Source: Candidatus Methanophagaceae archaeon
Lineage (GTDB): Archaea > Halobacteriota > Syntropharchaeia > Alkanophagales > Methanospirareceae
Direction: 5' to 3'
NCBI GenBank assembly: GCA_003194435.1
Contig: PQXC01000008.1
Span: forward strand, 19,773-83,772
DNA length: 64,000 nt
Made by a program: the position numbers and the translations under genes
The notes under the pieces: model-generated
Databases searched by the model: none
What the model saw: only the letters and a program-made list of their open reading frames with translations
What the model was told of the DNA's origin: nothing
Part shown: positions 1 through 64,000 of the stretch, piece after piece
How the letters are laid out: each line of letters begins with the position of its first letter
How positions within the stretch are numbered: position 1 is the first letter of the stretch

Positions 1-2300
1 CTGTTTTCGGGTCGCCGTTACAGAGGATAGAGAATGCATATTACAGGAGTAGAGAAGATTTGATGGCGGAGCTGCTCGATTTGGAGGAAGGAGGTATAAT
101 TGCGAAAATAGGGATAAGGAATTTTCTTGAAGCCGACTATTTCGCCTGGTATCTGGATGAATGGAGCGAAGAAGTGAAGGACGGTGTAATTGAGATAGTG
201 AGGATGTTGAGTGATTACGACCCCGCAACGGTTGAGTTAGACCCGGATAGAGTGAAGGATTTGTTCAAGCGGTTATATCAGAATCTGGTGCCGAAGCGCG
301 TGAGGCATGACCTTGGCGAGTATTTCACGCCGGACTGGCTTGCGGAACTCGTGCTGAAAGAAGCGGACTACGATGGCAACTTAGATAAGAGGGTTCTTGA
401 CCCTGCTTGCGGTTCCGGGACGTTTCTGGTGCTTGCCATAAAAGAGATGCGGAATTATGCGGAAGAGCATTTCGTAACAGATAAGAGCGAGTTGTTGCGA
501 AAAATAGTGGGTAACGTTGTTGGTATTGACCTGAACCCGTTAGCGGTTCTGGCAGCGAGAGCGAATTACGTGATCGCGTTAGGTGATTTGATCAGGTATA
601 TACCGAAAAAAGAAGGCGTAGAGATTCCTGTTTATTTAGCGGATTCTATTCTGGTGAGCAGGAAGGTGAAATTTACGGGTGAGTGGGAAGTTTATCTAAC
701 GACAAGCGAAGGTGAGTTCTCTGTTCCCCAGGAAGTGATAAATAAAAATTTGCTGTCAAATGTGTTGGATGTGATAGAAAGTTGTGTGAGAGGAGATTAC
801 AGCGAAAAGGAGTTTGAGAAGCTGATAGAGAAGGATATTGTGGATTTGAAGGAAGAAACCATAGCATCTTTGGAGGGACTCTACGTTAAAATAAAGGAAT
901 TGGAAAAGGAGGGCAAGAACAAGATTTGGACGAGGCTGCTTAAGAATTCGTTTGCGCCTTTGTTGATGGGTAAATTTGATTTTGTCGTTGGTAATCCGCC
1001 GTGGGTTCGCTGGGGTTATCTACCAGAGGGATACAGAGATGCAACGCTCAAATTGTGGAAGGACTATGGGCTTTTCTCACTTAGTGGCATGGATGCACGA
1101 CTTGGCGCGGGTGAAAAGGATTTCTCGATGCTCTTCACTTATGTCGCCGCGGACCGCTACCTCAAGAAAGGAGAGAAACTGGCATTTCTCATAACACAAG
1201 AGGTTTTCAAGGCGAAAGGCGCTGGTGAGGGGTTCAGAAGCTTCAAAGTGAAAACTACGCCTGTAAAAGTAGTTAAGACGCATGACCTCGTTTCTTTAAA
1301 GCCTTTTGAAAGTGCTGCGAATAAAACCGCACTTATAATTCTGAAGAAAGGAGAGAAGACGGAGTATCCTGTGCCTTACATACTCTGGAGAAAGAAAAAG
1401 GGTATGAAATTGGATCCGGGGATTTCTTATGTTGACGCATTGGAGCGGACAGAGAGGGTGGAAATGCTGGCTAAACCCATTGGAACGCCTGTAAGTTCAT
1501 GGCAAACGTTTGAAGCAAAAACGGAAAGGATTCTGGATACATTGCGAGGGGAGTCAATATATCAAGCACGTGTAGGATCAAGAATTGACCCTTACGGCGT
1601 ATTTTACATGAAAATCAAGCATGTCTTCTCTGATGGCACGATACTTGTGGAGAACTTGCCGGAACTCGGTAAGAGGCGAATATCAAAAGTTGAGGAGAGA
1701 ATAGAAGGCGATTTGGTATTTCCTGTGGTTCGGGGGAGGGATATAAGGCGGTGGAATGCCATGCCAGAAATTTACGCCCTCATTGTTCAAGACCCTAAAA
1801 AGAGGGTGGGTTACGAGGAGGAGTGGATGAAAATCAACTTACCAAGGACTTTTGCGTATTTGCATAAGTTTAAGGAAGTTCTTCTGAGCAGAGGGTCTAA
1901 TGTCGTGAGAGAATTGGCAGAAAAGACCGCATTTTACACGATGTACAGCATTGGAGAATATACCTTTGCACCCTACAAAGTGGTATGGAAGAGGATGGCA
2001 AGCGACCTTGAGGCGGTGGTTCTCTCAAAGATCAAGACTCCGATTGGCGAGAAGGATGTGATTCCAACGGATACAACTTCGCTTATTCCTTTTAAGAGCG
2101 CAGAAGAAGCGCATTATGTATGTGCGATTTTGAATTCTTCTCCTGTCAGGTTTTGTGTAAGGTCTTATTCTTCTGGGGGTCGCGGGTTTGGTGCTCCTTC
2201 TATTATCAGACATTTTGGAATACCGAAATATGATAAGGAGAAAGAGGTTCATTGGAGAGTTTCGGAGCTTTCCAAAAGGGCGCATACGTTGGCTAAATGA
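1..2300 (+). CDS. N6-adenine DNA methyltransferase, type IIG RM / BREX PglX-like; 5' end lies outside the window (the reading frame is open upstream of position 60) and the gene ends at an in-frame TGA
   Basis: Translation contains the SAM-binding motif DPACGSGTFLV, the catalytic motif NPPW (VVGNPPWVRWGY), and LGEYFTPDWLAELV. The frame of the 60..2300 ORF has no stop back to nt 3. Confidence 0.7.
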   Translation, partial: VFGSPLQRIENAYYRSREDLMAELLDLEEGGIIAKIGIRNFLEADYFAWYLDEWSEEVKDGVIEIVRMLSDYDPATVELDPDRVKDLFKRLYQNLVPKRVRHDLGEYFTPDWLAELVLKEADYDGNLDKRVLDPACGSGTFLVLAIKEMRNYAEEHFVTDKSELLRKIVGNVVGIDLNPLAVLAARANYVIALGDLIRYIPKKEGVEIPVYLADSILVSRKVKFTGEWEVYLTTSEGEFSVPQEVINKNLLSNVLDVIESCVRGDYSEKEFEKLIEKDIVDLKEETIASLEGLYVKIKELEKEGKNKIWTRLLKNSFAPLLMGKFDFVVGNPPWVRWGYLPEGYRDATLKLWKDYGLFSLSGMDARLGAGEKDFSMLFTYVAADRYLKKGEKLAFLITQEVFKAKGAGEGFRSFKVKTTPVKVVKTHDLVSLKPFESAANKTALIILKKGEKTEYPVPYILWRKKKGMKLDPGISYVDALERTERVEMLAKPIGTPVSSWQTFEAKTERILDTLRGESIYQARVGSRIDPYGVFYMKIKHVFSDGTILVENLPELGKRRISKVEERIEGDLVFPVVRGRDIRRWNAMPEIYALIVQDPKKRVGYEEEWMKINLPRTFAYLHKFKEVLLSRGSNVVRELAEKTAFYTMYSIGEYTFAPYKVVWKRMASDLEAVVLSKIKTPIGEKDVIPTDTTSLIPFKSAEEAHYVCAILNSSPVRFCVRSYSSGGRGFGAPSIIRHFGIPKYDKEKEVHWRVSELSKRAHTLAK

Positions 2301-2432
2301 TACTACGAGCAAAATGATTTGGAAGCGCGGGAGGAATTGAAGGAAGTGGAGGAGAGAATTGATAAGATGGTTGCGGGATTGTATGGGATTACGGATAAGG
2401 AGTTGGAGGATGTGAAGAATAATGGAACCTGA
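2301..2432 (+). pseudogene. Methyltransferase C-terminal tail, in frame immediately after the TGA at 2298-2300 (YYEQNDLEAREELKEVEERIDKMVAGLYGITDKELEDVKNNGT*)
   Basis: Same frame as the methyltransferase. Carries the ...LYG(I/L)T.EEL..V... C-terminal motif typical of type I/IIG/PglX methyltransferases. Confidence 0.5.
2322..2416. repeat. Direct repeat copy 1 (methyltransferase tail) flanking the AT-rich cassette; copy 2 is at 4509-4603
   Basis: gaattgaaggaagtggag...attgataagatggttgcgg.attgtatgggattacgg...gagttggaggatgtgaagaa is present at both sites. Confidence 0.8.
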
Positions 2433-3141
2433 GGTTGCAGGAGTTTTAAGCCAGTTCAAATCTATCAAGAAACATGCAAGTCTACTTCGTCAACATATCT
2501 TTTATGATACAAAGGAGGAGTTAGAAAGTCTTGTTGAAGAATTCACGGATGCAAAAATACATTTTGAAAGTATAAGGCACAAACAAAAAATTGACATATA
2601 TCTTCGGAGTATAAAATCAACGGAATGGAAATATAGAACCGATGAACAAAAAGCATTATTAAGAACAATAGACATAGAATGCGATAAAGCTATTGGTGCT
2701 TTAGAAAGCATAGCCACTCCCTTGTCGAAAGATGAATTAAAGAAACTTACACCTATCAGAGAGGAATTGGAAGAGCTATCAGAAGTATTACCGGATATAA
2801 ACTATGAAAGAAATTTAGAAGAAGCAATAAAGGAGTACGAAAAGGGAGATTATCTCGCATCGGCATTAATCTCCGGCCGTGTAATAATTTATGCCTTGGG
2901 TCAAATTCCCGGAGAGTCCGATGAAGAAAAAGTGAAATTTTTGCGAGAAAAAGGGATTATAGAGAAAGGCAGAAAAGATGTTCACGAGTCAATAATAAAA
3001 GCGAGTAGAAGAGCAAGAAATTTCTTCTCTCACGATATTAAAGTGTTTCCAACACCTTCTGAGGCACTTTCATTGTTAGGTGATGCTATTGGGATTTTAG
3101 GAATTGTTAGCAAAGTTTTGAAAGGGGAGGGAAAGTCTTGA
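2422..3141 (+). CDS. Hypothetical protein with a C-terminal HEPN-like RNxxxH motif (ASRRARNFFSHD); first gene of the AT-rich cassette
   Basis: 239-aa ORF. Visibly more AT-rich than its flanks. R-N-x3-H matches the HEPN Rx4-6H signature. Confidence 0.35.
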   Translation: MEPEVAGVLSQFKSIKKHASLLRQHIFYDTKEELESLVEEFTDAKIHFESIRHKQKIDIYLRSIKSTEWKYRTDEQKALLRTIDIECDKAIGALESIATPLSKDELKKLTPIREELEELSEVLPDINYERNLEEAIKEYEKGDYLASALISGRVIIYALGQIPGESDEEKVKFLREKGIIEKGRKDVHESIIKASRRARNFFSHDIKVFPTPSEALSLLGDAIGILGIVSKVLKGEGKS

Positions 3142-3193
3142 AAAGGAAAAACGGTTTGCCAGAAGTGGTGGAAGAGAAAAAAAATAGATTGGA

Positions 3194-3646
3194 ATGAGCG
3201 AAGAAAGAAACAAAGCTGAAGATGTGGAGAGATTGAAGGAAGAATTGAATGAGTGGATAGACCATAGAATTGTGGATAATAACGCCTTTATAAGTTCTCC
3301 TAAGAAAGAAACCCTCTCTTTACTCTTTGCTTTACTTCCCCTCTTGGCTATTTGCGGCTCATGGCTATGGGGCATTCTAAAACAGTATTACATTTATTCT
3401 CTCCATCTTGTATTCATACTCTGGACTGTGGTAGGTATTACGGAGTCAATAGCAAAAAGGAAAGGGACAAAAGAATTTATTAAGGCGCATATAAATTTGA
3501 AAGATGCAGTTTATTTTTCTTTCCGTAATGTGAAAGCAATGGTATTTTCCTTCGATGTGTTATTTATTCTCTGTATTTTTGTGCTTTTGCTTGTTAAAGA
3601 TTTGAGATGGTGGCTATGGGGTGATCGTCACATTAGTATTATATGA
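3194..3646 (+). CDS. Small hypothetical membrane protein (about 3 predicted TM helices)
   Basis: Hydrophobic stretches LLFALLPLLAICGSWLWGIL, LHLVFILWTVVGI, LFILCIFVLLLV. AT-rich. Confidence 0.3.
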   Translation: MSEERNKAEDVERLKEELNEWIDHRIVDNNAFISSPKKETLSLLFALLPLLAICGSWLWGILKQYYIYSLHLVFILWTVVGITESIAKRKGTKEFIKAHINLKDAVYFSFRNVKAMVFSFDVLFILCIFVLLLVKDLRWWLWGDRHISII

Positions 3647-3899
3647 AAAAGCAGTAACAAATACCGCGACAATGGTGGAGGGAGATTATAAAATAGAACT
3701 GAACACTTTTAGGAAAAAAGTACTATCAGGAATTGCAATAGTCCTCATTATAGGCTTAATCGCGGCTTTAGTCTATGTATTCTATAAAACACCCTTAGAA
3801 ATATACTTCATGATTTCAGAAGATCCATCTGGACTTTTTGGAATAATTCTAACCTTATTTGCAATCTTGACAAGTTATGCTCTTTATCAGAATATTTGA
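3621..3899 (+). CDS. Small hypothetical membrane protein (2 TM)
   Basis: GIAIVLIIGLIAALVYVF and GLFGIILTLFAILTSYALY. Overlaps the previous ORF by a few codons (operon-like). Confidence 0.25.
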   Translation: MIVTLVLYEKAVTNTATMVEGDYKIELNTFRKKVLSGIAIVLIIGLIAALVYVFYKTPLEIYFMISEDPSGLFGIILTLFAILTSYALYQNI

Positions 3900-4129
3900 G
3901 TATAAAATTCACAATTGCTGACGTTACCGTACAAAAAAATAAACTTTCCATGCTCAAAATGGAGATTGATAAAATGAACGTTGAAGAACTCGAGAGGGTG
4001 AAGAAAAATTTGCGAAAGTGGCCTTTACCGATAATCGAAAAGTTTTTGTTTTTCAACTACTACGGTTTCATGCCCACGAGATATACTTTTGAGGTAGACG
4101 AGAAAGATGAGAAGTCAAATAGAAATTAG
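3896..4129 (+). CDS. Small hypothetical protein
   Basis: 77-aa ORF in the cassette; no recognisable motif. Confidence 0.2.
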   Translation: MSIKFTIADVTVQKNKLSMLKMEIDKMNVEELERVKKNLRKWPLPIIEKFLFFNYYGFMPTRYTFEVDEKDEKSNRN

Positions 4130-4487
4130 TGCGAAGTTAAAAGTGTTATATGCAATTGGGAGGGGACTCAGGATGATTGTAGTCGGATGGAATAATGGGT
4201 CACCTAATAATAGAACCGGAGCTGGATACGGCGTCCGAATAGTACGCGAAGATAGAGATATGTATTTCCAGAACACGTGGTCTTCTGTGATCATTGAGCT
4301 TGACAATGGAGATTTATTGGATGTTAGGTTATCAGCTTCATTTTGGAGAGGTTGTACTGAACTGCGGAATGTTAAAATAGGAAAATGGATGCTTGAGCAG
4401 GGGCTTGCTCCGTGGCCAAAAGGTGACCCGCCAAAACTCAAATTAGAACCGATAGGGAATAGAAGATTCCGGTTAAGTCGCTTGTAA
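4107..4487 (+). CDS. Hypothetical protein (last ORF of the cassette)
   Basis: 126-aa ORF; ends 10 nt before the second copy of the methyltransferase tail. Confidence 0.3.
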   Translation: MRSQIEISAKLKVLYAIGRGLRMIVVGWNNGSPNNRTGAGYGVRIVREDRDMYFQNTWSSVIIELDNGDLLDVRLSASFWRGCTELRNVKIGKWMLEQGLAPWPKGDPPKLKLEPIGNRRFRLSRL

Positions 4488-4496
4488 CTTCCCAAC

Positions 4497-4640
4497 AATT
4501 TGCAAGCGAGAGAAGAATTGAAGGAAGTGGAGGGGGAAATTGATAAGATGGTTGCGGAATTGTATGGGATTACGGGTGAAGAGTTGGAGGATGTGAAGAA
4601 GACGTTAGGGATTTTGAAAGGCGAGGATGGTGAGCGATAG
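4497..4640 (+). pseudogene. Orphan second copy of the methyltransferase C-terminal tail (LPNNLQAREELKEVEGEIDKMVAELYGITGEELEDVKKTLGILKGEDGER*); no start codon
   Basis: By eye, roughly 90% nucleotide identity to 2322-2416 over about 95 bp. Confidence 0.55.
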
Positions 4641-4847
4641 ATAGGATAGTTTTAGAGATGATATACCTCTTTTGTGTGTTCGTGTTTCTCCATCAGAAGA
4701 GACAGCTATTTGAAAGATATAATAAAATTGATGGACTGATGGATATGGACAATCCCTTTTATAAAATCATACCTTATATTATGTTTTATACCTTTGAGAC
4801 CAAAAAGAGAAAAAAGAGACTAAAAGTAAGGGAGAAGAAGGAGGGAG

Positions 4848-5156
4848 ATGGGTGTAGATATAGACATAGAGATAGAGAATGAGCATGAGAATCGGTTATT
4901 GAGACGTAAGGAGGTTTTCTTCCGGTTAAAGTATGATGGTGGCTCACCAAGCAGAGCGGAGGCACGTAAGGCTCTGGTAAATGCACTCCGGTGCAGTCCG
5001 GACCTGCTTGTGATTGACTGGATGCGTGCAGAATTTGGCAAGCGTGAGGCGGTAGGCTATGCGAAGATATACGAGAATGAAGATAGGATGAAGGAGATAG
5101 AGAGGGAGCATATATTAAAGAGGAACTTTGGAGGTACAAATGGAAATGATACATAG
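4848..5156 (+). CDS. rps24e: 30S ribosomal protein S24e
   Basis: [34 protein letters not shown] matches the S24e family pattern; followed directly by S27ae, as in archaeal operons. Confidence 0.85.
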
Positions 5157-5313
5157 CTACTATGAGGTATTAAAAGAGGAAGATGGAGGATTGAAATTGA
5201 AGAGGAAGCGGAGAACATGCCCGAGATGTGGTGCCGGAGTCTTCCTGGCAGAGCATGAAGACCGCTACTCGTGCGGTAAATGTGGCTATACCGAGTTCAG
5301 GAAGAAGAGATAG
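5128..5313 (+). CDS. rps27ae: 30S ribosomal protein S27ae (zinc ribbon)
   Basis: [28 protein letters not shown]4 zinc ribbon; 61 aa. Confidence 0.85.
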
Positions 5314-5337
5314 GGATATGGATATGGATAGTTAGTC

Positions 5338-6447
5338 TTATTTTAGCCTGACCCTGAACACCACGAGCATGATTATAAAAGTAAGCGATAGTGTCACGAT
5401 ATAAACAGCAGAGATGATTGCTGCTCGTTTAAATATGAAATCCTTCCTATTAAATGTGTCAAGAACGATAATGAGAAATAAAATCAGGAGATAAGCGATA
5501 AAACTGAATGATAAAGGTCTTAATAACCTCCACTTCTTCCGACCTTCTTCTCTGGCACCTGCTACTCCTGCACCCTTCAACAAACGCTTCACACGCTCTT
5601 CAGTTGCAGGCTGAGTACGAAACAGGAAGTGATAGCAGGGCAGTCGAAAGTCCAGCACCGTGAGCTCGCTATCATGTAACGGATTCACAATAAAGAGATG
5701 CGCATGTGCGGGATTAACCTCAAAATGGTGCGATTTTAAATGCTCTTCTATCTTGCGCAATGCACACGCCAGCTTATCCGGCTTTCCATGCAATAAGACA
5801 CTCTGTTCATCCGTCTGGTATTCCAGGTGACGGTGACGCGTAGTTAGCTGTATAATCGTAGCAGCTATTGGTGCAACCAGCGCAGTAACGAAGAATTTTA
5901 GTAGCTGTGGTGCCGGATCATCTTCCTGCCCAAATCCGGTGAGTATCGCGCCCCAGAAAGCGAGATTCGCGAGAGCAATGAGCATCCCGGCTAAGACCCC
6001 GGAAAAAGTCACAATTCCTATGGAACTATTCTTAATATTAATATGTGTGAGTTCGTATGCCAGTACAGCCTCCATCTCCTCATCGTCAAGCAGGTCTATC
6101 AATCCAGTAGTAAGAACAACAGAGGCATGTCTCTTGCTCCTGCCTGCTACAAATGCATTTGGCATCGCGGAATCCACAATGAAGACTCCTGGCTCAGGAA
6201 TACCTGCCTTTGATGCAAGCCTGTGTACCATCTCGTGTAGTTGAGCATGAGCATTACTTGTCTTCCTCGCATGGTACCAGCGCAGCAATAATCGGTCAGC
6301 AATGAGATACATGAGCAATATGAGCAGGAATAGCGCAAGAGCACCAATAGCAACAATGATTAACACTGGTGGTAGTGGTAATGGTAATCCCTGCCCGAAC
6401 ATCCCCCATCCAGCCAGAAGTTCTCTCATCTGAAATCTCAATTTCAA
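5338..6447 (-). CDS. htpX: HtpX-like M48 family zinc metalloprotease, membrane-bound
   Basis: N-terminal TM helices. HtpX-like block ...NAFVAGRSKRHASVVLTTGLIDLLDDEEMEAVLAYELTHI... (HExxH-type motif region). Confidence 0.65.
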   Translation of the reverse strand: MKLRFQMRELLAGWGMFGQGLPLPLPPVLIIVAIGALALFLLILLMYLIADRLLLRWYHARKTSNAHAQLHEMVHRLASKAGIPEPGVFIVDSAMPNAFVAGRSKRHASVVLTTGLIDLLDDEEMEAVLAYELTHINIKNSSIGIVTFSGVLAGMLIALANLAFWGAILTGFGQEDDPAPQLLKFFVTALVAPIAATIIQLTTRHRHLEYQTDEQSVLLHGKPDKLACALRKIEEHLKSHHFEVNPAHAHLFIVNPLHDSELTVLDFRLPCYHFLFRTQPATEERVKRLLKGAGVAGAREEGRKKWRLLRPLSFSFIAYLLILFLIIVLDTFNRKDFIFKRAAIISAVYIVTLSLTFIIMLVVFRVRLK

Positions 6448-6470
6448 ATTTAGTTATAGATTATAGATAG

Positions 6471-7094
6471 TTACATAAGGATAAACTTTGTTAGGAGCAG
6501 CTTGCCTTCTTTCACTATCCCTACACCTTCATATTTTATATCGCCAGCCCTTAAAGCAGCCCGAAACGCATCGAACGAATCAGGAGAGTTCACTATACTC
6601 TGCAATGTGTGCTCACTGGTATATACATTTATCGTGGGGTCTGGATTCTTTCCCGTCTTCAGCTCCGCCATATCTCCCCTTATGTTACTATTGAAATTCA
6701 ATACGCTACCGTTATCGAGCGTGATGTATATGTTTACGCGTTCGTTACCGAATACCCATCTGATTATCTCGGGATCAAAGATGATAGCAAAAGTTTTTGT
6801 ATGGTATACCTTATCCAGGTTGATCTTGAGGGTGAAGGAGTCCAGGGGAGCGATAAATGAATCCAAATCATTAGCGTTATCAAGTGCTTCCTTTATCTCC
6901 TCATAATCACACTCTGATATAAGCCCTTTGCTCTCACCCTTATTCAGAACCCTATTAATTCCCATCTTCTCTTCACTCCAATTCCCCGCACCTGCTATAT
7001 TGACAGGATTGACAAGAAATGATACAATGATAACGATGATAATGACCATGAACAGCAGCGATGCAACGTCAATATTGTTACTTTTACCCCTCAT
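6471..7094 (-). CDS. Hypothetical protein with an N-terminal membrane anchor
   Basis: N-terminal hydrophobic segment LLFMVIIIVIIVSFLV. No confident domain; the C-terminal region is possibly SCP2-like. Confidence 0.3.
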   Translation of the reverse strand: MRGKSNNIDVASLLFMVIIIVIIVSFLVNPVNIAGAGNWSEEKMGINRVLNKGESKGLISECDYEEIKEALDNANDLDSFIAPLDSFTLKINLDKVYHTKTFAIIFDPEIIRWVFGNERVNIYITLDNGSVLNFNSNIRGDMAELKTGKNPDPTINVYTSEHTLQSIVNSPDSFDAFRAALRAGDIKYEGVGIVKEGKLLLTKFILM

Positions 7095-7147
7095 CTCTAT
7101 AATAAAATATCATATATGTATGTGTAGTGTAGATATAAACAATTATT

Positions 7148-7543
7148 ATGAGAAGGATAGAGATAATAACGCGGGAAAGCACCGAGCTTGTAGATATTAC
7201 AGACAAAGTAAAAGAGATAGTCAAGAATGAGGGTGTTACCTCCGGTATATGTGTGGTATTCACAAAGCATACAACCACAGGACTCATAATAAATGAGAAT
7301 GAAGCGGGTTTGAGAAGCGATATCATTGCTCTTCTGAACGAACTGATCCCAAAAGGTAGGGGATACATGCATGATAGAATAGATAACAATGCGCATTCGC
7401 ATCTCAGGGCTATGATCCTCGGTTCCTCTGTGTGTATCCCGATAGATCAGGCTAACTTAATGCTCGGGCGATGGCAGAGTATCTTATTTGTTGAGTGTGA
7501 CGGACCGAGAAAGAGAGAGGTATATGTAAAGGTTATACCATAG
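7148..7543 (+). CDS. yjbQ: YjbQ/UPF0047 family protein (secondary thiamine-phosphate synthase-like)
   Basis: ITDKVKEIV...GICVVFTKHTTTGLIINENE...RSDI...HSHLRAMILGSS; 131 aa, typical of the family. Confidence 0.7.
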   Translation: MRRIEIITRESTELVDITDKVKEIVKNEGVTSGICVVFTKHTTTGLIINENEAGLRSDIIALLNELIPKGRGYMHDRIDNNAHSHLRAMILGSSVCIPIDQANLMLGRWQSILFVECDGPRKREVYVKVIP

Positions 7544-7572
7544 AAACCATAAGCCATAGTACCATAGTATTT

Positions 7573-7600
7573 TATAGTATATAATGTTATTTCTATTAAA
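7573..7600 (+). promoter_or_regulatory. Candidate archaeal TATA-box promoter (tttatagtatataatg) about 50-80 nt upstream of the 7653 gene
   Basis: AT-rich TTTATA-like element in an intergenic region; inferred. Confidence 0.3.
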
Positions 7601-7652
7601 GGTTTCTTCATGAATGTGTATTCTTTGGTAAGAGGATAAGAGGAGGGTAGAG

Positions 7653-8357
7653 ATGAGGAAAGCAAGGACAAGAGCAAGAGGGGACGAGGAGAAGGTGATT
7701 GCTTACATGACATCCAGGTTATTTCCATGGAACTTTATTGTGGAAGATGTTGATTCGGAGTCATTAAGGCATTTTGTTCCTTATGCGATCCAGATATGTG
7801 AGGATAAGGGAATAAAGAAGGGCTCGATAGAGCGAGACAGGGTAGACAAGGTAAAGGAGGTGATAGAAAAGGAAGTGAAATGGATGCTGAACGACTATCT
7901 ACATCAAGAAGACAGGGATGCAGCGAGGATACATGGCAAATTCTACGCTCAGTATCCTTTCGCGTTCGCTCAGGCACTGATATATACAATCCTATACCGA
8001 TTGGGAGCGAGCCTGGAAGACGTGGTGAATATAAACGCACTTGGTGAGTTGCTGGAGCTGGATATTAAAGCGATAAAGAGAAGAGAGCGTTTCATTCGCG
8101 ATTTGATATCAAAGAACGAGGAGAAGGCATTGAGGATATTCAGCAAAGCCATGTTGAACAGGAAAGTGATATCAGAAGAGGGTGATTATATAGGCAGCGT
8201 GAGTGACATCGTATTTGATAGTGAAACAGGTACCCTCAAAAGTCTGATATTGAATAAGCAGAAAGGTTCAGAGAAGCTAAAAGTACCTATGAATGATATG
8301 AAATTGAATTTATATAGCAGGAATATCGTCTTAAAATATGTAAAGAAGGAGCAATGA
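7653..8357 (+). CDS. Hypothetical protein with a C-terminal PRC-barrel-like domain
   Basis: C-terminal VISEEGDYIGSVSDIVFDSETGTLKSLIL resembles a PRC barrel. Confidence 0.4.
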   Translation: MRKARTRARGDEEKVIAYMTSRLFPWNFIVEDVDSESLRHFVPYAIQICEDKGIKKGSIERDRVDKVKEVIEKEVKWMLNDYLHQEDRDAARIHGKFYAQYPFAFAQALIYTILYRLGASLEDVVNINALGELLELDIKAIKRRERFIRDLISKNEEKALRIFSKAMLNRKVISEEGDYIGSVSDIVFDSETGTLKSLILNKQKGSEKLKVPMNDMKLNLYSRNIVLKYVKKEQ

Positions 8358-10378
8358 CCACTTTCTCCTCTCATTCTTATTCGTCACCCCCGTTCTTAGA
8401 GCGGTATCTGAATGATTCGCTCAGTCTCCCAGATTTCTATTCCTTAGCTACATTGCTGAGAGTACAGAAGAGAGAAGCAGAAAGGTTGGTGATAAAGCAT
8501 AAGGAAAGAGCAGCGGGATGCAGGATCAGGGATCTGTTCTGCACGAAGGAGACGAGGGAACTGAGACGTGAGATTCTGGAGATGCTATCGCTCTATGCAG
8601 TGACTCGAATCGGTAGGGAGATGATTCTCACACTCATACCCACACAAGACAGAGAGGAACTCCAGAGGCGGTTCACTGATATACGAGCAGGTATAGAACT
8701 GGTGCAATTACTGGGCGCTGAGAATGTGACGAGGGTGCGGGAAATGCTATCAAAAGCGGAGATAAGGGGTATTGGCATCTTTAAAGCTCCCGTCGTCGCC
8801 GTTCAGGATAGAGATATAGAGCAGTTGATAAAATCAAACTATGGCGATTTTGTAACTGTGGAATTTCTGGATTCAACGGAGAAAGCGGAAGAGCTCGTGA
8901 ATAGAGAGAATAGCATTTTACTGATCGGTGAGCATGAGCATGAGCACGAATACGATGAACCTGGTATCATAACGAAACGGGTTGATGATTTATCAGAGCC
9001 CTGCGAGATATGTCCAGAGTTCGTGGTCAGGAGCTATGTAGCGAAGAAGAGTGCGATAGAGGTACTGATAGAGATTCTTGAGCAGTTTGAGGCTATCAGG
9101 AACTCAGAACTATTCAAAGAAGTCTCAATTGCCGATTTAAAAGCTGTATTATCGCTTATCAGTGTTGGTGAAGCAGAGGTTAAAGACAAGGACAGGGATA
9201 AGGATAAGGGGGCTGAGAGCTTCGACGAGATGATCTTGAGATATGAGGAGGAGATAAACAGGGAAGCCGTACGGATAATGAAGACGGGCGGTGGAGCAGC
9301 TGAATTCAGAGCTTATCTGGATGATATTCTGTTGCAGATGGCAGATGAGCTGATGCTCAAGGGAGAGGACAGAATCACACTCCGGGAAAGTGCTCTGGAT
9401 CTGGATGCTGGTGAGCCACCATTTGAATTCAGGAGGGATAAGATAGAGAGCCTGCGCCTGAAGTATAACAGGGAGAGGGGAGAGAGGAGCTATTACCGGT
9501 TGAGTGAATTGGCGAAGCAGCTGGAGCAGCAGAGGGAAGTGGTGAGAGAAGGTATCAAAAAACTCTTCTACCTCGATTTCATGCTCGCTACGGCGCTGTT
9601 CGCTCGTGACTTCGAGTTGAATCCCCCGGAGCTTATAGATGGGGGTCTGGGGTTGGAGATGGGGAAGAACATATTTCTGAAGGCTGAAGAGTTAAAAGGC
9701 GGAGAGAAGGTAGTTCCGGTATCCTACTCGATAGGGGAGGTGAAATTGGGCATCTTCGGCGCTACTCCACATCCTGTAGCCATCCTCACAGGTGCCAATA
9801 GCGGGGGTAAGACCTGTTTGCTTAATATGCTTGCAACATCTGTTATACTCACCGAGCTGGGTCTGCCAGTGCCTGCCGAGAGGGCGGAGATACCACTGCT
9901 GCCTCTTTATCTGTACAGGAGAAAGATGATAAAGAAGACGGGGTCTTTTGAATATTCGATGAGGGCATTGAGCAGGATATTCATGCGAGAGGGCGGGAAA
10001 GTGGTATTGATAGATGAACTGGAAGCGCTGACCGAACCAGGAGCAATGGGGCGTATAATGGCTTCAATCCTGAATAACCTGCCTGAAGGTACTCTCGGGG
10101 TGGTGATAACGCATTTGATCCATGAGATATTGCCGCATATAAGTATGGCGAAGATTCGGGTGGATGGTATAGAAGCCGAAGGTCTGGATGCCTCGGGTAA
10201 CATTATTGTGGATCGGCAGCCGATGTTCAACCATATCGGTTCGAGCATGCCGGAACTGGTGATAAAGAAGCTATTGGGACGAGTAAGGAATGAGGAATTG
10301 AGAACAGTATATGAGGAGATAATAGATGCACTGGCAACTGAGCGAGCGGAATTGGGCTCAAAGAGCAAAGATGGATGA
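8354..10378 (+). CDS. MutS-family ATPase (MutS2/MutS-like; no obvious mismatch-binding domain)
   Basis: Walker A ILTGANSGGKTCLLN and Walker B VVLIDELEALTEPG. MutS domain V-like arrangement in the C-terminal third. Confidence 0.6.
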   Translation: MTTFSSHSYSSPPFLERYLNDSLSLPDFYSLATLLRVQKREAERLVIKHKERAAGCRIRDLFCTKETRELRREILEMLSLYAVTRIGREMILTLIPTQDREELQRRFTDIRAGIELVQLLGAENVTRVREMLSKAEIRGIGIFKAPVVAVQDRDIEQLIKSNYGDFVTVEFLDSTEKAEELVNRENSILLIGEHEHEHEYDEPGIITKRVDDLSEPCEICPEFVVRSYVAKKSAIEVLIEILEQFEAIRNSELFKEVSIADLKAVLSLISVGEAEVKDKDRDKDKGAESFDEMILRYEEEINREAVRIMKTGGGAAEFRAYLDDILLQMADELMLKGEDRITLRESALDLDAGEPPFEFRRDKIESLRLKYNRERGERSYYRLSELAKQLEQQREVVREGIKKLFYLDFMLATALFARDFELNPPELIDGGLGLEMGKNIFLKAEELKGGEKVVPVSYSIGEVKLGIFGATPHPVAILTGANSGGKTCLLNMLATSVILTELGLPVPAERAEIPLLPLYLYRRKMIKKTGSFEYSMRALSRIFMREGGKVVLIDELEALTEPGAMGRIMASILNNLPEGTLGVVITHLIHEILPHISMAKIRVDGIEAEGLDASGNIIVDRQPMFNHIGSSMPELVIKKLLGRVRNEELRTVYEEIIDALATERAELGSKSKDG

Positions 10379-10400
10379 ATGGGATAGGAGTGATACCACA

Positions 10401-11420
10401 ATGGGAGCGAATACGAATATAAATACAAATACGAATACCGGATATTTCCCCTATCTGCGCATCGGTAAGATGAACGAGATATTGAAGCAGATACCGCTGC
10501 AATACATCTCGGTAGTGAATGAGTTCTCAACCAGGGGCATAGCGAGTGCGATTGGAGTGAGTATGACCACAGTTAATAATCTTATAGCGACAATGAAATC
10601 GCTCGATTTCGTTGTTGGGCGGCGGAGATTCTTGTTTACACGCCCGGGTGCGGACTATTCAGTTCTAATAAGGACGGATGAAGATGCAGCGAAGAAGATA
10701 CTGGAAGAGCAGACGAAAAAGATCGAGTATTTTGCAGTGGTGAAGCAGGAACTGATTCAGAAAGGGGAACTGACGATTTTTGAGATTGGTGAGGAGATGG
10801 TAAAACGGTATGGCAAGAATTGGACAAACCCGCTGACTTTAAAGACCTATGGCGCTGCAATTGCAACCATACTTGATTTCACAGGCTTTGGGCATTATAG
10901 AAGTGGGATTTTAAGACTTGAGGAAGAGAAGGAAGGGATGGACATCCCCGTTCCTTACCTCAGTGTGGAGAAGATGCTGAAGATAATGGATGCTCTATTC
11001 CCCGGGGGCAGTGAAATACATAAGCTTGCAGCAGAACTGGGAACAGAGGAGAGACGGCTGAGTCAGGAACTCTCATGTTGTCGTGCAATGGGGTTTGTCA
11101 GATACCCACGGAGAGGTTTTTACGAATTGACAGAGGATGGGCGGGAGATAACACGCAGCAGTGAAGGACTCAGGAAGAAGAAGTTCACCAACCATCTGCT
11201 TGGTTCTGGTTATAAAAAACTTATAGACAGGCTACAGCAGCAACTACATGCTGACGATAAAATAACGCTGGTAACGCTTGGTGACCTCTTGGAGAAGGAA
11301 TATAACAGGCAATGGTCGGAGATAACGAAGCGAACATACGCGAAGAAGTTCTTAAACTGGCTCAGGTATTCAGGCATCGTGGTCAAGGTAGAGGGAGGAT
11401 ATAAATTGCGTGTATCTTAA
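10401..11420 (+). CDS. Hypothetical protein, probably winged-helix DNA-binding; start uncertain (ORF opens at 10326)
   Basis: The ORF overlaps the MutS-like gene end. Internal Met at 10401/10470. The N-terminal NTNINTNTNT repeat comes from the tandem aatacgaatataaatacaaatacg. Confidence 0.3.
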   Translation: MGANTNINTNTNTGYFPYLRIGKMNEILKQIPLQYISVVNEFSTRGIASAIGVSMTTVNNLIATMKSLDFVVGRRRFLFTRPGADYSVLIRTDEDAAKKILEEQTKKIEYFAVVKQELIQKGELTIFEIGEEMVKRYGKNWTNPLTLKTYGAAIATILDFTGFGHYRSGILRLEEEKEGMDIPVPYLSVEKMLKIMDALFPGGSEIHKLAAELGTEERRLSQELSCCRAMGFVRYPRRGFYELTEDGREITRSSEGLRKKKFTNHLLGSGYKKLIDRLQQQLHADDKITLVTLGDLLEKEYNRQWSEITKRTYAKKFLNWLRYSGIVVKVEGGYKLRVS

Positions 11421-11510
11421 GTTTTAAGTTTTAATCTTAATTAATACTGATTATAATGAAGAACCGCAGGAGGAGGCTGTTTCAAATTTGAGAAAGGGCA
11501 GGTAAAAGAG

Positions 11511-13175
11511 ATGCAGAGAAGTAAAGGTTTAATAAGTGATATAAGGGTGATAACGCTGTTATTGTTCGTTTTAGCCGCGCTCATTGCCATTTATGTCTAT
11601 CCACCGCCACCTGCTGATGCGGGATTGAATGGCAACTTACAGTACGGGTTAGACCTCGTAGGTGGCTCTTCATTGCAGTTGAAGTTGAATGGTACCTTGG
11701 TTGGGATTGATGCGCCTGAAGACGTTAACGAATCCCGCGTTGCATCATACCTCAGCGATGCGCTGGATACCGAAGTTAGACCTTACAGGACTGCACGTGG
11801 CGAAATAAAGTACGAGATACGGAAGAGCGTTACAACGGAGCAACTGGCGGATGCTCTTAAGGGTATCAACGCCACGATAGCGAAGAAGCCGGATGGCAAA
11901 CTGGATTTTGAGGAAGGAGTGACCCGGGAGACGCGCGATGAGACCAGGCGAATAATAGAGACGAAGCTGAATATGCTGGGTCTGGCAAGCACAAGGGTAA
12001 GAACAGCAGGCAGTAATTTGCTGGTCATTGACCTTGCGGGGATTGATATAAAGACCGCAGAGTCGCTTGTAGGCGAGCCAGGTAAGTTTGAGATACGGAT
12101 ACAGACGAATGGAACCGGCGGAGAGATAAAGGTGGGAGAGCACCTGAGCGAGATTGAGAACATCACCGAGCATGTTGTCTACGGTAGCGAGGGAATACGC
12201 AGTGTAAGGATGGTCCCCCAGAGGAGTAAGAGCGGATCCTGGGGTGCTCCCTTTACACTGACCGAGAAAGGTGCCACTGCACTCAGGGATGCTGCTATAA
12301 AGTATGGCGCTCTTGATAATCCAAGAGACCACGAACTGGTAATGCTGCTCGACAACGTGGTCGTTTACAGTGGACCACTGGATCCAAATCTTGCGGAAGA
12401 ACTGCGCAATGCGCCTGTATATAGCCTTATATCCGAGACGGGTGTGGGTGATGAGGGTTTAAAGCGAGCAAGGGAACTGATAATACACTTGAAAGCGGGT
12501 GCTTTACCGGTGAATGTGCAGGTGATAGGTTCAGGTGAAGTGCCGGCGTATCTGGGCATGAAATTCAAGAAAGGTGCTCTAATTGCGGGTTTACTCGCTC
12601 TTATCGCCGTTACAATCGTCGTTGCCGCACGATACCGTGAGAAGAGGATAATATTGCCGATGTTCTTTGGGCTACTCAGCGAGGTAATCCTGATATTAGG
12701 GATAGTAGCCACGATGAACTGGCTAACGATAGGCATGATGGGTATTCTACTGGTGGTGTTACTCATCGGGGCACTGCTGAGATGGTGGAAATATCCAGTG
12801 ACAGACCTGACGGTTGGCGTAGCAGTGTTACTGGTTATATCTGTATTTATACTATCGGCGGGCAAATGGCAGCTGGACTTGCCCAGCATCGCGGGTATAA
12901 TCGCCGTAATTGGTACCGGTGTGGACCAGATGGTGATAATAACTGATGAAGTACTTTCCGGTGGCAGGTCTTCCTCAATGTACCATAAGCGTATCTCATT
13001 TGCTTATGGCATTATATTCGCATCCGCAGCGACAACAATAGTTGCTATGCTTGCACTCGCATTTATGGCTCTTGGCACGCTCAGGAGTCTCGCAATTGTG
13101 ACTATAATCGGACTCATGATAGGTATTTTTATTACAAGACCAGCTTATGCACGGATAATAGAGCTACTGGTTTAA
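11511..13175 (+). CDS. SecD-like / RND-superfamily export membrane protein (N-terminal TM, large extracytoplasmic domain, C-terminal 5-6 TM bundle)
   Basis: Topology TM(13-30) + soluble domain + C-terminal TM bundle. The GLDLVGGSSLQLKL start of the soluble domain resembles the SecD P1 domain. TM region has IGTGVDQMVIITDEVL. No adjacent secF. Confidence 0.4.
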   Translation: MQRSKGLISDIRVITLLLFVLAALIAIYVYPPPPADAGLNGNLQYGLDLVGGSSLQLKLNGTLVGIDAPEDVNESRVASYLSDALDTEVRPYRTARGEIKYEIRKSVTTEQLADALKGINATIAKKPDGKLDFEEGVTRETRDETRRIIETKLNMLGLASTRVRTAGSNLLVIDLAGIDIKTAESLVGEPGKFEIRIQTNGTGGEIKVGEHLSEIENITEHVVYGSEGIRSVRMVPQRSKSGSWGAPFTLTEKGATALRDAAIKYGALDNPRDHELVMLLDNVVVYSGPLDPNLAEELRNAPVYSLISETGVGDEGLKRARELIIHLKAGALPVNVQVIGSGEVPAYLGMKFKKGALIAGLLALIAVTIVVAARYREKRIILPMFFGLLSEVILILGIVATMNWLTIGMMGILLVVLLIGALLRWWKYPVTDLTVGVAVLLVISVFILSAGKWQLDLPSIAGIIAVIGTGVDQMVIITDEVLSGGRSSSMYHKRISFAYGIIFASAATTIVAMLALAFMALGTLRSLAIVTIIGLMIGIFITRPAYARIIELLV

Positions 13176-13280
13176 GTTTAATTTGTTGCAAGCAAATCCC
13201 TTTTCTCCACAGCCTGAAAGTATGCATTTACATTTAAATAGAATGGAAGGGAATATAGAGGGTAGTAGAAAAGAGACAGG

Positions 13281-14108
13281 ATGGAACAGAAGAAGCTGAT
13301 GAAGCTGATGCTGATAATACTGTTGATAGTCCTTAGAGTGGCATTGGGGGCAATGCATGGAGCGACAGGAGACCAGGCAGTGATCAACGTGAGCGTGAAT
13401 AATGTACCACCCGAGATAACAGAGGTCGTGATAACGCCCGACACGGTATCGCTGAGTCCATGCCCGGATACCACGCCGGTCATGATAGAAGTGAGTGCAG
13501 TTGATGACAACGGCGCTGATGATATAGGCAGCGTAGAACTGACTGTATTGACTGACAGCGTGGGTAACGATGCAAGCAGTAACCTTACGACATCACTGCC
13601 CGTTGTAATGGTATACAATGCAAGTAATGGCATGTATGAGGTGCCGGTGTATTTGAAGTGCACCACACCCAGCAACTCATATATCGCAGTGGTTTCTGCT
13701 ACTGACAGTATGGGTGCCTCAAGTTCTGCTAACGCGTCCTTCTCCGTTCAGACAACCCGCGCGCTTCGGATAGACTTCAGTGTGCTGGATTTCGGTGCAA
13801 TTGATCCGGGTAATACTTCAATCATTGCCGGCGATGCCAATATGAGTACACCAGTGGCGCCAACGATAAAGAATATAGGTAATACAAAGATGGATGTGGG
13901 GATGAAGATAGAGGGAGAGCTTTTCCCCATTAATACCAGTTGTACACTTGAAGGAACTACAAGGACTCTTACCACAACCACACAATCATTTGGAGTGAGT
14001 ATAGCTCCGGGTAATGCCATTGCAGCAGATTTTAAACTTTTCGTTCCTATCGGAACACATGCAGGCACCTATACCGGGCAACTTATCATCGAACCTGTCG
14101 CGGCATAA
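13281..14108 (+). CDS. Secreted cell-surface protein with a CARDB/Ig-like domain
   Basis: Signal peptide MEQKKLMKLMLIILLIVLRVALGA. Its C-terminal domain is homologous to the C-terminal domain of the subtilase (FGAIDPG...GDANMSTP...KNIGN...). Confidence 0.45.
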   Translation: MEQKKLMKLMLIILLIVLRVALGAMHGATGDQAVINVSVNNVPPEITEVVITPDTVSLSPCPDTTPVMIEVSAVDDNGADDIGSVELTVLTDSVGNDASSNLTTSLPVVMVYNASNGMYEVPVYLKCTTPSNSYIAVVSATDSMGASSSANASFSVQTTRALRIDFSVLDFGAIDPGNTSIIAGDANMSTPVAPTIKNIGNTKMDVGMKIEGELFPINTSCTLEGTTRTLTTTTQSFGVSIAPGNAIAADFKLFVPIGTHAGTYTGQLIIEPVAA

Positions 14109-14111
14109 GGC

Positions 14112-14170
14112 GTAAGTATAACTCTAACTATAACTCTAACTAACTCTAACACTAACTCTAAAGGGGGGGG
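14112..14170. repeat. Four imperfect tandem copies of AACTCTAAC, followed by a G8 homopolymer 12 nt upstream of the ATG at 14182
   Basis: taactctaactataactctaactaactctaacactaactctaaagggggggg, seen directly. Confidence 0.7.
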
Positions 14171-14181
14171 AGAAGAGAAGC

Positions 14182-15555
14182 ATGAAATGGATAATTATGA
14201 GATTGGGAATAGATAAAGAACTGCTCTCCATGGCTATTATGGCTATGATTATGCTACCTATACCTGCGGTGGTACAACCCACTTTCGCTATCCAGAATAT
14301 GGTCTCCTCGAACGCGAGTGTGATGAATGTCGTGCCAGATGTGCATGTGGAATTAGCACCAGACGATGACCCTGAGAGACCGGGTGTGCAGGTGATTAAC
14401 CCTGCTCCTGGAATGAATAAGACCGTCATGATTACCGCGAATATAAGCGATATAAATGGTTATGGTAACTTACAGACGGTAAGGTCAGTGGTAAGAGGTC
14501 CGGGAGTGGGAGTAATAGAGGGTCCATTCAATTTGAGCTTTGACCATCCAGTGAGTGTTACCACAGCGGAGTATAAAGGCACGTTTAATCTCTCCAACCA
14601 TCCAGAGGGCGAGTATAAAGTGGAAGTGAATGCAACAGATAAGGGTGGACTCAGTAGTGTGGGCTCCAGTAACTTCTCTTATCTCTACGCTGATATAACA
14701 CCGCCGGTAGTGACGAACCCGAGCGCGAACCCAGCATCAGTGCTCGCAGATGGCATTCAGGAATCGCGACTCAATGTGAGTGTCCGTGACGATAGTGGTG
14801 TTTATTCTGTGAGGATCAACCTGAGCAGTATAGGAGGACCGGAAGCGAAGGAGATGTCTAATATCCCCGGTACTGATATTTACACCACAACCACCACCGT
14901 CAAAGTTGGCACCCCACCCGGGGACTACCACCTTCGGGTTAATGCCACAGACAACAGCACGAACAGAAACTCTAATACCTCAGTGGCTATACAGTTAACA
15001 GTGCTCCCGCCTGAAATCGTCACCACCTATGATTTCTCCACTGGTGCAGGCTATAACAGGTGGGCATACCGGAAACAGCATTATTTCAAGCCCCCGGCAA
15101 CAAACTCTGTACCACGAATCGCATTCAGTCAGCAGCAATATAGCCGGATAAGTGCAAATGATGGCTCTTTTCAGTTTGATCGCAGCAGTTTGAACGGCTA
15201 TTACGCTATTCACAGGTTCAAATTCAAGTTAAAAGAGCCGGAATCGTGCATAAAAGAGCTCCACGTGCTCTGGGATGGTATAGGTATGCACGACCTTGGC
15301 ATTCCTGGTGCCACGCTCTACATCTGGAATTATGAATCAGGAGCATATGAAGAACTGGATAAGAGGATAAGAAGGGTTTTCACTCTGGAAGGCACAGTAA
15401 GGCATCACGTAGGTGAATATATTGATGATGGAACACTGGTATTAGCAGTGCAGCAGAACTTTCCGCAGTGGGGATTCTGGCGCTGGCGATTCCATTCCCG
15501 AATAGGAACCGATTATGTAAGGGTGGATGTCATACACACACCTGTGGGGGTGTAG
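14182..15555 (+). CDS. Secreted surface protein with Ig-like/adhesin-type repeats
   Basis: N-terminal hydrophobic signal (MAIMAMIMLPIPAVV). Thr/Ser/Asn-rich beta-rich composition. No catalytic motifs. Confidence 0.4.
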   Translation: MKWIIMRLGIDKELLSMAIMAMIMLPIPAVVQPTFAIQNMVSSNASVMNVVPDVHVELAPDDDPERPGVQVINPAPGMNKTVMITANISDINGYGNLQTVRSVVRGPGVGVIEGPFNLSFDHPVSVTTAEYKGTFNLSNHPEGEYKVEVNATDKGGLSSVGSSNFSYLYADITPPVVTNPSANPASVLADGIQESRLNVSVRDDSGVYSVRINLSSIGGPEAKEMSNIPGTDIYTTTTTVKVGTPPGDYHLRVNATDNSTNRNSNTSVAIQLTVLPPEIVTTYDFSTGAGYNRWAYRKQHYFKPPATNSVPRIAFSQQQYSRISANDGSFQFDRSSLNGYYAIHRFKFKLKEPESCIKELHVLWDGIGMHDLGIPGATLYIWNYESGAYEELDKRIRRVFTLEGTVRHHVGEYIDDGTLVLAVQQNFPQWGFWRWRFHSRIGTDYVRVDVIHTPVGV

Positions 15556-15560
15556 TTGTA

Positions 15561-17594
15561 GTGAATGAGCACAATGTCCACAATGTCAATGTAGCAATCA
15601 TCATAGCAGTTATAGCGGTCATAATCTCATTGCCTGCCCTTATTGGTATTGCAGGCGCTTCGGCTGGGTCGGCTGGGTTACCAAGTAACTACAATCACAA
15701 TCATAACCACAATCATAACCGCAATCATAGCCACAACCACAATCCCGGCTTAAAGCAGGTGATAATAATCATGAAGGATAAACAGGTAGCAAAGCAGGTA
15801 ATGAGGGTACTGAAGCAGGATATAAGCACTTATGGCGGTAAAATTAAGTGCGAGTATAAGTTGAAGCCGGCAGTAGCAGCTTCTCTGCCGCCTGCGGTGA
15901 TACAGAGGTTGAAGAAGAATCCGAATCTGCGCATAATAGATGACCTGCCGGTATATACAGTAGGAGAGAGCCTCGATTGGGGGGTAGACCGGATAGATGC
16001 GGATATAGTCCATCCAGAAAACAGAGGAACGGGAGTTAATGTAGCCATTATGGATACAGGCATTGATTACAACCATCCAGACTTAGCTGCCAACTATCGG
16101 GGTGGCTATGATTTCGGTGGAGATTACCCGGGAGCGGCGAATGATGATGACCCTATGGACACCCGCGGGCATGGGACCCACTGCGCGGGCATTGTCGGAG
16201 CGATAATGGGGAATGGGATAGGAGTTATAGGTGTTGCTCCTGAAGCAGACCTGTACGCGGTTAAAGTGTTCCCTGATAATTCCAATACAGGGAATTACAG
16301 TGATATTATCGAGGGACTGGAGTGGTGTATCAACACACACATGGATGATGACCCCAATAACGATATACAGGTAATATCAATGAGTTTCGGCTCGGATGTA
16401 AACGAAGGGGACCCGGGAATCGAGCCATGGATTGATGCAGCATACAATGTTGGGATTCTGCTGGTAGGGGCGGCAGGTAACGCAGGCAGTGGAACGGACA
16501 CTGTAATTTACCCTGCGAGATATGAGAATGTGATTGCAGTTGGGGCAACGGATAAGAATGATAACAGAGCGTGGTTCTCGAGTACCGGTCCTGCGGTCGA
16601 ACTGGCAGCACCTGGCGTGAGTATCAAATCAACCGGCTTAAATGGTGGCTATTTCGTGATGAGTGGAACCTCGGTCTCATGCCCGATGGTAAGTGGAACA
16701 GCAGCACTGGTCTGGTCTGCCTATCCCAGATACGATAATACGCAGGTAAGGCAGAGATTGCAGATGACTGCTGAGGACCTTGGTACACCGGGTAGAGATG
16801 AATGGTATGGATATGGGTTGGTGGATGCGGGAAAAGCTGGGAAACCACCAGAAACAGAAACACCACCTGTAGTAGAGAGTGTCAGAATAATCCAGGATAA
16901 TGATACTGAGTCGGCAGAAGAAGGCGTAAACGTGAGTATAGAGCCTGAACCGGGTGGCAACAGGACTGTTACTGTCTCGGCAGTGGTAAAGGACGCAGAT
17001 GGGTGGGACGATGTGAATACAGTGATAGCAAAAATAGAGGGTCCTGATACCGTTGCTGATAGCCCCGTTATTCTACACATTATCTCTCATAATGAGACCA
17101 CCGGTATCTTCAGCGGGAGATTTAATATGAGTTTTTATTATCACAGCGGGGAGTATGTGGTGAATGTAACGGCAGTGGATAGGACAGGTTTAAGTGGATA
17201 CAACTCCACATCGCTATTCTATCTACCAGCAATCGCGCTGGAACTCGATGCTGATACGATTGCTTTTGGCTCTTTAGACCCTGGAGAGAGCCGAGAAGTG
17301 CTGGGTGATGCAGATATGAGCACCCCGGAGTATCCAACGGTATGGAACACCGGGAATGTAGCGATTGATATAGAAGTGAATGGGACGGGACTGAGCACAC
17401 TCGGAAGCGATGTGATAGCAGTGAGGATAGGCGATGAATATAAGGAACTGGGAGAGCCAAGACGCTTTTACGTGAATATTTCACCTGATGGGAAAAGCGC
17501 GGTGGATTTCAAACTCTCTGTACCCTGTGGAACACCCTGTGGTAATTACAGCGGCAGAGTGAGTCTGAAAGCTGTGATGCATTCGTATTCGTGA
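15561..17594 (+). CDS. Subtilisin-like serine protease (peptidase S8) with I9 propeptide and C-terminal CARDB-like domain; non-ATG (GTG) start inferred
   Basis: Catalytic triad blocks VAIMDTGIDYNHPDL (Asp), HGTHCAGIVGA (His), GTSVSCPMVSGTAALV (Ser). The signal-like AIIIAVIAVIISLPALIGIAGA is followed by the HN-repeat NYNHNHNHNHNRNHSHNHN. The first in-frame ATG (15771) would lack a signal peptide. Confidence 0.75.
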   Translation: MNEHNVHNVNVAIIIAVIAVIISLPALIGIAGASAGSAGLPSNYNHNHNHNHNRNHSHNHNPGLKQVIIIMKDKQVAKQVMRVLKQDISTYGGKIKCEYKLKPAVAASLPPAVIQRLKKNPNLRIIDDLPVYTVGESLDWGVDRIDADIVHPENRGTGVNVAIMDTGIDYNHPDLAANYRGGYDFGGDYPGAANDDDPMDTRGHGTHCAGIVGAIMGNGIGVIGVAPEADLYAVKVFPDNSNTGNYSDIIEGLEWCINTHMDDDPNNDIQVISMSFGSDVNEGDPGIEPWIDAAYNVGILLVGAAGNAGSGTDTVIYPARYENVIAVGATDKNDNRAWFSSTGPAVELAAPGVSIKSTGLNGGYFVMSGTSVSCPMVSGTAALVWSAYPRYDNTQVRQRLQMTAEDLGTPGRDEWYGYGLVDAGKAGKPPETETPPVVESVRIIQDNDTESAEEGVNVSIEPEPGGNRTVTVSAVVKDADGWDDVNTVIAKIEGPDTVADSPVILHIISHNETTGIFSGRFNMSFYYHSGEYVVNVTAVDRTGLSGYNSTSLFYLPAIALELDADTIAFGSLDPGESREVLGDADMSTPEYPTVWNTGNVAIDIEVNGTGLSTLGSDVIAVRIGDEYKELGEPRRFYVNISPDGKSAVDFKLSVPCGTPCGNYSGRVSLKAVMHSYS

Positions 17595-17597
17595 TAC

Positions 17598-18002
17598 TCA
17601 GAGGTAAGGTTTCAGAACACGTTCTATCTTCATCCGTACCTCCTCGGTGGGTGTTATCGTCTCGTTCTCTATCTTTCTTAGCAATGAGTGCTTCTCATTG
17701 ATCATTCTGGCGAGCTCTTCCTGTTTCAAGCCCGCCTTCTCCCTCGCCTCTTTCACCTTGCGACCATAATCCTCCATATCCACATCCATATCGAGCTCTT
17801 CTATCTCTATATCCCGCTCCATCTGGTACAGATCCCTCCTCCGTGCAAGTAACGAAGAGCTGTTCTCTTTCTTCTCTGGCTCCACCACTGCTGTTCCATA
17901 ACGCGCACAGGCTTCGCATACCCTCAATTTTGAAGTCCCTATCTGGATATAGCGCGCATGCCCTTTCTTTATCTCCGCGCCACATATCTCACACTCGGTC
18001 AT
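17598..18002 (-). CDS. mbf1: Archaeal multiprotein-bridging factor 1 (zinc ribbon + HTH_XRE)
   Basis: N-terminal CEICGAEI...CEAC zinc ribbon. C-terminal HTH LKQEELARMINEKHSLLRKIE. Confidence 0.75.
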   Translation of the reverse strand: MTECEICGAEIKKGHARYIQIGTSKLRVCEACARYGTAVVEPEKKENSSSLLARRRDLYQMERDIEIEELDMDVDMEDYGRKVKEAREKAGLKQEELARMINEKHSLLRKIENETITPTEEVRMKIERVLKPYL

Positions 18003-18064
18003 CTCATTTTTCCCTCCTCTCTCCTCTCATTATCTATTTATATAGCAGAGTGGAGAAGTAAATA

Positions 18065-19306
18065 ATGAGTGGTAATATGAAGTCAGAGGGCGTTTCCTAT
18101 GGAGAGGAGTATTCAAGATTTCTACAGGATAAGATGAGGCAGCTGGAGGAGGCGAATATTCTGCTGCGGGATAAACTGGAGAAGATAGAGCAGGAAAGTA
18201 GATACTATCAGGAGATGCGAGTTCGATATGAGCGAGAGATAAAGCGGTTAAGGTCGGAACTGGAGAAATTGCGCACTCCACCACTGCTGGTTGGGACCAT
18301 TGTGAATGTGATAGATGATAAGAGGATAGTAGTGAGGAGCAGTACGGGTCCACAATTTGTGGTGACGTACACGCAGTGTGTGGAGCCGAGAGAAGTTGTT
18401 CCGGGTGCTCAGGTAGCTCTGAATCAGCAGTCACTGGCGGTGGTAAGCGTGCTCCCCTCTGCAAAGGACCCTTCTGTCTGCGGCATGGAAGTAATAGAGT
18501 CACCAGATGTGGACTACTCAATGATAGGGGGGCTGCATGAGCAGATAGAGGAGATAAGGGAAGTGGTAGAGTTACCGTTGACTGCACCAGAGCGATTTGA
18601 GCGTGTGGGTGTAGAGCCCCCAAAGGGCGTTCTCCTTATTGGATTGCCGGGTACAGGGAAGACGCTGTTAGCAAAGGCAGTTGCGAAACGTACATCAGCG
18701 ACCTTCATAAGGGTTGTTGGCTCGGAGCTGGTACAGAAGTACATAGGCGAGGGTGCGCGTATGGTGAGGGAGCTATTTGCAATGGCGAAGGAGAAAGCGC
18801 CTTCTATACTATTCGTTGATGAGATAGATGCAATAGCAGCGAGGAGGATAGAGGATGGGAGTTCAGGGGAACGGGAGGTGCAACGAACACTGATGCAGTT
18901 ATTGGCTGAGATAGATGGATTCGATCCCAGGGGAAATGTACGAATAATAGGAGCTACAAACCGACCTGATATACTCGATCCCGCTCTATTGCGACCAGGG
19001 CGATTTGACAGGGTTATAGAGATACCGATGCCGGATAAGAAGGCGAGAAAGGAAATATTTAAGATACATACATCCCGACTGAAGCTGAAGAAGGATGTGG
19101 ACCTTGATAAACTGGCTGAACTTACCGAGAATGCCACTGGTGCGGATATAAGAGCGATAGCAACAGAAGCAGGGATGCTCACGGTGAAGAAGAATAAGAG
19201 GGCGGTAGGGATGGAAGAATTCGAGCATGCGATAAAGAAAGTGATGAGAAACGAGCAGAGGAACTACCCGGTGAATGTAAAAGAGATGGGTGTGATGTTT
19301 ATGTAA
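18065..19306 (+). CDS. pan: Proteasome-activating nucleotidase PAN (AAA+ ATPase)
   Basis: N-terminal coiled coil, OB domain, Walker A GLPGTGKTLLAKAVA, Walker B ILFVDEIDA, second region of homology ending ...ATNRPDILDPALLRPGRFDR. Confidence 0.9.
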   Translation: MSGNMKSEGVSYGEEYSRFLQDKMRQLEEANILLRDKLEKIEQESRYYQEMRVRYEREIKRLRSELEKLRTPPLLVGTIVNVIDDKRIVVRSSTGPQFVVTYTQCVEPREVVPGAQVALNQQSLAVVSVLPSAKDPSVCGMEVIESPDVDYSMIGGLHEQIEEIREVVELPLTAPERFERVGVEPPKGVLLIGLPGTGKTLLAKAVAKRTSATFIRVVGSELVQKYIGEGARMVRELFAMAKEKAPSILFVDEIDAIAARRIEDGSSGEREVQRTLMQLLAEIDGFDPRGNVRIIGATNRPDILDPALLRPGRFDRVIEIPMPDKKARKEIFKIHTSRLKLKKDVDLDKLAELTENATGADIRAIATEAGMLTVKKNKRAVGMEEFEHAIKKVMRNEQRNYPVNVKEMGVMFM

Positions 19307-19338
19307 TGTAATCTTTTTCAAATCTTTTTTCACTAAGC
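19307..19338 (+). terminator. T-rich tract (aatctttttcaaatcttttttcac) after pan, then hairpins at about 19370-19420 between convergent genes
   Basis: Oligo-T runs typical of archaeal termination. The aagccc/gggctt and ggggc/gcccc inverted repeats are visible. Confidence 0.35.
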
Positions 19339-19427
19339 ATCCTATTTCTTTGGTAAAGTAAAGCTTTCTTATAAGCCCTTACAGGGCTTGCGGGGTCATG
19401 GGGCAGAGCCCCACATAAAGAAAGGTT

Positions 19428-20663
19428 TCACATCACCTTCTCCAGACTCATATCCAGCATCTGCTTCGTCTCTCGTGCAAGCGCATCAGGTAGTCCAGTG
19501 ATGTCAACATTCAGGAAACCGCGAATGATCACCGATGTGGCTTCCTCTTCACTCAAGCCACGTGCCATCAGATACAGTATCGCCTCCTCCGCTATCTTAC
19601 CCACTGCGGCTTCGTGAGAGAGGTCAAGGTCTTTACGAACAGCTTTGAGTTCCGGTATAGAGGTTATTGCCGCATTATCGGAGAGCATCAACCCTCTGCA
19701 TTCTATGTGCCCACTTGCATTTGCACCCTCGCCTATCACCTCACCACGTGCGATGACCTCCGCGTTATCGGTAGCGAGCACTCTGGAGATTATCTCCGCT
19801 CTGCTTCGTTCGCCCTTCAGCACTGCTCTTGAGCCCATATCTATTCGGGCATTGCCTGATGCATAGATAATGGACTGGAAATTGGCTCTCGCATTCTTAC
19901 CCTCGCAATATGCAGTTGGATACGTTTGAAGTGATTTCAACGGCGTCATTAAGATATAATTACTTATGAAAGTCCCGTCATCTTCTATCACCACTGCGGT
20001 TCTCGGTCTCACCTCCACACCTTCGCTCCAGTTGTGTATCATAGTGAAGGTGATTTTGGCACCGCGCTTCACATAGAACTCAGAAACGCCGAGATGAAGT
20101 GCTGACTGGACTGCATGAGCAACGGAACAGCCAGTGATGATATGAAGCTCCGAGTTCTCTTCTGCAATTATGATATTATGAACCTTCTGCCCGGTTTTAT
20201 CGGTGGTGATGAATAAACAAGCCTGGACCGGAATAGTCACCTTCGAATTGGCTTTCGCTCTGATAAAATAGCCATTCGTCTGGTCCAATTCAACATCTGC
20301 GGTATACTTATCCATGTCAACAGGTATTGCCTTCCACAGATAGTCAGTGGCGAGCCATTCATGCCGTTTCAATGCTTCTGTAGTGCTCATGAGCTCCAGA
20401 CCCGGTGATTTTACACGCGAGAATACCACAGAGCGGTCTTGCAGCAGGAAAGAGCCGGACCTGCCACTCTCAGAAGGTTCAATGCCGGCACGAAGCAGAC
20501 TCTGCTTATGCTCCTGAGGGACTTCAGCGAGCGACTTGAGGGCATCGTGCTCACTACCCGCTGTATTATAGCGCTCGAGGTTGATGTCATCGCCCAGACT
20601 TGCTTTCTTCTCTCGCGCACGCTTCGCACGCTCTATTATATCCCGCATATCTCGTTTATTCAT
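19428..20663 (-). CDS. sufB: Fe-S cluster assembly protein SufB/SufD family
   Basis: Directly downstream of sufC on the same strand. beta-helix-type repetitive core. ~411 aa, typical of archaeal SufB. Confidence 0.75.
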   Translation of the reverse strand: MNKRDMRDIIERAKRAREKKASLGDDINLERYNTAGSEHDALKSLAEVPQEHKQSLLRAGIEPSESGRSGSFLLQDRSVVFSRVKSPGLELMSTTEALKRHEWLATDYLWKAIPVDMDKYTADVELDQTNGYFIRAKANSKVTIPVQACLFITTDKTGQKVHNIIIAEENSELHIITGCSVAHAVQSALHLGVSEFYVKRGAKITFTMIHNWSEGVEVRPRTAVVIEDDGTFISNYILMTPLKSLQTYPTAYCEGKNARANFQSIIYASGNARIDMGSRAVLKGERSRAEIISRVLATDNAEVIARGEVIGEGANASGHIECRGLMLSDNAAITSIPELKAVRKDLDLSHEAAVGKIAEEAILYLMARGLSEEEATSVIIRGFLNVDITGLPDALARETKQMLDMSLEKVM

Positions 20664-21434
20664 TCACTTCACCTTGCATTTCTCCACACATTTCTCAAAT
20701 CCCACTTCCATTATGTTCTTTGTTATCTCATCAGGCATACCGGAACAGGCTATACTGCCTTCGAGCATCACGTGCGCACGGTCAGCTTTTATGTAGCGCA
20801 TGATAAACCCGCTATGGGTAATTATAAGTCCCGCTCGCACTCTCTTACTCGGTAACTTATTCCTGTCCAGGAGTTCAGACATTATCCCGCCTATAAGCTC
20901 TATATTCTCCACATCAACACCGGAATCGGGCTCATCGAACATGATGAACTCCGGCGATTGCGCCATAAGCTGGAGTATCTCCGACCGCTTCACCTCGCCA
21001 CCGGAGAAACCGAGATTCACATCCCGAACAAGGAACTCATAGGGGATATTAAGCCGTGCTGCAAGCTCTATCACACCTTCATCTATTGCTGCCTCGCTTC
21101 TACCCTGTGCGATATTCACCATGTCGCCGAGCGTGACGCCCCTTATCTGTGGTGGATGCTGGAATGATACACCCATCCCCAGCTTCACGCGCTCGTTGGT
21201 CGGTAAATTCGTTATATCAACACCTTTAAACTTTATACTCCCGCTTTTGACCTTATAGGCTGGAAAACCAAGTATAGTCAACAAAAGGGTCGTCTTACCA
21301 CACCCATTTGGTCCAAATAATACATGCACCTCACCACGCTCGATATTCAGATATAAATCGCGTAGAATCTCCTTTCCCGCTACTTCCACCGTCAGGTTCT
21401 CTATTTCCAGCATATTTATGATCTTACCGTTCAC
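20664..21434 (-). CDS. sufC: Fe-S cluster assembly ATPase SufC
   Basis: Walker A GPNGCGKTTLL, ABC signature LSGGEVKR, Walker B IMFDEPDSGVD. Confidence 0.85.
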   Translation of the reverse strand: MNGKIINMLEIENLTVEVAGKEILRDLYLNIERGEVHVLFGPNGCGKTTLLLTILGFPAYKVKSGSIKFKGVDITNLPTNERVKLGMGVSFQHPPQIRGVTLGDMVNIAQGRSEAAIDEGVIELAARLNIPYEFLVRDVNLGFSGGEVKRSEILQLMAQSPEFIMFDEPDSGVDVENIELIGGIMSELLDRNKLPSKRVRAGLIITHSGFIMRYIKADRAHVMLEGSIACSGMPDEITKNIMEVGFEKCVEKCKVK

Positions 21435-21518
21435 ATATACCCTCCAGTTCGCTGAATATTCCCGGACAAAAGTCTATCTTATATATTCCCACTATAGTAT
21501 AAATATTTTAATTTAGGG

Positions 21519-22181
21519 GTGAGAGTGAGAGAGATGGAGATAAGATGGTATGGACATGCCTGTTTTGGGATAACAGGTGAAGCAGGTGAGGTGATAGTTA
21601 CAGACCCTTATGACGAGAGCATAGGGTATCAAATGCCGGATTTGAGGGCGGACGTCGTCACTGTCAGTCATGAGCATTACGACCATAACAATGTAGCGGC
21701 AGTGAAGGGCAATCCAGAAGTGGTGAGAGGACCAGGTGAGCATATTGCCAGCGGGATAAGGTTTCTTGGCGTTAATACATACCACGATACCTCAAGAGGT
21801 GCAGAGAGGGGCGAGAATACCGTGTTCCTATTTGATGTGGACGATATAAGGTTATGCCATCTTGGCGACCTTGGGCATGTTCTGGAAGAGCCCCAGGTAA
21901 AGAGCATCAGGGAGAGGGATATAGATGTGCTGTTCATACCCGTAGGTGGTGTATACACGATAGATGCGAGTGGCGCTACTGAGGTATTGAACCAGCTGGA
22001 GCCAAGAATAGCGATACCAATGCATTATAAGACACCGCCTCTGCGGTTGAATATAAATAAGGTGGACAGCTTTCTGCGAGGAAAGGAGCGAGTGATGCGG
22101 GAGAAGAAGCTTTCGCTTCGTAAAGCCGATTTGCCACCACCGGGTGAGAAGGAGATAGTGGTGCTGGATTGGAGGCATTGA
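21519..22181 (+). CDS. Metallo-beta-lactamase-fold hydrolase
   Basis: HEHYDH motif and flanking Asp/His blocks. Confidence 0.6.
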   Translation: MRVREMEIRWYGHACFGITGEAGEVIVTDPYDESIGYQMPDLRADVVTVSHEHYDHNNVAAVKGNPEVVRGPGEHIASGIRFLGVNTYHDTSRGAERGENTVFLFDVDDIRLCHLGDLGHVLEEPQVKSIRERDIDVLFIPVGGVYTIDASGATEVLNQLEPRIAIPMHYKTPPLRLNINKVDSFLRGKERVMREKKLSLRKADLPPPGEKEIVVLDWRH

Positions 22182-22428
22182 TGCATACGATGAATGCAGT
22201 AAAGTGGACTGGTGTCACGGTATTTCTCATCGGGCTGCTAACCATGATGGCTTATAGCATGTATCCCCTTTTTTACCAAAATGGAGAATCTACGGTGCTG
22301 TTTGGAATGAAGCTCAGCGTGGTACTGATGAGCATTGGTGCTGCTATTTTAATAATAACCATGAGCATTGAACGATACAAAGATTGGAAAAAGATGAAAG
22401 AGGAGATAAGCGAGGAGGATTTGAGACC

Positions 22429-22749
22429 ATGAGCGTAATAGTGGTAAATACGGATTTTGTTCCGGGTAAGGAGATAGTAGAGGTTTTAGGGATTGTAAAA
22501 GGAAATGTGATTCAGGCAAAGCATCTCGGCAAAGATATAGCCGCGGGATTTCGGCAACTCGTCGGTGGTGAGATAAAGGAATACACAGAGATGATGAGCG
22601 AGGCGAGGGAAATCGCAATGAAAAGGCTGATAGAGAAGGCGGAGGAGATGGGTGCGGATGCGGTCGTGAATCTTCGATTTATGACTTCGATGATAATGGG
22701 CGGCGCCGCGGAAATACTGGCATACGGGACCGCGGTAAAGTTAAGGTGA
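22429..22749 (+). CDS. YbjQ/UPF0145 (DUF74) family protein
   Basis: MSVIVVNTDFVPGKEIVEVLGIVKGNVIQAKHLGKDI...GGEIKEY...ADAVVNLRF. GAGGAGG RBS 8 nt upstream of the ATG at 22429. Confidence 0.65.
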   Translation: MSVIVVNTDFVPGKEIVEVLGIVKGNVIQAKHLGKDIAAGFRQLVGGEIKEYTEMMSEAREIAMKRLIEKAEEMGADAVVNLRFMTSMIMGGAAEILAYGTAVKLR

Positions 22750-22809
22750 GTCTGAAAGTCAGGTATTTTATTCGGCACAATGATATGATATGAGATATAC
22801 AAATGAGAG

Positions 22810-23511
22810 ATGGGAAGATTAGCAGTGTGTGTATGCTCAGGCGGGATAGACTCGACGGTTGCAGCGACGATTGCATCACGAGAAGGATATGAGTTGCATG
22901 TCTTACATGTATCTTACGGGCAGCGTGCGGAATTGAGGGAGCGAGAAGCGGTGAAGAAGATATCGGCTTATCTGGGCGCTGTTGAGTTGAAATTCACCAC
23001 TGTTGAGATGATTAAAGAGCTTGGGGGTTCTGCATTGACCGATTATAGCAGGGATGTGCCAGCCGGCGAGGAGGTGAAACTGGACAGGAACGAGACACCG
23101 CCCACATGGGTACCATGCCGCAATCTGGTCCTTTTATCACTGGCAAGTGCGTATGCGGAAGCAATTGGAGCGGATAGCATCTTCGTTGGCTTCAATGCCG
23201 AGGAGGCGAAGTCTTACCCTGATAACAGTAAGGAATTTGTCGAGCGATATAATGCGGTGCTGGAGAAGGCAGTGGCTTCTTTCTCCACTCCTCCTGAGGT
23301 GCGAGCGCCTCTTGTGGACTTATTGAAGCCGGAGATAATAAAGAAGGGGATGGAAGTAGGAGCGCCATTAAAGTTCACTTATTCATGTTATCTCGGCGGT
23401 GAGAAGCATTGCGGTCTCTGCGAATCGTGTCAGCACCGCCGTAGAGGGTTCAGGGAGGCGGGTGTGGAAGACCCTACGGAGTATGAAGCATTCGCTCAAG
23501 CATTTCTCTGA
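22810..23511 (+). CDS. queC: 7-cyano-7-deazaguanine synthase QueC
   Basis: PP-loop AVCVCSGGIDSTVAA. C-terminal zinc-binding CGLCESCQHRRRGF. Confidence 0.85.
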   Translation: MGRLAVCVCSGGIDSTVAATIASREGYELHVLHVSYGQRAELREREAVKKISAYLGAVELKFTTVEMIKELGGSALTDYSRDVPAGEEVKLDRNETPPTWVPCRNLVLLSLASAYAEAIGADSIFVGFNAEEAKSYPDNSKEFVERYNAVLEKAVASFSTPPEVRAPLVDLLKPEIIKKGMEVGAPLKFTYSCYLGGEKHCGLCESCQHRRRGFREAGVEDPTEYEAFAQAFL

Positions 23512-23716
23512 ACCTCTTTATGTCCTCTACCGACTCTTTAACCGTTTCCCCTGGTAGCCAAGCCTCATAAAAGTTCTGATGCAAGGAAGTGGCTATTTGC
23601 CATAGTCTTCGTATCTCGGGCTCGTTCGCCTCCCTTCTGAGCTCTGCTACGAACCTGTTCAAATCGCTATGACTCCTGAGTTCCAAATTTCTCTTCGCTG
23701 CAACCGCCTTAACCAT
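23474..23716 (-). pseudogene. Internally deleted partial copy (C-terminal half) of the 23873..24364 gene; overlaps the queC 3' end on the opposite strand
   Basis: Segment 23452-23837 repeats 23838-24352 apart from an internal gap of roughly 130 bp. The 80-aa translation is near-identical to residues 84-163 of the downstream gene. Confidence 0.5.
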
Positions 23717-23872
23717 TTGTGACGCCGCTCCCCATAATTTCTCTGACGCCTGAACGTAATCCCCTTCTTTTAAAAGCTCCTTCGCTTTGCTAAAATATTT
23801 CTCACTGAGATTAATTCTTCTCAGAATCTTTTCCGGAAAGTTTATGGTTCAGGGAGGCGGGTGTGGAAGACC

Positions 23873-24364
23873 CTACGGAGTATGAAGCATTCGCTCAAGC
23901 ATCTCTCTGAACCTCTTTATGTCCTCTACCGACTCTCTAACCGTTTCCCCTGGTAGCCAAGCCTCATAAAAGTTCTGATGCAAGGAAGTGGCTATTTGCC
24001 AAAGTCTTCGTATCTCGGGCTCGTTCGCCTCCCTTCTGAGCTCGGCTACGAACCTGTTCAAATCGCTATGACTCCTGAGTTCCAAATTTCTCTTCGCTGC
24101 AACCGCCTTAACCATTTGTGACGCCGCTCCCCATAATTTCTCTGACGCCTGAACGTAATCCTCTTCTTTTAAAAGCTCCTTCGCTTCACTAAAATATTTA
24201 TCACTGAGATTCACATGCAACTCAGTTTTTGTTTCAGGGTCTGCTAACTGCAGATATTCCAGCACCGCCTCATTTATAATCTCCTCTGGAAGTACATCTT
24301 CAGTCCTCGAGATCTCATTAATTCTTCTCAGAATCTTTTCCGGAAAGTTTATCTCGATGCTCAT
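23873..24364 (-). CDS. Hypothetical helical protein, possibly HEPN-like (KRNLELRSH = Rx6H)
   Basis: 163 aa, all-helical composition, R-x6-H motif. Its 3' end and a copy of the queC 3' end (23838-23900) belong to a tandem duplication. Confidence 0.35.
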   Translation of the reverse strand: MSIEINFPEKILRRINEISRTEDVLPEEIINEAVLEYLQLADPETKTELHVNLSDKYFSEAKELLKEEDYVQASEKLWGAASQMVKAVAAKRNLELRSHSDLNRFVAELRREANEPEIRRLWQIATSLHQNFYEAWLPGETVRESVEDIKRFREMLERMLHTP

Positions 24365-24491
24365 GCCCCCTTATCCTTTACCTTTACCTCCTTTTATCCC
24401 TCTTTCTTTCCTTTCATTCGCACTGTGAAACATGAACCCAGAGGTTATTTTTTAAATGCCCTTCATAAAATAATAGGATAGATAAGTATGT

Positions 24492-25052
24492 ATGGTGCAT
24501 GACATGATTGAGATATGTGTATATGGCAGGGGAGGTCAAGGGGGAGTGACACTGGCTGAGCTGGTTGCCCATGCCGCTATTGCGGAGGGTAAACATGCCC
24601 AATCAATGCCTTCTTTTGGTCCAGAACGTCGGGGTGCTCCTGTTCTCGCTTTCTTGCGTGTGAACGAGCGTGAGCGAATAAAAGTAAGAACTGAGATAAC
24701 CGAACCGGATGTGCTCATCGTGCTTGACCCCGGTCTATTGCACATAGGCACAGTCCTCTCACAGCTCAAAGAAGGGGGCATAGCGGTAGTGAGCACGAAG
24801 AAGTCGCACGAAGCATTGAAATCGGAGCTGAAATTGAGCAGACTGGCAACTGTGGATGCTAAAGGTATCGCCATGCGGGTTCTTGGATTACCCATCGTCA
24901 ATACCGCAATGCTCGGGGCGCTTGTGAAGGCAACGGGCATAGTGAAGTTAGAATCATTGAAGCAGGTAATGGAACACCGATTTGGCAAACTCGCAATGAA
25001 GAACCAGGAAGCGATGTTAGAAGCGTATAACGAGACGGTGGTGAGTGGCTGA
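24492..25052 (+). CDS. porG: Pyruvate/2-oxoacid:ferredoxin oxidoreductase gamma subunit
   Basis: MIEICVYGRGGQGGVTLAELVAHAAIAEG matches the PorG N-terminal signature. Confidence 0.8.
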   Translation: MVHDMIEICVYGRGGQGGVTLAELVAHAAIAEGKHAQSMPSFGPERRGAPVLAFLRVNERERIKVRTEITEPDVLIVLDPGLLHIGTVLSQLKEGGIAVVSTKKSHEALKSELKLSRLATVDAKGIAMRVLGLPIVNTAMLGALVKATGIVKLESLKQVMEHRFGKLAMKNQEAMLEAYNETVVSG

Positions 25053-25383
25053 GATGAGCAACGAAGATAAAGATATGATAGGGATGGGGATAGGCTGGAA
25101 AGACCTGAAACCCGGGTTTGTGGTCACCGAGCCGGGGAGTGCATCCTCATATGAGACCGGCGATTGGCGGTCTGAGAGACCAGTTCGTGCGAATGAGAGA
25201 TGTATAAAGTGCGGTATATGCTACATCTATTGTCCCGAAGGCTGCGTTAAGGAGACAGAAGACGGGTTCTTTGAGGCGGATTTGTACTATTGCAAGGGCT
25301 GTGGAATCTGTGCACACGAGTGTCCACGAGGAGTAATAACAATGGAAGAGGAGAAGGAGGAGGGAGTTCAGGATGGGATATAG
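25045..25383 (+). CDS. porD: Pyruvate/2-oxoacid:ferredoxin oxidoreductase delta subunit (2x[4Fe-4S] ferredoxin)
   Basis: CIKCGICYIYCP and CKGCGICAHECP cluster motifs; 4-nt overlap with porG. Confidence 0.75.
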   Translation: MAEMSNEDKDMIGMGIGWKDLKPGFVVTEPGSASSYETGDWRSERPVRANERCIKCGICYIYCPEGCVKETEDGFFEADLYYCKGCGICAHECPRGVITMEEEKEEGVQDGI

Positions 25384-25410
25384 GATAGGACAATGGGATA
25401 GATACATGTT

Positions 25411-26640
25411 ATGAGGAGCAAAACCAAATCAGCATCAGCAATACTAATCGTCTGTGATGGTCTCGGTGACAGACCGACAGCAGACGGTAAGACGCCATTG
25501 CAGGCTGCCGAGACACCGAATATGGACGCCGTGAGTGAAGCCGGGATAAATGGCTTGATGGATGTGATATCACCGGGGATAGTTCCGGGTAGCGATACCG
25601 CTCATCTCGCTCTCTTCGGGTATGACCCTTACGAGTATTATCCAGGTAGGGGTGTTTTCGAAGCACTCGGTGCAGATATGGAACTGCGAGAGGGCGATGT
25701 CGCATTCAGAGCGAATTTCGCTACCGTTGATGACAGTATGCGGATTATTGACCGCAGGGCGGGCAGGAAGGGCAGTAAAGAGCTGGCTGATGCACTTGAC
25801 GGGCTCGAAATAGATGACGTCCAAATTTCTCTGCGGAATACCACAGAGCATAGATGCGCACTCGTAATGCGCGGTGATAACCTCTCAAAACTGGTTTCTG
25901 ATGTGGACACGCACGTTGAGGGCGGTGTTGTGAGCGAATGCAGACCGCTGAAAGAAGGCTCAGCGGAGAGGAAGACCGCACGCATCGTGAACGAATTGGT
26001 GAGAAGGAGCTATGAAATCCTGAACAAGCACCCGGTGAACGAAGAGAGGCGACAGAAAGGTGAATTACCCGCCAATATACTGCTGTTACGGGGTGCAGGC
26101 AGTTATAAAAAGGTCACTTCAATGCATGACCGATTCGGGTTAAGTGCTGCCTGTGTAGCTGGCGCTTCGCTCTACAAAGGAGTGGCGAAATATCTCGGTA
26201 TGACGGTCATCCCGGTGGAGGGAGCGACAGGCAAGAGTGATACGAATCTCGGTAACAAAGCCGAAGCAGCGTTAAACGCATTGCGAAGTCATGATTTCGT
26301 ATTCGTGCATGTGAAAGCAACCGATAGCATGGGGCATGACGGCAACTTCGAGGGCAAGAAGGAGATGATCACAAGGATAGATAGAGAGCTTGTAGCGGAG
26401 TTGAAAGACGCGGATGCGTATGTTGTTATCACTGCGGATCACAGCACGCCTGTATCAATAAAGCGACACAGTAGCGACCCCGTGCCCGTTGTGATGAAGG
26501 GTGAGGGAGTGAGGAGCGACGAAGTGAAGCATTTTGACGAGATTTCAGTGGCTTCTGGTGGCTTATGCAGGCTTAAAGGTCTGGATTTGTTGCCGATACT
26601 GACCGATTTCATCGGCTGTTATATGATGTATGGGACTTAA
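25411..26640 (+). CDS. apgM: 2,3-bisphosphoglycerate-independent phosphoglycerate mutase, archaeal type
   Basis: ILIVCDGLGDRP..., ATDSMGHDG, ITADHSTP blocks. 409 aa. Confidence 0.85.
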   Translation: MRSKTKSASAILIVCDGLGDRPTADGKTPLQAAETPNMDAVSEAGINGLMDVISPGIVPGSDTAHLALFGYDPYEYYPGRGVFEALGADMELREGDVAFRANFATVDDSMRIIDRRAGRKGSKELADALDGLEIDDVQISLRNTTEHRCALVMRGDNLSKLVSDVDTHVEGGVVSECRPLKEGSAERKTARIVNELVRRSYEILNKHPVNEERRQKGELPANILLLRGAGSYKKVTSMHDRFGLSAACVAGASLYKGVAKYLGMTVIPVEGATGKSDTNLGNKAEAALNALRSHDFVFVHVKATDSMGHDGNFEGKKEMITRIDRELVAELKDADAYVVITADHSTPVSIKRHSSDPVPVVMKGEGVRSDEVKHFDEISVASGGLCRLKGLDLLPILTDFIGCYMMYGT

Positions 26641-26692
26641 CATAGATTTCGATTTCATAGCTGTGCAGAAAGGAAGGTTTGTGCTGAATGCA

Positions 26693-27076
26693 CTATGCGG
26701 TCACCTTCTTCTCGAGTTCAGCAAGCCTGGCTTCAAGTTCAGCCACCTTCTCCATCACCGGTAGTCTCGCTTCGAGCGAATCAAGCCTGGAATCCACGGC
26801 ATCGAACCTCCTGTCCACAGCCTCAAATCGCGAAATCATCTCATTTCTCAAACTATCGAACTTAACATCCACCTTTGCATCTAATGCTGTAAGCCTGCCA
26901 TCCACCGCCTCAAACTTCGTCATCATCTCGCTTCTCAAGCTTGTAACTTCCTTCTCCACCCCGTCTATGCGTGTATGCACTGCATCTATGCGTGTGTGTA
27001 TGGCTTTTATTTCGCCTGTGATCTCATTCAGCTTCGGCATAAGTAGCCGTTCTATCCAGCCGGGTATTTTCTCCAT
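26693..27076 (-). CDS. Coiled-coil protein with internal sequence repeats
   Basis: Repeated RIDAVHTRIDGVEKEV / FEAVDGRLTALDAKVD / FEAVDRRFDAVDSRLD heptad-like units; repeats are also visible in the DNA. Confidence 0.35.
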   Translation of the reverse strand: MEKIPGWIERLLMPKLNEITGEIKAIHTRIDAVHTRIDGVEKEVTSLRSEMMTKFEAVDGRLTALDAKVDVKFDSLRNEMISRFEAVDRRFDAVDSRLDSLEARLPVMEKVAELEARLAELEKKVTA

Positions 27077-27171
27077 GATAAAATGTTTAGCTCATGCGTG
27101 TATATAAATCTTCGTACAATACAAGTTTAAATTAATTAAATATAACTACAAATACAATTTGAGATAGATAC

Positions 27172-27921
27172 ATGAAAGGGATTGTAAACATAGTGGAAGA
27201 GGAGGGAGTGGAGCATAAGAATCCGATAGTGATAGAGGGTCTGCCAGATGTTGGTCTGGTAGGTACGATTGCAGCATCCTACATCGTGGAGAAGATGAAA
27301 TACAATGAGATAGGGTACATTGAATCTGACTTGTTCCCACCGGTCATGGTCATCCATGGAGGAAAATTGAAGAGCCCTTTCTGTCTGTATGGCAACGAAG
27401 AGGTGATAGTGGTCTCGTCTGAGATTGCGATACCGCCAAATGCGGTCTATCCGCTGACTCGAACACTTGCTGACTGGTTCAACAATATAAATGCGGCACT
27501 CGTGATATCAATAACAGGCTTACCGGTGAAGAACAGGATGGACATAGAGAAGCCAGAGGTATTTGCGGTGGGTAACAACGAGGAAGTGGTGAAGGAGCTG
27601 AAGGCGAAGCAGGTGGAGCTGCTGCAAGAAGGTTTCATTGCTGGTACATATGCGGTAATGCTGCGAGAATGTTACAAGAGGGAACTGAATGCGATTTCTC
27701 TGCTCGCTCAGTGTTTCCCGGTATATCCCGACCCTGGTGCCGCGGCATCGGTTATTGGCTCCCTTGATAAATTCCTGCAATTGGGCATAGATGTGGGGGA
27801 GTTGATGGAGAAGGAGGAGGAGATAAAACTGAAGGCGCGGGACCTCATGCGGCAGACCGCTTTATCCGCTTCCGAGATGCAGAAGAGTGCGGAGCAGGAT
27901 ATGCCATTCATGTATCGTTAG
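27172..27921 (+). CDS. Proteasome assembly chaperone (PAC2) family protein
   Basis: PIVIEGLPDVGLVGTIAASYIVEKM N-terminal block typical of archaeal PAC2/COG1938. Confidence 0.6.
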   Translation: MKGIVNIVEEEGVEHKNPIVIEGLPDVGLVGTIAASYIVEKMKYNEIGYIESDLFPPVMVIHGGKLKSPFCLYGNEEVIVVSSEIAIPPNAVYPLTRTLADWFNNINAALVISITGLPVKNRMDIEKPEVFAVGNNEEVVKELKAKQVELLQEGFIAGTYAVMLRECYKRELNAISLLAQCFPVYPDPGAAASVIGSLDKFLQLGIDVGELMEKEEEIKLKARDLMRQTALSASEMQKSAEQDMPFMYR

Positions 27922-27954
27922 TTTAGTTGTAGTTGTTGGAGGTGATGAAAGGAA

Positions 27955-28320
27955 ATGGGTCTGGAAAGGTGGATAAGAGATGCAATGTGGAGTTATAATG
28001 GTAATTTAGAGCCGTTATATGAGCTGGAAGATAGGGGTGATGAGATAATTATCACTTTTGACCTGCCTCGAGTGAAGAAGGAGGATGTGGAGATAAATAC
28101 AACGGAGGATTCTGTGGAGATAAAAGCGAAGATGAGCGAAGCGGTCTGCTGGGAGCGATGGGGTAGCGTTCAGAGGCGAATAAGCTTTCACCAGTTCAGA
28201 AAGCAGATAAAATTGCCCGAACAGATAGACCCCGAGAAAGCTTCCGCTTCACTTAAAAATGGTATCCTCAGGATATCACTGCCAAAAAAGAGGACAAAGG
28301 TGCTCATACCTATACAATAG
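27955..28320 (+). CDS. Hsp20/alpha-crystallin family small heat-shock protein
   Basis: IIITFDLPRVKKEDVEIN...VEIKA......LKNGILRISLPKK. Confidence 0.6.
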   Translation: MGLERWIRDAMWSYNGNLEPLYELEDRGDEIIITFDLPRVKKEDVEINTTEDSVEIKAKMSEAVCWERWGSVQRRISFHQFRKQIKLPEQIDPEKASASLKNGILRISLPKKRTKVLIPIQ

Positions 28321-28466
28321 CTATGCTATGTTATAAAGGTGCTACCCTTCCCTCCTGCTGAAGCCTGAAATAAAAAGCAAAAGCGTCAATAAAAACAAAA
28401 ACTCGCTTCGCTCAATATCAATTCCAAACCTGTTTTGCAGATCTCTTTTAACTATTTCTCCTCTAT

Positions 28467-29438
28467 TCACAGCGTCTCTATCCCAAAAGACTCCAGTAGT
28501 ATCTCCGTATTTATCTTCCCACTTGTAAACGTTTTCCCGCTTTTTATCTCGTTCACCGTTATTTCGGCAGGTGCAAACATACCAGCATCCACCTTGAAGA
28601 AATCGAAGCCGGCGTCCTTGAAGGTTCGGTAGAACGGCTTACCGTAATCCGGTGAGTTCAGCGATGGCACTTTCTTCACATATTCCTTCAATTCCTCCAC
28701 ATCTTCATACTCCACCGTGTAATACATGCGACCACAATAGATAATACAGTCGTTCGTAGAGCCCATACATTCCACATCACTGCCCACGACCGGCGAGACC
28801 GGGATGATGCCATGGGCATGTTTTATAGTGTTTATATCGAAGCCCAGAGAATCAAACTTGTGTATACCGGTCTCTATCCCTCTCGCGGATATCTGTACGG
28901 AGCCAGCGAGAGAAGCTGTTGGCACGACAACAATATACAGGTCTTCGGTGTCCACTCTGCAGTCCTCGGCTATCTTGTCTGTTACTTCTTCATCTGGTAT
29001 CGCACTGCTTTCCAGAATTAAGACCGCTTCAGTTGCATCATCCTCGTATCCTATCTTCTCGTATAGTTCACGCGGATTGAGGGATAGCGCCCTTGCAGGA
29101 CCTGAGCCCATGCCAAAGAATTTCTTCACTTTAATCCGCCATCCAGCGTATTGCGATGCCATACACGCGATTACAGGGTGGTCAGTGGTGAGCTCTAATG
29201 CCGGCACTGAGAATTTACCGAGGTCAAAAGTGCTGAATCTTATATCCGCAAGGTCTGCCATACATATACGTGCTACATATAGACCCGCTTCAAATCCTCC
29301 TTCCACTTCCACGCCCGCATCTATTATCGTTGTCCCATTATCCAGCTCCAGAATATCCACCTGCAGCTCCTCTGCGTTGTCCATCATCTCTTCAAACACA
29401 TCCAGCCCATACTCATTCACACTTACATTTATCATCAT
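28467..29438 (-). CDS. mch: Methenyltetrahydromethanopterin cyclohydrolase
   Basis: 323 aa. N-terminal [43 protein letters not shown] matches the Mch family. Confidence 0.75.
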
Positions 29439-29568
29439 TCCTCTTCCACTCTCCTTCTCACCTTTCTATTACAATACCATCCAACCTATTTATAATGATA
29501 TGGTTATGAAGGTGATGGGAAAACTGCAGAAAGCTTTCCTTTGGTGGAGAGGCTGTCCCCTTAATCGC

Positions 29569-29931
29569 TCACCTTCGAAAAACCTCCACTCCTTCTTCCA
29601 AAGCTCTTCTTATGAAGAAATTCCCTTCTTCCTTCATCTTCTCCAGCTCCTCCTCTGTATATGGGAATACATCCATCCCTACCGGGAACCGGGAAGGCAA
29701 AAAGCGCGGTATCCGCTCCATGAAGGTCTCTTCTGATGCACTCAGTATCAGGAGTAAGTCTATATCGCTTCCTGGCACGCATTCGTCCCGAACAAAAGAG
29801 CCGAAGAGGAGCACACGCTTCACTTCTGGATGCTTTTCCTCTATCTCCTTCAGATATCTCCTGAGCGATTCTTCCACTAACCTCTTATCGAAGTATCTTA
29901 TCCTCACATTCATAATCTCCATAATCTCCAT
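29569..29931 (-). CDS. Nucleotidyltransferase (MNT/Pol-beta superfamily), copy 1; antitoxin-like
   Basis: LLFGSFVRDECVPGSDIDLLLIL is the hG[GS]x9-13Dh[DE]h motif. Confidence 0.7.
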   Translation of the reverse strand: MEIMEIMNVRIRYFDKRLVEESLRRYLKEIEEKHPEVKRVLLFGSFVRDECVPGSDIDLLLILSASEETFMERIPRFLPSRFPVGMDVFPYTEEELEKMKEEGNFFIRRALEEGVEVFRR

Positions 29932-30028
29932 CTTGCTGACTCAAGAGCATGCCGGGCATGTATCACCAACCATCAATGTTTTATTTATTTTATATCAGCG
30001 CGGCAAACTTAAGTTAGTTAATGGCAAA

Positions 30029-30147
30029 ATGAAGATAAGGGCATCGGTGCCTGCGAAGGTGATATTATTCGGTGAGCATTTTGTGGTATATAACAAACGA
30101 GCACTCGCAACCGCATTAAACCTGCGACTTTCTGTTGAAGTCTCAGA
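30029..30147 (+). pseudogene. 5' fragment of mevalonate kinase (MKIRASVPAKVILFGEHFVVYNKRALATALNLRLSVEVS) cut off at the duplication junction
   Basis: Identical to the first 39 codons of mvk at 30645; the reading frame then runs into the second duplication copy. Confidence 0.55.
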
Positions 30148-30184
30148 AAGCTTTCCTTTGGTGGAGAGGCTGTCCCTTAATCGC

Positions 30185-30547
30185 TCACCTTCGAAAAACC
30201 TCCACTCCTTCTTCCAAAGCTCTTCTTATGAAGAAATTCCCCTCTTCCTTCATCTTCTCCAGCTCCTCCTCTGTATACGGGAATACATCCATCCCTACCG
30301 GGAACCGGGAAGGCAAAAAGCGCGGTATCCGCTCCATGAAGGTCTCTTCTGATGCACTCAGTATCAGGAGTAAGTCTATATCGCTTCCTGGCACGCATTC
30401 ATCCCGAACAAAAGAGCCGAAGAGGAGCACACGCTTCACTTCTGGATGCTTTTCCTCTATCTCCTTCAGATATCTCCTGAGCGATTCTTCCACTAACCTC
30501 TTATCGAAGTATCTTATCCTCACATTCTTAATCTCCATAATCTCCAT
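30185..30547 (-). CDS. Nucleotidyltransferase (MNT), copy 2; differs by a few residues from copy 1
   Basis: Same motif. Lies in the second unit of the ~620-bp tandem duplication. Confidence 0.7.
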   Translation of the reverse strand: MEIMEIKNVRIRYFDKRLVEESLRRYLKEIEEKHPEVKRVLLFGSFVRDECVPGSDIDLLLILSASEETFMERIPRFLPSRFPVGMDVFPYTEEELEKMKEEGNFFIRRALEEGVEVFRR

Positions 30548-30644
30548 CTTGCTGACTCAAGAGCATGCCGGGCATGTATCACCAACCATCAGTGTTTTAT
30601 TTATTTTATATCAGCGCGGCAAACTTAAGTTAGTTAATGGCAAA

Positions 30645-31721
30645 ATGAAGATAAGGGCATCGGTGCCTGCAAAGGTGATATTATTCGGTGAGCATTTTGT
30701 GGTATATAACAAACGAGCACTTGCAACCGCATTAAACCTGCGACTCTCTGTTGAAGTCTCTGGTAGGGGCAAGGATAAGAGTGGCTATCATCTCTACATT
30801 GAGAATATACCCTCTTTCGGGTTCCAGATGGAATTGGCAGAAGGGAAGGCGCAGCCATTTATAAATTATGAAGGTGCATCAAGCGCTATTGCGTATGTCA
30901 GAGGCGCAATTGAGTATCTTGAATCGAAATATGGTATAGAAGGCGGTGTGGAGATGAGAATAAAATCCGATATACCGCTTTCCGCCGGCTTGGGCTCTTC
31001 CGCTGCAACTTCTGTCGCCACCATCGCCGCACTCAGGAGATATTTCGGTGTGGATAGTGATAGTGGAGAACCAACCCCAAAACTGGAAGAGATAAGGGAG
31101 GATGCACACCATGTAGAGAAGGCGATTCAGGGCAATGCCAGCTCTGTGGATACCGCTATTTCGACCTATGGGGGCTACGTAATGATAGAGAATGGAGAAG
31201 TGAAGCGCCTGAATCTACCCGCGATAGACCTGATTATAGGCACTATCGGCTGTATCCCGCTGGGTGTGAGTGTTGAGCGAATATCGGAACTGAGCCTGAA
31301 GACGAAGAAGCTCGTTGAAGCTGTTAAAACACGGAGAGAAGCATTTAAAAGCGTATTTGAACACATCTTCAACGCCTCTGACGAGCTAACAAAAGAGGCA
31401 ATCCTGGCACTGGAACAGCGTGATTTTTATCGCCTCGGCAGCTTGATGAATATAAATCATGGCTTGCTCGATGCCATAGGAGTCGTTCCTCGCCGGTTAA
31501 GTGAGCTGGTGAAGCTGTCACAGGAGTTGGGTGCACCTGGAGCGAAGGTGACAGGTGCAGGTGGTCTGGACGAGCTGGGAGGTGCAGGCTCTGTTATGGC
31601 ACTGCCGCCGCCAGGCGACTCAAATGGCGCGATAAAGATAAAAACCGCTATGGCACTTACTGGTGCACTCGCGATGGTTTTGAAGACGAACGCAAAAGGG
31701 CTGATTGTTGAATCTGTTTGA
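30645..31721 (+). CDS. mvk: Mevalonate kinase
   Basis: GHMP kinase motifs: KVILFGEHFVVY and PLSAGLGSSAATSVATIAAL. Confidence 0.8.
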   Translation: MKIRASVPAKVILFGEHFVVYNKRALATALNLRLSVEVSGRGKDKSGYHLYIENIPSFGFQMELAEGKAQPFINYEGASSAIAYVRGAIEYLESKYGIEGGVEMRIKSDIPLSAGLGSSAATSVATIAALRRYFGVDSDSGEPTPKLEEIREDAHHVEKAIQGNASSVDTAISTYGGYVMIENGEVKRLNLPAIDLIIGTIGCIPLGVSVERISELSLKTKKLVEAVKTRREAFKSVFEHIFNASDELTKEAILALEQRDFYRLGSLMNINHGLLDAIGVVPRRLSELVKLSQELGAPGAKVTGAGGLDELGGAGSVMALPPPGDSNGAIKIKTAMALTGALAMVLKTNAKGLIVESV

Positions 31722-33009
31722 AATGAGCGAGATTATCGGGAGTTATGGCTCAGGAGCAGAAACAGGAGCAGGAACAAGAGCAAGAGTCCACATAGAGACC
31801 TTTGGCTGCACTGCAAATGCCGGCGATACGCAGAAACTGCGCGCTATATTGAAGAGGAGTGGATATCAACTGGTAACGGACTATAAAAAAGCCGATTGTG
31901 TCATCGTGAACACATGCACAGTGACGAAGCGGACGGAACTGAATGTGGTGAAGCGGCTGGAGGAACTGAAGAAGCAGGGCAAGCATGTAATCGTAGCCGG
32001 CTGTATGGCTGCGGCACAGCCCGAACTGGTGAAGAGCGTTCTGGGGAAGGATACAATTATGATAACGCCTGAAGAGCTATACCCGGTTATGGATTTTGAT
32101 TTTGACAACAACTCCTCCGTGGTTGGTATAATCCCGATATCAATGGGCTGTCTCGGAGAATGCACCTATTGCATTGTGAAGAGAGCGAGGGGGAGACTGA
32201 AGAGCCTGAGTCCCGATAGGATATGCAGCGCGTTAAGGTCCGCAGTGGCGGCTGGTGTGAAGGAAATAAGAATAACAGCCCAGGATTGTGCCGCTTACGG
32301 GTTCGACCGCACGGATATGGGTATGGATATGGCTGTGAAACTACCTGAGCTCCTGCGGATGCTGACCGAAGTGGAAGGCGATTTTAGAATTCGTATAGGC
32401 ATGATGAACCCCTTCACACTACTCTGCATCATAGATGAGCTCCTTGAGGCTTTTGAATCCGATAAGGTGTTCAAGTTCTTCCACATACCGGTTCAGTCGG
32501 GCTCTGATAAGGTGCTAAGCGATATGCGCAGGAATTACAAAGTCGCTGACTTCGTAGAGATAGTGAGAAGAATAAGGAGGCGATTCCATTACTGCACCAT
32601 CTGTACAGATTTTATCGTTGGATTTCCAACAGAGGATGAGGATGATTTCCGGGCGTCACTGCAGCTACTGGAGGAAGTGAAGCCTGAGAAGGTGAACATT
32701 ACGCGATTCTCACCGCGACCGGGGACGGAGGCATCGAAACTCAAGGACATGCTGGCTCGCGATAAGAAGATGAGGTCGCGAACGATGTCGGCGATTTATC
32801 ACAGGATGGCACTTGAAGCCAATAACCAACTGATAGGAGCGGAACTACCGGTTCTGGTTACCGAACGCGGTGATAAAGGCGGTGTGATTGCCCGTGACCC
32901 ATCTTATAAGACGATAATATTGGAGGAGGATTTGCCGCCCGGTTCATTCCATAAGGTGCGTGTGAAGGATGCGAGGAGCACTTATCTGGTTGCCTCTGTG
33001 ATTTCATGA
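31705..33009 (+). CDS. Radical-SAM methylthiotransferase, MiaB/MtaB-like (tRNA t6A37 methylthiotransferase-type)
   Basis: N-terminal MTTase domain (IETFGCTANAGDT), radical-SAM CLGECTYC, C-terminal TRAM-like region. Confidence 0.7.
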   Translation: MLNLFEMSEIIGSYGSGAETGAGTRARVHIETFGCTANAGDTQKLRAILKRSGYQLVTDYKKADCVIVNTCTVTKRTELNVVKRLEELKKQGKHVIVAGCMAAAQPELVKSVLGKDTIMITPEELYPVMDFDFDNNSSVVGIIPISMGCLGECTYCIVKRARGRLKSLSPDRICSALRSAVAAGVKEIRITAQDCAAYGFDRTDMGMDMAVKLPELLRMLTEVEGDFRIRIGMMNPFTLLCIIDELLEAFESDKVFKFFHIPVQSGSDKVLSDMRRNYKVADFVEIVRRIRRRFHYCTICTDFIVGFPTEDEDDFRASLQLLEEVKPEKVNITRFSPRPGTEASKLKDMLARDKKMRSRTMSAIYHRMALEANNQLIGAELPVLVTERGDKGGVIARDPSYKTIILEEDLPPGSFHKVRVKDARSTYLVASVIS

Positions 33010-34274
33010 CCCGTGTCCAGTTCTACATCTATCACATCCAATTCCTTCACTTCCGCTTCTATACCCGTACCCAGCAAATCGCTCAGGTTCGGTCTTGTTC
33101 GTCCTCTATCTCCCGAAATTAACTCCTTTACGTATAAGCCACCATCACACTTCACTTCCAGCTCGCATGTAGAACCACCGTAGTTCAGCAATTTCATCCC
33201 ATATATTCGCCTGCTGCGTATCAAGTCCGCCCGGCGATGCACCACCCTCAAAGGTGTCCTCTGCTCTATCACTGCTCCGTCAAGCTCTTGCACCGCTTCC
33301 CTCAATTTCGACTCGGCTACAGCCCCTCTTAGCTCCACTCGCATTCGGTAGGTCTTTCTCGCATTCGCATTCTTTATCCGTGCAACCATCTCTCTATTTA
33401 CATACTTGAGATTGGTGACTTCCAATTTTGCTCTGTTCTCTTCGTTCACCTTCTCTTCTAAGGCATGCAAATCCACTCGCTGCCGCCGCTTCGGCGCTCT
33501 CAGCTCCACCACGAAAGGACGACCAGAGCCGAGCATTCGAGCATCTATGTCCTCCCTCCCACAGCCGTGCAGTATCACATCCTCCGCTCCATACACATCC
33601 ATAATAGAGCCTTTTATCAATTCCTCAACCGATTCCGCATACATCTTACCGGTGAAATTGCATCTCTCACAGCCCTTACCATGACATGCACGGCAAAACC
33701 ATCTCGTCTGCGGTATTCCCCGCCTGTACTTCCTGTATCTGCCATAGATGAACAGGGGCTTCACCTGTAACTCAACATCAAAATCACCGCTCCAAAGGTT
33801 CAATATCACAACAACTTCGGGCGTATCAAAATCCACCCTCTTTCCCGTCTCTTGCTCTATCCTCTTACCCACCTCCCTGTTCAGCTCCGCTTTCAATGGC
33901 TCGGCAAATAGTGCTCCCGCTATCTCCCACATCATTTCCTCGTTCTCCATGAGCATTCCACTCATCTTCGTACCCACGAGAAAAGTATCGTATTCATACT
34001 GTTTCAGCTTCGCCAGTGCTGCTCTTACCCACTCATCCAGATTGTCATTCTCAAATAGACCGTTGCACAGCCAGCATTTGCCGCTCTCTATCTCTTCACC
34101 AACCGCTCTTAGTATCTCTTTCAATACCTCACCGCGTCGCTCATTCGATACGCCGGACGAGACCTTCGCAAATTGCCTGCCAAGGCAGTGGTTGCAGATG
34201 GGACCGGGACTCTCGCGTATTATCTTCTTGGCTATCTCTATTATCTCCCTCTTCTCTAACTCCGCCCTCAGCAT
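32982..34274 (-). CDS. pus10: tRNA pseudouridine(54/55) synthase Pus10
   Basis: N-terminal zinc ribbon CNHCLGRQFAK...CWLC. Second Cys cluster WFCRACHGKGCERC. 430 aa. Confidence 0.8.
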   Translation of the reverse strand: MLRAELEKREIIEIAKKIIRESPGPICNHCLGRQFAKVSSGVSNERRGEVLKEILRAVGEEIESGKCWLCNGLFENDNLDEWVRAALAKLKQYEYDTFLVGTKMSGMLMENEEMMWEIAGALFAEPLKAELNREVGKRIEQETGKRVDFDTPEVVVILNLWSGDFDVELQVKPLFIYGRYRKYRRGIPQTRWFCRACHGKGCERCNFTGKMYAESVEELIKGSIMDVYGAEDVILHGCGREDIDARMLGSGRPFVVELRAPKRRQRVDLHALEEKVNEENRAKLEVTNLKYVNREMVARIKNANARKTYRMRVELRGAVAESKLREAVQELDGAVIEQRTPLRVVHRRADLIRSRRIYGMKLLNYGGSTCELEVKCDGGLYVKELISGDRGRTRPNLSDLLGTGIEAEVKELDVIDVELDTGHEITEATR

Positions 34275-34379
34275 CTCCTCTTTCTCTTATCCCAACCCTT
34301 ATTAAAATTTTGGTCGTGTTATTGTTAATGTTAAAGATGCTTTGTCTGATACTCTAAATAAGTCGAGCAATTCAATTAC

Positions 34380-35045
34380 TCATCGGTTCAGAGCGAGAGA
34401 TGCGAGAGACAAGAGCTCATTGAGCTTCTCTATGTGCATGTCTATCTCTATGTCTGTGTTCGCGCCTGATTTCGCATCCACTCCTGCACCCATGCCTGCT
34501 CCTGTTCCTGTTCCTATTCCTATGACAGTACAACCAGCGGATTTGCCTGCCTGAAAGTCACTTTCGGTATCGCCCACGAGTATCACATTCTCTGGCTTCA
34601 CTTTCAGCCTGCGACACGCCTCTATCACCATCTCTGCATTTGGCTTACCTTCGTGCACGTCATCGCCCGTGATGACCACATCGAAGTGCCTGGCGAGTTG
34701 AAAGTGCTCCAGTATCCTGGCAACGTTCTTTTTCGGCGTGTTCGTTACCAGTCCAACCTTGTATTTGTGCCTTATGCGGCTCAAGACCTCTTTCGCGTCA
34801 GGGAACAGTTCTATAAGCTCTACCAGCTCCAGTTGCTTATCTATACAATAATGCCCGGCTTCCTCATCGAGGTTCCATGCATCCAGGTTATGCCTCAGGT
34901 CTGGACCCCAGCATTTCACCCTGAATTCCTCTCTGCTTATCTCTTCTTTCCCGTATCTCCTCAGCATCGCATTAAATGCCTGGTACCAGCTCTCAAATGA
35001 GTTTATTATTACACCGTCGAGGTCGAACAGCACCGCTTCTATCAT
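34380..35045 (-). CDS. HAD-superfamily hydrolase (beta-PGM-like subfamily IA)
   Basis: Motif I VLFDLDGVIINS, motif IV VGDTESDFQAGKSAG. Confidence 0.7.
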   Translation of the reverse strand: MIEAVLFDLDGVIINSFESWYQAFNAMLRRYGKEEISREEFRVKCWGPDLRHNLDAWNLDEEAGHYCIDKQLELVELIELFPDAKEVLSRIRHKYKVGLVTNTPKKNVARILEHFQLARHFDVVITGDDVHEGKPNAEMVIEACRRLKVKPENVILVGDTESDFQAGKSAGCTVIGIGTGTGAGMGAGVDAKSGANTDIEIDMHIEKLNELLSLASLALNR

Positions 35046-35142
35046 CCGCTTACGCTTACACTTACACAGTTCTTTCTTATATTGTATTGTATGTTAGTCA
35101 TCTATAAATCTATAAATTATAGCTAAGGTTGTAACAGAGGAA

Positions 35143-35382
35143 ATGGCAACAAGAGAGGAAGATTGGCTAAGACAAGCAAAGAGAGACCTGGAGCATGCCA
35201 GGCATGCTCTTGAGGATAGAGATTATGAATGGTCTTGTTTTGCTGCTCAGCAGGCAGCGGAAAAAGCGGTAAAAGCGCTTTATCAGAAACTGGGCGCTGA
35301 TGCGAGGAAATTATCGCGTTCTGTGAAGATAAGATACTTCGATAAGAAGTTACAAATACAAAATAATTGTAAATTTCATTAA
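35143..35382 (+). pseudogene. Truncated HEPN-domain gene (N-terminal half only)
   Basis: EDWLRQAKRDLEHARHALEDRDYEWSCFAAQQAAEKAVKAL is the typical HEPN N-terminus. The ORF ends before the expected Rx4HxY region. No MNT partner adjacent. Confidence 0.45.
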
Positions 35383-35483
35383 AATGAATTGGTAATATTT
35401 AAAACAAAAGTTACTGATAAACTAACTTTTAAAAGTCTACTTTGAATTTGATTTTTAATTGTAGGGTAGTAAGGGTGTACAAA

Positions 35484-36707
35484 ATGGCTACAATCTTGGC
35501 AACGGGTTTGTGTGAAGGTGAAGATAGTGCAGCAACGGCTGAAGAGGCTGTACGGCAGGCGAAGGATAAATTGGAGAGGAGTGCCTGTAATGCAGCAGTG
35601 GATATGTCCATCGTATATTGCTCCAGCAGATATGATTATCAGGAGGTTATAGATGTGGTGAGGGAGGAAACGAACAAAGCACCCCTGTTAGGCTGCTCCA
35701 CTGCTGGTGAGTTTACAGAATGGGCGGTGGGAAATGGGGGTATTGCCGTAGGTCTGGTCTCTTCTGATGATATAAAGTTCTTCACTTCCATGGTTGAGGG
35801 TGTGAAAGAGGACCCGGAGCTCGCAGTCAGGACTGTAGCAAACGAATTTCCATCGAAATTCGACGACGGTTATTCTCATCTTTGTGCCATTATGCTCCTT
35901 GATGGGCTGGCAGGAGTTGGTGAAGAGGTTACACTGTTGGCGTCTTCTGCATTCAACCAGATATTCGGCAAGAATGTGATGCTTGTGGGTGGTGCTGCGG
36001 GAGACGACCTGAGATTTGAGACGACCACGTTATTCTCCGATAACAGGGTTGCAAGTGATGCACTCAGTGTGTGCTTGTTGGCGTCAAAGAAGCCTTTCTT
36101 CACCGGCGTACAGCATGGGCACGTACCTGTTAGCCCGCCCTTACATATAACGAGAGCGGACGGCTGTGTATTGTATGAAATAGAAGGCAGACCGGCGTGG
36201 GAGGTATGGAAAGAGCAGACCGCAGAAGCAGCACGCAGTATAGGAATAGACACCGATAAACTGGAGGAACCTGATGCCATAGGTACGTATCTAATGCGTT
36301 TTGAACTCGGTTTACCTACCAAATCCGGACAATATAAGATTCGAATACCCCTGAGTAAGAACGAAGATGGTTCCTTAAATTTCGGGTGCACTATCCCGGA
36401 AGGTGCTGTATTCAGATTAATGGAAAGTAAACAGGCATATCAGATTCAATCAGCACGAGAGGCAGCGGAAATAGCCATGATGAATGCCAATGGTAATGTG
36501 GAGATCGCAAGTGCTTTCATATTCGATTGCGCCTGTCGTAGCTTGATTCTTGGCGATGAGCTCTGCAAAGGTATAGGTCAGTTCAAATCGGTACTTGGCA
36601 ACATTCCTATGCTTGGCTGCGGGACATACGGTGAGATATGCATGGAACCAGGTCAGTTCAGTGGTTTTCACAACACCGCTTCGGTGGTCTTGCTTATACC
36701 AAAATGA
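35484..36707 (+). CDS. FIST-domain sensor protein (FIST_N + FIST_C)
   Basis: LLGCSTAGEFTEWAVGNGGIAVGLVSSDD block typical of FIST; ~408 aa. Confidence 0.5.
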   Translation: MATILATGLCEGEDSAATAEEAVRQAKDKLERSACNAAVDMSIVYCSSRYDYQEVIDVVREETNKAPLLGCSTAGEFTEWAVGNGGIAVGLVSSDDIKFFTSMVEGVKEDPELAVRTVANEFPSKFDDGYSHLCAIMLLDGLAGVGEEVTLLASSAFNQIFGKNVMLVGGAAGDDLRFETTTLFSDNRVASDALSVCLLASKKPFFTGVQHGHVPVSPPLHITRADGCVLYEIEGRPAWEVWKEQTAEAARSIGIDTDKLEEPDAIGTYLMRFELGLPTKSGQYKIRIPLSKNEDGSLNFGCTIPEGAVFRLMESKQAYQIQSAREAAEIAMMNANGNVEIASAFIFDCACRSLILGDELCKGIGQFKSVLGNIPMLGCGTYGEICMEPGQFSGFHNTASVVLLIPK

Positions 36708-36710
36708 TGG

Positions 36711-37607
36711 ATGATGAGTGAACGAGAGGAACTGGAGAGACTGGTTCATGAACAGACCAAAGGATTGAAGCAGCGTAAGCGGGTGGAAGAGATACTTAAA
36801 TATTGCATTCCTGCATCAACTCATCCTTCTATTGATATCAGCAACCTTAAACTCACTGATATAATAAATGTTACACTATTACAGGAATTACAGGACGAAT
36901 TCGCATCCTGTCATGGGGTGGCTTCGCTCATCTTCTCCGCCAGCGGTGAGCCAATAACAGAACCGAGCAACTTCAGTGAGTTTTGCACCTTGCTACGCTC
37001 AACAGAGAAAGGTAGAGCAAATTGTATGCGTTCGGATTCCAGATTGGCGAAAGAAACAGTTAAGGGTAAGCCTGCAATCACTCACTGTCAGAACTTTCAG
37101 GAGATACTCGATGGAGCAGTTCCGATATTTATTGGTGAGCAGTTTGTTGCCTCATGGGGTATCGGGCAGGTATTGACAACACCGCTCGATGAGCAGCGGG
37201 TACGTCAGTATGCGCGTGAAGTAGGATTAGAAGAAGCGAAGCTTGTGGCGGCATCGAAGAAGTTGAATCAGAATCTGATGCCACGTACTAAATTCAAGAA
37301 ACTGATAGACTTCATGGCTATACTTGCAGAGGATATCTCGCTACTTGGGCTACAGAATTTACAGCAGGCACATGTCATTGCGGAATTAGAGCAAACGGAA
37401 GAGGCACTTTATAGATATATGGAAGAGCTTGAGCGGTTCAATCGTCTGGCGGTAGGTCGCGAATTGAGGATGATAGAACTGAAGAGGGAGGTGAACCAGC
37501 TTTGTGAACGATTGGGCGAGAAACAACCTTATGACCTCTCGTTTGTGGAGGATACGCAATCAAAAAGGATAAGCGGTTTAGACGGGGTATGTAATAATGG
37601 AACATAA
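36711..37607 (+). CDS. PocR-domain sensor protein with C-terminal coiled-coil module; no output domain
   Basis: PocR-like block (VASLIFSASGEPITEPSNFSEFC...RANCMRSD...HCQNF...AVPIFIGEQFVASWGIGQV). The C-terminal RFNRLAVGRELRMIELKREVNQLCERLGEK is shared with the 39068 gene. Confidence 0.5.
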   Translation: MMSEREELERLVHEQTKGLKQRKRVEEILKYCIPASTHPSIDISNLKLTDIINVTLLQELQDEFASCHGVASLIFSASGEPITEPSNFSEFCTLLRSTEKGRANCMRSDSRLAKETVKGKPAITHCQNFQEILDGAVPIFIGEQFVASWGIGQVLTTPLDEQRVRQYAREVGLEEAKLVAASKKLNQNLMPRTKFKKLIDFMAILAEDISLLGLQNLQQAHVIAELEQTEEALYRYMEELERFNRLAVGRELRMIELKREVNQLCERLGEKQPYDLSFVEDTQSKRISGLDGVCNNGT

Positions 37608-37869
37608 ATTAGCAAACCAGCATACAGAAGAGGAATTGGAAGAAGAGGCGATAGACCTGAGGGGGGACGTATGCCCCTATCCACTGATTATGGCGATAAA
37701 AAGGGTTAGCGAAGTGGAAGACCGCTTGAGAGCAGGCAGAATCGTATTAAAATTCATCGTGGACCATCCGCCATCCACTAAATCTATTCCCCGTGAAGCA
37801 AAGAAGAGGGGGCATCAAACAGAAATAGAGAAGACGGGTGCTGCGGAATGGGTAATAACCGTAAAATGA
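37597..37869 (+). CDS. TusA-like sulfurtransferase / TsuB-like protein
   Basis: DLRGDVCPYPLIMAIKRV (CPxP motif), 90 aa. Confidence 0.7.
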   Translation: MEHKLANQHTEEELEEEAIDLRGDVCPYPLIMAIKRVSEVEDRLRAGRIVLKFIVDHPPSTKSIPREAKKRGHQTEIEKTGAAEWVITVK

Positions 37870-39086
37870 AAATGAGGATGAGGGAAGCATTAAGGGAGGA
37901 TCTTGAAAAAATATTCGGGAAAGCATGGCCCGCCTGGCTCGGCGGATTGCTGGTGGGCATGTTCAACGTATTCGAATACATAATCAAGAAGCCCTGGGGA
38001 ATCACATCCGCCACTTCACGGTGGTCAGGCTGGATACTAAACAGTTTTGGCGTTGATACCCCTAATTGGCTTTACTTTCAACAGATGAAGACATTTCAAA
38101 ATATTCCGTTCTTGTATGACGGCGATGCTATCAACGTGGGGGTGGTATTGGGTGCGTTCATTGCCGCTTCTCTCTCGTATGAATTCGCTATTCGACGAGC
38201 ACGGAGCAATAGAGTGTACATGCAGGCATTTGCCGGCGGTATCCTGATGGGTTATGGTGCACGGCTGTGCAATGGATGTAACTTAGGGGCACTCATCTGT
38301 TCCATTCCTTCGCTTTCATTAAGCGGCTGGATTTTCTGGCTTGGCTTAGCCTTAGGTGCTTACATAGGTATAAAATTTATCGTCTGGCAAATTACTCGAA
38401 TGACGGTAAGCAGCCGACCAATGAGCACAACGGAAAAGAGATCAGGACTGAACGAACAGCGGCAGACAATTATTGGGCTAACAGGTATTCTCGCAGCGGT
38501 AGCAATTACCCTATTTTATTCTTACTTCACCAAAGCAGAGGTAGTAATCCTCTTTTTAATCGGGCTGGCGTTTGGTGTAATAGTGCAACGCAGCCGTTTT
38601 TGCTTCGTTACCTCTTTTAAGGACGTCTTTATCAGCAGAGACGCAACAATATTTAAAGCGATTATCATCGCCATGCTGGTAGCCACCATTGGTTTCTCGC
38701 TGATTATGTATAAACTTGTTCCCGATCCGTCTATCGGCGAGCTGCCCGCACATGCGAAGATAAACAACATTGGCAGTCCGTTCGGGATTCCGCATCTGGT
38801 TGGCGGCATCCTGTTCGGGCTTGGGATGACATTAGCCGGTGGGTGTGCCTCAGGAACGCTGTACCGGATGGGAGAAGGTTATGTCAGTCTATGGGTAGCG
38901 TTTCTTGGGACACTGGTGGGCTATGTTTTTATTGCACATAACTGGCAGTGGCTGTATCCCAATCTGCTTGAAGGCACGAAAGTCTGGTTGCCGCGGTATT
39001 TAGGCTGGGGCGGGTCCGTGTTCCTGACACTATCGGCACTGATGGGTGTGTATGCCCTGATTACATATTGGGAGGCAAGTGGCTGA
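37848..39086 (+). CDS. YeeE/YedE family transporter (TsuA-like thiosulfate/sulfur-compound transporter)
   Basis: About 9 TM segments. Two conserved Cys-containing half-repeats, LCNGCNLGAL and GGCASGTLYRMGEG. Confidence 0.7.
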   Translation: MGNNRKMKMRMREALREDLEKIFGKAWPAWLGGLLVGMFNVFEYIIKKPWGITSATSRWSGWILNSFGVDTPNWLYFQQMKTFQNIPFLYDGDAINVGVVLGAFIAASLSYEFAIRRARSNRVYMQAFAGGILMGYGARLCNGCNLGALICSIPSLSLSGWIFWLGLALGAYIGIKFIVWQITRMTVSSRPMSTTEKRSGLNEQRQTIIGLTGILAAVAITLFYSYFTKAEVVILFLIGLAFGVIVQRSRFCFVTSFKDVFISRDATIFKAIIIAMLVATIGFSLIMYKLVPDPSIGELPAHAKINNIGSPFGIPHLVGGILFGLGMTLAGGCASGTLYRMGEGYVSLWVAFLGTLVGYVFIAHNWQWLYPNLLEGTKVWLPRYLGWGGSVFLTLSALMGVYALITYWEASG

Positions 39087-40360
39087 GTATGGGCAGAAAA
39101 CAATTAAAATATATAGAACTGGACGATGAATCAGGGAGGTTATATGCGGCTGGAGTGCCTCATTTGCTTTTCCCCGTCAATATAGTGGAATTAATGCGTG
39201 ATATTCTACGAAAAATTGCTGGAAATGCAGCAGCAGAAGCGTTGATGTACCGAATAGGCGAGGAAGTCGGAAGGGAATATGCGAAACGTGTAAAAAAGAT
39301 TCTTGACGAAAGTGAGGTGGAACTGGACAAGGATGCACTGCTGACGCAGGTCTATTGCACCACCATGCAGTCAGGCTGGGGAGGGATAAAAAAAATCAAA
39401 TGGATCAACCCAGAAGATGGCAAGATAGAGATTCGGGGCAGAAACTTCCCCTGTATGGAACTGGAAAACTGCAATTGCGCACTGGAGCGAGGAATATTAG
39501 CAGGGGCATACCATGAAATCGTTGGCAAGAGGATATATTACGCCCTGACCAAAAAGACAAGAGATGAGGTTGTAATCAATTCACTTGAAGAGATCCCGCC
39601 CGAGGTACTGAGGGATGAAGAGTTAGCACTGCTGAGCAAAAGGGAACTGGAGGAGATAATTAGAGAGAAAACCCGTGAGTTGGAGAAATCGCGAATTGCG
39701 ACATTGAACATAGCGCAGGACATTGAGAATGCGAAGAAGGAGCTGCAAGAATCTGAAGAGAAATTGCGGGCTATCGTGGAAAGCGCGAAAGATTCCATAT
39801 TCATAAAAGACCGGCAATTAAGATACGTATTGGTTAATCCTGCTATGGAACGTTTGTTCGGGCTGCCAGCCGAAAAGATGCTTGGGAAATCGGATGCCGA
39901 ATTATTTGGTGAAGAGAGAGTGAAGCATATTGAGGAGGTGGATAGTCAGGTGCTTCAGGGCGAAACCGTAGAGGACGTGTATTCCAAACCTGTTGGAAGA
40001 GAAATAAAAACGTTTCATACGATAAAAGTGCCATTGCGAGATGCTTCCGGCAAGATAAGCGGGTTATGCGGTATCGAGCGTGACATAACCGAGCAGAAAC
40101 GGATGGAGGATAAGGTGAAGGAGGCAATGACGAAACTTAAGCGGTTCAATCGTCTGGCGGTCGGTCGCGAATTGAGGATGATAGAACTGAAGAGGGAGGT
40201 GAACCAGCTTTGTGAACGATTGGGGGAGAAGCCAAGATACAACCTGTCATTTGTGGACAATAAAATTACAGGTGGAAATGAAAACGAAAATGAAAATAAA
40301 AAATTACGAATTGGGTTGTTCGCAAATGCGAACGTAGGAGAAGAGAAAAATGAAAGATAA
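39068..40360 (+). CDS. V4R + PAS sensor protein with the same C-terminal coiled-coil module; no output domain
   Basis: V4R-like NCNCALERGILAGAY; PAS (IVESAKDSIFIKDRQLRYVLVNPAMERLFGLPAEKMLGKSD); C-terminal RFNRLAVGRELRMIELKREVNQLCERLGEK. Confidence 0.5.
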   Translation: MGGKWLSMGRKQLKYIELDDESGRLYAAGVPHLLFPVNIVELMRDILRKIAGNAAAEALMYRIGEEVGREYAKRVKKILDESEVELDKDALLTQVYCTTMQSGWGGIKKIKWINPEDGKIEIRGRNFPCMELENCNCALERGILAGAYHEIVGKRIYYALTKKTRDEVVINSLEEIPPEVLRDEELALLSKRELEEIIREKTRELEKSRIATLNIAQDIENAKKELQESEEKLRAIVESAKDSIFIKDRQLRYVLVNPAMERLFGLPAEKMLGKSDAELFGEERVKHIEEVDSQVLQGETVEDVYSKPVGREIKTFHTIKVPLRDASGKISGLCGIERDITEQKRMEDKVKEAMTKLKRFNRLAVGRELRMIELKREVNQLCERLGEKPRYNLSFVDNKITGGNENENENKKLRIGLFANANVGEEKNER

Positions 40361-41210
40361 TAGTGAGATGGATTTTAAGGAAGCGAGTAAGAGATTTGTG
40401 GCTGTGTTTGGGGAAAGAGAACCACTGATTCGACCCGTAGGTGTAAAACTAATCCCAAAAGGAAGAGGAAGAGAAGTCGAAGTCCCGAAGGGTACGAGGT
40501 CTATTGAGGAATATCAGGGCGTTCCGTGGTGTGAAGCGGTGAGAATTGCAGCTACGAAAGGTGAGGTGGTGGTAATAACCAAAGAGAATGTGGGTTGCCC
40601 AGCAGCAGCCATCGCGCTTGGTCTCGTTGACCAGTATCAAAAAGAGCCGCTGGGCGGTAAACGGAAATACACCGATTTGATGGCTGAACCTGCTGCACCG
40701 GCTGACTTCACCAATGGACTGGTCTATGCCTGCAAAGATAGCGGGAACATGCAGTTCGCTCTCTTCGGGAATGATGATACGGGACGCTATGAAACATTGG
40801 GAGCAGCGCTAAAAGCTGTTTCCGGAATGAAGGCAATTCAACCTGCAATTATGGACGCTGCGGTGGCATACCAGGCGGAAAATCTGGACCTGGACCTCAA
40901 GCCTGACGTGGTGATTCTCGCATTAAAACCAAAGCAGGCACTGCTTGCGATTCAGGGCTACAATTTCCTATCCGGTAATCGCTTTGAAATGAGCACCATC
41001 GGTATTAGAGGCGTATGTGCTGATTTAACTGCTCAGCCTTTCATAGAGCAAAAGCTAAACGGCTCTTTATTCTGTCTCGGTGCGAGAGCGCTCGGAGGTT
41101 GGGAAGGTAACCTGCTGGGATTGGGCATGCCATACTCAATATTCCAGCAGATGGTCTCTGGCATGGAAAGGTCAGCGACCGGATTTCCGTATAAGGCATA
41201 TCCTGAATGA
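40350..41210 (+). CDS. Hypothetical protein (possibly DUF169-like)
   Basis: 286 aa; the conserved GCPAAAIALGL block is only weakly suggestive. Confidence 0.3.
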   Translation: MKDNSEMDFKEASKRFVAVFGEREPLIRPVGVKLIPKGRGREVEVPKGTRSIEEYQGVPWCEAVRIAATKGEVVVITKENVGCPAAAIALGLVDQYQKEPLGGKRKYTDLMAEPAAPADFTNGLVYACKDSGNMQFALFGNDDTGRYETLGAALKAVSGMKAIQPAIMDAAVAYQAENLDLDLKPDVVILALKPKQALLAIQGYNFLSGNRFEMSTIGIRGVCADLTAQPFIEQKLNGSLFCLGARALGGWEGNLLGLGMPYSIFQQMVSGMERSATGFPYKAYPE

Positions 41211-41221
41211 GAGACTGTGAT

Positions 41222-41266
41222 AGTGAAAGTGAAAGTGAAAGTGAAAAGTGAAAAGTGAAAGGGGGG
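41222..41266. repeat. (GTGAAA/GTGAAAA)x6 microsatellite followed by a G6 tract, immediately upstream of the ATG at 41271
   Basis: gtgaaagtgaaagtgaaagtgaaaagtgaaaagtgaaagggggg, seen directly. Confidence 0.8.
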
Positions 41267-41270
41267 ATAA

Positions 41271-42776
41271 ATGGGCAAAAGGGAGAAAAACAGCCTGAGG
41301 GAACTCGTAGACCTTGATGAACTGCAATCCATTCAGGATGACTTTGCAAAAACCGTTGGCACTTCTTCTGTTATTTTCACACCAGAAGGTGAGCCTCTAA
41401 CGCAGTTCAGCAACCCTACCGGCTTTTGCTCTCTGATACAATCAACAGAGGAAGGCAGACGGCGCTGTTTTCAATCGTTCATGGATATGAGCCGAAAGGC
41501 ACTGGAGCTAAAAGAGCACAAAATCCTCTATTGTTTTGCACATGGTGGTCACTTTGTCGCACCGATAATCATCAATGGCGAGCATAAAGGAACGATGTTC
41601 GCCGGGCAATTTATACCACGGGAGTTCTCCAGGGAGCAACTAACCGAGCTAAGGCGAATAGCGGAGGAGATAAACATAGACCCGGAACAGCTAATAAAAG
41701 AAGCGAAGCGGATGCGTGTGGTGGAAGAAGAGAGGGTCTGGAATTATTCGAGTTTATTGTTTCATATAGTGAGCCTTATTGCAAGGCTGGGTGCGCAAGC
41801 GGCTGAACTGAATCGTGCCAATGATGCATTGCAAAGGGCGCATGACGAACTGGAAATCCGCGTACAGGAACGCACGGCGGAACTGGCGAAGAGTAACGAA
41901 CAACTGAGACGTGAGATAGAGGAACGAAAGCGGATGGAGAAGGAGCGGGAAGAAGCCCACCTCGCAGTGCTGAACATAGCAGAAGACCTCAACGAGGCGA
42001 GAATAGAAGCGGAGAATGCACGGAGGGAACTGGAAGAGCTGACACGAAAGCTTGAGAAATCGAATCAGGAGCTGCAAGATTTCGCTTATATCGTCTCACA
42101 CGACCTTAAGGCACCGGTGCGAAAAGTGGCGATGTTTGGAGACCTGCTGAAGGAATCGCTGGCAGGTCGGCTGGACGAAGACGAGCAGGAGAACTTCGAG
42201 TTCATGATTGAAGGCGCCACACGAATGCAGCAGTTGATTGATGCTCTGCTTACCTATTCACGTGTACATACGAGGGTAAAGCCACCGCAGCGAGTGGATC
42301 TGAGGAAGGTGATAGAGGACTTGAAGGAGATAGAACTGGCGTTACCACTGGAGGAGACAGGGGGCAAGGTGGAGATAGAGGAGCCACTGCCATCTGTTTA
42401 TGCCGACCCTTCACAGGTGTACCAGCTATTGCAGAACCTGATAGCGAATGGGTTGAAGTATCACCGTGAGGGAGTTCCACCCGTGATCACAATTCGTGGT
42501 AAACAGCTTGGGGACTGGGTTCGTATTGAGGTTCAGGACAATGGGATTGGCATACCCGAAGAGCATCATGAGAGGATATTCGGGATGTTCCAGCGGCTTC
42601 ATGCCGATGATAAGGGCACGGGAGTGGGTCTTGCGGTCTGTAAAAGAATTGTGGAGCGGCATGGCGGGGAGATAGGAGTTGAGTCCACGCCAGGAGTTGG
42701 TTCCACATTCTGGTTCACCCTCCCGAGTGCTCCGAACCTGAATGAAGAACTAAAAACTAAAGGGAGTGAGGAATGA
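41271..42776 (+). CDS. Sensor histidine kinase with N-terminal PocR domain
   Basis: PocR block; HisKA FAYIVSHDLKAPVRKV; HATPase_c GTGVGLAVCKRIVERHGGEIGVESTPGVGSTFWFTLP. Confidence 0.75.
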   Translation: MGKREKNSLRELVDLDELQSIQDDFAKTVGTSSVIFTPEGEPLTQFSNPTGFCSLIQSTEEGRRRCFQSFMDMSRKALELKEHKILYCFAHGGHFVAPIIINGEHKGTMFAGQFIPREFSREQLTELRRIAEEINIDPEQLIKEAKRMRVVEEERVWNYSSLLFHIVSLIARLGAQAAELNRANDALQRAHDELEIRVQERTAELAKSNEQLRREIEERKRMEKEREEAHLAVLNIAEDLNEARIEAENARRELEELTRKLEKSNQELQDFAYIVSHDLKAPVRKVAMFGDLLKESLAGRLDEDEQENFEFMIEGATRMQQLIDALLTYSRVHTRVKPPQRVDLRKVIEDLKEIELALPLEETGGKVEIEEPLPSVYADPSQVYQLLQNLIANGLKYHREGVPPVITIRGKQLGDWVRIEVQDNGIGIPEEHHERIFGMFQRLHADDKGTGVGLAVCKRIVERHGGEIGVESTPGVGSTFWFTLPSAPNLNEELKTKGSEE

Positions 42777-42779
42777 AGA

Positions 42780-43634
42780 ATGAGAGAGGTCATCGGTGAG
42801 AAGCGTACGCATATAGATAGAAAAGAGGGACGGGTGTGCAATATCTTGAACAGTGAACGAGCGATATTATTAAAGGAGCTTGAACGTTCAAATCGAGAAT
42901 TGCGAGAGCTCGTTTTTGTCACTTCGCATCATCTACACGAGCCCACAAGGAAGATATTCACCTATGGCAATATGCTCTTCAACTCGCTCCGGGATAAAAT
43001 AGATACAGATGACCGCGAGAATCTCCAGTTCATAATTGATGGTGCCCGGAAGATGCAGGCGCTGGTGGATGATCTGCTCCTGTATTCAGAGGTGATCATG
43101 CGTAAAGAGAGGGCACGGGTGCCCGTTGATCTGAACGAGATAGTGGAAAAACTGAGGACTAAGGAGCTGGCTTCTTTGCTTGACGCGACTCATGGTATCA
43201 TCAAAGTGCCGGAGCCACTACTCCCTGTTCAGGCTGATCCCGTACAGGTACGATTGCTCATGCAGAACCTGATTGCAAACGGGTTGAAGTTTCATCGTGT
43301 GGGTACGATACCCGAAGTAACAATCAGGAGCTCACGCTGTGGAGATAAAGAGGTTCGCGTGAGTGTGGAGGATAATGGAGTGGGAATATCCAGGGAATAT
43401 CATAATAGAATATTCAGTCTGTTTCATCAGCTTCAGCCATCTGAGGATGGCACTGGAGTTGGACTGGCGATCTGCAAGAAGGTGGTGGAGCAGCATGGAG
43501 GAGCTATAGGAGTCGAATCCACGCCGGGCAGGGGTTCTACTTTCTGGTTCACTTTACCAATTGCAAGCAGGAATTGCACTATCCCTGTAATTGTAAGTAA
43601 AGAAATTCATATTGAGGAGGTGAAGAAGAAATGA
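42780..43634 (+). CDS. Histidine kinase (HisKA + HATPase_c; no obvious sensor domain)
   Basis: FVTSHHLHEPTRKI H-box; GTGVGLAICKKVVEQHGGAIGVESTPGRGSTFWFTLP. Confidence 0.7.
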   Translation: MREVIGEKRTHIDRKEGRVCNILNSERAILLKELERSNRELRELVFVTSHHLHEPTRKIFTYGNMLFNSLRDKIDTDDRENLQFIIDGARKMQALVDDLLLYSEVIMRKERARVPVDLNEIVEKLRTKELASLLDATHGIIKVPEPLLPVQADPVQVRLLMQNLIANGLKFHRVGTIPEVTIRSSRCGDKEVRVSVEDNGVGISREYHNRIFSLFHQLQPSEDGTGVGLAICKKVVEQHGGAIGVESTPGRGSTFWFTLPIASRNCTIPVIVSKEIHIEEVKKK

Positions 43635-44077
43635 GAAGAATAGACCCTGCTATAGTATTGCTGGTGGAAGACGACCCGGGCGACCAGAAACTGGTAAAAA
43701 TCTCACTGAAGAGGCAGCGCATAGCGAACGAACTGCATATAGTGAGCAGTGGAGAGGAGGCGCTGGACTTTTTATACCAGCGTGGTAAGTACAACGGCGG
43801 AACGCCCCGACCCGACCTGATTCTGCTGGATTTGAATATGCCGGGTATGGGTGGGAAAGAATTTCTGAGACGGATAAAGAAAGACGGAGATTTGAAAAAG
43901 ATTCCCGTGGTTATCCTGACGACATCTGATTCCGAGCGGGATATCATAGATAGCTATCATCTGCAAGCCTCAGGCTACGTGAAGAAGCCAGTGGACCTGG
44001 AGGATTTCAAGAATGTAATGAAAGAGATAGGGGAATACTGGTTTGTGATGTGCAAACTGCCCCCAAAGGAGGTGTGA
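43631..44077 (+). CDS. CheY-like single-domain response regulator (receiver)
   Basis: VLLVEDDPGD...LILLDLNMPGMGG...VVILTTS...GYVKKP receiver motifs with the phospho-acceptor Asp. Confidence 0.8.
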   Translation: MRRIDPAIVLLVEDDPGDQKLVKISLKRQRIANELHIVSSGEEALDFLYQRGKYNGGTPRPDLILLDLNMPGMGGKEFLRRIKKDGDLKKIPVVILTTSDSERDIIDSYHLQASGYVKKPVDLEDFKNVMKEIGEYWFVMCKLPPKEV

Positions 44078-44080
44078 AAA

Positions 44081-45235
44081 ATGATGAACTACGAATTGGA
44101 AACGAAATTAGAGGAGCAGCCAGAGGAGAAGCCGCTGAAGATTCTCGTATGCGATGATGACCCTTCGTTCCGGAAGTTGGTACGTACATATTTGCATCAG
44201 GGTGCAGATAGGAGATTCAAGTTGATAGAAGCCGGCAATAAGGAGGAGATACAGCAGGCACTCGATAATGAGGCTATTGACATCATCTTTATGGACATAA
44301 TGATGCCTGACAAATCGGGTATGGAGTGGCTTCGTGAGATTGTTCAGGGTAAGATAGCACCGGTAGTCATGCTTACAGGGTTTGGTAGTGAAGATATTGC
44401 AGTCCAGTCAATTCGTAATGGTGCTATTGATTATATCCCAAAAGACCACCTCACAAAGGACCGGTTATGGGGTACTATAAAAGCAACACTGGAGACATGG
44501 AAGCGGATGCAGGCGGAGGATGAGAAGAAGAAGCTGATGTGCGAACTGGAGGCTAAGAATACCGAACTGGAACGATTCACCTATACGGTATCACACGACC
44601 TCCGCTCTCCTCTACTCACTATCCGTGGTTTTGTATCCATGTTGCGTGACGATTTAGAGGAGAACGACCGTGAGAAGGTAGCTAAAGACCTTGATTATAT
44701 AGATAATGCAGCGAAGAAGATGGAACAGCTCCTGGACGATACATTGCAATTATCCCGTATCGGGCGTGTGGCGAATCCACCCGAGGATGTGCCATTCGCA
44801 GAGATAGTAGACGATGCACTGGAACAAACAATGGAACAGATATTGGAGAGCGGTGTGAAGGTCACAGTGGCAGATGATTTTCCTGTTGTTCATGTTGACC
44901 GTATGAGAATAGCGGAGGTGCTGGTGAACCTCATAACGAACAGCATAAAATATATGGGCGACCAGCCGAATCCGGAGATATTTATCGGTTATCGGAAGGA
45001 CGGTGACGAAGTTGTCTTCTTCGTGCGGGACAATGGCATAGGGATAGACAAGAGTCAACATGAGAAGGTATTCGAGCTTTTCTATAAGCTCGACAGCAGT
45101 ACCAAAGGCACAGGTGCCGGGCTCGCCATTGTGAAAAGGATAATAGAAGTACATGGGGGACGCGTCTGGATAGAATCAGAGAAAGGGAAGGGGTGCACTG
45201 TTTGTTTTACACTTCCTGTTGTTAAGTTAAAATAA
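44081..45235 (+). CDS. Hybrid response regulator / histidine kinase (REC + HisKA + HATPase_c)
   Basis: ILVCDDDPSF...IIFMDIMMPDKSGME receiver; FTYTVSHDLRSPL H-box; GTGAGLAIVKRIIEVHGGRVWIESEKGKGCTVCFTLP. Confidence 0.75.
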   Translation: MMNYELETKLEEQPEEKPLKILVCDDDPSFRKLVRTYLHQGADRRFKLIEAGNKEEIQQALDNEAIDIIFMDIMMPDKSGMEWLREIVQGKIAPVVMLTGFGSEDIAVQSIRNGAIDYIPKDHLTKDRLWGTIKATLETWKRMQAEDEKKKLMCELEAKNTELERFTYTVSHDLRSPLLTIRGFVSMLRDDLEENDREKVAKDLDYIDNAAKKMEQLLDDTLQLSRIGRVANPPEDVPFAEIVDDALEQTMEQILESGVKVTVADDFPVVHVDRMRIAEVLVNLITNSIKYMGDQPNPEIFIGYRKDGDEVVFFVRDNGIGIDKSQHEKVFELFYKLDSSTKGTGAGLAIVKRIIEVHGGRVWIESEKGKGCTVCFTLPVVKLK

Positions 45236-45264
45236 ACAATCAGGGTCTATGTCTATATCTATAT

Positions 45265-45873
45265 CTATGATCTGCAAATGAGATGTACGAAATTGTCCAG
45301 TATGAGCAGTCCCTTACGTGATGACTTCTCGGGATGGAACTGAACGCCGTAGATATTGCCATTATTCACCACCGCAGTTAACTGCAAACCGTATTCTACC
45401 GATGCAATTATACTGGCTTCATTCTCAGGCACGCAATAATAAGAATGCACGAAATAGAAATAATCCGCTTCGGTAATCCCTTCCAGTAGCTCTGAGTGCC
45501 GGTGCAGGTGCAGATTGTTCCAGCCCATGTGCGGTACCCGCACGTAAGGCGGTAAACGAACCACTCTCCCGGGGATGAGTGCAAGTCCCTTCTCTTCGCC
45601 CTCTTCGCTATCTTCAAATAGGAGCTGCATACCTATACATATCCCAAGCACCGGCACACCAGATTCCACAAGCCTGAACAACTCCGTTGAGAACGGCTTT
45701 AAGTTCCTTATGCCATCATCAAACGCGCCTACACCGGGAATAATAACACCATCAGCTTCTCTTAAGCTGCCGATATCAGCCTCACTAATAAGAACTGCAT
45801 GGTTACAGACCTTCTTCAGCCCGTTGTATATACTGAATAGATTCCCCATCCCATAATCTATGATTGCAATCAT
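45265..45873 (-). CDS. hisH: Imidazole glycerol phosphate synthase glutamine amidotransferase subunit
   Basis: MIAIIDYGMGNLFSI, GICIGMQLLFE (catalytic Cys), GVQFHPEKS (His/Glu). Confidence 0.85.
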   Translation of the reverse strand: MIAIIDYGMGNLFSIYNGLKKVCNHAVLISEADIGSLREADGVIIPGVGAFDDGIRNLKPFSTELFRLVESGVPVLGICIGMQLLFEDSEEGEEKGLALIPGRVVRLPPYVRVPHMGWNNLHLHRHSELLEGITEADYFYFVHSYYCVPENEASIIASVEYGLQLTAVVNNGNIYGVQFHPEKSSRKGLLILDNFVHLICRS

Positions 45874-45969
45874 ATCATACTCACACCTTATTCTTACCCT
45901 CTTCTTAGAAAGAAGAGCTTTAGCAAAAGAAATATTTATTCAAAAGTGACTCTCTGATACTATTGAGCT

Positions 45970-47055
45970 ATGAAGGCGATCCTTGCACTTGAAGATGGAA
46001 CAGTGGTGGAGGGTGTGGGCTGGGGTGCAGAGGGTATAGCGCTGGGGGAACTCGTGTTTGCAACGCCTTTTACGGGCTACGAAGAGGCGCTTACTGATCC
46101 CTCGTACAGGGGGCAGATATTGATGCTCACGTATCCACTTGTTGGTAATTATGGTGTCAGCGGTGCCAGATTCCAATCAGATAGCATAAAGGTAGAGGGC
46201 TTTGTGGTCCGGGAGATGTGTGATACGCCATCGCATTACATGAGTAAGCGAGGTATAGATGATTTCCTGCGGAATGAAGGTGTGCCAGCCATCAGCGGAG
46301 TGGATACGAGGATGTTAACGATAAAGACGAGGCGATACGGCACGATGAAGGCGTGTTTGATGGTTGAGCCAGAGAGAGGGATAAGGGAAGAAGCTAAAGC
46401 CAGAGCTCTGGAACTCGCGAGAGCTCAGCCCGATATCTCAGACCTGGATCTGATAGAGCAGGTTACATGCAAGACGGGATACAGGATACCGGGTAGCGGT
46501 AAGCGAATAGCAGTGATAGACCTGGGAGTAAAGCGGAACATAATAGAGAACTTGAGGAAGCGTGATTTTGACATCTTCGTCTTCCCTGCTACTGTAAAGA
46601 AATCAGAGATAGTGAATTCGGAGCCTGATGCTTTATTACTCTCGAATGGTCCTGGCGACCCAAAGCGTGCAAAGAATGCGATGAGCGTGGTGAAAGAGCT
46701 CGCGGGTACAATCCCCATCTTCGGGATATGTCTCGGTCTGCAGGTAATTGCTCTTGCTCTGGGTTGCGACACGTATAAATTGAAATTCGGGCACAGGGGT
46801 GCGAATCAGCCGGTGAAGGACCTTAGAAGTGCTCGTGTATACATAACCGCGCAGAATCATGGATTCGCAGTTGATAAAGATTCGATGGACGGTATCGTTG
46901 AGTTGACGCAGATAAATGCCAATGACGGCACGGTAGAAGCTTTCGAGGAGTCTTATATGGGTATTAAATGCGTCCAGTACCATCCAGAGGCGAGTCCAGG
47001 TCCATGGGATACCGAGAAAATATTCTTTGATGAACTCATGCGAGTGGGCAGATGA
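45970..47055 (+). CDS. carA: Carbamoyl-phosphate synthase small subunit
   Basis: N-terminal CPSase_sm domain plus GATase with GICLGLQ and HGFAV...YHPEASPGP. Confidence 0.9.
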   Translation: MKAILALEDGTVVEGVGWGAEGIALGELVFATPFTGYEEALTDPSYRGQILMLTYPLVGNYGVSGARFQSDSIKVEGFVVREMCDTPSHYMSKRGIDDFLRNEGVPAISGVDTRMLTIKTRRYGTMKACLMVEPERGIREEAKARALELARAQPDISDLDLIEQVTCKTGYRIPGSGKRIAVIDLGVKRNIIENLRKRDFDIFVFPATVKKSEIVNSEPDALLLSNGPGDPKRAKNAMSVVKELAGTIPIFGICLGLQVIALALGCDTYKLKFGHRGANQPVKDLRSARVYITAQNHGFAVDKDSMDGIVELTQINANDGTVEAFEESYMGIKCVQYHPEASPGPWDTEKIFFDELMRVGR

Positions 47056-47596
47056 TATGATAGAAGATGCAGAGGGCTTAATAAAGCGGGAAGAGATTTT
47101 AAAACACCTGGGGCTGCGTGGGAAGCATATACTTGATATAGGTGTGGGTCAGCTTTCTATAATTGCAGCTCGGGATTTCAATTGCAGGGTTACCAGCATA
47201 GATATTTCGGAATCGGCATTGAGGGATGCGAAACGGGATGCGGAGTCAGAAGGGGTAGCGGATAGGATAACTTATGAGCTCGGAGATGCGACATCGCTTC
47301 GTTACAGTGATGCAAGTTTCGATGCGGTGATCAGCTATGGCGCGTTGCATCATGTAGAGCCGGATAAGCGAGGCGAGTTTGTGCGGGAAGCAAGCAGAGT
47401 GGCGCGAGATAAGGTCATTATTGCGGAATTGAATACTGTGGGCTTTCACCGGATACACGGCTCCAGCAGTTTTAAAGCCGTTGACCTCAGGTGGTTGAAG
47501 AAGGAACTGAGTTCGTTTGGCGTGCTGGAAGAGTATATCGGTACGGCAATGAATGTTTATGTGTTGAAGAAGTCAAAAATAAAGTCATTCCGGTAA
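47027..47596 (+). CDS. Class I SAM-dependent methyltransferase (start possibly at 47057)
   Basis: Motif I ILDIGVGQLSIIAA; motif post-I DISESAL. Overlaps the carA stop. Confidence 0.55.
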   Translation: MMNSCEWADDMIEDAEGLIKREEILKHLGLRGKHILDIGVGQLSIIAARDFNCRVTSIDISESALRDAKRDAESEGVADRITYELGDATSLRYSDASFDAVISYGALHHVEPDKRGEFVREASRVARDKVIIAELNTVGFHRIHGSSSFKAVDLRWLKKELSSFGVLEEYIGTAMNVYVLKKSKIKSFR

Positions 47597-47603
47597 ATTA
47601 ACA

Positions 47604-47825
47604 TTAACGAATATCGGTGGATTTACGCTTGTAACGCTCAGTGATGAAGACCCGTTTTGCTCTGTACCTCACTTTCGCTTCATCATAATCATATTGCTCC
47701 ACGAGCTTCGCAAGCAATCGCTTTTTACTCTCTCCCTCGAGTCCCAGGTCTGACATTATCGCTTCTACTATCCTGTCCTTGTCCTTATTCTTATCTTCAT
47801 TCCCGGGCTTATCTTCTTCGCTCAT
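47604..47825 (-). CDS. Small hypothetical acidic/basic protein
   Basis: 73-aa ORF with an RBS-like context; no motif. Confidence 0.25.
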   Translation of the reverse strand: MSEEDKPGNEDKNKDKDRIVEAIMSDLGLEGESKKRLLAKLVEQYDYDEAKVRYRAKRVFITERYKRKSTDIR

Positions 47826-47979
47826 CTATCGTATTGCGGATTACGGATTGCGGAGCTGTGTTCGTTTATTTAGTCGTTTGTATTGTACCTGTACTATCCA
47901 GTATATTTATTGTCTCTTCTTATATTTAGGTAGTCTCACTTTTAAATGTTGTTAGACATATAGCAGCAACGGAACATAA

Positions 47980-48105
47980 AAAAACGGTAAGACCCGTAAA
48001 GTTGTCCAGCGTTACCAGTGCAAGAACTGCAGGCACATTCACAGATGCGTGAAGGAGGAGGTATTTTTTAAGAATTTCTGTGAATATTCTGGTGCTTCCT
48101 CATAA
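47980..48105 (+). mobile_element. Remnant of an IS1-family InsA-like transposase N-terminal zinc-ribbon region (KNGKTRKVVQRYQCKNCRHI...); no start codon, about 40 codons
   Basis: Matches the InsA pattern KNGK-x4-QRYxCKxCxxxF. The open frame is bounded by stops, has no ATG, and lies in an AT-rich intergenic spacer. Confidence 0.4.
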
Positions 48106-48109
48106 GCTT

Positions 48110-51100
48110 TTATGCCCTCCTGCTGTTATTTCCATCACGCATCCTATTATACATATTCTGCGACTCTGAAAAAATATGAATAAGCCATCTACTCCCTTCT
48201 CTACTCTCCAAACGCTCAATCGCATTTCTTAAAACCTCCTCATCCATGTATCCCATTTCATTCAATCTCTCCTTTATATCATTCACAGAATCACTCCCTG
48301 AAAAAGAATGCAATAGTAGAATATGTCCTGCAACCACACGCTCACTTTCCTCTCCTAATCCTAATATCCAACCACAAGCCCTTATTGCATACTCTATTCT
48401 TCGCTCATTCGTGAAAAGATTTCCCGCACGCAGCATATCCTCCCTCGCTCTACCATACTCGCCTAATCTCACATAAGCGAGACCTCTGTTGTAGTATGCT
48501 TCCGCAAGATCAGGATTCAGTTTTATCGCCTTGTCGTAATCTTCTATCGCTCTATCATACTCGCCTAATCTCACATAAGCGAGACCTCTGTTGTAGTATG
48601 CTTTCGCATAATCTTTATTCAGTTCTATCGCCTTATTGAAATCTTCTATCGCTCTACCATACTCGCCTAATTCCGCATAAGCGAGACCTCTGTTGCTGTA
48701 TGCTTTCGCATAATCTTTATTCAGTTCTATCGCCTTATTGAAATCTTCTATCGCTCTACCATACTCGCCTAATCTCACATAAGCGAGACCTCTGTTGCTG
48801 TATGCTTCCGCAAAATCAGGATTCAGTTTTATCGCCTTATTGAAATCTTCTATCGCTCTATCATACTCGCCTAATTCCGTATAAGCGACACCTCTGTTGT
48901 TGTTGTATGCTTCCGCATATTCATTTAGTTCCAGAGATGTGCTATATGCCTTAATTGAACTCTCAAAATCCTTCTGTTCATATAAAGCATTTCCGAGATA
49001 GAAGAAATGTGCTGCAAGAGAGAGGCGAGCGATATCCTTTCCAGGAGCTTCAACATGTTCCACTTTTTTGAAATAATTGTAAGCGAATAGCAGCATGCGA
49101 GCATCGGGAGGTGCATTTTCTGCGGCATCCGCTATCAGGTAGAAGAAGCTCATATTTTTACCTTCATCAAAAGCCTTTTTTATCTCCTCTCTTATCACTG
49201 CCTTCGCATCCATTAAATCTAAAGAGGCTTCAAGGAACTTTTCAGCAAGTTCTCTATCTTCTATTCCGCCTTCTATCGCACTATTTATCGCATCTCGCCA
49301 ATACTGTGATAATGAATATAACCTTCCTTCTCTCTGCAGATATTTTTCAAGCGCCTCTTTCTGCTCTTTTGCCTCATTTCCTTGTGCAATTCTTTCATAA
49401 ATCGCATCATAAAGGAATATTGAGAAAATTCTGAGCTTTGAGATTGTGATTAAGAGCTTAATGAAAGTCATATCACTTTCATCATTACGCAATAATTTTC
49501 TTATTGTGTCCATCAGAATGTTCTTAACACCTTTTGGCAATCTCTCTATTTCTTCCATGCTGAGTGTTCTATTGTGATGTTCATGCATCAAATGTCGTAT
49601 GTAGAAAGGGGCGTTGTTTGACCTCTCAACCAATAATTGCATCGCTTTGTTCAGCACTTCGCTCATTCTTCCGCTCTCAATCATTTCACATGCTTCATCT
49701 GGAGGAATGCCAGCAATACTTACATTGAAATACTTTATGTAGCTCGCAATGATCTTCCACATATCATCCGTTTCAGGTTTTACTTCATAAGGTATCAGTT
49801 CAAACCCTCTATCATAAACAACTCTCTGAAGAATGTCCTTTTCAGAATTTCTCATCGTTATAATCATTTTTGCACGGTTTCTCTTTGCAAAATCAACAAT
49901 TCTCTCGCATTTATTCCTTAACGCTTCTTCCACATTGCCATTCGCTTTCAAATGTCCGAGAGCATCAATTACAATGAATTTCCTATATTCATGCTCAACC
50001 TGTGATATAGATGATTCGTATTCGTATGAATTAAGGAATATAACTTCTTCCTTCCCCCGCTCGATAATACGCTCAACAAGGAGAAGCATGTATGTCGTCT
50101 TTCCCACACCTATATCGCCGTGTATAGCGAGAATCTGCCCCTCCGAAGGCTCTTTAAACTCATAATAATTATATACGGTTGATTTGAACTCTTCCCATGT
50201 CTGAAATCCCTTTTTGTAGGGCGTTTCTAAAAATCTATCATCTTCAACTACATTCTTCAATTCATCTTCATTTCTCACGCGCTTATACGCCTCTATTGTT
50301 CTTATTGGAGGTCTTTCTTCAAGCTCAGGAGGTTCAATAACATTAAAATCAAGTTCAAAATGCAAATTGTATCGCTCAAGAACATCTCTTACACTATTCA
50401 ATTCCTCTTCGATTTTCTCTTTCACTTTATCTGCGACATTGTTTTCTTTGTGGTCTTTGTATTTCAGGAGCATTTCTACATATATCTCGCTTCCTTTTAT
50501 CTCTACTCTCTCCACTATTTCGTGTTTCCAGTATTCTTCCTGGGATTCCTGCGGGATTTGTGGTAGACGCCTGTAATCTTCTGGGGGTAGGCGATTCTTA
50601 CCGCAGTCAAGGGCATCTGCGAGCCTGAGCAATGCTGCTAAAAATCTTGTGCGAACATTCTCACCTGCGATATGAATTGTGCTCTCCTCATCAACATCAT
50701 TTATGGCAACCTTACTGCTGTGAGCACGGCAAATCCATTGAATAATTGTCGCTTCTGTTTTACCACTTAACTCTATTTCTCTCAAATGCTTGCTGATATA
50801 TTCAGCACTTCGCTTGTGATGTTCTTTCCTGATTCTATTGCAAACTTCAGGATCATTAATATCCTCACCTTCCCGCATTAACATCCCGATGTCATGGAGC
50901 CAAGCACTGCATTTCAGCAGGAAATTCTCATATTCACTTAGATTCACACCTTCGGTGAGTTTATCCAGTATTTTGATTACTGCCTCTGAATGCCCTGGAC
51001 CGTGGTCAGTGTAATATCTGAAAAGACCTTGAGAGTGTATATATGGTAGTTTTCGCATGCAAAACTCCTTTATTTTTTCAAGTCTTTCACCGAGATTATG

Positions 51101-51121
51101 ATTAGACATGAATCTCACCAT
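48110..51121 (-). CDS. HD-domain / P-loop NTPase / TPR-repeat protein (STAND-like candidate defence NTPase)
   Basis: N-terminal HD (HGPGHSEAV...AWLHDIGML...RLADALD); Walker A LAIHGDIGVGKTTYML; Walker B KFIVIDALGH; at least 8 C-terminal TPR units (AEAYxNRGLAYxxLGEYxRAIEDFNKAIELN). Confidence 0.6.
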   Translation of the reverse strand: MVRFMSNHNLGERLEKIKEFCMRKLPYIHSQGLFRYYTDHGPGHSEAVIKILDKLTEGVNLSEYENFLLKCSAWLHDIGMLMREGEDINDPEVCNRIRKEHHKRSAEYISKHLREIELSGKTEATIIQWICRAHSSKVAINDVDEESTIHIAGENVRTRFLAALLRLADALDCGKNRLPPEDYRRLPQIPQESQEEYWKHEIVERVEIKGSEIYVEMLLKYKDHKENNVADKVKEKIEEELNSVRDVLERYNLHFELDFNVIEPPELEERPPIRTIEAYKRVRNEDELKNVVEDDRFLETPYKKGFQTWEEFKSTVYNYYEFKEPSEGQILAIHGDIGVGKTTYMLLLVERIIERGKEEVIFLNSYEYESSISQVEHEYRKFIVIDALGHLKANGNVEEALRNKCERIVDFAKRNRAKMIITMRNSEKDILQRVVYDRGFELIPYEVKPETDDMWKIIASYIKYFNVSIAGIPPDEACEMIESGRMSEVLNKAMQLLVERSNNAPFYIRHLMHEHHNRTLSMEEIERLPKGVKNILMDTIRKLLRNDESDMTFIKLLITISKLRIFSIFLYDAIYERIAQGNEAKEQKEALEKYLQREGRLYSLSQYWRDAINSAIEGGIEDRELAEKFLEASLDLMDAKAVIREEIKKAFDEGKNMSFFYLIADAAENAPPDARMLLFAYNYFKKVEHVEAPGKDIARLSLAAHFFYLGNALYEQKDFESSIKAYSTSLELNEYAEAYNNNRGVAYTELGEYDRAIEDFNKAIKLNPDFAEAYSNRGLAYVRLGEYGRAIEDFNKAIELNKDYAKAYSNRGLAYAELGEYGRAIEDFNKAIELNKDYAKAYYNRGLAYVRLGEYDRAIEDYDKAIKLNPDLAEAYYNRGLAYVRLGEYGRAREDMLRAGNLFTNERRIEYAIRACGWILGLGEESERVVAGHILLLHSFSGSDSVNDIKERLNEMGYMDEEVLRNAIERLESREGSRWLIHIFSESQNMYNRMRDGNNSRRA
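48470..48910. repeat. Near-identical tandem array of 102-bp units (4-5 copies) encoding consecutive TPR repeats inside the HD-NTPase-TPR gene
   Basis: ctcgcctaat(c/t)(t/c)c(a/g)(c/t)ataagcgagacctctgttg..gtatgct(t/c)(t/c)cgca...atcgccttattgaaatcttctatcgctcta.catactcgcc recurs with a 102-nt period. Confidence 0.8.
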
Positions 51122-51661
51122 CCCATGAGGGTTTCTTATAGGTTTTATTGTTATTTTTCATAAAGATTAAAGATTACTTGCCTGAATATTATACGGTCTC
51201 TTCTCATACAAAACTTCTTCCAGCAGACCTGTTCTACAAAATACTTTTCCAACGTGCCCATCAACAATCATCACATCAATTGTTTCAATCCACAAAACCC
51301 GGACAAAATTCATTTCCGGTTTTAACTTAGGAATTTAAGAATAAAGTGCCATAACTTATCTGCCTTATCGAGCTTCTCCATGACCTCCTCCTTACCTCGC
51401 TCTATAATATTCATCGCAGCGCTATTCAATACCTTACCAGAGGCTTTTTCAATCATACGATAAAGAGGTGAGAGAGCGATAGGGATAACGGTGCCAGATT
51501 TTCACGGGGATTTGAGTTAAAATGAACAGAGCTTCTCCAACTGGATGCCCCGCAATTTCATTGCGGAGTGGCGTGGATAGGGCTTTTAAAGGATGTGCGC
51601 AAGTTAAAACAGAAATATTAATATATTTAAAAAACAAAAGAGAAGAGAGAAGAATAACAAA

Positions 51662-52681
51662 ATGAAACTAAAGAAGATGTTTGCAGTAATTGTTCTGGTA
51701 GCCATAATTTCGGTTTCTTTTGCTGGATATCATCATTTTTTTGTCGGGAAAGAACAATTTGAAGGGGATTCATCTCCTCCAATTGTCTCAAATGCTTCCC
51801 TAGCTAATGTTTCTATTCTATTAAAATTAGAAGGGGTTTCGGTTAAGATAGCGTCTGATATGAACGAGAGCGCAGTTTGCTCTCTGCTTCAAAAAGAGCT
51901 TGAGGCTGATGTGAATCCCGTGGGAGAGGGAGTGTATGAAATAAGGAAAAACATTACAGAGGAGCATTTAACAGAGGTTTTGAAGAAGATAAACGCAAGC
52001 ATAGCAGAGGAAATAGATGATGAGCCGTTTTTTAAGGAAGGTATAACTCCCCAGACAAGGAACGAAACCTGGCAAATAATCAAGACGAAGTTAAATATGC
52101 TTGGTCTTGAAAACTTCACTGTGAGGACAAGCGGAGAAAACCTCTTGCGTATTAATATCACAGGTGTGGATGCTCAGGATGTTCAGATCGTGAAGGATAT
52201 AATAGGTGTACCGGGAAAGTTTGAAATAAGAATTCAGACGGGTGGTAAAGGTGGAGACATAAATGCAGGACAAAGATTAGAAGATATTGAGAATATCACT
52301 GCCCATGTCATTTATGCGAGCGAAGGAATAGAAAGCGCGGGAACGATACCAGTGAGAGTAGGAGGGGACTCACTATGGGGTGTTCCTTTCTCACTGAAAA
52401 AGGAAGCTGCTGCTAAGTTGAGGGATGATGCGGAGAAGTATGGTGCTTTGGATAACCCAATGGACCACGAAATCGCTATGCTGCTCGACGATGTGGTGAT
52501 ATATAGTGCTCCTTTGTCACCGGAGCTTGCGAGTGAGATGAAGACAAAAAAGATAGAGAACTTAGTTGTTGAAACTGGGCTTGGAGAGGAGGGATTTAAG
52601 AAGACAAAAGAGCTAATAATTCATTTAAGAGCGGGTACAATGCCAGTTAATGTTAAATTAGTTCGTTTTGTTAGCCTATAA
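51662..52681 (+). CDS. Paralog of the extracytoplasmic domain of the 11511 SecD-like protein, lacking the C-terminal TM bundle (signal-anchored, 339 aa)
   Basis: TKLNMLGLENFTVRTSGENLL...GKFEIRIQTGGKGG...ENITAHVIYASEGI...KYGALDNPMDHEIAMLLDDVVIYS...LIIHLRAGTMPVNVKLV aligns with residues ~140-340 of the 11511 protein. Confidence 0.45.
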   Translation: MKLKKMFAVIVLVAIISVSFAGYHHFFVGKEQFEGDSSPPIVSNASLANVSILLKLEGVSVKIASDMNESAVCSLLQKELEADVNPVGEGVYEIRKNITEEHLTEVLKKINASIAEEIDDEPFFKEGITPQTRNETWQIIKTKLNMLGLENFTVRTSGENLLRINITGVDAQDVQIVKDIIGVPGKFEIRIQTGGKGGDINAGQRLEDIENITAHVIYASEGIESAGTIPVRVGGDSLWGVPFSLKKEAAAKLRDDAEKYGALDNPMDHEIAMLLDDVVIYSAPLSPELASEMKTKKIENLVVETGLGEEGFKKTKELIIHLRAGTMPVNVKLVRFVSL

Positions 52682-52748
52682 TGCCCCTCGGATGCCAATT
52701 TATTGCGGGGTAGCGAGGATTGGGCGTAAACTGGAAGATTAGTTAATA

Positions 52749-53114
52749 CTACCCTGTCGCATTTTCCGGCACATATATCACCTCGCCCGTTGTCAGCCGG
52801 TATGCAGTCCCCAACTTCCTGCCTTGTCCGCCCGCGACCTGTTCCGTCATATTCATCACCTTTATCTCCTGCCCCTTCTTGATAATCACCTGCATATTCT
52901 CCTGACCCGGATTCTTCACTACCGTTATATCTGCAGTCGGGTTCAAGAGCTCCGGGACGCTCGCGGATATTACCAGTGCGACGAGAAGAGCAACGGCAAA
53001 CACCATCGCGGCATCAAACAGGTTTGCGACCCCGTTAAGTGGGTCCTCCCCTTCCTCTTCATCCAGAATCAACCGATTTCGCCTCCTCCCGCTTCTCATT
53101 ACCATTACCATCAC
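52749..53114 (-). CDS. ExbD/TolR-like single-TM protein (DUF2149-like)
   Basis: Basic N-terminus, one TM (MVFAVALLVALVISA), periplasmic beta-rich tail. Translationally coupled to the MotA/TolQ-like gene. Confidence 0.4.
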   Translation of the reverse strand: MMVMVMRSGRRRNRLILDEEEGEDPLNGVANLFDAAMVFAVALLVALVISASVPELLNPTADITVVKNPGQENMQVIIKKGQEIKVMNMTEQVAGGQGRKLGTAYRLTTGEVIYVPENATG

Positions 53115-53117
53115 CTT

Positions 53118-53735
53118 TTATTTCAGTACCTCCACCACGTATTCCATATCACTCAAATCCTGCGTGTACCACCTCTTCTTGACCAATGAGATTGTGTATG
53201 CTATACCGCCGCTAAGAAGTCCGAGAACCGTAGTGCTGAATGCCACAACCAGATTAGTTGCAAGTTGCTGAATGTTTCCCGCAGTGAGCCCCATCAATGC
53301 AGGTCCTAAGGGTATCAATGTGCCCATCAATCCGAACATGGGTCCCAGCTTTACCACCAGCCTCGCCTTCTCGAGCTCCTTTGCTATCCTTAGTTCATAG
53401 TCCTGAAGCAGCTTCTCCGCTTCTACCGCGAATTTATTCTCTTTTAGCGATTCTGTAAGGTCATTCAGGAAACTTCTGAGGAAGTCATTAGAGCCACTGG
53501 ACCTCAGGACTTCTGCTGCTTTTTTGTAATCCTGCATCTGCATATATTTCCTTGCGGCTCTACACCCAACCTTTAGTTTGGCTATATCCCTGTTTCTCGA
53601 TGCATATTCTGATATTAACTGCCCTATGGAAATGAGCGACCATGCCACCAGCCCGAGCAGTATAATGATTACAGGGTAGAGCAACGAGTTCGAAATCATG
53701 AACATCGCCCCAATTATTCCAGAAGTTGCGTCCAT
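53118..53735 (-). CDS. MotA/TolQ/ExbB-family proton-channel protein
   Basis: 3 TM; conserved LGPMFGLMGTLIPLGPALMGL channel helix. Confidence 0.55.
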   Translation of the reverse strand: MDATSGIIGAMFMISNSLLYPVIIILLGLVAWSLISIGQLISEYASRNRDIAKLKVGCRAARKYMQMQDYKKAAEVLRSSGSNDFLRSFLNDLTESLKENKFAVEAEKLLQDYELRIAKELEKARLVVKLGPMFGLMGTLIPLGPALMGLTAGNIQQLATNLVVAFSTTVLGLLSGGIAYTISLVKKRWYTQDLSDMEYVVEVLK

Positions 53736-54454
53736 TTTTTGCCTCCTTTTTCGCTCTTCATTCTTTTATACTTATCCACTAAAAATCCAAGCACTATAAG
53801 AAGAGTCATTACTGAGAATGAGAGAACTATCTTATGATAATCTACCGGGAACTCAGGGCTTGGAATGCTTTTAGCCTGAATATATGCCGGGATTATTAAA
53901 GGGGATAAGAAGTAAAATAGACCGAAGAATAGCATAACTGTGCCAAGTGTGGAAGGGTTTTTGATTTTTAATACGCTTGCGATTGAAGAAGTAGCAAAGG
54001 AAGATAAGCACACACCGATAAAGAAAATCACGCCCACCAAAAAGCCTATTCTCAGATTGCTGATCCTGGTAAGTCGAGATAGCATCAGACAGGCTAAAAA
54101 TGTCGCTGTTAAACATACTGGACATGGAACAGAGAGCCAGAGGAAAGTTCTTCTTGAGAGGTCATTGCCACGAGAAAGCCATTCCCTCTTCGTTTTTATC
54201 CCGAAATACACAAGCCCTGTTGCGATGATAAGGTGCATTGTAACACCCATTGCAAGTATATTTTGCGTTACATTCAGAGGGATAACACCTACCAGATAGC
54301 CGAGTACGATAGAAGTAATGAAATAAATAAGAGCCACGTAAACAATCTCTCTTTTCCCCAAGTTGGCGAAACCGCATCCTAAACCTGTTTTTAATGCCAG
54401 GATTGCTACGCCTATAATCACCCCCAGTGTAATTAGATTGCTTATCTCTGTCAT
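53714..54454 (-). CDS. Polytopic membrane protein (about 7 TM), first gene of the MotA/ExbD-like operon (possibly DUF2162-like)
   Basis: Hydrophobic throughout; overlaps the MotA-like gene start by 22 nt. Confidence 0.35.
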   Translation of the reverse strand: MTEISNLITLGVIIGVAILALKTGLGCGFANLGKREIVYVALIYFITSIVLGYLVGVIPLNVTQNILAMGVTMHLIIATGLVYFGIKTKREWLSRGNDLSRRTFLWLSVPCPVCLTATFLACLMLSRLTRISNLRIGFLVGVIFFIGVCLSSFATSSIASVLKIKNPSTLGTVMLFFGLFYFLSPLIIPAYIQAKSIPSPEFPVDYHKIVLSFSVMTLLIVLGFLVDKYKRMKSEKGGKKWTQLLE

Positions 54455-54806
54455 TTATCTTCTGCCTGTGCTCAATTTCTTTGTATTTGGATGACGTTAT
54501 CTATCTTTGTATTTGGATGACAAATATTACCCCAATACGAAATAGATCTAAACACTCTCAAACGATGTGTCTCAATACGCTACTGGAGGAGACTGTAATT
54601 ACAGGATACAGGAATCGAAGCGAACCAATCCGGGACGGGGGAGATTTTTGCAATAGCACTCTTTCGAATCTCCTTCTGTGGAACGCTCTCCGCTTTCTTC
54701 TTGATGTCTTCATAAGTGACCGCCGATAGGGAGACTTGGACGAGAAAAGCGATTCCTTTTGTTGTGTATCCCTTTTCTGTAATTTTATTTCCTCCTGAGT
54801 TTTTAT

Positions 54807-56528
54807 TCAGCAATCAACGGGTTCTAACATGTCATCATCTGCTGGCGACTCCCACAATGGCTTAAACAGCACACCTAATGTTCCGTCAGGGTCGGCTTTC
54901 CACTGTGCAATGTGCATTGCATCTGCCATTGTTACATCTCCATCGTCCGTAGTATCTGCACACTTGAGTTGACTCGCATTAAGACTTCTCAAGCCTGCTT
55001 TATACTGTGCAATGAACATAGCATCTGCCATTGTTATGTGCTCATCCATCGTGACATCACCTTCCATAAGTGTTGGGTTCACTTCAAATGTTCCATCAGT
55101 GACGGTATGCGGTATTGTGTTAGCACTTGCATCGGTTAGTTCCTTAACGTCAAGGTCTAACGAGCTTTTGTCTCCTGTATTTCCTACTGCTTTCAGTGTT
55201 ACGTATGCGAAAACAAAATCGCCTGTCTTTCCCGTAGCTGAGAACCAGGTCATCTTTGTCACGCCGGCTGCATTGTCTATTCCTGTTGTTACCGGACTGA
55301 GGTCTCCTTCTGATACGCTGTCCACGATTACTACGTCTTTGTTATACGATAGCCAGATGTTTGCAGTTCCTAAATTGGTGACATTTGTTATGCGAATTGG
55401 CACGGTAACCGTTGAACCCCTGGGCGCGGATGCTGATTCAATTGAGACTGTTGCTTTGCCATCTTCGCTTATGCAACACCAGCTCGGATCCAAGTCATCT
55501 GCAGAATTACTCGTTAGCTTCCTAACATTTGTTCCATCTGCATTCATCGCATAGATTTCCCAATCACCATCACGCTCTGAGGAAAACGCAATCTTCGTGC
55601 CATCAGGAGACCATGAAGGCACATAATCGGTATGGTAAGGGTCGTTTGTCAATCTGACCAAGTTGCTCCCGTCGGAGTCCATCACGTATATCTCTCCATA
55701 TGCACCATATCTGCCAGGAGTTATTTCAAGGAAACCATGGCGGAAGGAGTAAAACACTATTTTATCACCCACAGGAGACCAAGCAGGAGAACAATCGTCC
55801 ATCTTAATGCCTTTTGAATACGCTGGCGAAATGAGCCTTCGTTTGTTAGATCCATCCGCAGAATTCATCACATAGATTTCACTTCCGCCCATCGCAAAAA
55901 CAATCTTGCTACCATCGGGAGACCAAGCCTGATTACTGATTATAGCATGAGGATAGGCAAGGCGCTTAAGATTAGACCCGTCCGCATTCATCACATAGAT
56001 GCCGGTATTCGTGACAGAACTCCCAGACCTGAATGCAATCTTCTTACCATCTGGACTCCACGAAGGGTCCAAGTCTACGATTGAATTCTTAGTAAGCTGC
56101 ACTACATCAGAGCCATCGGAGTTCATCACATAGATCTCCAAATCACCGTCTCTATCTGAGGTAAAGGCAATCTTGGTCGCGTCTGGTGACCACACGGGGT
56201 TCCTATCACTTGCTGTATTATTCGTTAGCTTCTTAACATTTGTTCCGTCTGCATTCATCACGTATATCTCATCATCGCCGTCCCTATTCGACCTGAAGAC
56301 AATCTTGCCAACCAAATCGCCAGCATCGGCAACGTTAATTGGATGTTCGCTTTCAGATACGCTCGTTTGGTTAACGATAACGCTCGTTTGATTAACGATA
56401 ATAGCACTGCTAATTATCGCGCCATCAGCGTCATAAATTTTACTCACATCACTTGATATAACAGGCAAAACCGTCAAAATAGACATCAATATTATCGCTG
56501 CCACTACTATTGCAATTTCTTTCTTCAT
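54807..56528 (-). CDS. Secreted modular protein: signal peptide + PD40/TolB-like beta-propeller repeats + cohesin-like domain + C-terminal dockerin-like repeat pair
   Basis: Repeated IYVMNxDGSNxxxLT...SWSPDGxKIAF (PD40). Cohesin-like IWLSYNKDVV...GDFVFAYVTLKAVG. Dockerin-like GDVTMDEHITMADAMFIAQ and DTTDDGDVTMADAMHIAQ. Confidence 0.55.
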   Translation of the reverse strand: MKKEIAIVVAAIILMSILTVLPVISSDVSKIYDADGAIISSAIIVNQTSVIVNQTSVSESEHPINVADAGDLVGKIVFRSNRDGDDEIYVMNADGTNVKKLTNNTASDRNPVWSPDATKIAFTSDRDGDLEIYVMNSDGSDVVQLTKNSIVDLDPSWSPDGKKIAFRSGSSVTNTGIYVMNADGSNLKRLAYPHAIISNQAWSPDGSKIVFAMGGSEIYVMNSADGSNKRRLISPAYSKGIKMDDCSPAWSPVGDKIVFYSFRHGFLEITPGRYGAYGEIYVMDSDGSNLVRLTNDPYHTDYVPSWSPDGTKIAFSSERDGDWEIYAMNADGTNVRKLTSNSADDLDPSWCCISEDGKATVSIESASAPRGSTVTVPIRITNVTNLGTANIWLSYNKDVVIVDSVSEGDLSPVTTGIDNAAGVTKMTWFSATGKTGDFVFAYVTLKAVGNTGDKSSLDLDVKELTDASANTIPHTVTDGTFEVNPTLMEGDVTMDEHITMADAMFIAQYKAGLRSLNASQLKCADTTDDGDVTMADAMHIAQWKADPDGTLGVLFKPLWESPADDDMLEPVDC

Positions 56529-56571
56529 TTTTTTTCACCTCCTAATTTTATTATCCCGCTTTTCTAATATT

Positions 56572-57858
56572 TTATGCAAGCTTTATTGCCGGTATCCAAC
56601 CACCGTATTCTTTACCATTCACATCTACGAACCCCGTGCAGTTTATCCAGCCCTTTGCAGTTGGCAGTGCACTTGTATGATGAATCTGCGGATAAGAACC
56701 GGTTCTTATTTCATAGTAGTATTCTTTATCTGCGAATAGCGTGAAAGGGTTGCCAAAGGCTATGCTATGCCAGTTGTCTTGATAGCCATCCCAAAAAGCT
56801 TCTTCACCACTCCACGTATCGTTCCATATCTTTGCATATTCGGTATGCCCGCCAGTGCCTGCGCAGGGATAGGTGTAAAGCGAAGATACAGTAATTGTTT
56901 GATTTGGCGTTATCGTTCCATAATGCGTACCGGGTATGGATGGATAGGGATTGACAGACTCTCCCGCGTCGAAGACCGACGATATTGTAAATGAGCCGTC
57001 CTCAACAGTATGCGATATTGCGTTTGCACTCATGTCGCCTAATTCCTTAACGTCAAGGTCTAAAGAGCTACTCTGTCCAGCACTACCGACTGCTTTCAGT
57101 GTGAGATAAGCAAAAACGAAATCCCCTGTCTTTCCCGTCGCAGAGAACCAGTTCATCCTCGTCACGCCTGCCGTATTGTTTATCGCAGCTGTTATCGGAC
57201 TGAGATCGCTTTCTGATACGCTCTCCACGGTCACAACGTCTTTATTATACGATAGCCAGATGTTTGCTGTTGCCATATTCTCAACATTTGTGATGTTAAT
57301 AGCTACAGTGACCGTTTCTCCGGGATTTGCAGTTGCCTCTTGAATTGATACTACTGTTGGCGCTGGTGACGGACTCGGTGCTGGACTTGCATTCCACGTT
57401 ATATTTCCGGTATAACAGGTATCCACATACGGAAAACGAACCGTCCAAGTATGACTATAAGTTCCGGTTGCAGAGTTTGGTGAAGTGAATTCTCCGTAAA
57501 TCCTTACTTCTCTATTGTACTGGAATTTGTTTTCAAGTATACTTAATGGAGGGATAATCAACGTAAAAGTTCTGCGACCCCTACTGCCACTGAAACAGAC
57601 ATAACTGTATGAGATGCTGAAGTTATACACCTGCATGCCGCTAACGTTAAATGAAACATTTTCGCCTTCCGAAGTAGTACCAACCCATGAGCCACTTGTT
57701 ATGGCTTCTGATAGCTCACTTAATGAACCCCCACACGGGTCACTCGCATTCGTTACATTTTCTCCCCCCGACATAACAGGCAGAACCGTCAAAACAGACA
57801 TCAATATTATCGCTGCTACCACAATTGCACATTCTTTTTTCTTTTTTCTTTTTTCCAT
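56572..57858 (-). CDS. Secreted protein with the same cohesin-like module (start at the second Met, giving a signal peptide)
   Basis: Signal KECAIVVAAIILMSVLTVLPVMS is almost identical to that of the neighbour. VSIQEATANPGETVTVAINITNVENMATANIWLSYNKDVVTVES...GDFVFAYLTLKAVG aligns with the 54807 protein. Confidence 0.5.
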   Translation of the reverse strand: MEKRKKKKECAIVVAAIILMSVLTVLPVMSGGENVTNASDPCGGSLSELSEAITSGSWVGTTSEGENVSFNVSGMQVYNFSISYSYVCFSGSRGRRTFTLIIPPLSILENKFQYNREVRIYGEFTSPNSATGTYSHTWTVRFPYVDTCYTGNITWNASPAPSPSPAPTVVSIQEATANPGETVTVAINITNVENMATANIWLSYNKDVVTVESVSESDLSPITAAINNTAGVTRMNWFSATGKTGDFVFAYLTLKAVGSAGQSSSLDLDVKELGDMSANAISHTVEDGSFTISSVFDAGESVNPYPSIPGTHYGTITPNQTITVSSLYTYPCAGTGGHTEYAKIWNDTWSGEEAFWDGYQDNWHSIAFGNPFTLFADKEYYYEIRTGSYPQIHHTSALPTAKGWINCTGFVDVNGKEYGGWIPAIKLA

Positions 57859-58212
57859 ATTACCTCCTAATCTTTTTCTATAGCGACTGAATGCCATATC
57901 TTTGATTGGCTGAAGTTATAAAAAAGGTTTACGGTATATTCCGCAGTCTACAAAATGTACTCTACATACTCTATAAAACCAGCGAACAAGAACAAGCACC
58001 TTTACGGCTACATCTCTATGTTGCCCAATAAGCACCCTTTGACTATCATGGTACTCCAGTTTGTGATTTTCGAACTCCTCATCGCTCACCGATAGCACTA
58101 TCTCCTTATTATCCTCGGTTATCGTGACTGGTGCGAGGTATTGCACGCCTAGCAGGTTTTGACGTAGAAACCGCAGGAGGAGGTGAGGAAGGAATTATGC
58201 TATATAAAGTTT

Positions 58213-59253
58213 TTAAATCCCCTGTAAGCCCACTTGCTCCTTCAGCAACTCGTATTCTGCACGTGTATGCACAAAGAGATGAAGATTCCCGAGCTTGACC
58301 CTTCGCAGTCCTGCATCTCTTGCCGCGTTATATGCCTCTATCATCTCTCCTAAATTTGGTACCGGGACGTCTCGCATCCTGTATTCAGGGAAGAAAGCAA
58401 GGATAGTGAAGGGTATATCAGCATCTATGGACGCAATGGTGCGAGCGATACTGGCTATCTGCGGTGTCTCAACCCATCGGGGAATAAATAAAGATGAGAC
58501 TTCAAGAACGAATCCCCGGTCCTTCAGCTCCGCTGGCAGTTTCGAGATGCGGCTGTTGGATACGCCGGTAAGCCTTCGGTGCACCTCATCATCAAACGCT
58601 TTGATATCGAGCCAGAATGAGTCTATGCCCGCTTGCTGATACCGGTCAAGGTTGTCAGGCGTGAGCCCATAGCCGTTGGTTTCCATGAGAATCCATACAC
58701 GCTCGTTACGCTCCTTAATCAATTCCGCTGACCTCACATAGAAGTCAGGCTGACAGAGCAGGTCGCCACCGGTGAAAGCGACTATGTTGCGGGCAGGACC
58801 CCAGCCCTGTTCACTCAGCATAATCTTATCGCGACTGAGCACACCGGGGCAGTTCTCACTCCTCACACCCCTCAGGACGCAACTGCCGCACGATTTACAG
58901 AGCTCGTGTGCATGCCAGCTCGTGGCGTGTTCTCGTTTCACAAATGTTATCTCCATGCCACTCATGTATCTCTCTACTGCTCCTGCTATATCCTCAGGAC
59001 ACATCCATTCACCCACGGCATTCTGTGTGAAGCGCCACGAATGGCATTTCTTACACTCGAAGTTGCAGCCCGATTGGTAGATGGAGAGGTAATGCTCGGG
59101 TCTTGACAGGATAATCGAGTCTATTAACCGGTATGGAACTCCGGCTCTGTACCGTAGCGTAACCTCACATGCCTTACCGCTTCTGCCAGTGCTGAAATCG
59201 AATACCTGGCAGCTTCCCGGCTCAAACCCCTGCTTAGCAAGTTCGCATTCCAT
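58213..59253 (-). CDS. Radical-SAM enzyme, PflA/AmmeMemoRadiSam-like activase family
   Basis: CNFECKKCHSW = Cx3Cx2C radical-SAM cluster motif with a trailing aromatic. Additional Cys-rich C-terminal region CKSCGSC. Confidence 0.5.
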   Translation of the reverse strand: MECELAKQGFEPGSCQVFDFSTGRSGKACEVTLRYRAGVPYRLIDSIILSRPEHYLSIYQSGCNFECKKCHSWRFTQNAVGEWMCPEDIAGAVERYMSGMEITFVKREHATSWHAHELCKSCGSCVLRGVRSENCPGVLSRDKIMLSEQGWGPARNIVAFTGGDLLCQPDFYVRSAELIKERNERVWILMETNGYGLTPDNLDRYQQAGIDSFWLDIKAFDDEVHRRLTGVSNSRISKLPAELKDRGFVLEVSSLFIPRWVETPQIASIARTIASIDADIPFTILAFFPEYRMRDVPVPNLGEMIEAYNAARDAGLRRVKLGNLHLFVHTRAEYELLKEQVGLQGI

Positions 59254-59262
59254 TCTATGCTT

Positions 59263-60150
59263 TTAGCGCTTTAAACGCGTGAATAACAAATCCACTATTT
59301 TCTCTGTGACATCAATACCGCAGGCTAATTTTATACCCCGTGCCGAAGGTGTAGCATTTATTTCAAGCAAATATAGACCGTCTGCGCTTTCTATGAGGTC
59401 AACACCGGCGAAATCGGCTCCCACTGCCTTCGTGGCTCTTATTGCAAGCTCGCACAGCTCTTCGGTCAATTTGCATTTACGCGGGCTCCCGCCCTGACTG
59501 AGATTAGAGCGAAAAGAGCCTGGTGGTGTAACGCGGTAGATAGCGCCTAAAGCAGTTTCTCCAACCACAAAGACCCTTATATCGCGTCCCGGGTTATGCA
59601 CGAACTGCTGTAAATAGAGCACACCCCTATCCTTCAGTAGTGCTGCCACTTTAGGGGCATACTCATAACCCTCAAGCTTGATTATACCCTTACCCTGACT
59701 GCCAAATATCGGCTTCACCAGCACCGAGCCAAAATCTTCAATCGCTCGTTTCGCAACCTCCAGATCGGCTGTTACCACAGTAGGAGGCAGAGGCAGGTGT
59801 GCACGCTGAAAGAGCACGAACGATAAGAACTTGTTTGCCGCGTTCTGTATAGCCACAGAGGAGTTCATAACGGTGGTGTGGCGCTCAATCTCAAATATGC
59901 GTATAAGGTCAAATTTAACAGAGATAAGGTCTAACAGGTTGCTAATACCCACATCACGAACTATAACCCCATCCATGCCATTTATATCCTCGGTCTCGTT
60001 GAGCCAATAGAGACCGGCATTGGTGATGGAAACGCCAATCTGTGCGAGATTAAGTGCCACAGCTTCCGCTCCTTTATCACGGATATTCTTCAGTATTGCT
60101 GTTGCAGTCCAGTCATCAGCCTCAGTAAGAACAACGCCGATTTTGCGCAT
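59263..60150 (-). CDS. RimK-family ATP-grasp alpha-L-glutamate ligase (MptN/CofF-like)
   Basis: ATP-grasp fold blocks (VLVKPIFGSQGKGI, LLEINATPS). ~295 aa, typical of methanogen MptN/CofF. Confidence 0.6.
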   Translation of the reverse strand: MRKIGVVLTEADDWTATAILKNIRDKGAEAVALNLAQIGVSITNAGLYWLNETEDINGMDGVIVRDVGISNLLDLISVKFDLIRIFEIERHTTVMNSSVAIQNAANKFLSFVLFQRAHLPLPPTVVTADLEVAKRAIEDFGSVLVKPIFGSQGKGIIKLEGYEYAPKVAALLKDRGVLYLQQFVHNPGRDIRVFVVGETALGAIYRVTPPGSFRSNLSQGGSPRKCKLTEELCELAIRATKAVGADFAGVDLIESADGLYLLEINATPSARGIKLACGIDVTEKIVDLLFTRLKR

Positions 60151-60205
60151 CTCTTTATCTCATGCCTATGTATTGTATTATAATGCATTTTCTTACAGAA
60201 TAAGG

Positions 60206-60904
60206 ATGATGAATATCAATATCTACCCGATACCCATTCCGGTAATTGAGGCACTGGGGAAGGCAATAGTAATAGGAGCAATAGCCTTTGCAATTCTTAT
60301 TCTGATAGCCCTGCTGTTCTGTATATTCATATTCCACACACACCGGATAATATTCCCCAATCTCGTTCTCTTCTTGATATTAGTATGCGAGGAGCCACTG
60401 CGCAGGCTGCTATCCTTCTTCCACGTTGACCCCACACTGGTGGACCGCGTGTCGGTGGAGATAGGGAACGCGGTGAACTATCCGGCATTTGCCAGTACGA
60501 AGCTGGAAGAGCGTGCATTACTGCTGCCACAATGCATTCGCAGCCCTGACTGCCCGGCGAAGCTCAGCCCGGTGGAGGGCATCAAGTGTGTGGAATGCGG
60601 GAGATGCGAGATTGCGAAACTGAGCGCTGTTTGTAAGGAGCTCGGCATCAGCATGTATATCTCGCCTGGTGGCACGTTCACGAAGCGGATTCTTATGTAT
60701 AACTATAACGGTGGCAGTGGGCGAGTGAAAGCGGTAGTTGGTGTAGCGTGCTACCCGAACCTGCATGAAGGGCTGTTAAATGTGAAGCTTGTAGGGATAC
60801 CCGCACAGGGCGTACCATTAAAGACAACCGGGTGCGTGAACACCACAGTGGACATTCATGAGATAATAGCGAGGTGCAAGATGGGAATAGAGAGTAGGGA
60901 ATAG
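60206..60904 (+). CDS. DUF116-like membrane protein (paralog A)
   Basis: 2 N-terminal TM; conserved LLPQCIRSPDCPAKLSPVEGIKCVECGRCEIAKL...YISPGGT. Confidence 0.45.
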   Translation: MMNINIYPIPIPVIEALGKAIVIGAIAFAILILIALLFCIFIFHTHRIIFPNLVLFLILVCEEPLRRLLSFFHVDPTLVDRVSVEIGNAVNYPAFASTKLEERALLLPQCIRSPDCPAKLSPVEGIKCVECGRCEIAKLSAVCKELGISMYISPGGTFTKRILMYNYNGGSGRVKAVVGVACYPNLHEGLLNVKLVGIPAQGVPLKTTGCVNTTVDIHEIIARCKMGIESRE

Positions 60905-61266
60905 AGAATAGAGAATAGAGAATAGAGAATAGTTCATCCCCCTAAACCATCGGGAACAGAATGATGGATACGAAACCAAGTTTCCTTTGATGAGATATAC
61001 TTGCCCAGATAGTGTTTTGATACACCTCTGAACTGAATTTTCTCAGCCATGCTTTCAGGGATCCATGTCTCTCTCCAATCTCTTGCACCGCTCTTACGAA
61101 AGCCAATACGGAATTCGTGAGGTCATTGAAATGTTTGCCGCAAAGGCAACTTCCTCTGTTGGGAAAAACACCTCTTTGATTACACTTGACTCTATCATGT
61201 TTTTTATGATGATGTTTTTGCTTATTTTAGCATTACGATGAAATGCGGGGATGAGCGTAGGGAATA

Positions 61267-61932
61267 ATGAGCAGCACCATCTTTTTATCTTCCGCTGTGT
61301 ATCTATGGGTGGGAACGGCTTTTATTAGCCTGGTTATAGCATTTGCGGTGCTGACCCTGGCAGCAGTATGCTTAGCCATCTATAAAAGAGAGTTATTCCC
61401 GCGATTCACACTCTTTGTGCTCAATCTCTTTTACCACCCGGCGAAGCTATTGCTTGGGTATCTTCATATAAACCACATAATTGTAGATGAGATAGGCATT
61501 GCACTGATGAACTCGATATACAGAGAGGCGTATGAGAATACAGCACTGGATAAGAGAATTCTGTTCCTGCCTCAATGCCTCCGCAGTCTTGAATGTCCCG
61601 CAAAGGTATCGCCACGTGAGGGTATATTATGCAAGGCGTGCGGCAGGTGCGGGATTGCGGAGCTTAAAAGACTATGTGATGACCTGGGTGTTAGTATCTG
61701 CATTGCACCGGGAGGCGAATTTGTAAAGCGGGCGATAAGCGATAAGAAGCCGCAGGCTGCGCTGGGCGTGGCATGTCAGCATGACCTCTATGATGCGATG
61801 CGGTATGTCACATCAAAGGGCATACCAATGATAGGAATAGTGCTCACAAGAAGCGGGTGCGTATCAACGGATGTGGATTGGGAAGAGGTGAAGAGAGCCA
61901 TTGCCATTTGTGCATCTCCAGATAAAAGGTGA
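61267..61932 (+). CDS. DUF116-like membrane protein (paralog B)
   Basis: FLPQCLRSLECPAKVSPREGILCKACGRCGIAELK...CIAPGGE; same architecture as paralog A. Confidence 0.45.
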   Translation: MSSTIFLSSAVYLWVGTAFISLVIAFAVLTLAAVCLAIYKRELFPRFTLFVLNLFYHPAKLLLGYLHINHIIVDEIGIALMNSIYREAYENTALDKRILFLPQCLRSLECPAKVSPREGILCKACGRCGIAELKRLCDDLGVSICIAPGGEFVKRAISDKKPQAALGVACQHDLYDAMRYVTSKGIPMIGIVLTRSGCVSTDVDWEEVKRAIAICASPDKR

Positions 61933-61985
61933 TAAGATGATTTGTGTATCTGTATTTGTATGAGAGAGGATTTATTATTATAACA

Positions 61986-63314
61986 ATGCGAATAGAGAGA
62001 GCGAGGGGTACACGGGATTTCCTGCCTGCGGAAATGAAGAAGAGGCGAATGATAGAAGCGAAGATGCGGGAGATAGCGGAGCGATGGGGCTATGAGGAGA
62101 TAAGCACACCCACCTTTGAACTCGCTGAGTTATTCACACTCAAGTCAGGAGAGGGCATTCTGAAAGAGATGTACGAATTCAGAGATAAAAGTGGCAGGCA
62201 CTTAGCACTGAGACCTGAACTGACCGCACCGGTGATAAGACTGTATGTCAACGAACTGAAGATGGCGCCGAAGCCGACGAAGGTCTATTATTTCGGTAAT
62301 TGTTTCAGGTATGAGGAGCCACAGCGCGCTCGATACCGCGAGTTCTGGCAGTTTGGGGCGGAGATTATCGGCTCTGACCGTCCAGAAGCGGAGGCGGAGC
62401 TAATTGCTCTCGCTTATCATATCACAAAGGCACTTGGCATAAAAGCAGAGCTGCATGTGGGTCATGTGGGTCTCTTAAGAGAGCTATTACGAACTGCGAA
62501 TATGAGTGATGCAACGATAAGCAGAGCGATGCGATTGATAGACAAAGGAGCGAAGAGTGAATTGAGCGAGTTAATGAGCGATACAGGGATAGAGAGTGGG
62601 AAGAAGAAGGATTTAATCCGCCTTATAGACTCAAGGGGTGAAGCGGCTGTGGAAGAGGCACGAAGAATGATTGCGGATGATAATGATAGTGATGGCGAAG
62701 TATTGGAGCAATTTGGGCGATTGGAGCAGTTGCTGGAGCTACTCCGCTATTATGGGGTCGTCTATACCCCGAACCTGGGTATAGCACGGGGACTGGACTA
62801 TTATACAGGAATGGTATTTGAGATATACGAAGCGGGCGATAAACTGGGCGCACAGAGGCAGATATGCGGCGGTGGTACCTACCGACTGGCTGCACTGTTC
62901 GGTAGCAGTGAGGATACCCCCTCAACAGGCTTTGCATTCGGCTTTGACCGATTAGCGGAGATATTGCAGGATGCGGGGCGTGAATATGAATTGAAGAAAG
63001 CAACGGTGGTGGTGGTGCCGGTGCGAGCTAAGGATAAGAAGGGGCAGGACCATGAAGTGATTAAAGCGGCTATAAGAATAACCGCAAAGTTGAGAGAGCG
63101 CTTCATAACCTATCTGGATTTGATGAACCGAAGTATAAGGGAGCAACTGGCTTATGCCAATACGATTAATGCTTCATTCGCAGTGCTCGTGGGCGAGCGC
63201 GAACTGGAGGTTGGGAAGGTGACCTTAAGGGACCTCAAAACAGGTGAACAGGATACAATGAGCCTTGAAGAATGTATGGAGCGGTTAGAGTTTGCAGATA
63301 CATATTACCAGTAG
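61986..63314 (+). CDS. hisS: Histidine--tRNA ligase
   Basis: ARGTRDFLPAE (motif region), class II aaRS motifs, C-terminal anticodon-binding domain; start taken at the internal Met at 61986. Confidence 0.9.
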   Translation: MRIERARGTRDFLPAEMKKRRMIEAKMREIAERWGYEEISTPTFELAELFTLKSGEGILKEMYEFRDKSGRHLALRPELTAPVIRLYVNELKMAPKPTKVYYFGNCFRYEEPQRARYREFWQFGAEIIGSDRPEAEAELIALAYHITKALGIKAELHVGHVGLLRELLRTANMSDATISRAMRLIDKGAKSELSELMSDTGIESGKKKDLIRLIDSRGEAAVEEARRMIADDNDSDGEVLEQFGRLEQLLELLRYYGVVYTPNLGIARGLDYYTGMVFEIYEAGDKLGAQRQICGGGTYRLAALFGSSEDTPSTGFAFGFDRLAEILQDAGREYELKKATVVVVPVRAKDKKGQDHEVIKAAIRITAKLRERFITYLDLMNRSIREQLAYANTINASFAVLVGERELEVGKVTLRDLKTGEQDTMSLEECMERLEFADTYYQ

Positions 63315-64000
63315 TGCTTGCAGAATTCTATATTCCGCCTTAATTCGTCATAGCTCATCTCTCTTCTCGTTTTATCACGCCAGAAGGTCTCTATCACCAT
63401 ATATTTAAGACCGGTAGACCTCAGAAGCTCGAATATCTGATTGAAATCCAGCTCCCCACGCCCAATTGAGAGGTGGTCCTGCTTATCAGTGATAGAGCAA
63501 TCATGCAGGTGCACGACCAGTATCTTCGCACCACCGCATGCCCTTATCCATCTCTGAAGGTAATCGGTGTAGTTATGGTTATGACCTCCTGTTTTTGTTG
63601 AATGTTGCAATTCCGCCATTATTGCATGCCCGATATCAAAGGTGAGATAGGTTTTGGGTGAAGAGACCGCTTCCAGTATCAATTCAGACCATTCAAAAGG
63701 CACCAGGTCGTTCTCCACACATACCTGCATACCGAATTCAGAAGCCATACTCGCTATTTCAAAAAATCTACTGATGCCCTTATTCTTTACCTCTGCTCGC
63801 ACCTCCTGGAGCTTGTATGTTGAGAGCCGGGGATGGAGATGCAGATTGTAATACAGAGGTGTGAATTCCGCTGAGAATTCCATACACTGCCTCAATACAC
63901 GCATACTCGCATCTGCTATCTCTTCACGTGGATGCATAACTGCGATATCAAGGGGTGAATGAAATGCAATACGCATGCCATAATCTGCCAATAGCCCTTT
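63305..64000 (-). CDS. Xylose-isomerase-like TIM-barrel sugar-phosphate isomerase/epimerase (N-terminus beyond the window end)
   Basis: HLHDCSITDKQDHLSIGRGELDF block typical of the AP-endonuclease 2 / xylose isomerase-like fold. The ORF is open to the window edge. Confidence 0.45.
   Translation of the reverse strand, partial: KGLLADYGMRIAFHSPLDIAVMHPREEIADASMRVLRQCMEFSAEFTPLYYNLHLHPRLSTYKLQEVRAEVKNKGISRFFEIASMASEFGMQVCVENDLVPFEWSELILEAVSSPKTYLTFDIGHAIMAELQHSTKTGGHNHNYTDYLQRWIRACGGAKILVVHLHDCSITDKQDHLSIGRGELDFNQIFELLRSTGLKYMVIETFWRDKTRREMSYDELRRNIEFCKHYW

Follow-up and report, generated by a model that had tools for sequence, protein, structure and literature searches.

The window, the 64-kb stretch of DNA analysed here, is chromosome of a methane-oxidising ANME-1 (Methanophagales) archaeon. 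At its left end, the 3′ part of a type IIG restriction-modification (RM) gene is followed by a cassette of small genes, then by a second copy of the enzyme's C-terminal tail, and then by two ribosomal protein genes (Table 1).

Table 1. Positions of the features at the left end of the window
Feature	Position	Strand	Remarks
Type IIG REase-MTase gene, 3′ 2.3 kb	1..2300	+	5′ end outside window; premature TGA at 2298-2300
Nonsense codon, CGA to TGA (Arg to stop)	2298..2300	+	43 codons upstream of the gene's natural end
Tail A, in-frame continuation of the enzyme C-terminus	2301..2432	+	without the last 12 codons; ends ...EDVKNNGT*
Direct repeat, copies A / B	2317..2421 / 4498..4602	+	89% identity; 2317-2419 versus 4498-4600, 103 nt
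ORF1, 239 aa	2422..3141	+	N-terminal three-helix domain (about residues 1-120) and C-terminal DUF4145-type HEPN domain, R199-N-F-F-S-H204
Membrane protein gene, ~325 aa, about six TM helices; pseudogene here	3194..4129	+	from intact relatives, indel map, hydropathy, and pairwise BLAST
ORF5, 104 aa	4173..4487	+	stand-alone B3-like DNA-binding pseudobarrel (EcoRII-N / BfiI-C / NgoAVII type)
Tail B, start-less second tail	4498..4640	+	repeat copy B, then the enzyme's true final 12 codons and stop
S24e and S27ae ribosomal protein genes	4848..5313	+	Pfam Ribosomal_S24e and Ribosomal_S27 on called genes

The enzyme gene and its duplicated tail

Translation shows an open methyltransferase frame from nt 3 onward, so the gene extends beyond the left edge of the window; the N-terminal ~300 aa lie outside it. 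The fragment matches the PADLOC REase_MTase_IIG profile PDLC03630 over positions 289 to 1053 of 1100 (E = 2.8e-247), has Pfam matches to N6_Mtase, Eco57I, and MmeI_Mtase, and carries a GNPPW motif. A full-length orthologue of 92% identity (L162) covers positions 55 to 1099 of the same profile. On these sequence grounds we assign the fragment to a type IIG RM enzyme, with nuclease, gamma-class N6-adenine methyltransferase, and target recognition in one polypeptide. Identity as a BREX PglX was rejected, as the best NCBIfam BREX model scored 45.7 bits against a cut-off of 400, and the flanks of the locus showed neither brx nor pglZ genes.

The initial annotation placed the enzyme's stop at TGA 2298, followed by 43 in-frame codons of tail, and translation confirmed these coordinates. 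The stop itself is unrelated to the insertion: cassette-bearing sister strains read CGA (Arg) there. CGA occupies this position (LAK-R-YYEQNDL) in L102, L107, L101, L109, L170, L162, L163, and L166, and TGA is restricted to contigs identical to the window. The TGA is a strain-specific nonsense mutation, by which the enzyme of the window strain has lost a conserved Arg and its last 43 residues and no longer has an intact frame. TGA is a genuine stop codon in this genome, where it terminates both ORF1 and tail A.

The last ~140 nt of the enzyme gene encode a helical tail (…EELKEVEEEIDKxVAELYGITDEELEEVKKTLGVLKGE…). Type IIG genes share this tail at 80 to 95% nucleotide identity, although their bodies have no more than 29 to 46% protein identity. 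In the window, the 43 codons of tail A (YYEQNDLEAREELKEVEERIDKMVAGLYGITDKELEDVKNNGT*) are terminated by TGA 2430-2432, which falls within the first codons of ORF1 (AATAATGGAACCTGA), and the same junction is found, identical, in L102, L107, L109, L103 (copy 2), L101, and L170. Tail B (…KKTLGILKGEDGER*), the start-less tail reported at 4497-4640, is indeed present; it has no gene body ahead of it and begins ~10 nt past the stop of ORF5. Its 3′ end and the DNA downstream are collinear with the single tail of three empty-site alleles (L162, L163, and L166). The flanking direct repeats, judged by eye to be ~95 bp long and ~90% identical, are borne out by alignment (Table 1; blastn E about 1e-29 to 1e-33), and the 64-kb window contains no third copy.

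The segment at 2422-4497 (2,076 nt) has a GC content of 36.8%, compared with 45.1% for the methyltransferase gene, 44.6% for the next 7 kb, and 46.0% for the whole window (sd 3.0 in windows of equal size), and it is the lowest-GC 2-kb stretch of the window. The insert is therefore compositionally foreign, in line with the AT-richness first noted by inspection. Both junctions are spanned by independent metagenome assemblies (L001/L098 and L003, plus the allelic L107/L161 and L170), showing that the arrangement is not an assembly artefact.

Gene content of the cassette

Five small genes had been described between the tails. Five open frames do exist, but they stand for three genes: ORF1, a gene for a ~325-aa protein with six transmembrane (TM) helices, and the 104-aa ORF5. 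The membrane protein gene has lost 17 nt near 3618 and 1 nt near 3879, and these two deletions break it into ORF2 (3194-3646), ORF3 (3621-3899), and ORF4 (3896-4129). It is intact as a single ORF in L107 and L170 (325 aa each), L094 (360 aa), and L171 (367 aa), and in some strains and several samples it carries an IS insertion. ORF5 has the seven-stranded pseudobarrel fold of the B3 domain, as in EcoRII-N, BfiI-C, NgoAVII, and plant B3; the 126-aa ORF listed from 4107 is probably too long, the start being placed at 4173. In L107 and L003, ORF5 contains a frameshift. PADLOC, PHROGs, and NCBIfam gave no match to any of the three cassette proteins. With a nonsense codon in the enzyme gene and two frameshifts in the membrane protein gene, only ORF1 and ORF5 are intact in the window strain, where the locus is decaying.

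The RNxxxH motif noticed at the C-terminal end of the 239-aa ORF1 reads RNFFSH (residues 199 to 204). ORF1 has the all-alpha helical bundle fold of the HEPN superfamily and carries the Rx4-6H motif towards its C-terminus, where the superfamily characteristically has it, and the HEPN-type assignment of the initial annotation can be refined to a HEPN-like protein of the DUF4145 type. The DUF4145 profile itself does not match ORF1 at E ≤ 1, leaving it below the Pfam thresholds; 30 of its 96 homologues do match, among them P0118 (E = 1.7e-23 to ORF1; 26.6 bits against a cut-off of 23.1), over the region aligned to the ORF1 motif, so that membership of ORF1 follows by transitive homology. Within this family the motif Arg is kept in 92 of 96 members and the His in 70 of 96 (25 of 96 have Tyr or Phe instead of this catalytic residue), and RNxxSH is intact throughout the clade of ORF1 homologues linked to the tail. 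No cassette ORF matches NTP_transf_2 or Polbeta, and an MNT-HEPN (HepT) toxin-antitoxin system was rejected on this basis. The ATG of ORF1 overlaps the enzyme stop codon, suggesting translational coupling of ORF1 to the enzyme.

A link of the DUF4145 HEPN family to RM genes has already been described (PMC3710099, PMC3632139); a HEPN protein paired with an RM gene is thus not in itself the uncharacterised module that had been supposed; it is the tail-bracketed arrangement of the cassette that is new. One DUF4145 protein, RAZR/PD-T7-4, has been shown by experiment to be an abortive-infection RNase (PMC13017515). ORF1 differs from it in having an N-terminal three-helix domain instead of a zinc finger and in its predicted coupling to a type IIG enzyme; an RNase role for ORF1 is likewise a prediction.

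Alleles and related loci

The S24e and S27ae proteins are 100% identical in L161-L170, and this right flank was used as a marker of the same chromosomal locus across strains. In the empty-site alleles, which come from the same locus and sample series, the enzyme gene is uninterrupted and is followed by one tail and then by S24e. One of them, L162, has an intact 1,066-aa enzyme, a single full tail, and an S24e protein of 100% identity; its enzyme body is 98.9% and 94.9% identical to the window in nucleotide sequence. In an alignment with the two repeat copies, the single tail of the empty sites is, at several diagnostic sites, copy A-like towards its 5′ end and copy B-like towards its 3′ end. 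Two of about seven such sites contradict a single-crossover chimera, so that the pattern is only roughly as predicted; the discordant sites could stem from gene conversion. Overall, the original reading of this locus as a foreign defence cassette captured by homologous recombination at the 3′ end of an RM gene is upheld in part, by the composition of the segment, the insertion-deletion polymorphism, the tail junction, and the HEPN-like ORF1, and fails in its gene count and its treatment of the TGA.

The junction of tail to ORF1 is also found behind different enzymes, in L094 (46% identity), L103 (41%), L109 (40%), L149 (29%), and L171 (35%). Nucleotide similarity to these five enzyme genes is mostly limited to window positions 2263-2419; beyond these, L094 and L103 each share one further conserved block, and the matches to L109 and L149 are short and weak. 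A tail precedes 13 of the 14 ORF1 homologues with at least 69% identity and 0 of the 32 below 69%; the close clade of ORF1 alone is tail-linked. Cassette genes do occur in part at unrelated loci that lack the tail, which counts against the captured-cassette reading as first framed; this holds for the ORF1 homologues below 69% and for homologues of ORF5. The stand-alone relatives of ORF1 are located among housekeeping genes, implying that the protein is not dependent on the enzyme.

Elsewhere, tail copies enclose other genes: a 354-aa TM gene (L103/L105), a mad8-like ATPase with an AlbA_2 protein (L149), a Cys-rich 241-aa gene (L110), and TM367 with RNase III (L171). Two alleles at the same chromosomal locus as the window's cassette are mosaics, L107 differing from the window only in the N-terminal domain of ORF1 (65 to 83% nucleotide identity) and L170 only in the TM gene (39 to 74%). 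P0117, a protein from an island that follows a type IIG gene with tail copies, shares the N-terminal ~105 residues of ORF1 at 60% identity and matches PADLOC PDC-S35/TIR (E = 4.5e-33). PDC-S35 is a PADLOC single-gene TIR candidate, and its effector is TIR rather than HEPN; ORF1 of the window has no PDC-S35 match. The comparison points to an effector swap, from HEPN to TIR, on a shared N-terminal domain.

Origin and possible role of the cassette

We consider it probable that the locus holds a defence cassette shuffled by recombination, with the conserved tail as homology handle for gain and loss and with a role in abortive infection, and that it has partly decayed here. Homologous recombination between tail copies would account for both events: gain may proceed by Campbell-type insertion, in which a DNA circle bearing part of the tail integrates, and loss would be the reverse, a deletion between the direct repeats, with a dedicated recombinase unnecessary. 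The tail nearest the enzyme appears to be the entry point of new cassettes, which leave partial tail copies behind as scars. No circular or excised form of the cassette was seen, and viral and plasmid collections yielded no donor element.

Alternatively, tail B could be the relic of a gene replacement, in which an incoming enzyme gene with tail A and cassette displaced the resident type IIG gene through illegitimate joining that happened to spare its last ~145 nt; the repeats would then be a by-product of recombination rather than its agent. The left ends of internal tail copies vary, lying near codon 6 in the window, near codon 1 in L103, and near codon 22 in L149, with only the last 62 nt left in L171, as expected under illegitimate joins, and enzyme bodies do get replaced, that of L164 being only 50% identical ahead of the same tail and S24e. 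However, the enzyme gene at the empty site of L162 is the same (98.9%) as that of the occupied allele, so these alleles differ by the cassette and one tail copy alone. Furthermore, in at least five independent architectures the joins all fall in the final ~140 nt of a gene 3.2 kb long, a clustering that is unlikely for random illegitimate joins and expected if the tail provides homology. We therefore regard gene replacement as improbable.

Direct repeats of a gene's 3′ end around an insert are also the classical signature of an integrative element, and cassettes stacked at the tail nearest the enzyme recall an integron array, raising the idea of a site-specific mobile element with the tail as att site and a recombinase encoded elsewhere. 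The parallels, which include repeat-bounded cassettes, apparent stacking beside a fixed platform gene, and presence/absence polymorphism, do not extend to the machinery. There is no integrase or recombinase domain in the cassette or the neighbouring genes examined, the repeat boundaries vary between loci, the repeats lack a short identical core over their length, and neither strand of the tail DNA folds better than shuffled sequence (z-scores of +0.6 to -1.5), revealing no attC-like hairpin; the repeat is instead coding sequence of the platform gene. An integron gene cassette was rejected for want of both hairpin and integrase domain at the locus, and a site-specific integrative element for want of a recombinase among the cassette ORFs and of fixed boundaries across loci. 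Such an origin seems very unlikely to us, and recombination at the tail is most simply homologous.

Within the favoured scheme of a shuffled defence cassette, ORF1 would act in abortive infection as a sensor-effector RNase, with trigger sensing by its variable N-terminal domain and RNA cleavage by its HEPN domain. By analogy with PrrC-EcoprrI and RAZR, ORF1, co-expressed with the RM enzyme, may form a second line of defence. The membrane protein could be a partner or a second effector, and the B3-like protein of ORF5 a DNA-binding regulator or sensor. PrrC-EcoprrI and RloC are anticodon nucleases located in, and co-expressed with, type I RM loci, and provide the model of a latent RNase that goes into action once restriction has been countered. 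They have been classified as HEPN proteins (PMC3710099). The likeness lies in an RNase effector gene, here putative, attached to or embedded in an RM locus. PrrC, however, has an ABC-ATPase N-terminal domain and sits between the hsd genes of a type Ic system, whereas the partner here is a single-polypeptide type IIG enzyme, any interaction with this enzyme is putative, and a membrane protein and a B3-like protein are added.

The cassette might instead have no defence role, being a selfish, addiction-type or decaying passenger on a recombination-prone gene end, with ORF1 a non-catalytic helical protein. The broken enzyme and membrane protein genes of the window strain, the frameshifts in ORF5 and the IS insertions elsewhere, the lack of any match to defence-system libraries, and the loss of the motif His in a quarter of the family are consistent with this view. 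Against it, recognisable defence genes lie between tails elsewhere (mad8-like ATPase, AlbA_2/Schlafen, TIR/PDC-S35, GmrSD, and DUF262-like), the motif is intact in the tail-linked clade, and the module-wise allelic diversity of the N-terminal domain and the TM gene is typical of arms-race genes. On balance, a cassette without a defence role appears decidedly improbable.

More tentatively, and as a possibility that we would not favour at present, the type IIG tail may serve in ANME-1 as a recombinase-independent, integron-like acquisition platform, at which any DNA bearing a piece of the tail could be captured beside the enzyme gene by homologous recombination, joined to the enzyme's transcription unit, stacked, and swapped between different type IIG loci. 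Such a platform would build defence islands punctuated by tail copies. As a more speculative extension, the helix encoded by the tail might also be a docking site where effectors of the ORF1 type monitor the enzyme.

Structural variants have been reported in adenine methyltransferase genes of ANME-1 populations (PMC13385816); in term searches of that paper, "direct repeat," "HEPN," and "homologous recombination" each had zero occurrences. As in these variable hotspots, in the conserved regions of hsdS, and in the "domain movement" of target recognition domains (TRDs), short conserved blocks beside divergent modules would act as recombination handles. Shuffling of the hsdS type exchanges specificity domains, whereas the handle proposed here would also mediate the gain, loss, and stacking of whole downstream cassettes. 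Conserved blocks in the window's enzyme gene lie at 2263-2419, 394-662, and 880-1075.

A tail-bracketed cassette downstream of a type IIG gene

At the left end of the window, the tail of a restriction-modification gene is present twice, and comparison with homologous loci from other assemblies (numbered with the prefix L) showed that the cassette lying between the two copies is a presence/absence polymorphism bounded by these tail repeats. The copies share a 103-nt direct repeat with 89% identity; the first 9 kb contain no other long repeat, and no third copy of the tail was found anywhere in the 64-kb window. The first copy belongs to 43 further codons that follow the methyltransferase TGA in the same frame (YYEQNDLEAREELKEVEERIDKMVAGLYGITDKELEDVKNNGT, then stop), and the second, at 4500-4640, has 12 additional codons and a stop (…KKTLGILKGEDGER, then stop) and is not preceded by any gene body. 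The intervening 2,076 nt have a GC content of 36.8%, compared with 45.1% for the methyltransferase gene and 46.0 ± 3.0% for the window, and form its lowest-GC 2-kb stretch, in agreement with the initial annotation, which had described an AT-rich insert between tail repeats. Both junctions are spanned by independent assemblies from several metagenomes, showing that the arrangement is real.

Coordinates of the tail repeats, the cassette and other features of the window
Feature	Position	Strand	Remark
Methyltransferase-type frame	3-2300		Stop codon TGA, 2298-2300
Indel/replacement hotspot	1877-1929		C-terminal (target-recognition) part of enzyme
Tail A	2301-2432		In-frame C-terminal tail
Direct repeat, copy A	2317-2419		
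ORF1	2422-3141		
Membrane gene (ORF2-ORF3-ORF4)	3194-4129		
ORF5	4173-4487		
Direct repeat, copy B	4498-4600		
Tail B	4498-4640		Second, start-less copy
674-aa protein	8354-10378	+	
1,003-aa protein	48110-51121	-	

The methyltransferase-type frame is already open at nt 3, and the 5' end of the gene therefore lies beyond the window. The nearest relatives of the enzyme are in Methanophagales/ANME-1 MAGs, and the right flank of the locus carries S24e/S27ae, an M48 peptidase and further housekeeping genes. The enzyme had been annotated as type IIG/PglX-like. The first part of this label is supported by a match of the window fragment to PADLOC model PDLC03630 (E=2.8e-247), which the 1,066-aa orthologue in L162, an empty-site allele, covers from position 55 to 1099 of 1100, including the tail, and an identity as BREX PglX was rejected in a search of the NCBIfam models. 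Judged by these matches, the platform gene encodes a type IIG restriction-modification enzyme.

In all relatives, Arg takes the place of the TGA (LAK-R-YYEQNDL), and sister strains with near-identical enzyme genes, including the cassette carriers L101, L102, L107, and L170, have CGA; by this comparison, the TGA is therefore a recent, strain-specific C-to-T nonsense mutation that is independent of the insertion. Recoding of TGA was ruled out, given the CGA in sister strains and the use of TGA to terminate ORF1 and tail A. In the sister strains the enzyme is translated through tail A to the C-terminus …EDVKNNGT, and its stop codon falls within the first codons of ORF1 (AATAATGGAACCTGA), an overlap of the kind typical for translational coupling, which suggests that the two genes are coupled in this way. 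The enzyme also varies at the hotspot listed in the table, which spans 53 nt in the window versus ~164 nt in L162, L013, L014, and L001, and the enzyme of L163, a second empty-site allele, has only 75% identity over its last 186 aa; this suggests specificity-domain variation among co-occurring strains.

Empty sites, exchange and stacking of cassettes

Three alleles from the same sample series (L162, L163, and L166) carry the same enzyme gene with one full tail, the L162 gene being identical to that of the window at 98.9% of nucleotides over 1-1876 and 94.9% over 1930-2418. In all three, the single tail directly abuts the same intergenic DNA, followed by S24e/S27ae, with 100% identity. The 5' part of this tail is like copy A at most of the diagnostic sites and the 3' part is like copy B, a pattern that fits the prediction for a reciprocal crossover roughly, if not perfectly. 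Insertion and deletion of the cassette probably proceed by homologous recombination between tail copies. Alternatively, the second tail might be a relic of gene replacement, but this explanation is less parsimonious because empty and occupied alleles share the same enzyme gene. The junction ORF5-tail-ORF1 was absent from all contigs examined, so that neither a tandem copy nor excision as a circle is supported.

The cassettes are modular and recombining. At the locus of the window itself, L107 differs from the window in the N-terminal domain of ORF1 alone (65-83% nucleotide identity) and L170 in the membrane gene alone (39-74%), the rest being 97-100% identical in each. In L164 (1-360; adjacent to S24e and the same locus as window 2100-4640), an enzyme C-terminus with ~50% protein identity is joined to the same tail (93.6% nucleotide identity over 2263-2418), so that the tail also marks a boundary at which the enzyme gene or domain itself is replaced.

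Otherwise divergent enzyme genes have the tail in common as a conserved block. The tail-to-ORF1 junction recurs behind type IIG enzymes that are 46% (L094), 41% (L103), 40% (L109), and 29% (L149) identical to that of the window, and in L171 an enzyme with 35% identity is followed by the tail and then the TM gene; nucleotide similarity to these five enzyme genes is largely confined to 2263-2419 (80-95%). The junctions are of two types, one with a full tail and a TAATG overlap and a derivative without ~36 nt, as in the window. A tail lies upstream of 13 of the 14 ORF1 homologues with at least 69% identity, the fourteenth (L110) having a 35-nt tail fragment. Below 69% identity, no homologue (0 of 32) is preceded by a tail; those of the 32 whose neighborhoods were examined lie amid housekeeping genes. 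Additional genes are stacked between the tail belonging to the enzyme and the one joined to ORF1: a 354-aa TM protein in L103/L105; a 248-aa protein, a mad8-like ATPase and an AlbA_2 protein in L149/L152; and a Cys-rich 241-aa protein in L110. TM367 and an RNase III-like protein lie between the tail copies of L171. Internal tail copies start at different points on their left side, depending on the locus. In L171 (1-9000; Halobacteriota MAG GCA_049642765.1), the island downstream of the type IIG gene continues past a partial tail into a mad8-like 800-aa ATPase, a protein combining the ORF1 N-terminal domain with TIR, and GmrSD; the enzyme gene is apparently split, its called ORF stopping short of the tail.

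Every architecture seen would be reproduced if a circle with part of the tail integrated in the Campbell manner. This model would also explain why the proximal copy is truncated on its right and why the left end of the distal copy varies. Site-specific recombination is disfavored as a mechanism by the absence of a recombinase at the locus, by the variable repeat boundaries, and by the tail DNA itself, in which an attC-like hairpin was tested for and rejected. Window 1-64000 contains no tRNA gene and no Rfam family at the gathering threshold, which excludes tRNA-targeted integration. No viral carrier was found in IMG/VR, either with the tail DNA pattern or with the profiles of ORF1 and ORF5, and plasmid sequences gave no match for ORF1 or ORF5.

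Predicted products of the cassette

The cassette proteins have no significant match in Pfam, PADLOC, NCBIfam, or PHROGs, and a sequence-profile search of the PDB with the ORF1 family returned nothing relevant. The AF2 model of ORF1 (pLDDT 88.9) is all-helical and consists of two parts, the C-terminal of which matched 2hsb in Foldseek with a probability of 1.00 and, at 0.5-0.66, several further HEPN proteins. Pfam DUF4145 is matched by 30 of 96 family members, and in the homologue P0118 it scores above the gathering threshold precisely over the region aligned to R199-NFFS-H204 of ORF1. R199 is kept in 92 of the 96 and H204 in 70 (Tyr or Phe in the others). These results support a HEPN domain in the C-terminal part and bear out the HEPN-type motif that had been proposed from the ORF1 sequence. 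In P0117 and P0119, the N-terminal ~115 residues of ORF1 are fused to TIR in place of HEPN, and P0117 matches PADLOC candidate PDC-S35; such an effector swap on a shared N-terminal domain is characteristic of defense proteins. DUF4145 is a HEPN family with known fusion and operon linkage to R-M systems (PMC3710099, PMC3632139), and RAZR/PD-T7-4 provides a case of a DUF4145 domain that works as an abortive-infection RNase once a trigger activates it (PMC13017515). ORF1 may, in analogy to PrrC and RAZR, be a sensor-effector RNase that is co-expressed with the restriction-modification enzyme as a back-up.

The cassette holds three genes and not the five of the initial annotation, ORF2, ORF3, and ORF4 being a single ORF in L107 and L170 (325 aa each), L094 (360 aa), and L171 (367 aa). 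Relative to L107, the window gene carries two deletions, of 17 nt near 3618 and of 1 nt near 3879. The intact protein has ~six TM helices and a conserved soluble C-terminal region and might serve as partner or effector. With a nonsense codon in the enzyme and a TM pseudogene, the module probably lacks full function in the window strain. In several samples the membrane gene is interrupted by an IS (DDE_Tnp_1) at window ~3532-3564, and the cassette is polymorphic for this insertion. Contigs break inside the gene on the left side (L002 and L004-L007) and on the right side (L008, L009, and L011), and that of L002 (2008-3069) runs on into a DDE_Tnp_1 (IS4-like) transposase gene.

The start of ORF5 was placed at 4173 because its homologues are nearly all 103-105 aa long. 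The gene is frameshifted in L107 and present as two short ORFs in L003, and its product, a stand-alone B3-like protein, could be a DNA-binding regulator or sensor. In L158 (1717-7753), a homologue with 66% identity to ORF5 overlaps the stop of an SNF2/helicase-NOV_C gene (1,095 aa) and is followed by a run of MNT/HepT pairs and then a DUF1156 gene, another defense island; the small B3-like protein thus recurs in other defense loci.

Defense-gene turnover in ANME-1

Uncultured ANME-1 archaea control a large part of marine methane flux, and to our knowledge their acquisition and turnover of antiviral genes is known only at the level of "variable hotspots." The locus described here gives a concrete, testable mechanism for this turnover, in which a short conserved restriction-gene tail would act as a homology handle for inserting, deleting, stacking, and moving cassettes between unrelated restriction genes. 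It also yields candidate archaeal defense proteins: one with a new putative N-terminal sensor domain joined alternately to a HEPN or TIR effector, its conserved six-TM partner, and a stand-alone B3-like protein predicted to bind DNA. If the principle is general, duplicated 3' ends of restriction-modification genes would offer a cheap screen for new defense genes in uncultured lineages. RM-linked DUF4145 HEPN genes are already known. Structural variation of defense genes in ANME-1 has been reported, in a paper in which term searches gave no occurrence of "direct repeat," "HEPN," or "homologous recombination" (PMC13385816). The literature searched gave no account of cassettes that are bracketed, stacked, and transferred between different type IIG genes by repeats of the enzyme's conserved coding tail, nor of the specific trio formed by this N-terminal domain with HEPN or TIR, the six-TM protein, and the stand-alone B3-like protein.

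Elsewhere in the window, the 674-aa protein has a weak, sub-threshold match to MutS domain V (27.2 bits versus 30.2) and is encoded beside a PRC-barrel protein, conserved in all sister contigs. The 1,003-aa protein, which combines an HD-CE/HD domain, a STAND NTPase (nSTAND3) and many TPR repeats, has an Avs-like architecture; its gene lies where the GC content of the window is second-lowest (~38% around 49.2-51.4 kb) and may be another acquired defense gene.

Follow-up and report, generated by a model that had tools for sequence, protein, structure and literature searches.

A predicted HEPN ribonuclease in a gene cassette behind an archaeal type IIG restriction-modification gene

A cassette between two gene tails

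The window analysed here is a stretch of 64,000 nucleotides (64 kb) from a Candidatus Methanophagaceae archaeon (contig PQXC01000008.1, positions 19,773 to 83,772). Near its left end lie a truncated type IIG restriction-modification gene, a copy of the type IIG 3' tail, three further genes, and a second copy of the tail:

60–2300, + strand: type IIG restriction-modification gene, methyltransferase/specificity part; its start is cut off by the window, and it ends at a premature TGA
2301–2433, + strand: tail copy 1, an in-frame type IIG 3' tail (YYEQNDLEAREELKEVEERIDKMVAGLYGITDKELEDVKNNGT, then the stop codon); it holds the left repeat arm (2317–2419), and its stop codon overlaps the start of the following ORF
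2422–3141, + strand: the ORF under study, with an ATG start and 239 codons for amino acids
3194–4129, + strand: membrane-protein gene, six predicted transmembrane helices, 325–367 residues when intact (alignment with locus L020, tblastn, transmembrane prediction)
4107–4487, + strand: third cassette gene, encoding a small soluble protein; its likely start is an internal ATG at 4173 (MIVVGW...)
4498–4640, + strand: tail copy 2, the displaced original type IIG 3' end (QAREELKEVEGEIDKMVAELYGITGEELEDVKKTLGILKGEDGER, then the stop codon); it holds the right repeat arm (4498–4600)

The type IIG gene matches the PADLOC model REase_MTase_IIG (2.8e-247, profile positions 289–1053 of 1100) and the Pfam families N6_Mtase, Eco57I, and MmeI_Mtase. 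Its in-frame TGA (2298–2300) removes the last 43 codons, and stands where all related type IIG genes have an arginine codon (CGA or AGG; CGA in L020). Three metagenome assemblies made independently (L023–L025) have the identical TGA, and one of them (L024) also shares the split membrane-protein gene described below. Assembly error can therefore be ruled out for both lesions. The ORF is intact in L020 and in the L023–L025 variants.

The two tails share a direct repeat of 103 nt (2317–2419 and 4498–4600), 89% identical between its arms, and the duplicated tail encodes the sequence ...AREELKEVEE.IDKMVA.LYGIT..ELEDVK. Tail copy 2 has the full native ending, like that of L003. The 2.1 kb between the repeat arms (2420–4497) has a GC content of 36.8%, as against 45% in the type IIG gene and both tails. 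The original prediction had placed the ORF in an inserted cassette, and both the flanking repeat and the base composition bear this out; the ORF itself is present as described, on the + strand, from an ATG. A search of the 64-kb window for a tRNA or Rfam element able to serve as an integration site returned none.

Three genes occupy the cassette: the ORF; the gene for the six-helix membrane protein; and a small gene of a family of about 104 residues. Homologues of the ORF share the amino-terminal sequence MEP[DE][VI]AGVL, which supports its start codon. The dN/dS ratio is 0.11–0.26 in the carboxyl-terminal domain (C-domain) and 0.32–0.56 in the amino-terminal domain (N-domain); this is purifying selection, and it identifies the ORF as a real coding gene.

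The membrane-protein gene is here broken into three ORFs (3194–3646, 3621–3899, and 3896–4129) by two deletions relative to L020, one of 17 bp at 3618/3619 and one of 1 bp at 3879/3880. It is intact, at 325–367 residues, in L020, L018, L019, L003, L047, L058, and L084; the tblastn homologues are those of L003, L018, L019, and L020. The protein has no match in Pfam, PADLOC, NCBIfam, or PHROG. The third gene is intact in the window, and is frameshifted in L020 by a 7-bp duplication. Its homologues, at about 104 residues, point to the internal ATG as the likely start; they form 85 clusters, none with a Pfam domain, and share the conserved sequence ...SFWRGCTELR...IGKWM.... (The 126-residue ORF at 4107–4487 shares the reading frame of tail copy 2 and was considered as a relic of the type IIG carboxyl terminus. 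Its membership in a stand-alone family of about 104 residues rules this out.)

The arrangement recurs. Directly behind type IIG genes, at 14 or more distinct metagenomic loci, stand a tail copy, the ORF, and the membrane-protein gene; the type IIG bodies are 29–100% identical to that of the window, and in every case the ATG of the ORF overlaps or abuts the end of the tail copy. The tail is far better conserved than the bodies, at 70–100% beside 29–100%. Pairs of tail copies that bound different inserted genes also recur (L019, L029, L031, L076, L020, L024, and L058), and some form longer arrays: tail, HNH gene, tail, ORF, and membrane-protein gene in L019; tail, another membrane-protein gene, tail, and ORF in L029 and L031 (the L029 insert encodes a 354-residue membrane protein, and its array continues into the cassette membrane-protein gene); and tail, three genes, tail relic, and ORF fragment in L076. 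At other loci, stop codons are frequent in the downstream tail copies, which marks those copies as relics. Read from sequence, these arrays suggest successive capture of cassettes by recombination in the duplicated type IIG tail. Literature searches found no description of the ORF family, nor of cassettes bounded by such tails.

Other contents of these islands are recorded here for their own sake. A tail relic followed by only the last 65 or so HEPN residues, downstream of the motif region, is found at L076 5918–6189 and L082 686–963, and in P0352–P0357; these fragments are probably deletion remnants. A protein of 800–810 residues, with no Pfam match, recurs in type IIG-linked islands (L003 5508–7910; L076 2032–4464). 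In L076, it adjoins a 454-residue protein that lacks any NCBIfam match; a different 454-residue protein, with SLFN_AlbA_2, occurs in L018.

A helical protein with a HEPN-like C-domain

The product of the ORF divides into two domains, the second of which contains the motif on which the original prediction was built:

2422–2781, + strand: N-terminal helical domain, residues 1–120 (AlphaFold2 helices 3–24, 31–55, 73–98, and 103–120)
2782–3141, + strand: C-terminal domain of HEPN (DUF4145-like) fold, as modelled, residues 121–239 plus the stop codon (AlphaFold2; Foldseek; DUF4145 and HEPN_Apea matches in relatives)
3016–3033, + strand: Rx4H motif R199-N-F-F-S-H204, predicted ribonuclease active site (R/H conservation in relatives)

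The full-length AlphaFold2 model, made from a 97-sequence alignment, is all-helical, with ten helices in two domains and a mean pLDDT of 89.5. Modelled in isolation, the C-domain (residues 119–239) reaches a pLDDT of 88 and a pTM of 0.83. It comprises helix 1 (126–140), helix 2 (144–159), an insert helix (167–176), helix 3 (185–201), and helix 4 (212–233). For comparison, a HEPN domain is defined by four helices in an up-down bundle, an insert that separates helices 2 and 3, and N, D, or H as the residue that follows the conserved R (PMC3710099).

Structural comparison points the same way. HEPN-family proteins make up 11 of the 12 best matches of the isolated C-domain model in a Foldseek search of the PDB, at E-values that are weak (0.04–1). 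The top match is AF_0298 (2hsb; probability 1.00, TM-scores 0.64/0.62, 118 columns), and further HEPN matches include ST0689 (1wol), TM0613 (1o3u), and TT1696 (1ufb). The HepT toxins 7bxo, 5yep, and 6m6w, together with Csm6 (8jbb), are also among the best; AbiA and AbiV come lower in the list. Likewise at rank 10 stands 1wwp, which is cited as a HEPN structure (PMC3710099). The full-length model, too, retrieves HEPN proteins. Judged from these models, the C-terminal domain is very probably a HEPN domain. The original prediction had described a helical protein with an RNxxxH-type motif in its last 45 residues, and had read it as a HEPN ribonuclease; the helices are there, R199 and H204 stand 36–41 residues from the carboxyl terminus, and model and structural search agree on HEPN rather than on some other fold.

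The motif by itself proves nothing. Stop-free stretches of 150 residues or more in the 64-kb window add up to 21,895 residues and contain R[NQ]xxxH two times, which is the chance expectation. This rate, along with the lack of any profile-library match for the window protein, would suit a motif that arose fortuitously in some generic helical or coiled-coil protein, or even a spurious ORF. Conservation is what speaks against such a reading. The family forms 119 homologue clusters at 90% identity; at 50% clustering, it has 309 representatives at E≤1e-3, 152 of them at E≤1e-30, most of which are 230–270 residues long and match over their full length. Among 111 diverse representatives, 26–49% identical to the window protein, R199 is conserved in 110 and H204 in 109; no other column of the protein is as well conserved as these two. 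(Conservation of this pair was the check that the original prediction had named.) With some 300 distant homologue clusters in addition to the close ones, purifying selection, the nearly invariant pair, and the HEPN matches of a confident fold model, the chance-match or spurious-ORF reading is refuted, and we assign it a negligible probability.

The surroundings of the motif also conform to the HEPN definition. ASRRARNFFSHD (residues 193–204) runs from within helix 185–201, which holds R199, into the loop 202–211, which holds H204. Of the 111 sequences, 104 have N (87), D (12), or H (5) at position 200; this polar residue and the placement of the R/H pair are those of the definition (PMC3710099). 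A second acidic residue that is conserved, most often as Ex3[KR] in helix 2, is optional there (PMC3710099). In the family, E140 is conserved in 105 of 111, but at the turn between helices 1 and 2 and not in an Ex3[KR] context; helix 2 carries R153, which is R or K in 110 of 111 relatives. With both the conserved pair and the fold behind it, the HEPN reading is supported, and ribonuclease activity is predicted.

Profile libraries connect the family to known HEPN groups through its relatives. For the window protein, Pfam, PADLOC, NCBIfam, and PHROGs give no meaningful match; specifically, it has no match to Pfam DUF4145 (PF13643; gathering cut-off 23.1 bits) even at E≤5, nor to PADLOC, which covers the PD-T systems, at E≤1. 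P0118, 33% identical to it, scores 26.6 bits with DUF4145, above that cut-off. Matches to DUF4145 extend to 31 of the 97 close relatives (E≤5) and 5 of the 111 distant ones (E≤0.01), and three relatives match HEPN_Apea. As read from these sequences, the DUF4145 link of the window protein is transitive, at the level of the family only. Two profile HMMs, one of the family (A3) and one of the C-domain alone (A7), gave only chance-level matches among PDB sequences. A word-indexed search with the C-domain profile, run to reach annotated DUF4145 proteins, turned up nothing beyond family members, none with a Pfam label. The Pfam and PADLOC models for Abi_2/AbiD-F, AbiJ, AbiU2, AbiV, and AbiA-CTD match neither the window protein nor any of the 208 relatives scanned.

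DUF4145 is a recognised HEPN family, with an R/H motif that is about 80% conserved; it occurs in restriction-modification operons, and fused to restriction endonuclease, helicase, and TIR domains (PMC3710099). One member, RAZR (PD-T7-4), is an experimentally shown ribonuclease that cleaves single-stranded RNA and requires both R and H for defence (PMC13017515).

Exchangeable halves and changing neighbours

The two halves of the protein behave as separate modules, as read from their relatives. Two sister proteins, P0117 and P0119, share only the amino-terminal 110 or so residues with the ORF protein (53–60% identity), and carry, in place of HEPN, a PF10137 TIR domain related to the Cap12 NADases. 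The P0117 gene (L003 8001–8792) lies in an island that begins with an orthologous type IIG gene and its tail, and that also contains the membrane protein, an RNase III-like gene, an 800-residue protein, and GmrSD. Conversely, many metagenomic relatives match the C-domain only, and have other amino termini. The TIR-carrying sisters mark the N-domain as an effector-coupling module and a probable sensor; for the window protein, likewise, the N-domain would serve as a sensing or regulatory module.

The C-domain is always the better conserved of the two: 97% versus 70% in L029, 91% versus 64% in L018, and 58% versus 31% in L015. (Across L018, L029, and L035, identity to the window ORF is 91–97% for the C-domain versus 64–71% for the N-domain.) The N-domain has a single conserved cysteine, C87. 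Comparison with L020 is instructive: the flanking genes are about 99–100% identical, whereas the middle of the N-domain (2490–2870) differs by about 30%, and the first 66 nt of the ORF and part of its C-domain are identical. Accordingly, dS is 0 for codons 1–22, 0.68 for codons 23–118, and 0.36 for codons 119–239. So mosaic a pattern between near-identical loci indicates allele exchange by recombination, not hypermutation. It also accounts for the divergence between such loci; positive selection on the N-domain was considered and rejected, as dN/dS is below 1 everywhere.

Labelled metagenome-assembled genomes with the family belong to Methanophagales (ANME-1), Methanosarcinales, and Hadesarchaea, and include bins labelled Bathyarchaeia and Halobacteria. 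The gene is host-encoded only: searches of phage, plasmid, and IMG/VR viral-contig collections gave no homologue, which lends no support to an origin in viruses or plasmids. The family is a new HEPN family of ANME/Methanosarcinales-type archaea.

Two clades sit in other surroundings. One adjoins an adenylosuccinate lyase gene, with DUF5661 or methyltransferase genes on the other side (L001, L002, L006, and L022), and has the motif intact. The second lies between genes for an MFS transporter and a hexapeptide transferase (L007–L012; L014 for the MFS gene only). In a subclade that comprises L007–L012, L014, and L040–L045, near eIF6 and L31e, Y or F stands in place of H204, and frequently D in place of N200. 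These replacements of H204 affect 25 of 97 sequences, which form one derived subclade in a housekeeping context; this is possibly an inactivated or repurposed HEPN.

Such stable housekeeping neighbourhoods, and the loss of H204 in the MFS clade, raise the alternative that the protein has a HEPN fold but is no defence nuclease: it might be a housekeeping or regulatory protein that binds RNA or nucleotides, or an RNA-processing enzyme, residing in a variable region. Many HEPN domains are indeed non-catalytic (PMC3710099), and the ORF persists here while its neighbours decay. Yet the wider family keeps R and H with hardly an exception, which argues for catalysis; the N-domain has been swapped onto a TIR NADase-type domain within a defence island; and the ORF recurs, as mosaic alleles, behind restriction-modification genes in many unrelated loci. 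We regard this alternative as unlikely.

The partner genes invite a further possibility, namely an addiction (toxin-antitoxin-like) module: the ORF would encode its toxin, the membrane protein or the 104-residue protein would be the antidote, and the module would stabilise the cassette or the restriction-modification locus. Acting as a toxin is a classic role of HEPN ribonucleases, as in HepT with MntA (PMC3710099). The linkage of ORF and membrane-protein gene is tight, with a gap of about 50 nt at the at least 14 loci. But neither a nucleotidyltransferase nor any other known antitoxin is encoded by the cassette ORFs or their neighbours. Moreover, the HEPN gene is intact both here, where the membrane-protein gene is frameshifted, and in L020, where the small gene is; this would be lethal were either an essential antidote. 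Many family members, finally, are solo genes. The membrane protein is therefore not an essential antidote, and the toxin alternative appears rather less probable still than the housekeeping one. The six-helix neighbour may instead cooperate with the ORF protein, as a sensor or a second effector.

A candidate effector among known HEPN systems

The ORF protein is probably a defence ribonuclease, with a predicted activity. Taken separately, the ribonuclease activity is somewhat favoured, and the defence role stands at about even chances. From the TIR-carrying sister architecture and the conserved pairing with the membrane protein (even though the partner gene is broken here), we infer that this protein is the effector of the cassette.

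Comparison with known systems helps to place it. RAZR and DUF4145 offer the nearest parallels: a C-terminal HEPN-type helical domain with an R...H pair; an N-terminal accessory domain that governs activation (presumptively so in the window protein); and the construction as a single-polypeptide effector. RAZR differs in its N-terminal Cys4 zinc finger, where the window protein has an all-helical N-domain of 120 residues without a zinc finger, and in the spacing of R146 and H154 (PMC13017515), where the window protein has Rx4H. The window family, moreover, is archaeal, is paired with a polytopic membrane protein, and has no PADLOC match.

Abi-type proteins (AbiJ and others; PMC3710099) similarly combine a variable N-domain, elsewhere joined to TIR or other effectors, with a C-terminal HEPN domain. 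The window protein, however, lacks a Pfam Abi or HEPN_Abi match, its N-domain is not AbiJ-NTD by the searches done, and its resemblance to AbiA and AbiV is at the level of fold only.

HepT/MntA and the minimal archaeal HEPN proteins (2hsb, 1wol, 1o3u, and 1ufb) are the closest solved folds, and the RNxxxH-type motif of HepT occupies the same position of the fold. Sequence similarity between these structures and the window C-domain is only 14–21%. In contrast to HepT/MntA, neither the cassette ORFs nor their neighbours contain a nucleotidyltransferase domain, and the window protein has an additional N-terminal domain.

Cap12/Pycsar TIR effectors (PF10137) are related through P0117 and P0119, which carry their TIR domain behind an ORF-type N-domain. 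The window protein itself is HEPN, not TIR, and there is no CD-NTase or cyclase gene nearby. The most fitting place for the ORF protein is therefore the HEPN superfamily, as a new archaeal variant whose N-domain and gene partner are undescribed; it is not a member of RAZR, HepT/MntA, or an Abi Pfam family.

These considerations favour, with moderate confidence, a two-domain HEPN ribonuclease effector that is autoinhibited by its N-domain, acts in the manner of abortive infection, and belongs to a type IIG-linked cassette module. The protein would be cytoplasmic, with an N-terminal domain of 120 residues and a C-terminal HEPN domain with an intact Rx4H (R199, N200, and H204). Two HEPN domains would pair to form a composite, metal-independent ribonuclease site, as the HEPN superfamily and RAZR suggest. 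The N-domain would keep the enzyme off until a virus-derived cue acts through it; the activated enzyme would then cleave cellular RNA, viral RNA, or both, so that translation stops. In this lineage, the ORF travels as a module with the six-helix membrane-protein gene, directly behind type IIG 3' tails, and the module would have entered by recombination in the type IIG tail, with duplication of the tail as the result.

A bolder version can be put forward only tentatively. It proposes an archaeal immune module, with the ORF as its founding member, in which a shared, fast-diversifying N-domain would sense infection and drive interchangeable effectors, HEPN ribonuclease in the window and TIR NADase in P0117 and P0119. 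Such modules would be captured and stacked at type IIG 3' ends by recombination in the conserved tail of about 100 nt, with a new duplication of the tail each time, making up an undescribed, homology-driven and integron-like cassette platform.

HEPN ribonucleases are central effectors of prokaryotic immunity, among them Cas13, Csm6, HepT, and RAZR. To our knowledge, archaeal defence beyond CRISPR and restriction-modification is poorly charted, and we know of nothing experimental for uncultured methane-oxidising archaea. Were the protein inactive, it would be merely one more divergent HEPN-fold protein. As it stands, the family offers a compact and testable candidate: 239 residues; two obvious point mutants; and a natural exchange of HEPN for TIR. 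Beyond the protein itself, an insertion that recurs behind the duplicated tail of a restriction-modification gene suggests how strains in these populations exchange defence genes.

Follow-up and report, generated by a model that had tools for sequence, protein, structure and literature searches.

A putative sulfur channel and cysteine carrier encoded among soluble sensors, kinases and receivers in an ANME-1 archaeon, and a tail module shared by kinase-less sensors

The window analysed here (the whole stretch of DNA, 64,000 nt) comes from a MAG of a thermophilic methane-oxidising archaeon, Ca. Methanophagales (ANME-1), as the earlier note on this DNA had surmised in proposing a methanogen/ANME-type host. 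It contains an island in which the genes for a putative sulfur channel and a cysteine carrier are packed together with those for soluble sensors, kinases and receivers, a layout that recurs in other archaea and in one bacterium. The channel and carrier may bring in reduced sulfur as the signal for a phosphorelay in the cytoplasm, with sensors ending in a particular helical module (MOD) acting on the kinases in trans; this reading is tentative, and we give it slightly less than an even chance of being correct.

The island consists of ten co-directional + strand ORFs (35442/35484-45235; Table 1), in the order FIST, PocR-MOD, TusA-like, YeeE/YedE-family channel, V4R-like-PAS-MOD, DUF169, PocR-kinase, sensorless kinase, receiver and receiver-kinase. 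From g1 to g10, the successive gaps are 3, -11, -4, 2, -11, 60, 3, -4 and 3 nt, in agreement with the tight packing described previously: all lie between -11 and +3 nt, except for the single 60-nt gap. Such same-strand packing suggests that the island is operon-like, and the only sizeable gap, which carries GTGAAA-like tandem units, could hold an internal promoter or regulatory site. The ORF of g1 opens at a TTG (35442) and g4 has an alternative start at 37848, but the likely starts are ATG 35484 for g1, ATG 37866 for g4 and ATG 39089 for g5, which are the starts called in related contigs. The earlier gene list of sensors, transporter pair, kinases and receivers holds, although it left the DUF169 gene (g6) unnamed; its "two histidine kinases", g7 and g8, are both kinases, and g7 has a PocR sensor of its own. 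Hydropathy analysis identified g4 as the sole island protein with transmembrane segments.

Table 1. Features of the island, with positions numbered from the first letter of the window.
Feature	Position	Strand	Match or remark
g1, stand-alone FIST_N+FIST_C sensor, soluble	35484..36707	+	Pfam FIST_N 6e-40, FIST_C 6e-30
g2, PocR sensor then C-terminal MOD helix	36711..37607	+	Pfam PocR 4e-41, only Pfam domain
127-nt direct repeat copy 1, MOD-encoding, in g2	37428..37554	.	repeat family D1
g3, TusA-like sulfur-carrier protein, 90 aa	37597..37869	+	Pfam TusA 9e-15
g4, YeeE/YedE-family membrane channel, 406 aa	37866..39086	+	Pfam Sulf_transp PF04143, 1.7e-61
g5, XylR_N/V4R-like domain, S-helix coil, PAS, MOD helix	39089..40360	+	Pfam PAS_4 2e-21
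127-nt direct repeat copy 2, MOD-encoding, in g5	40136..40262	.	repeat family D1
g6, DUF169 protein, soluble	40350..41210	+	Pfam DUF169 2e-37
Intergenic gap	41211..41270	.	GTGAAA-like tandem units; only sizeable gap of the island
g7, soluble histidine kinase PocR-S-helix-HisKA-HATPase	41271..42776	+	Pfam PocR 2e-41, HisKA 4e-10, HATPase_c 2e-31
g8, sensorless soluble histidine kinase, 284 aa	42780..43634	+	Pfam HATPase_c 2e-27, HisKA 0.0012
g9, stand-alone receiver (CheY-like), 148 aa	43631..44077	+	Pfam Response_reg 6e-21
g10, receiver-kinase hybrid	44081..45235	+	Pfam REC 3e-20, HisKA 1e-15, HATPase_c 4e-28

The Pfam Sulf_transp match (1.7e-61) upholds the assignment of g4 to the YeeE/YedE family, but the label "TsuA-like thiosulfate uptake type" is not supported. 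The TsuA models score 112-134 bits (cutoffs 400-645), and the two halves of g4 are swapped relative to Spirochaeta thermophila TsuA (6LEO). The best curated model is that of selenium-linked YedE/FdhT (235.7 bits, cutoff 350), which is full-length and co-linear. Hydropathy predicts eight TM-like segments. The g4 protein is nearer to YedE/FdhT than to YeeE/TsuA and is not a TsuA orthologue: its topology is of the YedE/FdhT type and its scores lie below every curated cutoff. It nevertheless retains all three cysteines essential in TsuA. The best NCBIfam models for g3, YedF (39.6 bits, cutoff 79) and TsuB/YeeD, are also below cutoff; its one cysteine lies within a CPYP motif.

A clade with channels at least 63% identical comprises eight lineages, one of them bacterial: the window, L007, L011/12 (Methanosarcinales), L009/13 (the bacterium Ca. 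Makaraimicrobium), L014, L098, L176 (Syntropharchaeia) and L177. The motif G(D/E)VCPYPL of the carrier is invariant across all eight, as are the three TsuA-essential cysteines and a fourth cysteine of the channel. All eight have the order TusA, channel, V4R-like sensor, with four small inserted genes between channel and sensor in L007, and kinase or receiver genes join the cluster on every contig long enough to include them (those of L098 and L176 stop short). The cluster is conserved in related genomes, the island layout being matched in a Methanosarcinales MAG (channel 81% identical) and the core being present in eight lineages; the Ca. Makaraimicrobium version is a minimal one of five genes. 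None of the eight clusters contains a gene for a DNA-binding regulator. Most of the 77 more distant loci (30-50% channel identity) have the channel before TusA. V4R-like sensors are absent from all 77, kinase or receiver genes are seldom close by, and none of 59 has a kinase within 3 kb downstream. In these gene neighbourhoods, the link of sensors and kinases to the TusA-channel pair is specific to one clade.

Several types of sensor surround this pair. The stand-alone FIST protein g1, which is also encoded in the related clusters L007 and L011/L012, scores 112 bits against the NosP model (cutoff 450) and is therefore not a NosP orthologue. The PocR protein g2 has no enzymatic output domain, its MOD motif lying at residues ~240-285, and its stop overlaps the start of g3 by 11 nt; the gene of a MOD-ending sensor directly precedes TusA in the window, L007, L011/12, L098 and L176. 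The g5 protein, also devoid of an enzymatic output domain, has weak Pfam matches to XylR_N (0.003) and V4R (0.011), and its N-terminus matches the profile of the MopR phenol-sensor domain in PDB (E 2.3e-4 over 158 residues). An AF2 model of g5 (pLDDT 74.7) has an alpha/beta domain (17-166), a helix (184-232), a PAS domain (236-332) and a final helix (334-377). Its top Foldseek matches are short LOV proteins, and like these and PAS-J-alpha proteins it has a PAS domain running into a long C-terminal helix with no effector domain. The cysteine cluster of the V4R-like domain is absent from L009, L014 and L177, so a thiol-based read-out by g5 cannot be general. The start of g6, a protein with five cysteines and no histidine, overlaps the g5 stop by 11 nt; searches of NCBIfam and PDB found no relative of g6. 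A MOD gene followed by a DUF169 gene recurs in L011/12, L096, L097 and L098, and in L093 the DUF169 gene is preceded by a HAMP-PAS gene that is truncated where the locus begins.

As the earlier note had recognised, g2 and g5 end in a shared helical module rather than in an output domain. The two modules are 68% identical over 59 residues and are encoded by direct repeats of 127 nt (89% identity, spacing 2708 nt). The signature FNxxAVGRELRMIELKxEVN...G..P.Y is near-invariant. MOD has no match in Pfam, NCBIfam or PDB, and it is spread over thousands of protein clusters; it is C-terminal in every case and never occurs alongside a kinase catalytic domain (148 of 149 among the top matches carry MOD). 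The downstream neighbours of MOD genes are heterogeneous, with a co-directional kinase gene no more than 3 kb downstream in 15 of the 25 that have enough flank. The V4R-like domain and coil of g5 are followed by MOD in P0407, P0410 and P0470, by a g7-like HisKA-HATPase in P0409, and by PAS-HisKA in P0411, which adjoins the channel in L176. We infer docking of MOD to kinases from this gene adjacency and domain replacement; when the profile of MOD was compared with that of the kinase H-box helix, the match was weak (probability 20%). Canonical "ERT"-type S-helix signatures (PMC1592074) are present in the linkers of g5 and g7, but MOD is terminal, whereas the S-helix lies between two domains, and it has a signature of its own. 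In L004, a population variant, exactly the TusA-channel-V4R-PAS unit is tandemly duplicated, ~2.7 kb apart; the duplication is flanked by the 127-nt repeat. Together with the hybrid tail of one copy, this suggests that the two copies of the repeat recombined unequally.

The kinase g7 carries the motifs QERTAEL (S-helix) and SHDLKAP (HisKA), and its PocR domain is 28% identical to that of g2. The H-box of g8 reads SHHLHEP, and sensorless kinases of 281-315 aa are also encoded directly 3' of the V4R-PAS-MOD gene in L009/L013 and L014. The L007, L011 and L093 clusters likewise end with a 148-aa REC followed by a REC-kinase. The architecture of g10 is LvrB-like, and the LvrB model aligns with it co-linearly along the full length (103 bits, cutoff 500).

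Beyond the observed gene content, order and spacing, conservation, cysteine retention, and distribution and kinase adjacency of MOD, we infer what the substrate is, how the signal passes from carrier to sensor, which routes phosphotransfer takes and what the relay finally acts on, as follows. The island would act as one operon-like unit encoding a fully cytoplasmic, multi-input phosphorelay, with the g4 channel and g3 carrier as its only contact with the outside. The channel would let in a reduced inorganic sulfur species (thiosulfate or polysulfide; selenium less likely), to be captured by g3 at its only cysteine, that of the CPYP motif; TsuB/YeeD is persulfidated as well as cleaving thiosulfate (PMC11073785). 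The g5 protein, encoded directly 3' of the channel, would read the imported compound or the loaded carrier. MOD occupies the position of the kinase transmitter of related proteins, and through it g2 and g5, lacking catalytic output, would act in trans as modulators of the soluble kinases g7 and g8. FIST (g1), PocR (g2, g7) and DUF169 (g6) would provide further inputs, and the sensors might in this sense "feed" a multi-kinase phosphorelay, as the earlier note put it. The kinases would phosphorylate the receiver g9 and receiver-kinase g10, and output would be by protein-protein contact rather than by a DNA-binding regulator encoded in the island, as in most archaeal two-component systems, which are mostly cytoplasmic with REC-only regulators (PMC5847659).

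It is also conceivable, though unlikely, that g3-g4 are an ordinary importer for sulfur or selenium assimilation. This importer would be a regulated target of the neighbouring sensors and kinases, which would adjust its expression or activity to other cues, under autoregulated co-expression, and not their input. Transporter genes often adjoin those of their regulators, co-transcription is equally typical of a regulated target, and the curated families nearest to g3 and g4 consist of proteins for uptake or metabolism. An adjacent TusA gene is present in 72 of the 77 distant YedE-like loci and a V4R-like sensor in none, and the pair is therefore a stand-alone uptake unit elsewhere. However, DNA-binding regulator genes are missing from all eight related clusters, and the channel genes do not lie at one end but are interleaved and translationally coupled with sensor genes (-11, -4, +2 nt). 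The V4R-like sensor is 3' of the channel in all eight lineages, even in the minimal bacterial version, and the TusA, channel and sensor genes duplicate as one unit. A role in sensing or managing selenium, with g3/g4 as YedF/YedE-type proteins, is improbable. Their top NCBIfam models are those of these families, YedE shows a statistical association with selenium use based on SelD, and STRING ties DUF169 to YedE (PMC5322559), but both scores are under the curated cutoffs and no selD, selA, selB or selenoprotein gene is present among the annotated window genes. Moreover, ANME FdhA homologues have cysteine where other organisms may have selenocysteine (PMC9012536), and the habitat is sulfidic.

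The hydrocarbon-responsive circuit suggested earlier had as its only basis old predictions for the PocR and V4R domains, and we see a similarly slim chance that the island responds to small organics of importance to Syntropharchaeia-class archaea (alkane/alcohol derivatives, aromatics), bound by these domains, with the sulfur channel incidental. Hydrocarbon derivatives are the predicted ligands of both domains (Anantharaman and Aravind 2005, cited in PMC5847659), g5 shares N-terminal homology with the MopR phenol-binding domain, and all this concerns lineages that oxidise methane or alkanes. This would leave unexplained why the V4R-like sensor is so strictly coupled to TusA and channel within one clade; V4R is also a cysteine-based redox sensor in methanogens (MsvR, PMC3729527), and no hydrocarbon-metabolism genes lie within or adjoining the island. 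Slimmer still is the chance that MOD is a docking tail not for histidine kinases but for KaiC-like ATPases, proposed archaeal signalling hubs. Two of three stand-alone short MOD ORFs are directly beside KaiC-family (PF06745) genes (L092, L095), and four of 76 downstream neighbours are KaiC-like; yet KaiC genes are absent from the annotated flanks of the island (~12.6 kb upstream, ~14.9 kb downstream) and from the related clusters, and of the 25 MOD loci flanked by 3 kb of sequence only one has KaiC, against 15 with a kinase.

The closest precedent for a signal-importing channel is SoxT1B/TusA/SoxR of Hyphomicrobium denitrificans (PMC11582611), in which the YeeE-like SoxT1B, encoded near tusA and proposed to work through TusA, is devoted to importing a signal for a regulator in the cytoplasm. 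The two systems share a three-cysteine YeeE/YedE-family protein beside a TusA-type carrier and cytoplasmic regulators; the SoxT1B unit serves signal transduction, not bulk uptake, with a flow from channel to TusA to cytoplasmic sensor that is proposed for the island too. The circuit is only partly "undescribed", a YeeE-like importer for signalling having already been published; in the island, a V4R-like/PAS sensor, histidine kinases and receivers stand in place of the ArsR-type DNA-binding repressor. In addition, SoxT1B has a TsuA-like length (330-350 aa) and topology, whereas g4 has 406 aa and swapped halves, and the island, in an anaerobic methanotrophic archaeon, has no sox or shdr genes. 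TsuA/TsuB (YeeE/YeeD; PDB 6LEO, 8J4C; PMC11073785) share with g4/g3 the Pfam family, three essential cysteines and an adjacent CPxP TusA-like partner, but differ in model score and permuted repeat halves; in the island, TusA precedes the channel and the pair is embedded in signalling genes. The YedE/FdhT-YedF pair (NF033796, NF008242; PMC5322559) provides the best-scoring models, of similar length (~400 aa), but the island pair is under both cutoffs and no selenium-utilisation genes were seen nearby. With archaeal cytoplasmic two-component networks (Galperin et al. 2018, PMC5847659) and LvrA/LvrB-type hybrids, the island shares soluble PocR/PAS kinases, REC-only regulators, REC-HisKA-HATPase hybrids and the lack of DNA-binding output. 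A keyword check of that census found neither sulfur channel/carrier coupling nor MOD-terminated kinase-less sensors, MOD having no searchable name. The cluster exposes a widespread, uncatalogued tail module on sensors that have no kinase of their own.

The channel and carrier genes g4 and g3, from the YeeE/YedE and TusA families, lie within a block of ten co-directional genes (g1–g10). ORF listing and Pfam/NCBIfam scans bore out this island as the earlier note had drawn it from the sequence. The gene content was also confirmed, except that the DUF169 gene (g6) had been left unnamed and a second PocR domain, in g7, had been missed. The spacings from g1 through g10 are 3, -11, -4, 2, -11, 60, 3, -4 and 3 nt. 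Transmembrane segments occur in g4 only, all the sensors and kinases of the island being soluble. Housekeeping genes on mixed strands flank the island (Mch, Pus10, a MiaB-type methylthiotransferase and a HAD hydrolase upstream; HisH, CarA and a methyltransferase downstream), which is therefore a discrete block. The sole sizeable intergenic gap, between g6 and g7, consists of GTGAAA-like tandem units (GTGATAGTGAAAGTGAAAGTGAAAGTGAAAAGTGAAAAGTGAAAGGGGGG) and could serve as an internal promoter or regulatory element, or be a tract prone to slippage. Neither Rfam nor tRNA scans gave any match in the window. All seven window proteins checked, five of them from the island, are identical to NCBI proteins in the range PXF52559–PXF52572 (locus tags C4B56_05440 onwards; five of the seven annotated "hypothetical"), and the exact matches to a Ca. 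Methanophagaceae/Methanophagales (ANME-1) MAG, on an 86.6-kb contig, agree with the ANME-type host proposed earlier.

Features of the window and of related loci (L numbers denote metagenome or genome loci carrying relatives)
Feature	Sequence	Coordinates	Strand	Length	Content
Methylthiotransferase ORF	window	31705-33009			UPF0004 + Radical_SAM + TRAM
ORF just upstream of g1	window	35143-35382		79 aa	first half of HEPN domain only
Island, g1-g10	window	35442/35484-45235	+		ten genes
g1	window		+	407 aa	FIST_N + FIST_C
g2	window		+	298 aa	PocR as only Pfam domain
g3	window		+	90 aa	TusA-like
g4	window		+	406 aa	Sulf_transp (YeeE/YedE family)
g5	window		+	423 aa	weak XylR_N/V4R + PAS
g6	window	40350-41210	+	286 aa	DUF169
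g7	window		+	501 aa	PocR-HisKA-HATPase
g8	window		+	284 aa	HisKA-HATPase without sensor
g9	window		+	148 aa	REC alone
g10	window		+	384 aa	REC-HisKA-HATPase
Direct repeat, first copy	window	37428-37554		127 nt	MOD tail of g2
Direct repeat, second copy	window	40136-40262		127 nt	MOD tail of g5
g6-g7 gap	window	41211-41270			tandem units
STAND-type protein gene	window	48110-51121	-	1003 aa	HD-CE + nSTAND3 + many TPR repeats
Cohesin-domain pair	window	54807-57897	-		two adjoining genes
Duplicated trio	L004	2255-7741			TusA-channel-V4R-PAS, in tandem
Inserted genes	L007	11363-12501			PDDEXK_3; nucleotidyltransferase/NTase-substrate-binding pair
MOD mini-ORF and KaiC-family gene	L092	6001-7503		69 aa	little beyond MOD helix
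MOD mini-ORF and KaiC-family gene	L095	4860-6291		96 aa	little beyond MOD helix

Several other features of the flanks were observed. The radical-SAM methylthiotransferase ORF corresponds, by locus-tag arithmetic, to C4B56_05415, the enzyme of a thermophilic Ca. Methanophagales that has been characterised biochemically (PMC10702137; locus tag corrected in PMC13629477). The HEPN-like ORF covers positions 2–52 of the 117 of the profile, is kept at the same position on the near-identical contigs L001–L003 and L005, and could be either a remnant or a HEPN protein of minimal size. The gene of the 1003-aa protein, which looks like a conflict/defence-type STAND protein, sits in a low-GC stretch (about 39–40%). 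One of the two cohesin-domain proteins also has PD40 beta-propeller repeats and a dockerin; the pair are parts of a cellulosome-like surface assembly in an ANME-1 genome.

Lack of conservation of the cluster had been named as an outcome that would speak against the island; it is in fact conserved in eight lineages. Near-identical clusters are present on 13 metagenome contigs, and wider conservation was followed through diverged g4 relatives and a scan of 185,579 species-representative genomes. In every lineage with a channel at least 63% identical to g4 (8/8), the order is TusA, channel, V4R-like sensor, with kinase or receiver genes downstream wherever the contig extends far enough. At the 77 loci with 30–50% channel identity (Chloroflexota, Thermoproteota and others), the order is mostly the reverse, channel then TusA; none of the 77 has a V4R-like sensor, kinase or receiver genes are rarely nearby, and no kinase gene lies within 3 kb downstream at any of 59 such loci. 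The coupling to signalling genes is, thus, specific to this channel clade, dates back far enough to be found in several orders of archaea and has passed into a bacterium.

Gene order in versions of the cluster (identity is that of the channel to g4)
Locus	Lineage	Identity	Gene order
window	ANME-1		FIST, PocR-MOD, TusA, channel, V4R-PAS-MOD, DUF169, PocR-kinase, kinase, REC, REC-kinase
L011/L012	Methanosarcinales	81%	FIST, HAMP-PAS-MOD, TusA, channel, V4R-PAS-GAF-MOD, DUF169, PocR-kinase, REC, REC-kinase
L007		80%	V4R-PAS-MOD, TusA, channel, four small inserted genes, V4R-PAS-GAF-MOD, kinase, FIST, kinase, REC, REC-kinase
L098			sensor-MOD, TusA, channel, V4R-MOD, DUF169; contig end
L176	Ca. 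Syntropharchaeia	67%	PAS-MOD, TusA, channel, V4R-PAS-HisKA; contig end
L014		63%	TusA, channel, V4R-PAS-MOD, sensorless kinase, REC
L177		65%	TusA, channel, V4R-MOD, REC
L009/L013	bacterium Ca. Makaraimicrobium thalassicum	66%	TusA, channel, V4R-PAS-MOD, sensorless kinase, REC

The bacterial version, in Ca. Makaraimicrobium thalassicum from Guaymas (L009/L010/L013), is a minimal set of five genes with a channel 66% identical to that of ANME-1. Its neighbours in L009/L013 encode a porin, S20, MurJ, UvrC, RF1 and SecA, and the cassette indicates inter-domain transfer. The genes inserted in L007 between the channel and V4R-PAS-GAF-MOD genes include a PDDEXK_3 gene and a toxin-antitoxin-like pair.

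Assignment of g4 to the YeeE/YedE family was upheld by Pfam (PF04143 Sulf_transp, 208.9 bits against a threshold of 27, E 1.7e-61), and hydropathy gives eight TM-like segments. Its QRSRFC, GGCASG and GCNLG motifs align with the TsuA-essential C22, C91 and C293, and these three cysteines, together with a fourth, are invariant in eight related lineages. The narrower label "TsuA-like" did not hold: the TsuA models NF041049 and NF052577 score 112.5 bits against 645 and 133.6 against 400, and the two halves of g4 are swapped relative to TsuA (residues 230–351 on TsuA 6–115, and 65–166 on TsuA 222–321); at 406 aa, g4 is also longer than the 330–350 aa of the co-linear TsuA/YeeE architecture. The carrier g3 passes Pfam TusA (PF01206, 54.7 bits against 28.6) and has the conserved CPxP cysteine, its single catalytic Cys, within a G(D/E)VCPYPL motif invariant in eight lineages. 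With the TsuA-type cysteines and the carrier CPYP Cys retained, the pair has the characteristic features of a TsuA/TsuB-like device made of a channel and a persulfide carrier; it is a predicted channel plus carrier, an orthologue of neither characterised subfamily.

The N-terminus of g5 scores below threshold for both XylR_N (17.6 against 23, E 0.003) and V4R (16.3 against 31, E 0.011) in Pfam. A profile of six g5 homologues matches the MopR phenol-sensor domain (5KBE, E 2.3e-4 over 158 residues) and the V4R protein MJ1460 (E 0.015). The AF2 model of g5 (pLDDT 74.7) consists of an alpha/beta domain (17–166), a long helix (184–232), a PAS domain (236–332) and a second long helix (334–377) followed by a disordered tail. 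Foldseek matches of this model are dominated by PAS/LOV proteins that carry J-alpha helices; among them are short LOV proteins lacking an effector and LOV-kinase chimeras. No V4R-like domain was reported, so the link to MopR rests on the profile search. An 801-aa sensor upstream of TusA in L007, with an N-terminal domain 18% identical to that of g5, passes Pfam V4R (35.4 against 31). The proposed V4R-PAS label is reasonable. V4R cysteines mediate redox sensing in MsvR (PMC5847659, PMC3729527), and the three-Cys cluster of g5, PCMELENCNC, is common to MopR/PoxR and MsvR. Thiol sensing by this cluster was rejected as a general read-out, the cluster being absent from L009, L014 and L177.

Two of the kinase-less sensors, g2 and g5, end in ELERFNRLAVGRELRMIELKREVNQLCERLGEK(P/Q)xY(N/D)LSF. 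This C-terminal helix module, termed MOD here, has the consensus ELERFNRLAVGRELRMIELKREVNEL..LG..PPY.L.F, matches nothing in Pfam (E up to 10), and is contained in no PDB chain; nor did scanning g2 and g5 against NCBIfam at E up to 0.01 bring up a model for it. A profile built from 23 examples was searched against 1.84 billion representative proteins and gave at most 9,039 matches at E<=1e-10 and at most 28,746 at E<=1e-3, both upper bounds because the profile also spans a common PAS-linker segment. P0252, among the top matches, owes its score to 20 linker copies and has no MOD; the core is present in 148 of the 149 best matches. It lies 30–59 residues from the C-terminus in all 107 matches in which the motif could be located, with a median of 35 residues from the GRE motif to the stop. 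Among the 149 best matches, the partner domains are PAS (116), REC (15) and PocR (9), as well as HAMP, dCache and a CheB fragment, and MOD never occurs together with a kinase catalytic domain. An S-helix was considered and rejected: MOD is terminal and has another signature, as opposed to the ERT helix of about 40 residues found between two domains (PMC1592074). ERT-type signatures do occur in the linkers of g5 and g7.

Relatives of g5 form a domain-swap series: P0407, P0410 and P0470 are composed of V4R-like domain, coil and MOD; P0409 has the V4R-like domain and the same coil followed by a g7-like HisKA-HATPase; and P0411, encoded next to the channel in L176, is V4R-like-PAS-HisKA. MOD, thus, takes the place of the kinase transmitter, and the junctions are similar ("KLERSNRELQDFVYIVSHDL" versus "ELERFNRLAVGRELRMIELK"). 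In hhalign, VGREL of MOD lies over VSHDL of the kinase with a probability of 20%, so the idea of MOD as a degenerate H-box helix, a His-to-Arg pseudo-H-box, is a hint.

In a sample of 80 metagenome loci found with MOD, most MOD genes are followed by a co-directional gene at -46 to +20 nt, and a co-directional kinase gene lies within 3 kb in 15 of the 25 loci whose sequence continues for 3 kb or more downstream. The 44 neighbours without a kinase, receiver, PAS or KaiC probe match are heterogeneous by Pfam (GAF, dCache, solute-binding, MEDS, B12-binding), and a single universal downstream partner family was therefore rejected. The best-supported reading, drawn from gene order and domain replacement, is that proteins ending in MOD are kinase-less sensors that would act in trans on a neighbouring kinase. 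A second coil motif, (A/T)(A/T/V)LN(I/L/M)x(E/Q)D, was observed in the linkers of g5 (residues ~203–212) and g7 (~232–241). Kinases whose genes lie immediately downstream of MOD genes carry the motif at the N-terminus as well (L009, L014 twice, L113, L120, L124, L133 and L173), and it is a possible counterpart of MOD.

The MOD tails of g2 and g5 are encoded by a direct repeat with 89% identity and a spacing of 2708 nt, the copies of which bracket the trio TusA-channel-V4R-PAS. Exactly this trio is tandemly duplicated in L004, where the PocR gene is truncated and the first sensor copy is a g5 body with a g2-type tail. This hybrid tail is the expected product of unequal recombination between repeat copies, and the duplication is copy-number variation of that origin in one environmental variant. 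The TusA-channel-sensor cassette, thus, behaves as one evolutionary unit.

The HisKA/HATPase domains of three kinases and two REC domains score above Pfam thresholds, and the translations of g7, g8 and g10 have intact ATP-binding boxes and H-boxes (SHDLKAP, SHHLHEP and SHDLRSP). The receiver pockets of g9 and g10 are complete (acidic pocket, Asp, Thr, Lys), and the closing pair of a 148-aa REC and a REC-kinase recurs in L007, L011 and L093. No output domain or DNA-binding response regulator was found by Pfam/NCBIfam in the ten genes, nor does any version of the cluster contain a gene for a DNA-binding output. In Methanosarcinales-like archaea, cytoplasmic relays with several kinases are nothing unusual. 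The absence of a DNA-binding output fits the general picture of archaeal two-component systems, with 62% cytoplasmic kinases, REC-only regulators and signalling via protein contacts (PMC5847659). The FIST protein g1 was rejected as a NosP orthologue (112 bits against a cutoff of 450), and shares with the NosP/NahK pair the general FIST fold and co-location with kinases, nothing more. A DUF169 gene follows a MOD gene, often overlapping it, in the window, L011/12, L096, L097 and L098, usually with a PocR protein next; in L093 it comes after a HAMP-PAS gene truncated at the start of the locus. The g6 protein has five cysteines and no PDB relative by sequence; an AF2 prediction of DUF169 without alignment gave a pLDDT of 33. 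The literature offers just two hints on DUF169: in a nitrate-resistance cluster of Desulfovibrio, its gene has those of a TauE sulfite exporter and a kinase as neighbours (PMC4001038), and STRING links DUF169 with YedE (PMC5322559).

The island may act as a signal importer, in which channel and carrier feed a cytoplasmic phosphorelay, a model with a chance a little short of even. The channel would admit reduced sulfur species, which would be captured by TusA and read by the adjacent V4R-like sensor; MOD would then relay the state of the sensor to the soluble kinases, and these would phosphorylate g9 and g10. A YeeE-like protein dedicated to signalling has a precedent in SoxT1B (PMC11582611), and the carrier chemistry has been shown for TsuB/YeeD (PMC11073785). 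As with the SoxT1B-type importer, a YeeE-like gene, tusA and a cytoplasmic regulator are conserved together (8/8 lineages), but that importer has an ArsR-type SoxR/sHdrR partner within sox/shdr clusters, which the island does not; no HTH, ArsR, sox or shdr genes were found in the island or its annotated flanks. The g3-g4 pair could alternatively be a regulated uptake unit, the target of the relay rather than its input. This is unlikely, given that no version of the cluster has a transcription factor, that the channel genes are interleaved and translationally coupled with sensor genes, that a V4R-like partner is present in all lineages of the clade and that TusA, channel and sensor genes duplicate together, all of which favour input over target.

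Other alternatives to the signal importer concern the substrate and the ligand. Selenium as the substrate of the channel seems improbable. Although g4 aligns full-length and co-linearly with the selenium-associated YedE/FdhT model NF033796 (22–410 on 2–381 of 387), its score of 235.7 bits is below the cutoff of 350. No SelD or selenoprotein genes are present among the annotated window genes. It is just as improbable that the sensors, g5 with its match to a phenol sensor included, read organic molecules and that the channel is incidental. The least probable proposal, itself compatible with signal import, is that MOD serves KaiC-like hubs. In its favour, KaiC-family (PF06745) ATPase genes directly adjoin two of the three stand-alone MOD mini-ORFs, those in L092 and L095; in the larger sample, a KaiC-like gene was found in only 1 of the 25 loci with 3 kb or more of sequence downstream, and only 4 of 76 downstream neighbours were KaiC-like, which demoted it to a minor rival. 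No KaiC gene occurs in the annotated DNA around the island, which covers about 12.6 kb on its upstream and 14.9 kb on its downstream side.

All the domains, and the concept of a YeeE-like signalling importer (published in 2024), are already known. What is new is a distinct clade of YedE topology coupled to a two-component relay and conserved in one bacterium as well as across archaeal orders, the V4R-like sensor that partners the channel, and MOD, recognised as a widespread and so far uncatalogued module at the end of kinase-less sensors, preferentially encoded upstream of kinase genes. Literature searches found no paper linking YeeE/YedE with histidine kinases, nothing on point for ANME-1 with TusA and no paper on ANME signalling; the main ANME comparative-genomics paper mentions neither two-component systems, histidine kinases nor PAS domains, nor thiosulfate or polysulfide.

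It is doubtful that MOD as a widespread trans-acting output module and the channel with TusA as a sulfur-sensing signal importer will both hold. If they do, MOD ends thousands of kinase-less PAS, PocR, V4R and REC sensors in bacteria and archaea, which would dock on partner histidine kinases, possibly by mimicking the DHp H-box helix with a His-to-Arg change, and would make up a large class of "third-component" sensors that has stayed hidden. MOD marks thousands of "output-less" sensors unexplained by current domain databases, and its partner, once found, would clarify how they signal. A YedE-topology channel and TusA would, likewise, have been recruited as a dedicated phosphorelay importer in ANME-1, Methanosarcinales, Syntropharchaeia and one bacterium, so that the use of a YeeE-like importer for signalling, recently shown with ArsR repressors of aerobic sulfur oxidisers, would extend to archaeal two-component systems. 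The five-gene Ca. Makaraimicrobium set is small enough for reconstitution in vitro. To our knowledge, almost nothing has been established about the perception of sulfidic surroundings and of sulfate-reducing partners by ANME archaea; the cassette is a concrete, testable candidate for such perception, through which anaerobic methanotrophs could sense zero-valent or reduced sulfur species exchanged in syntrophy.
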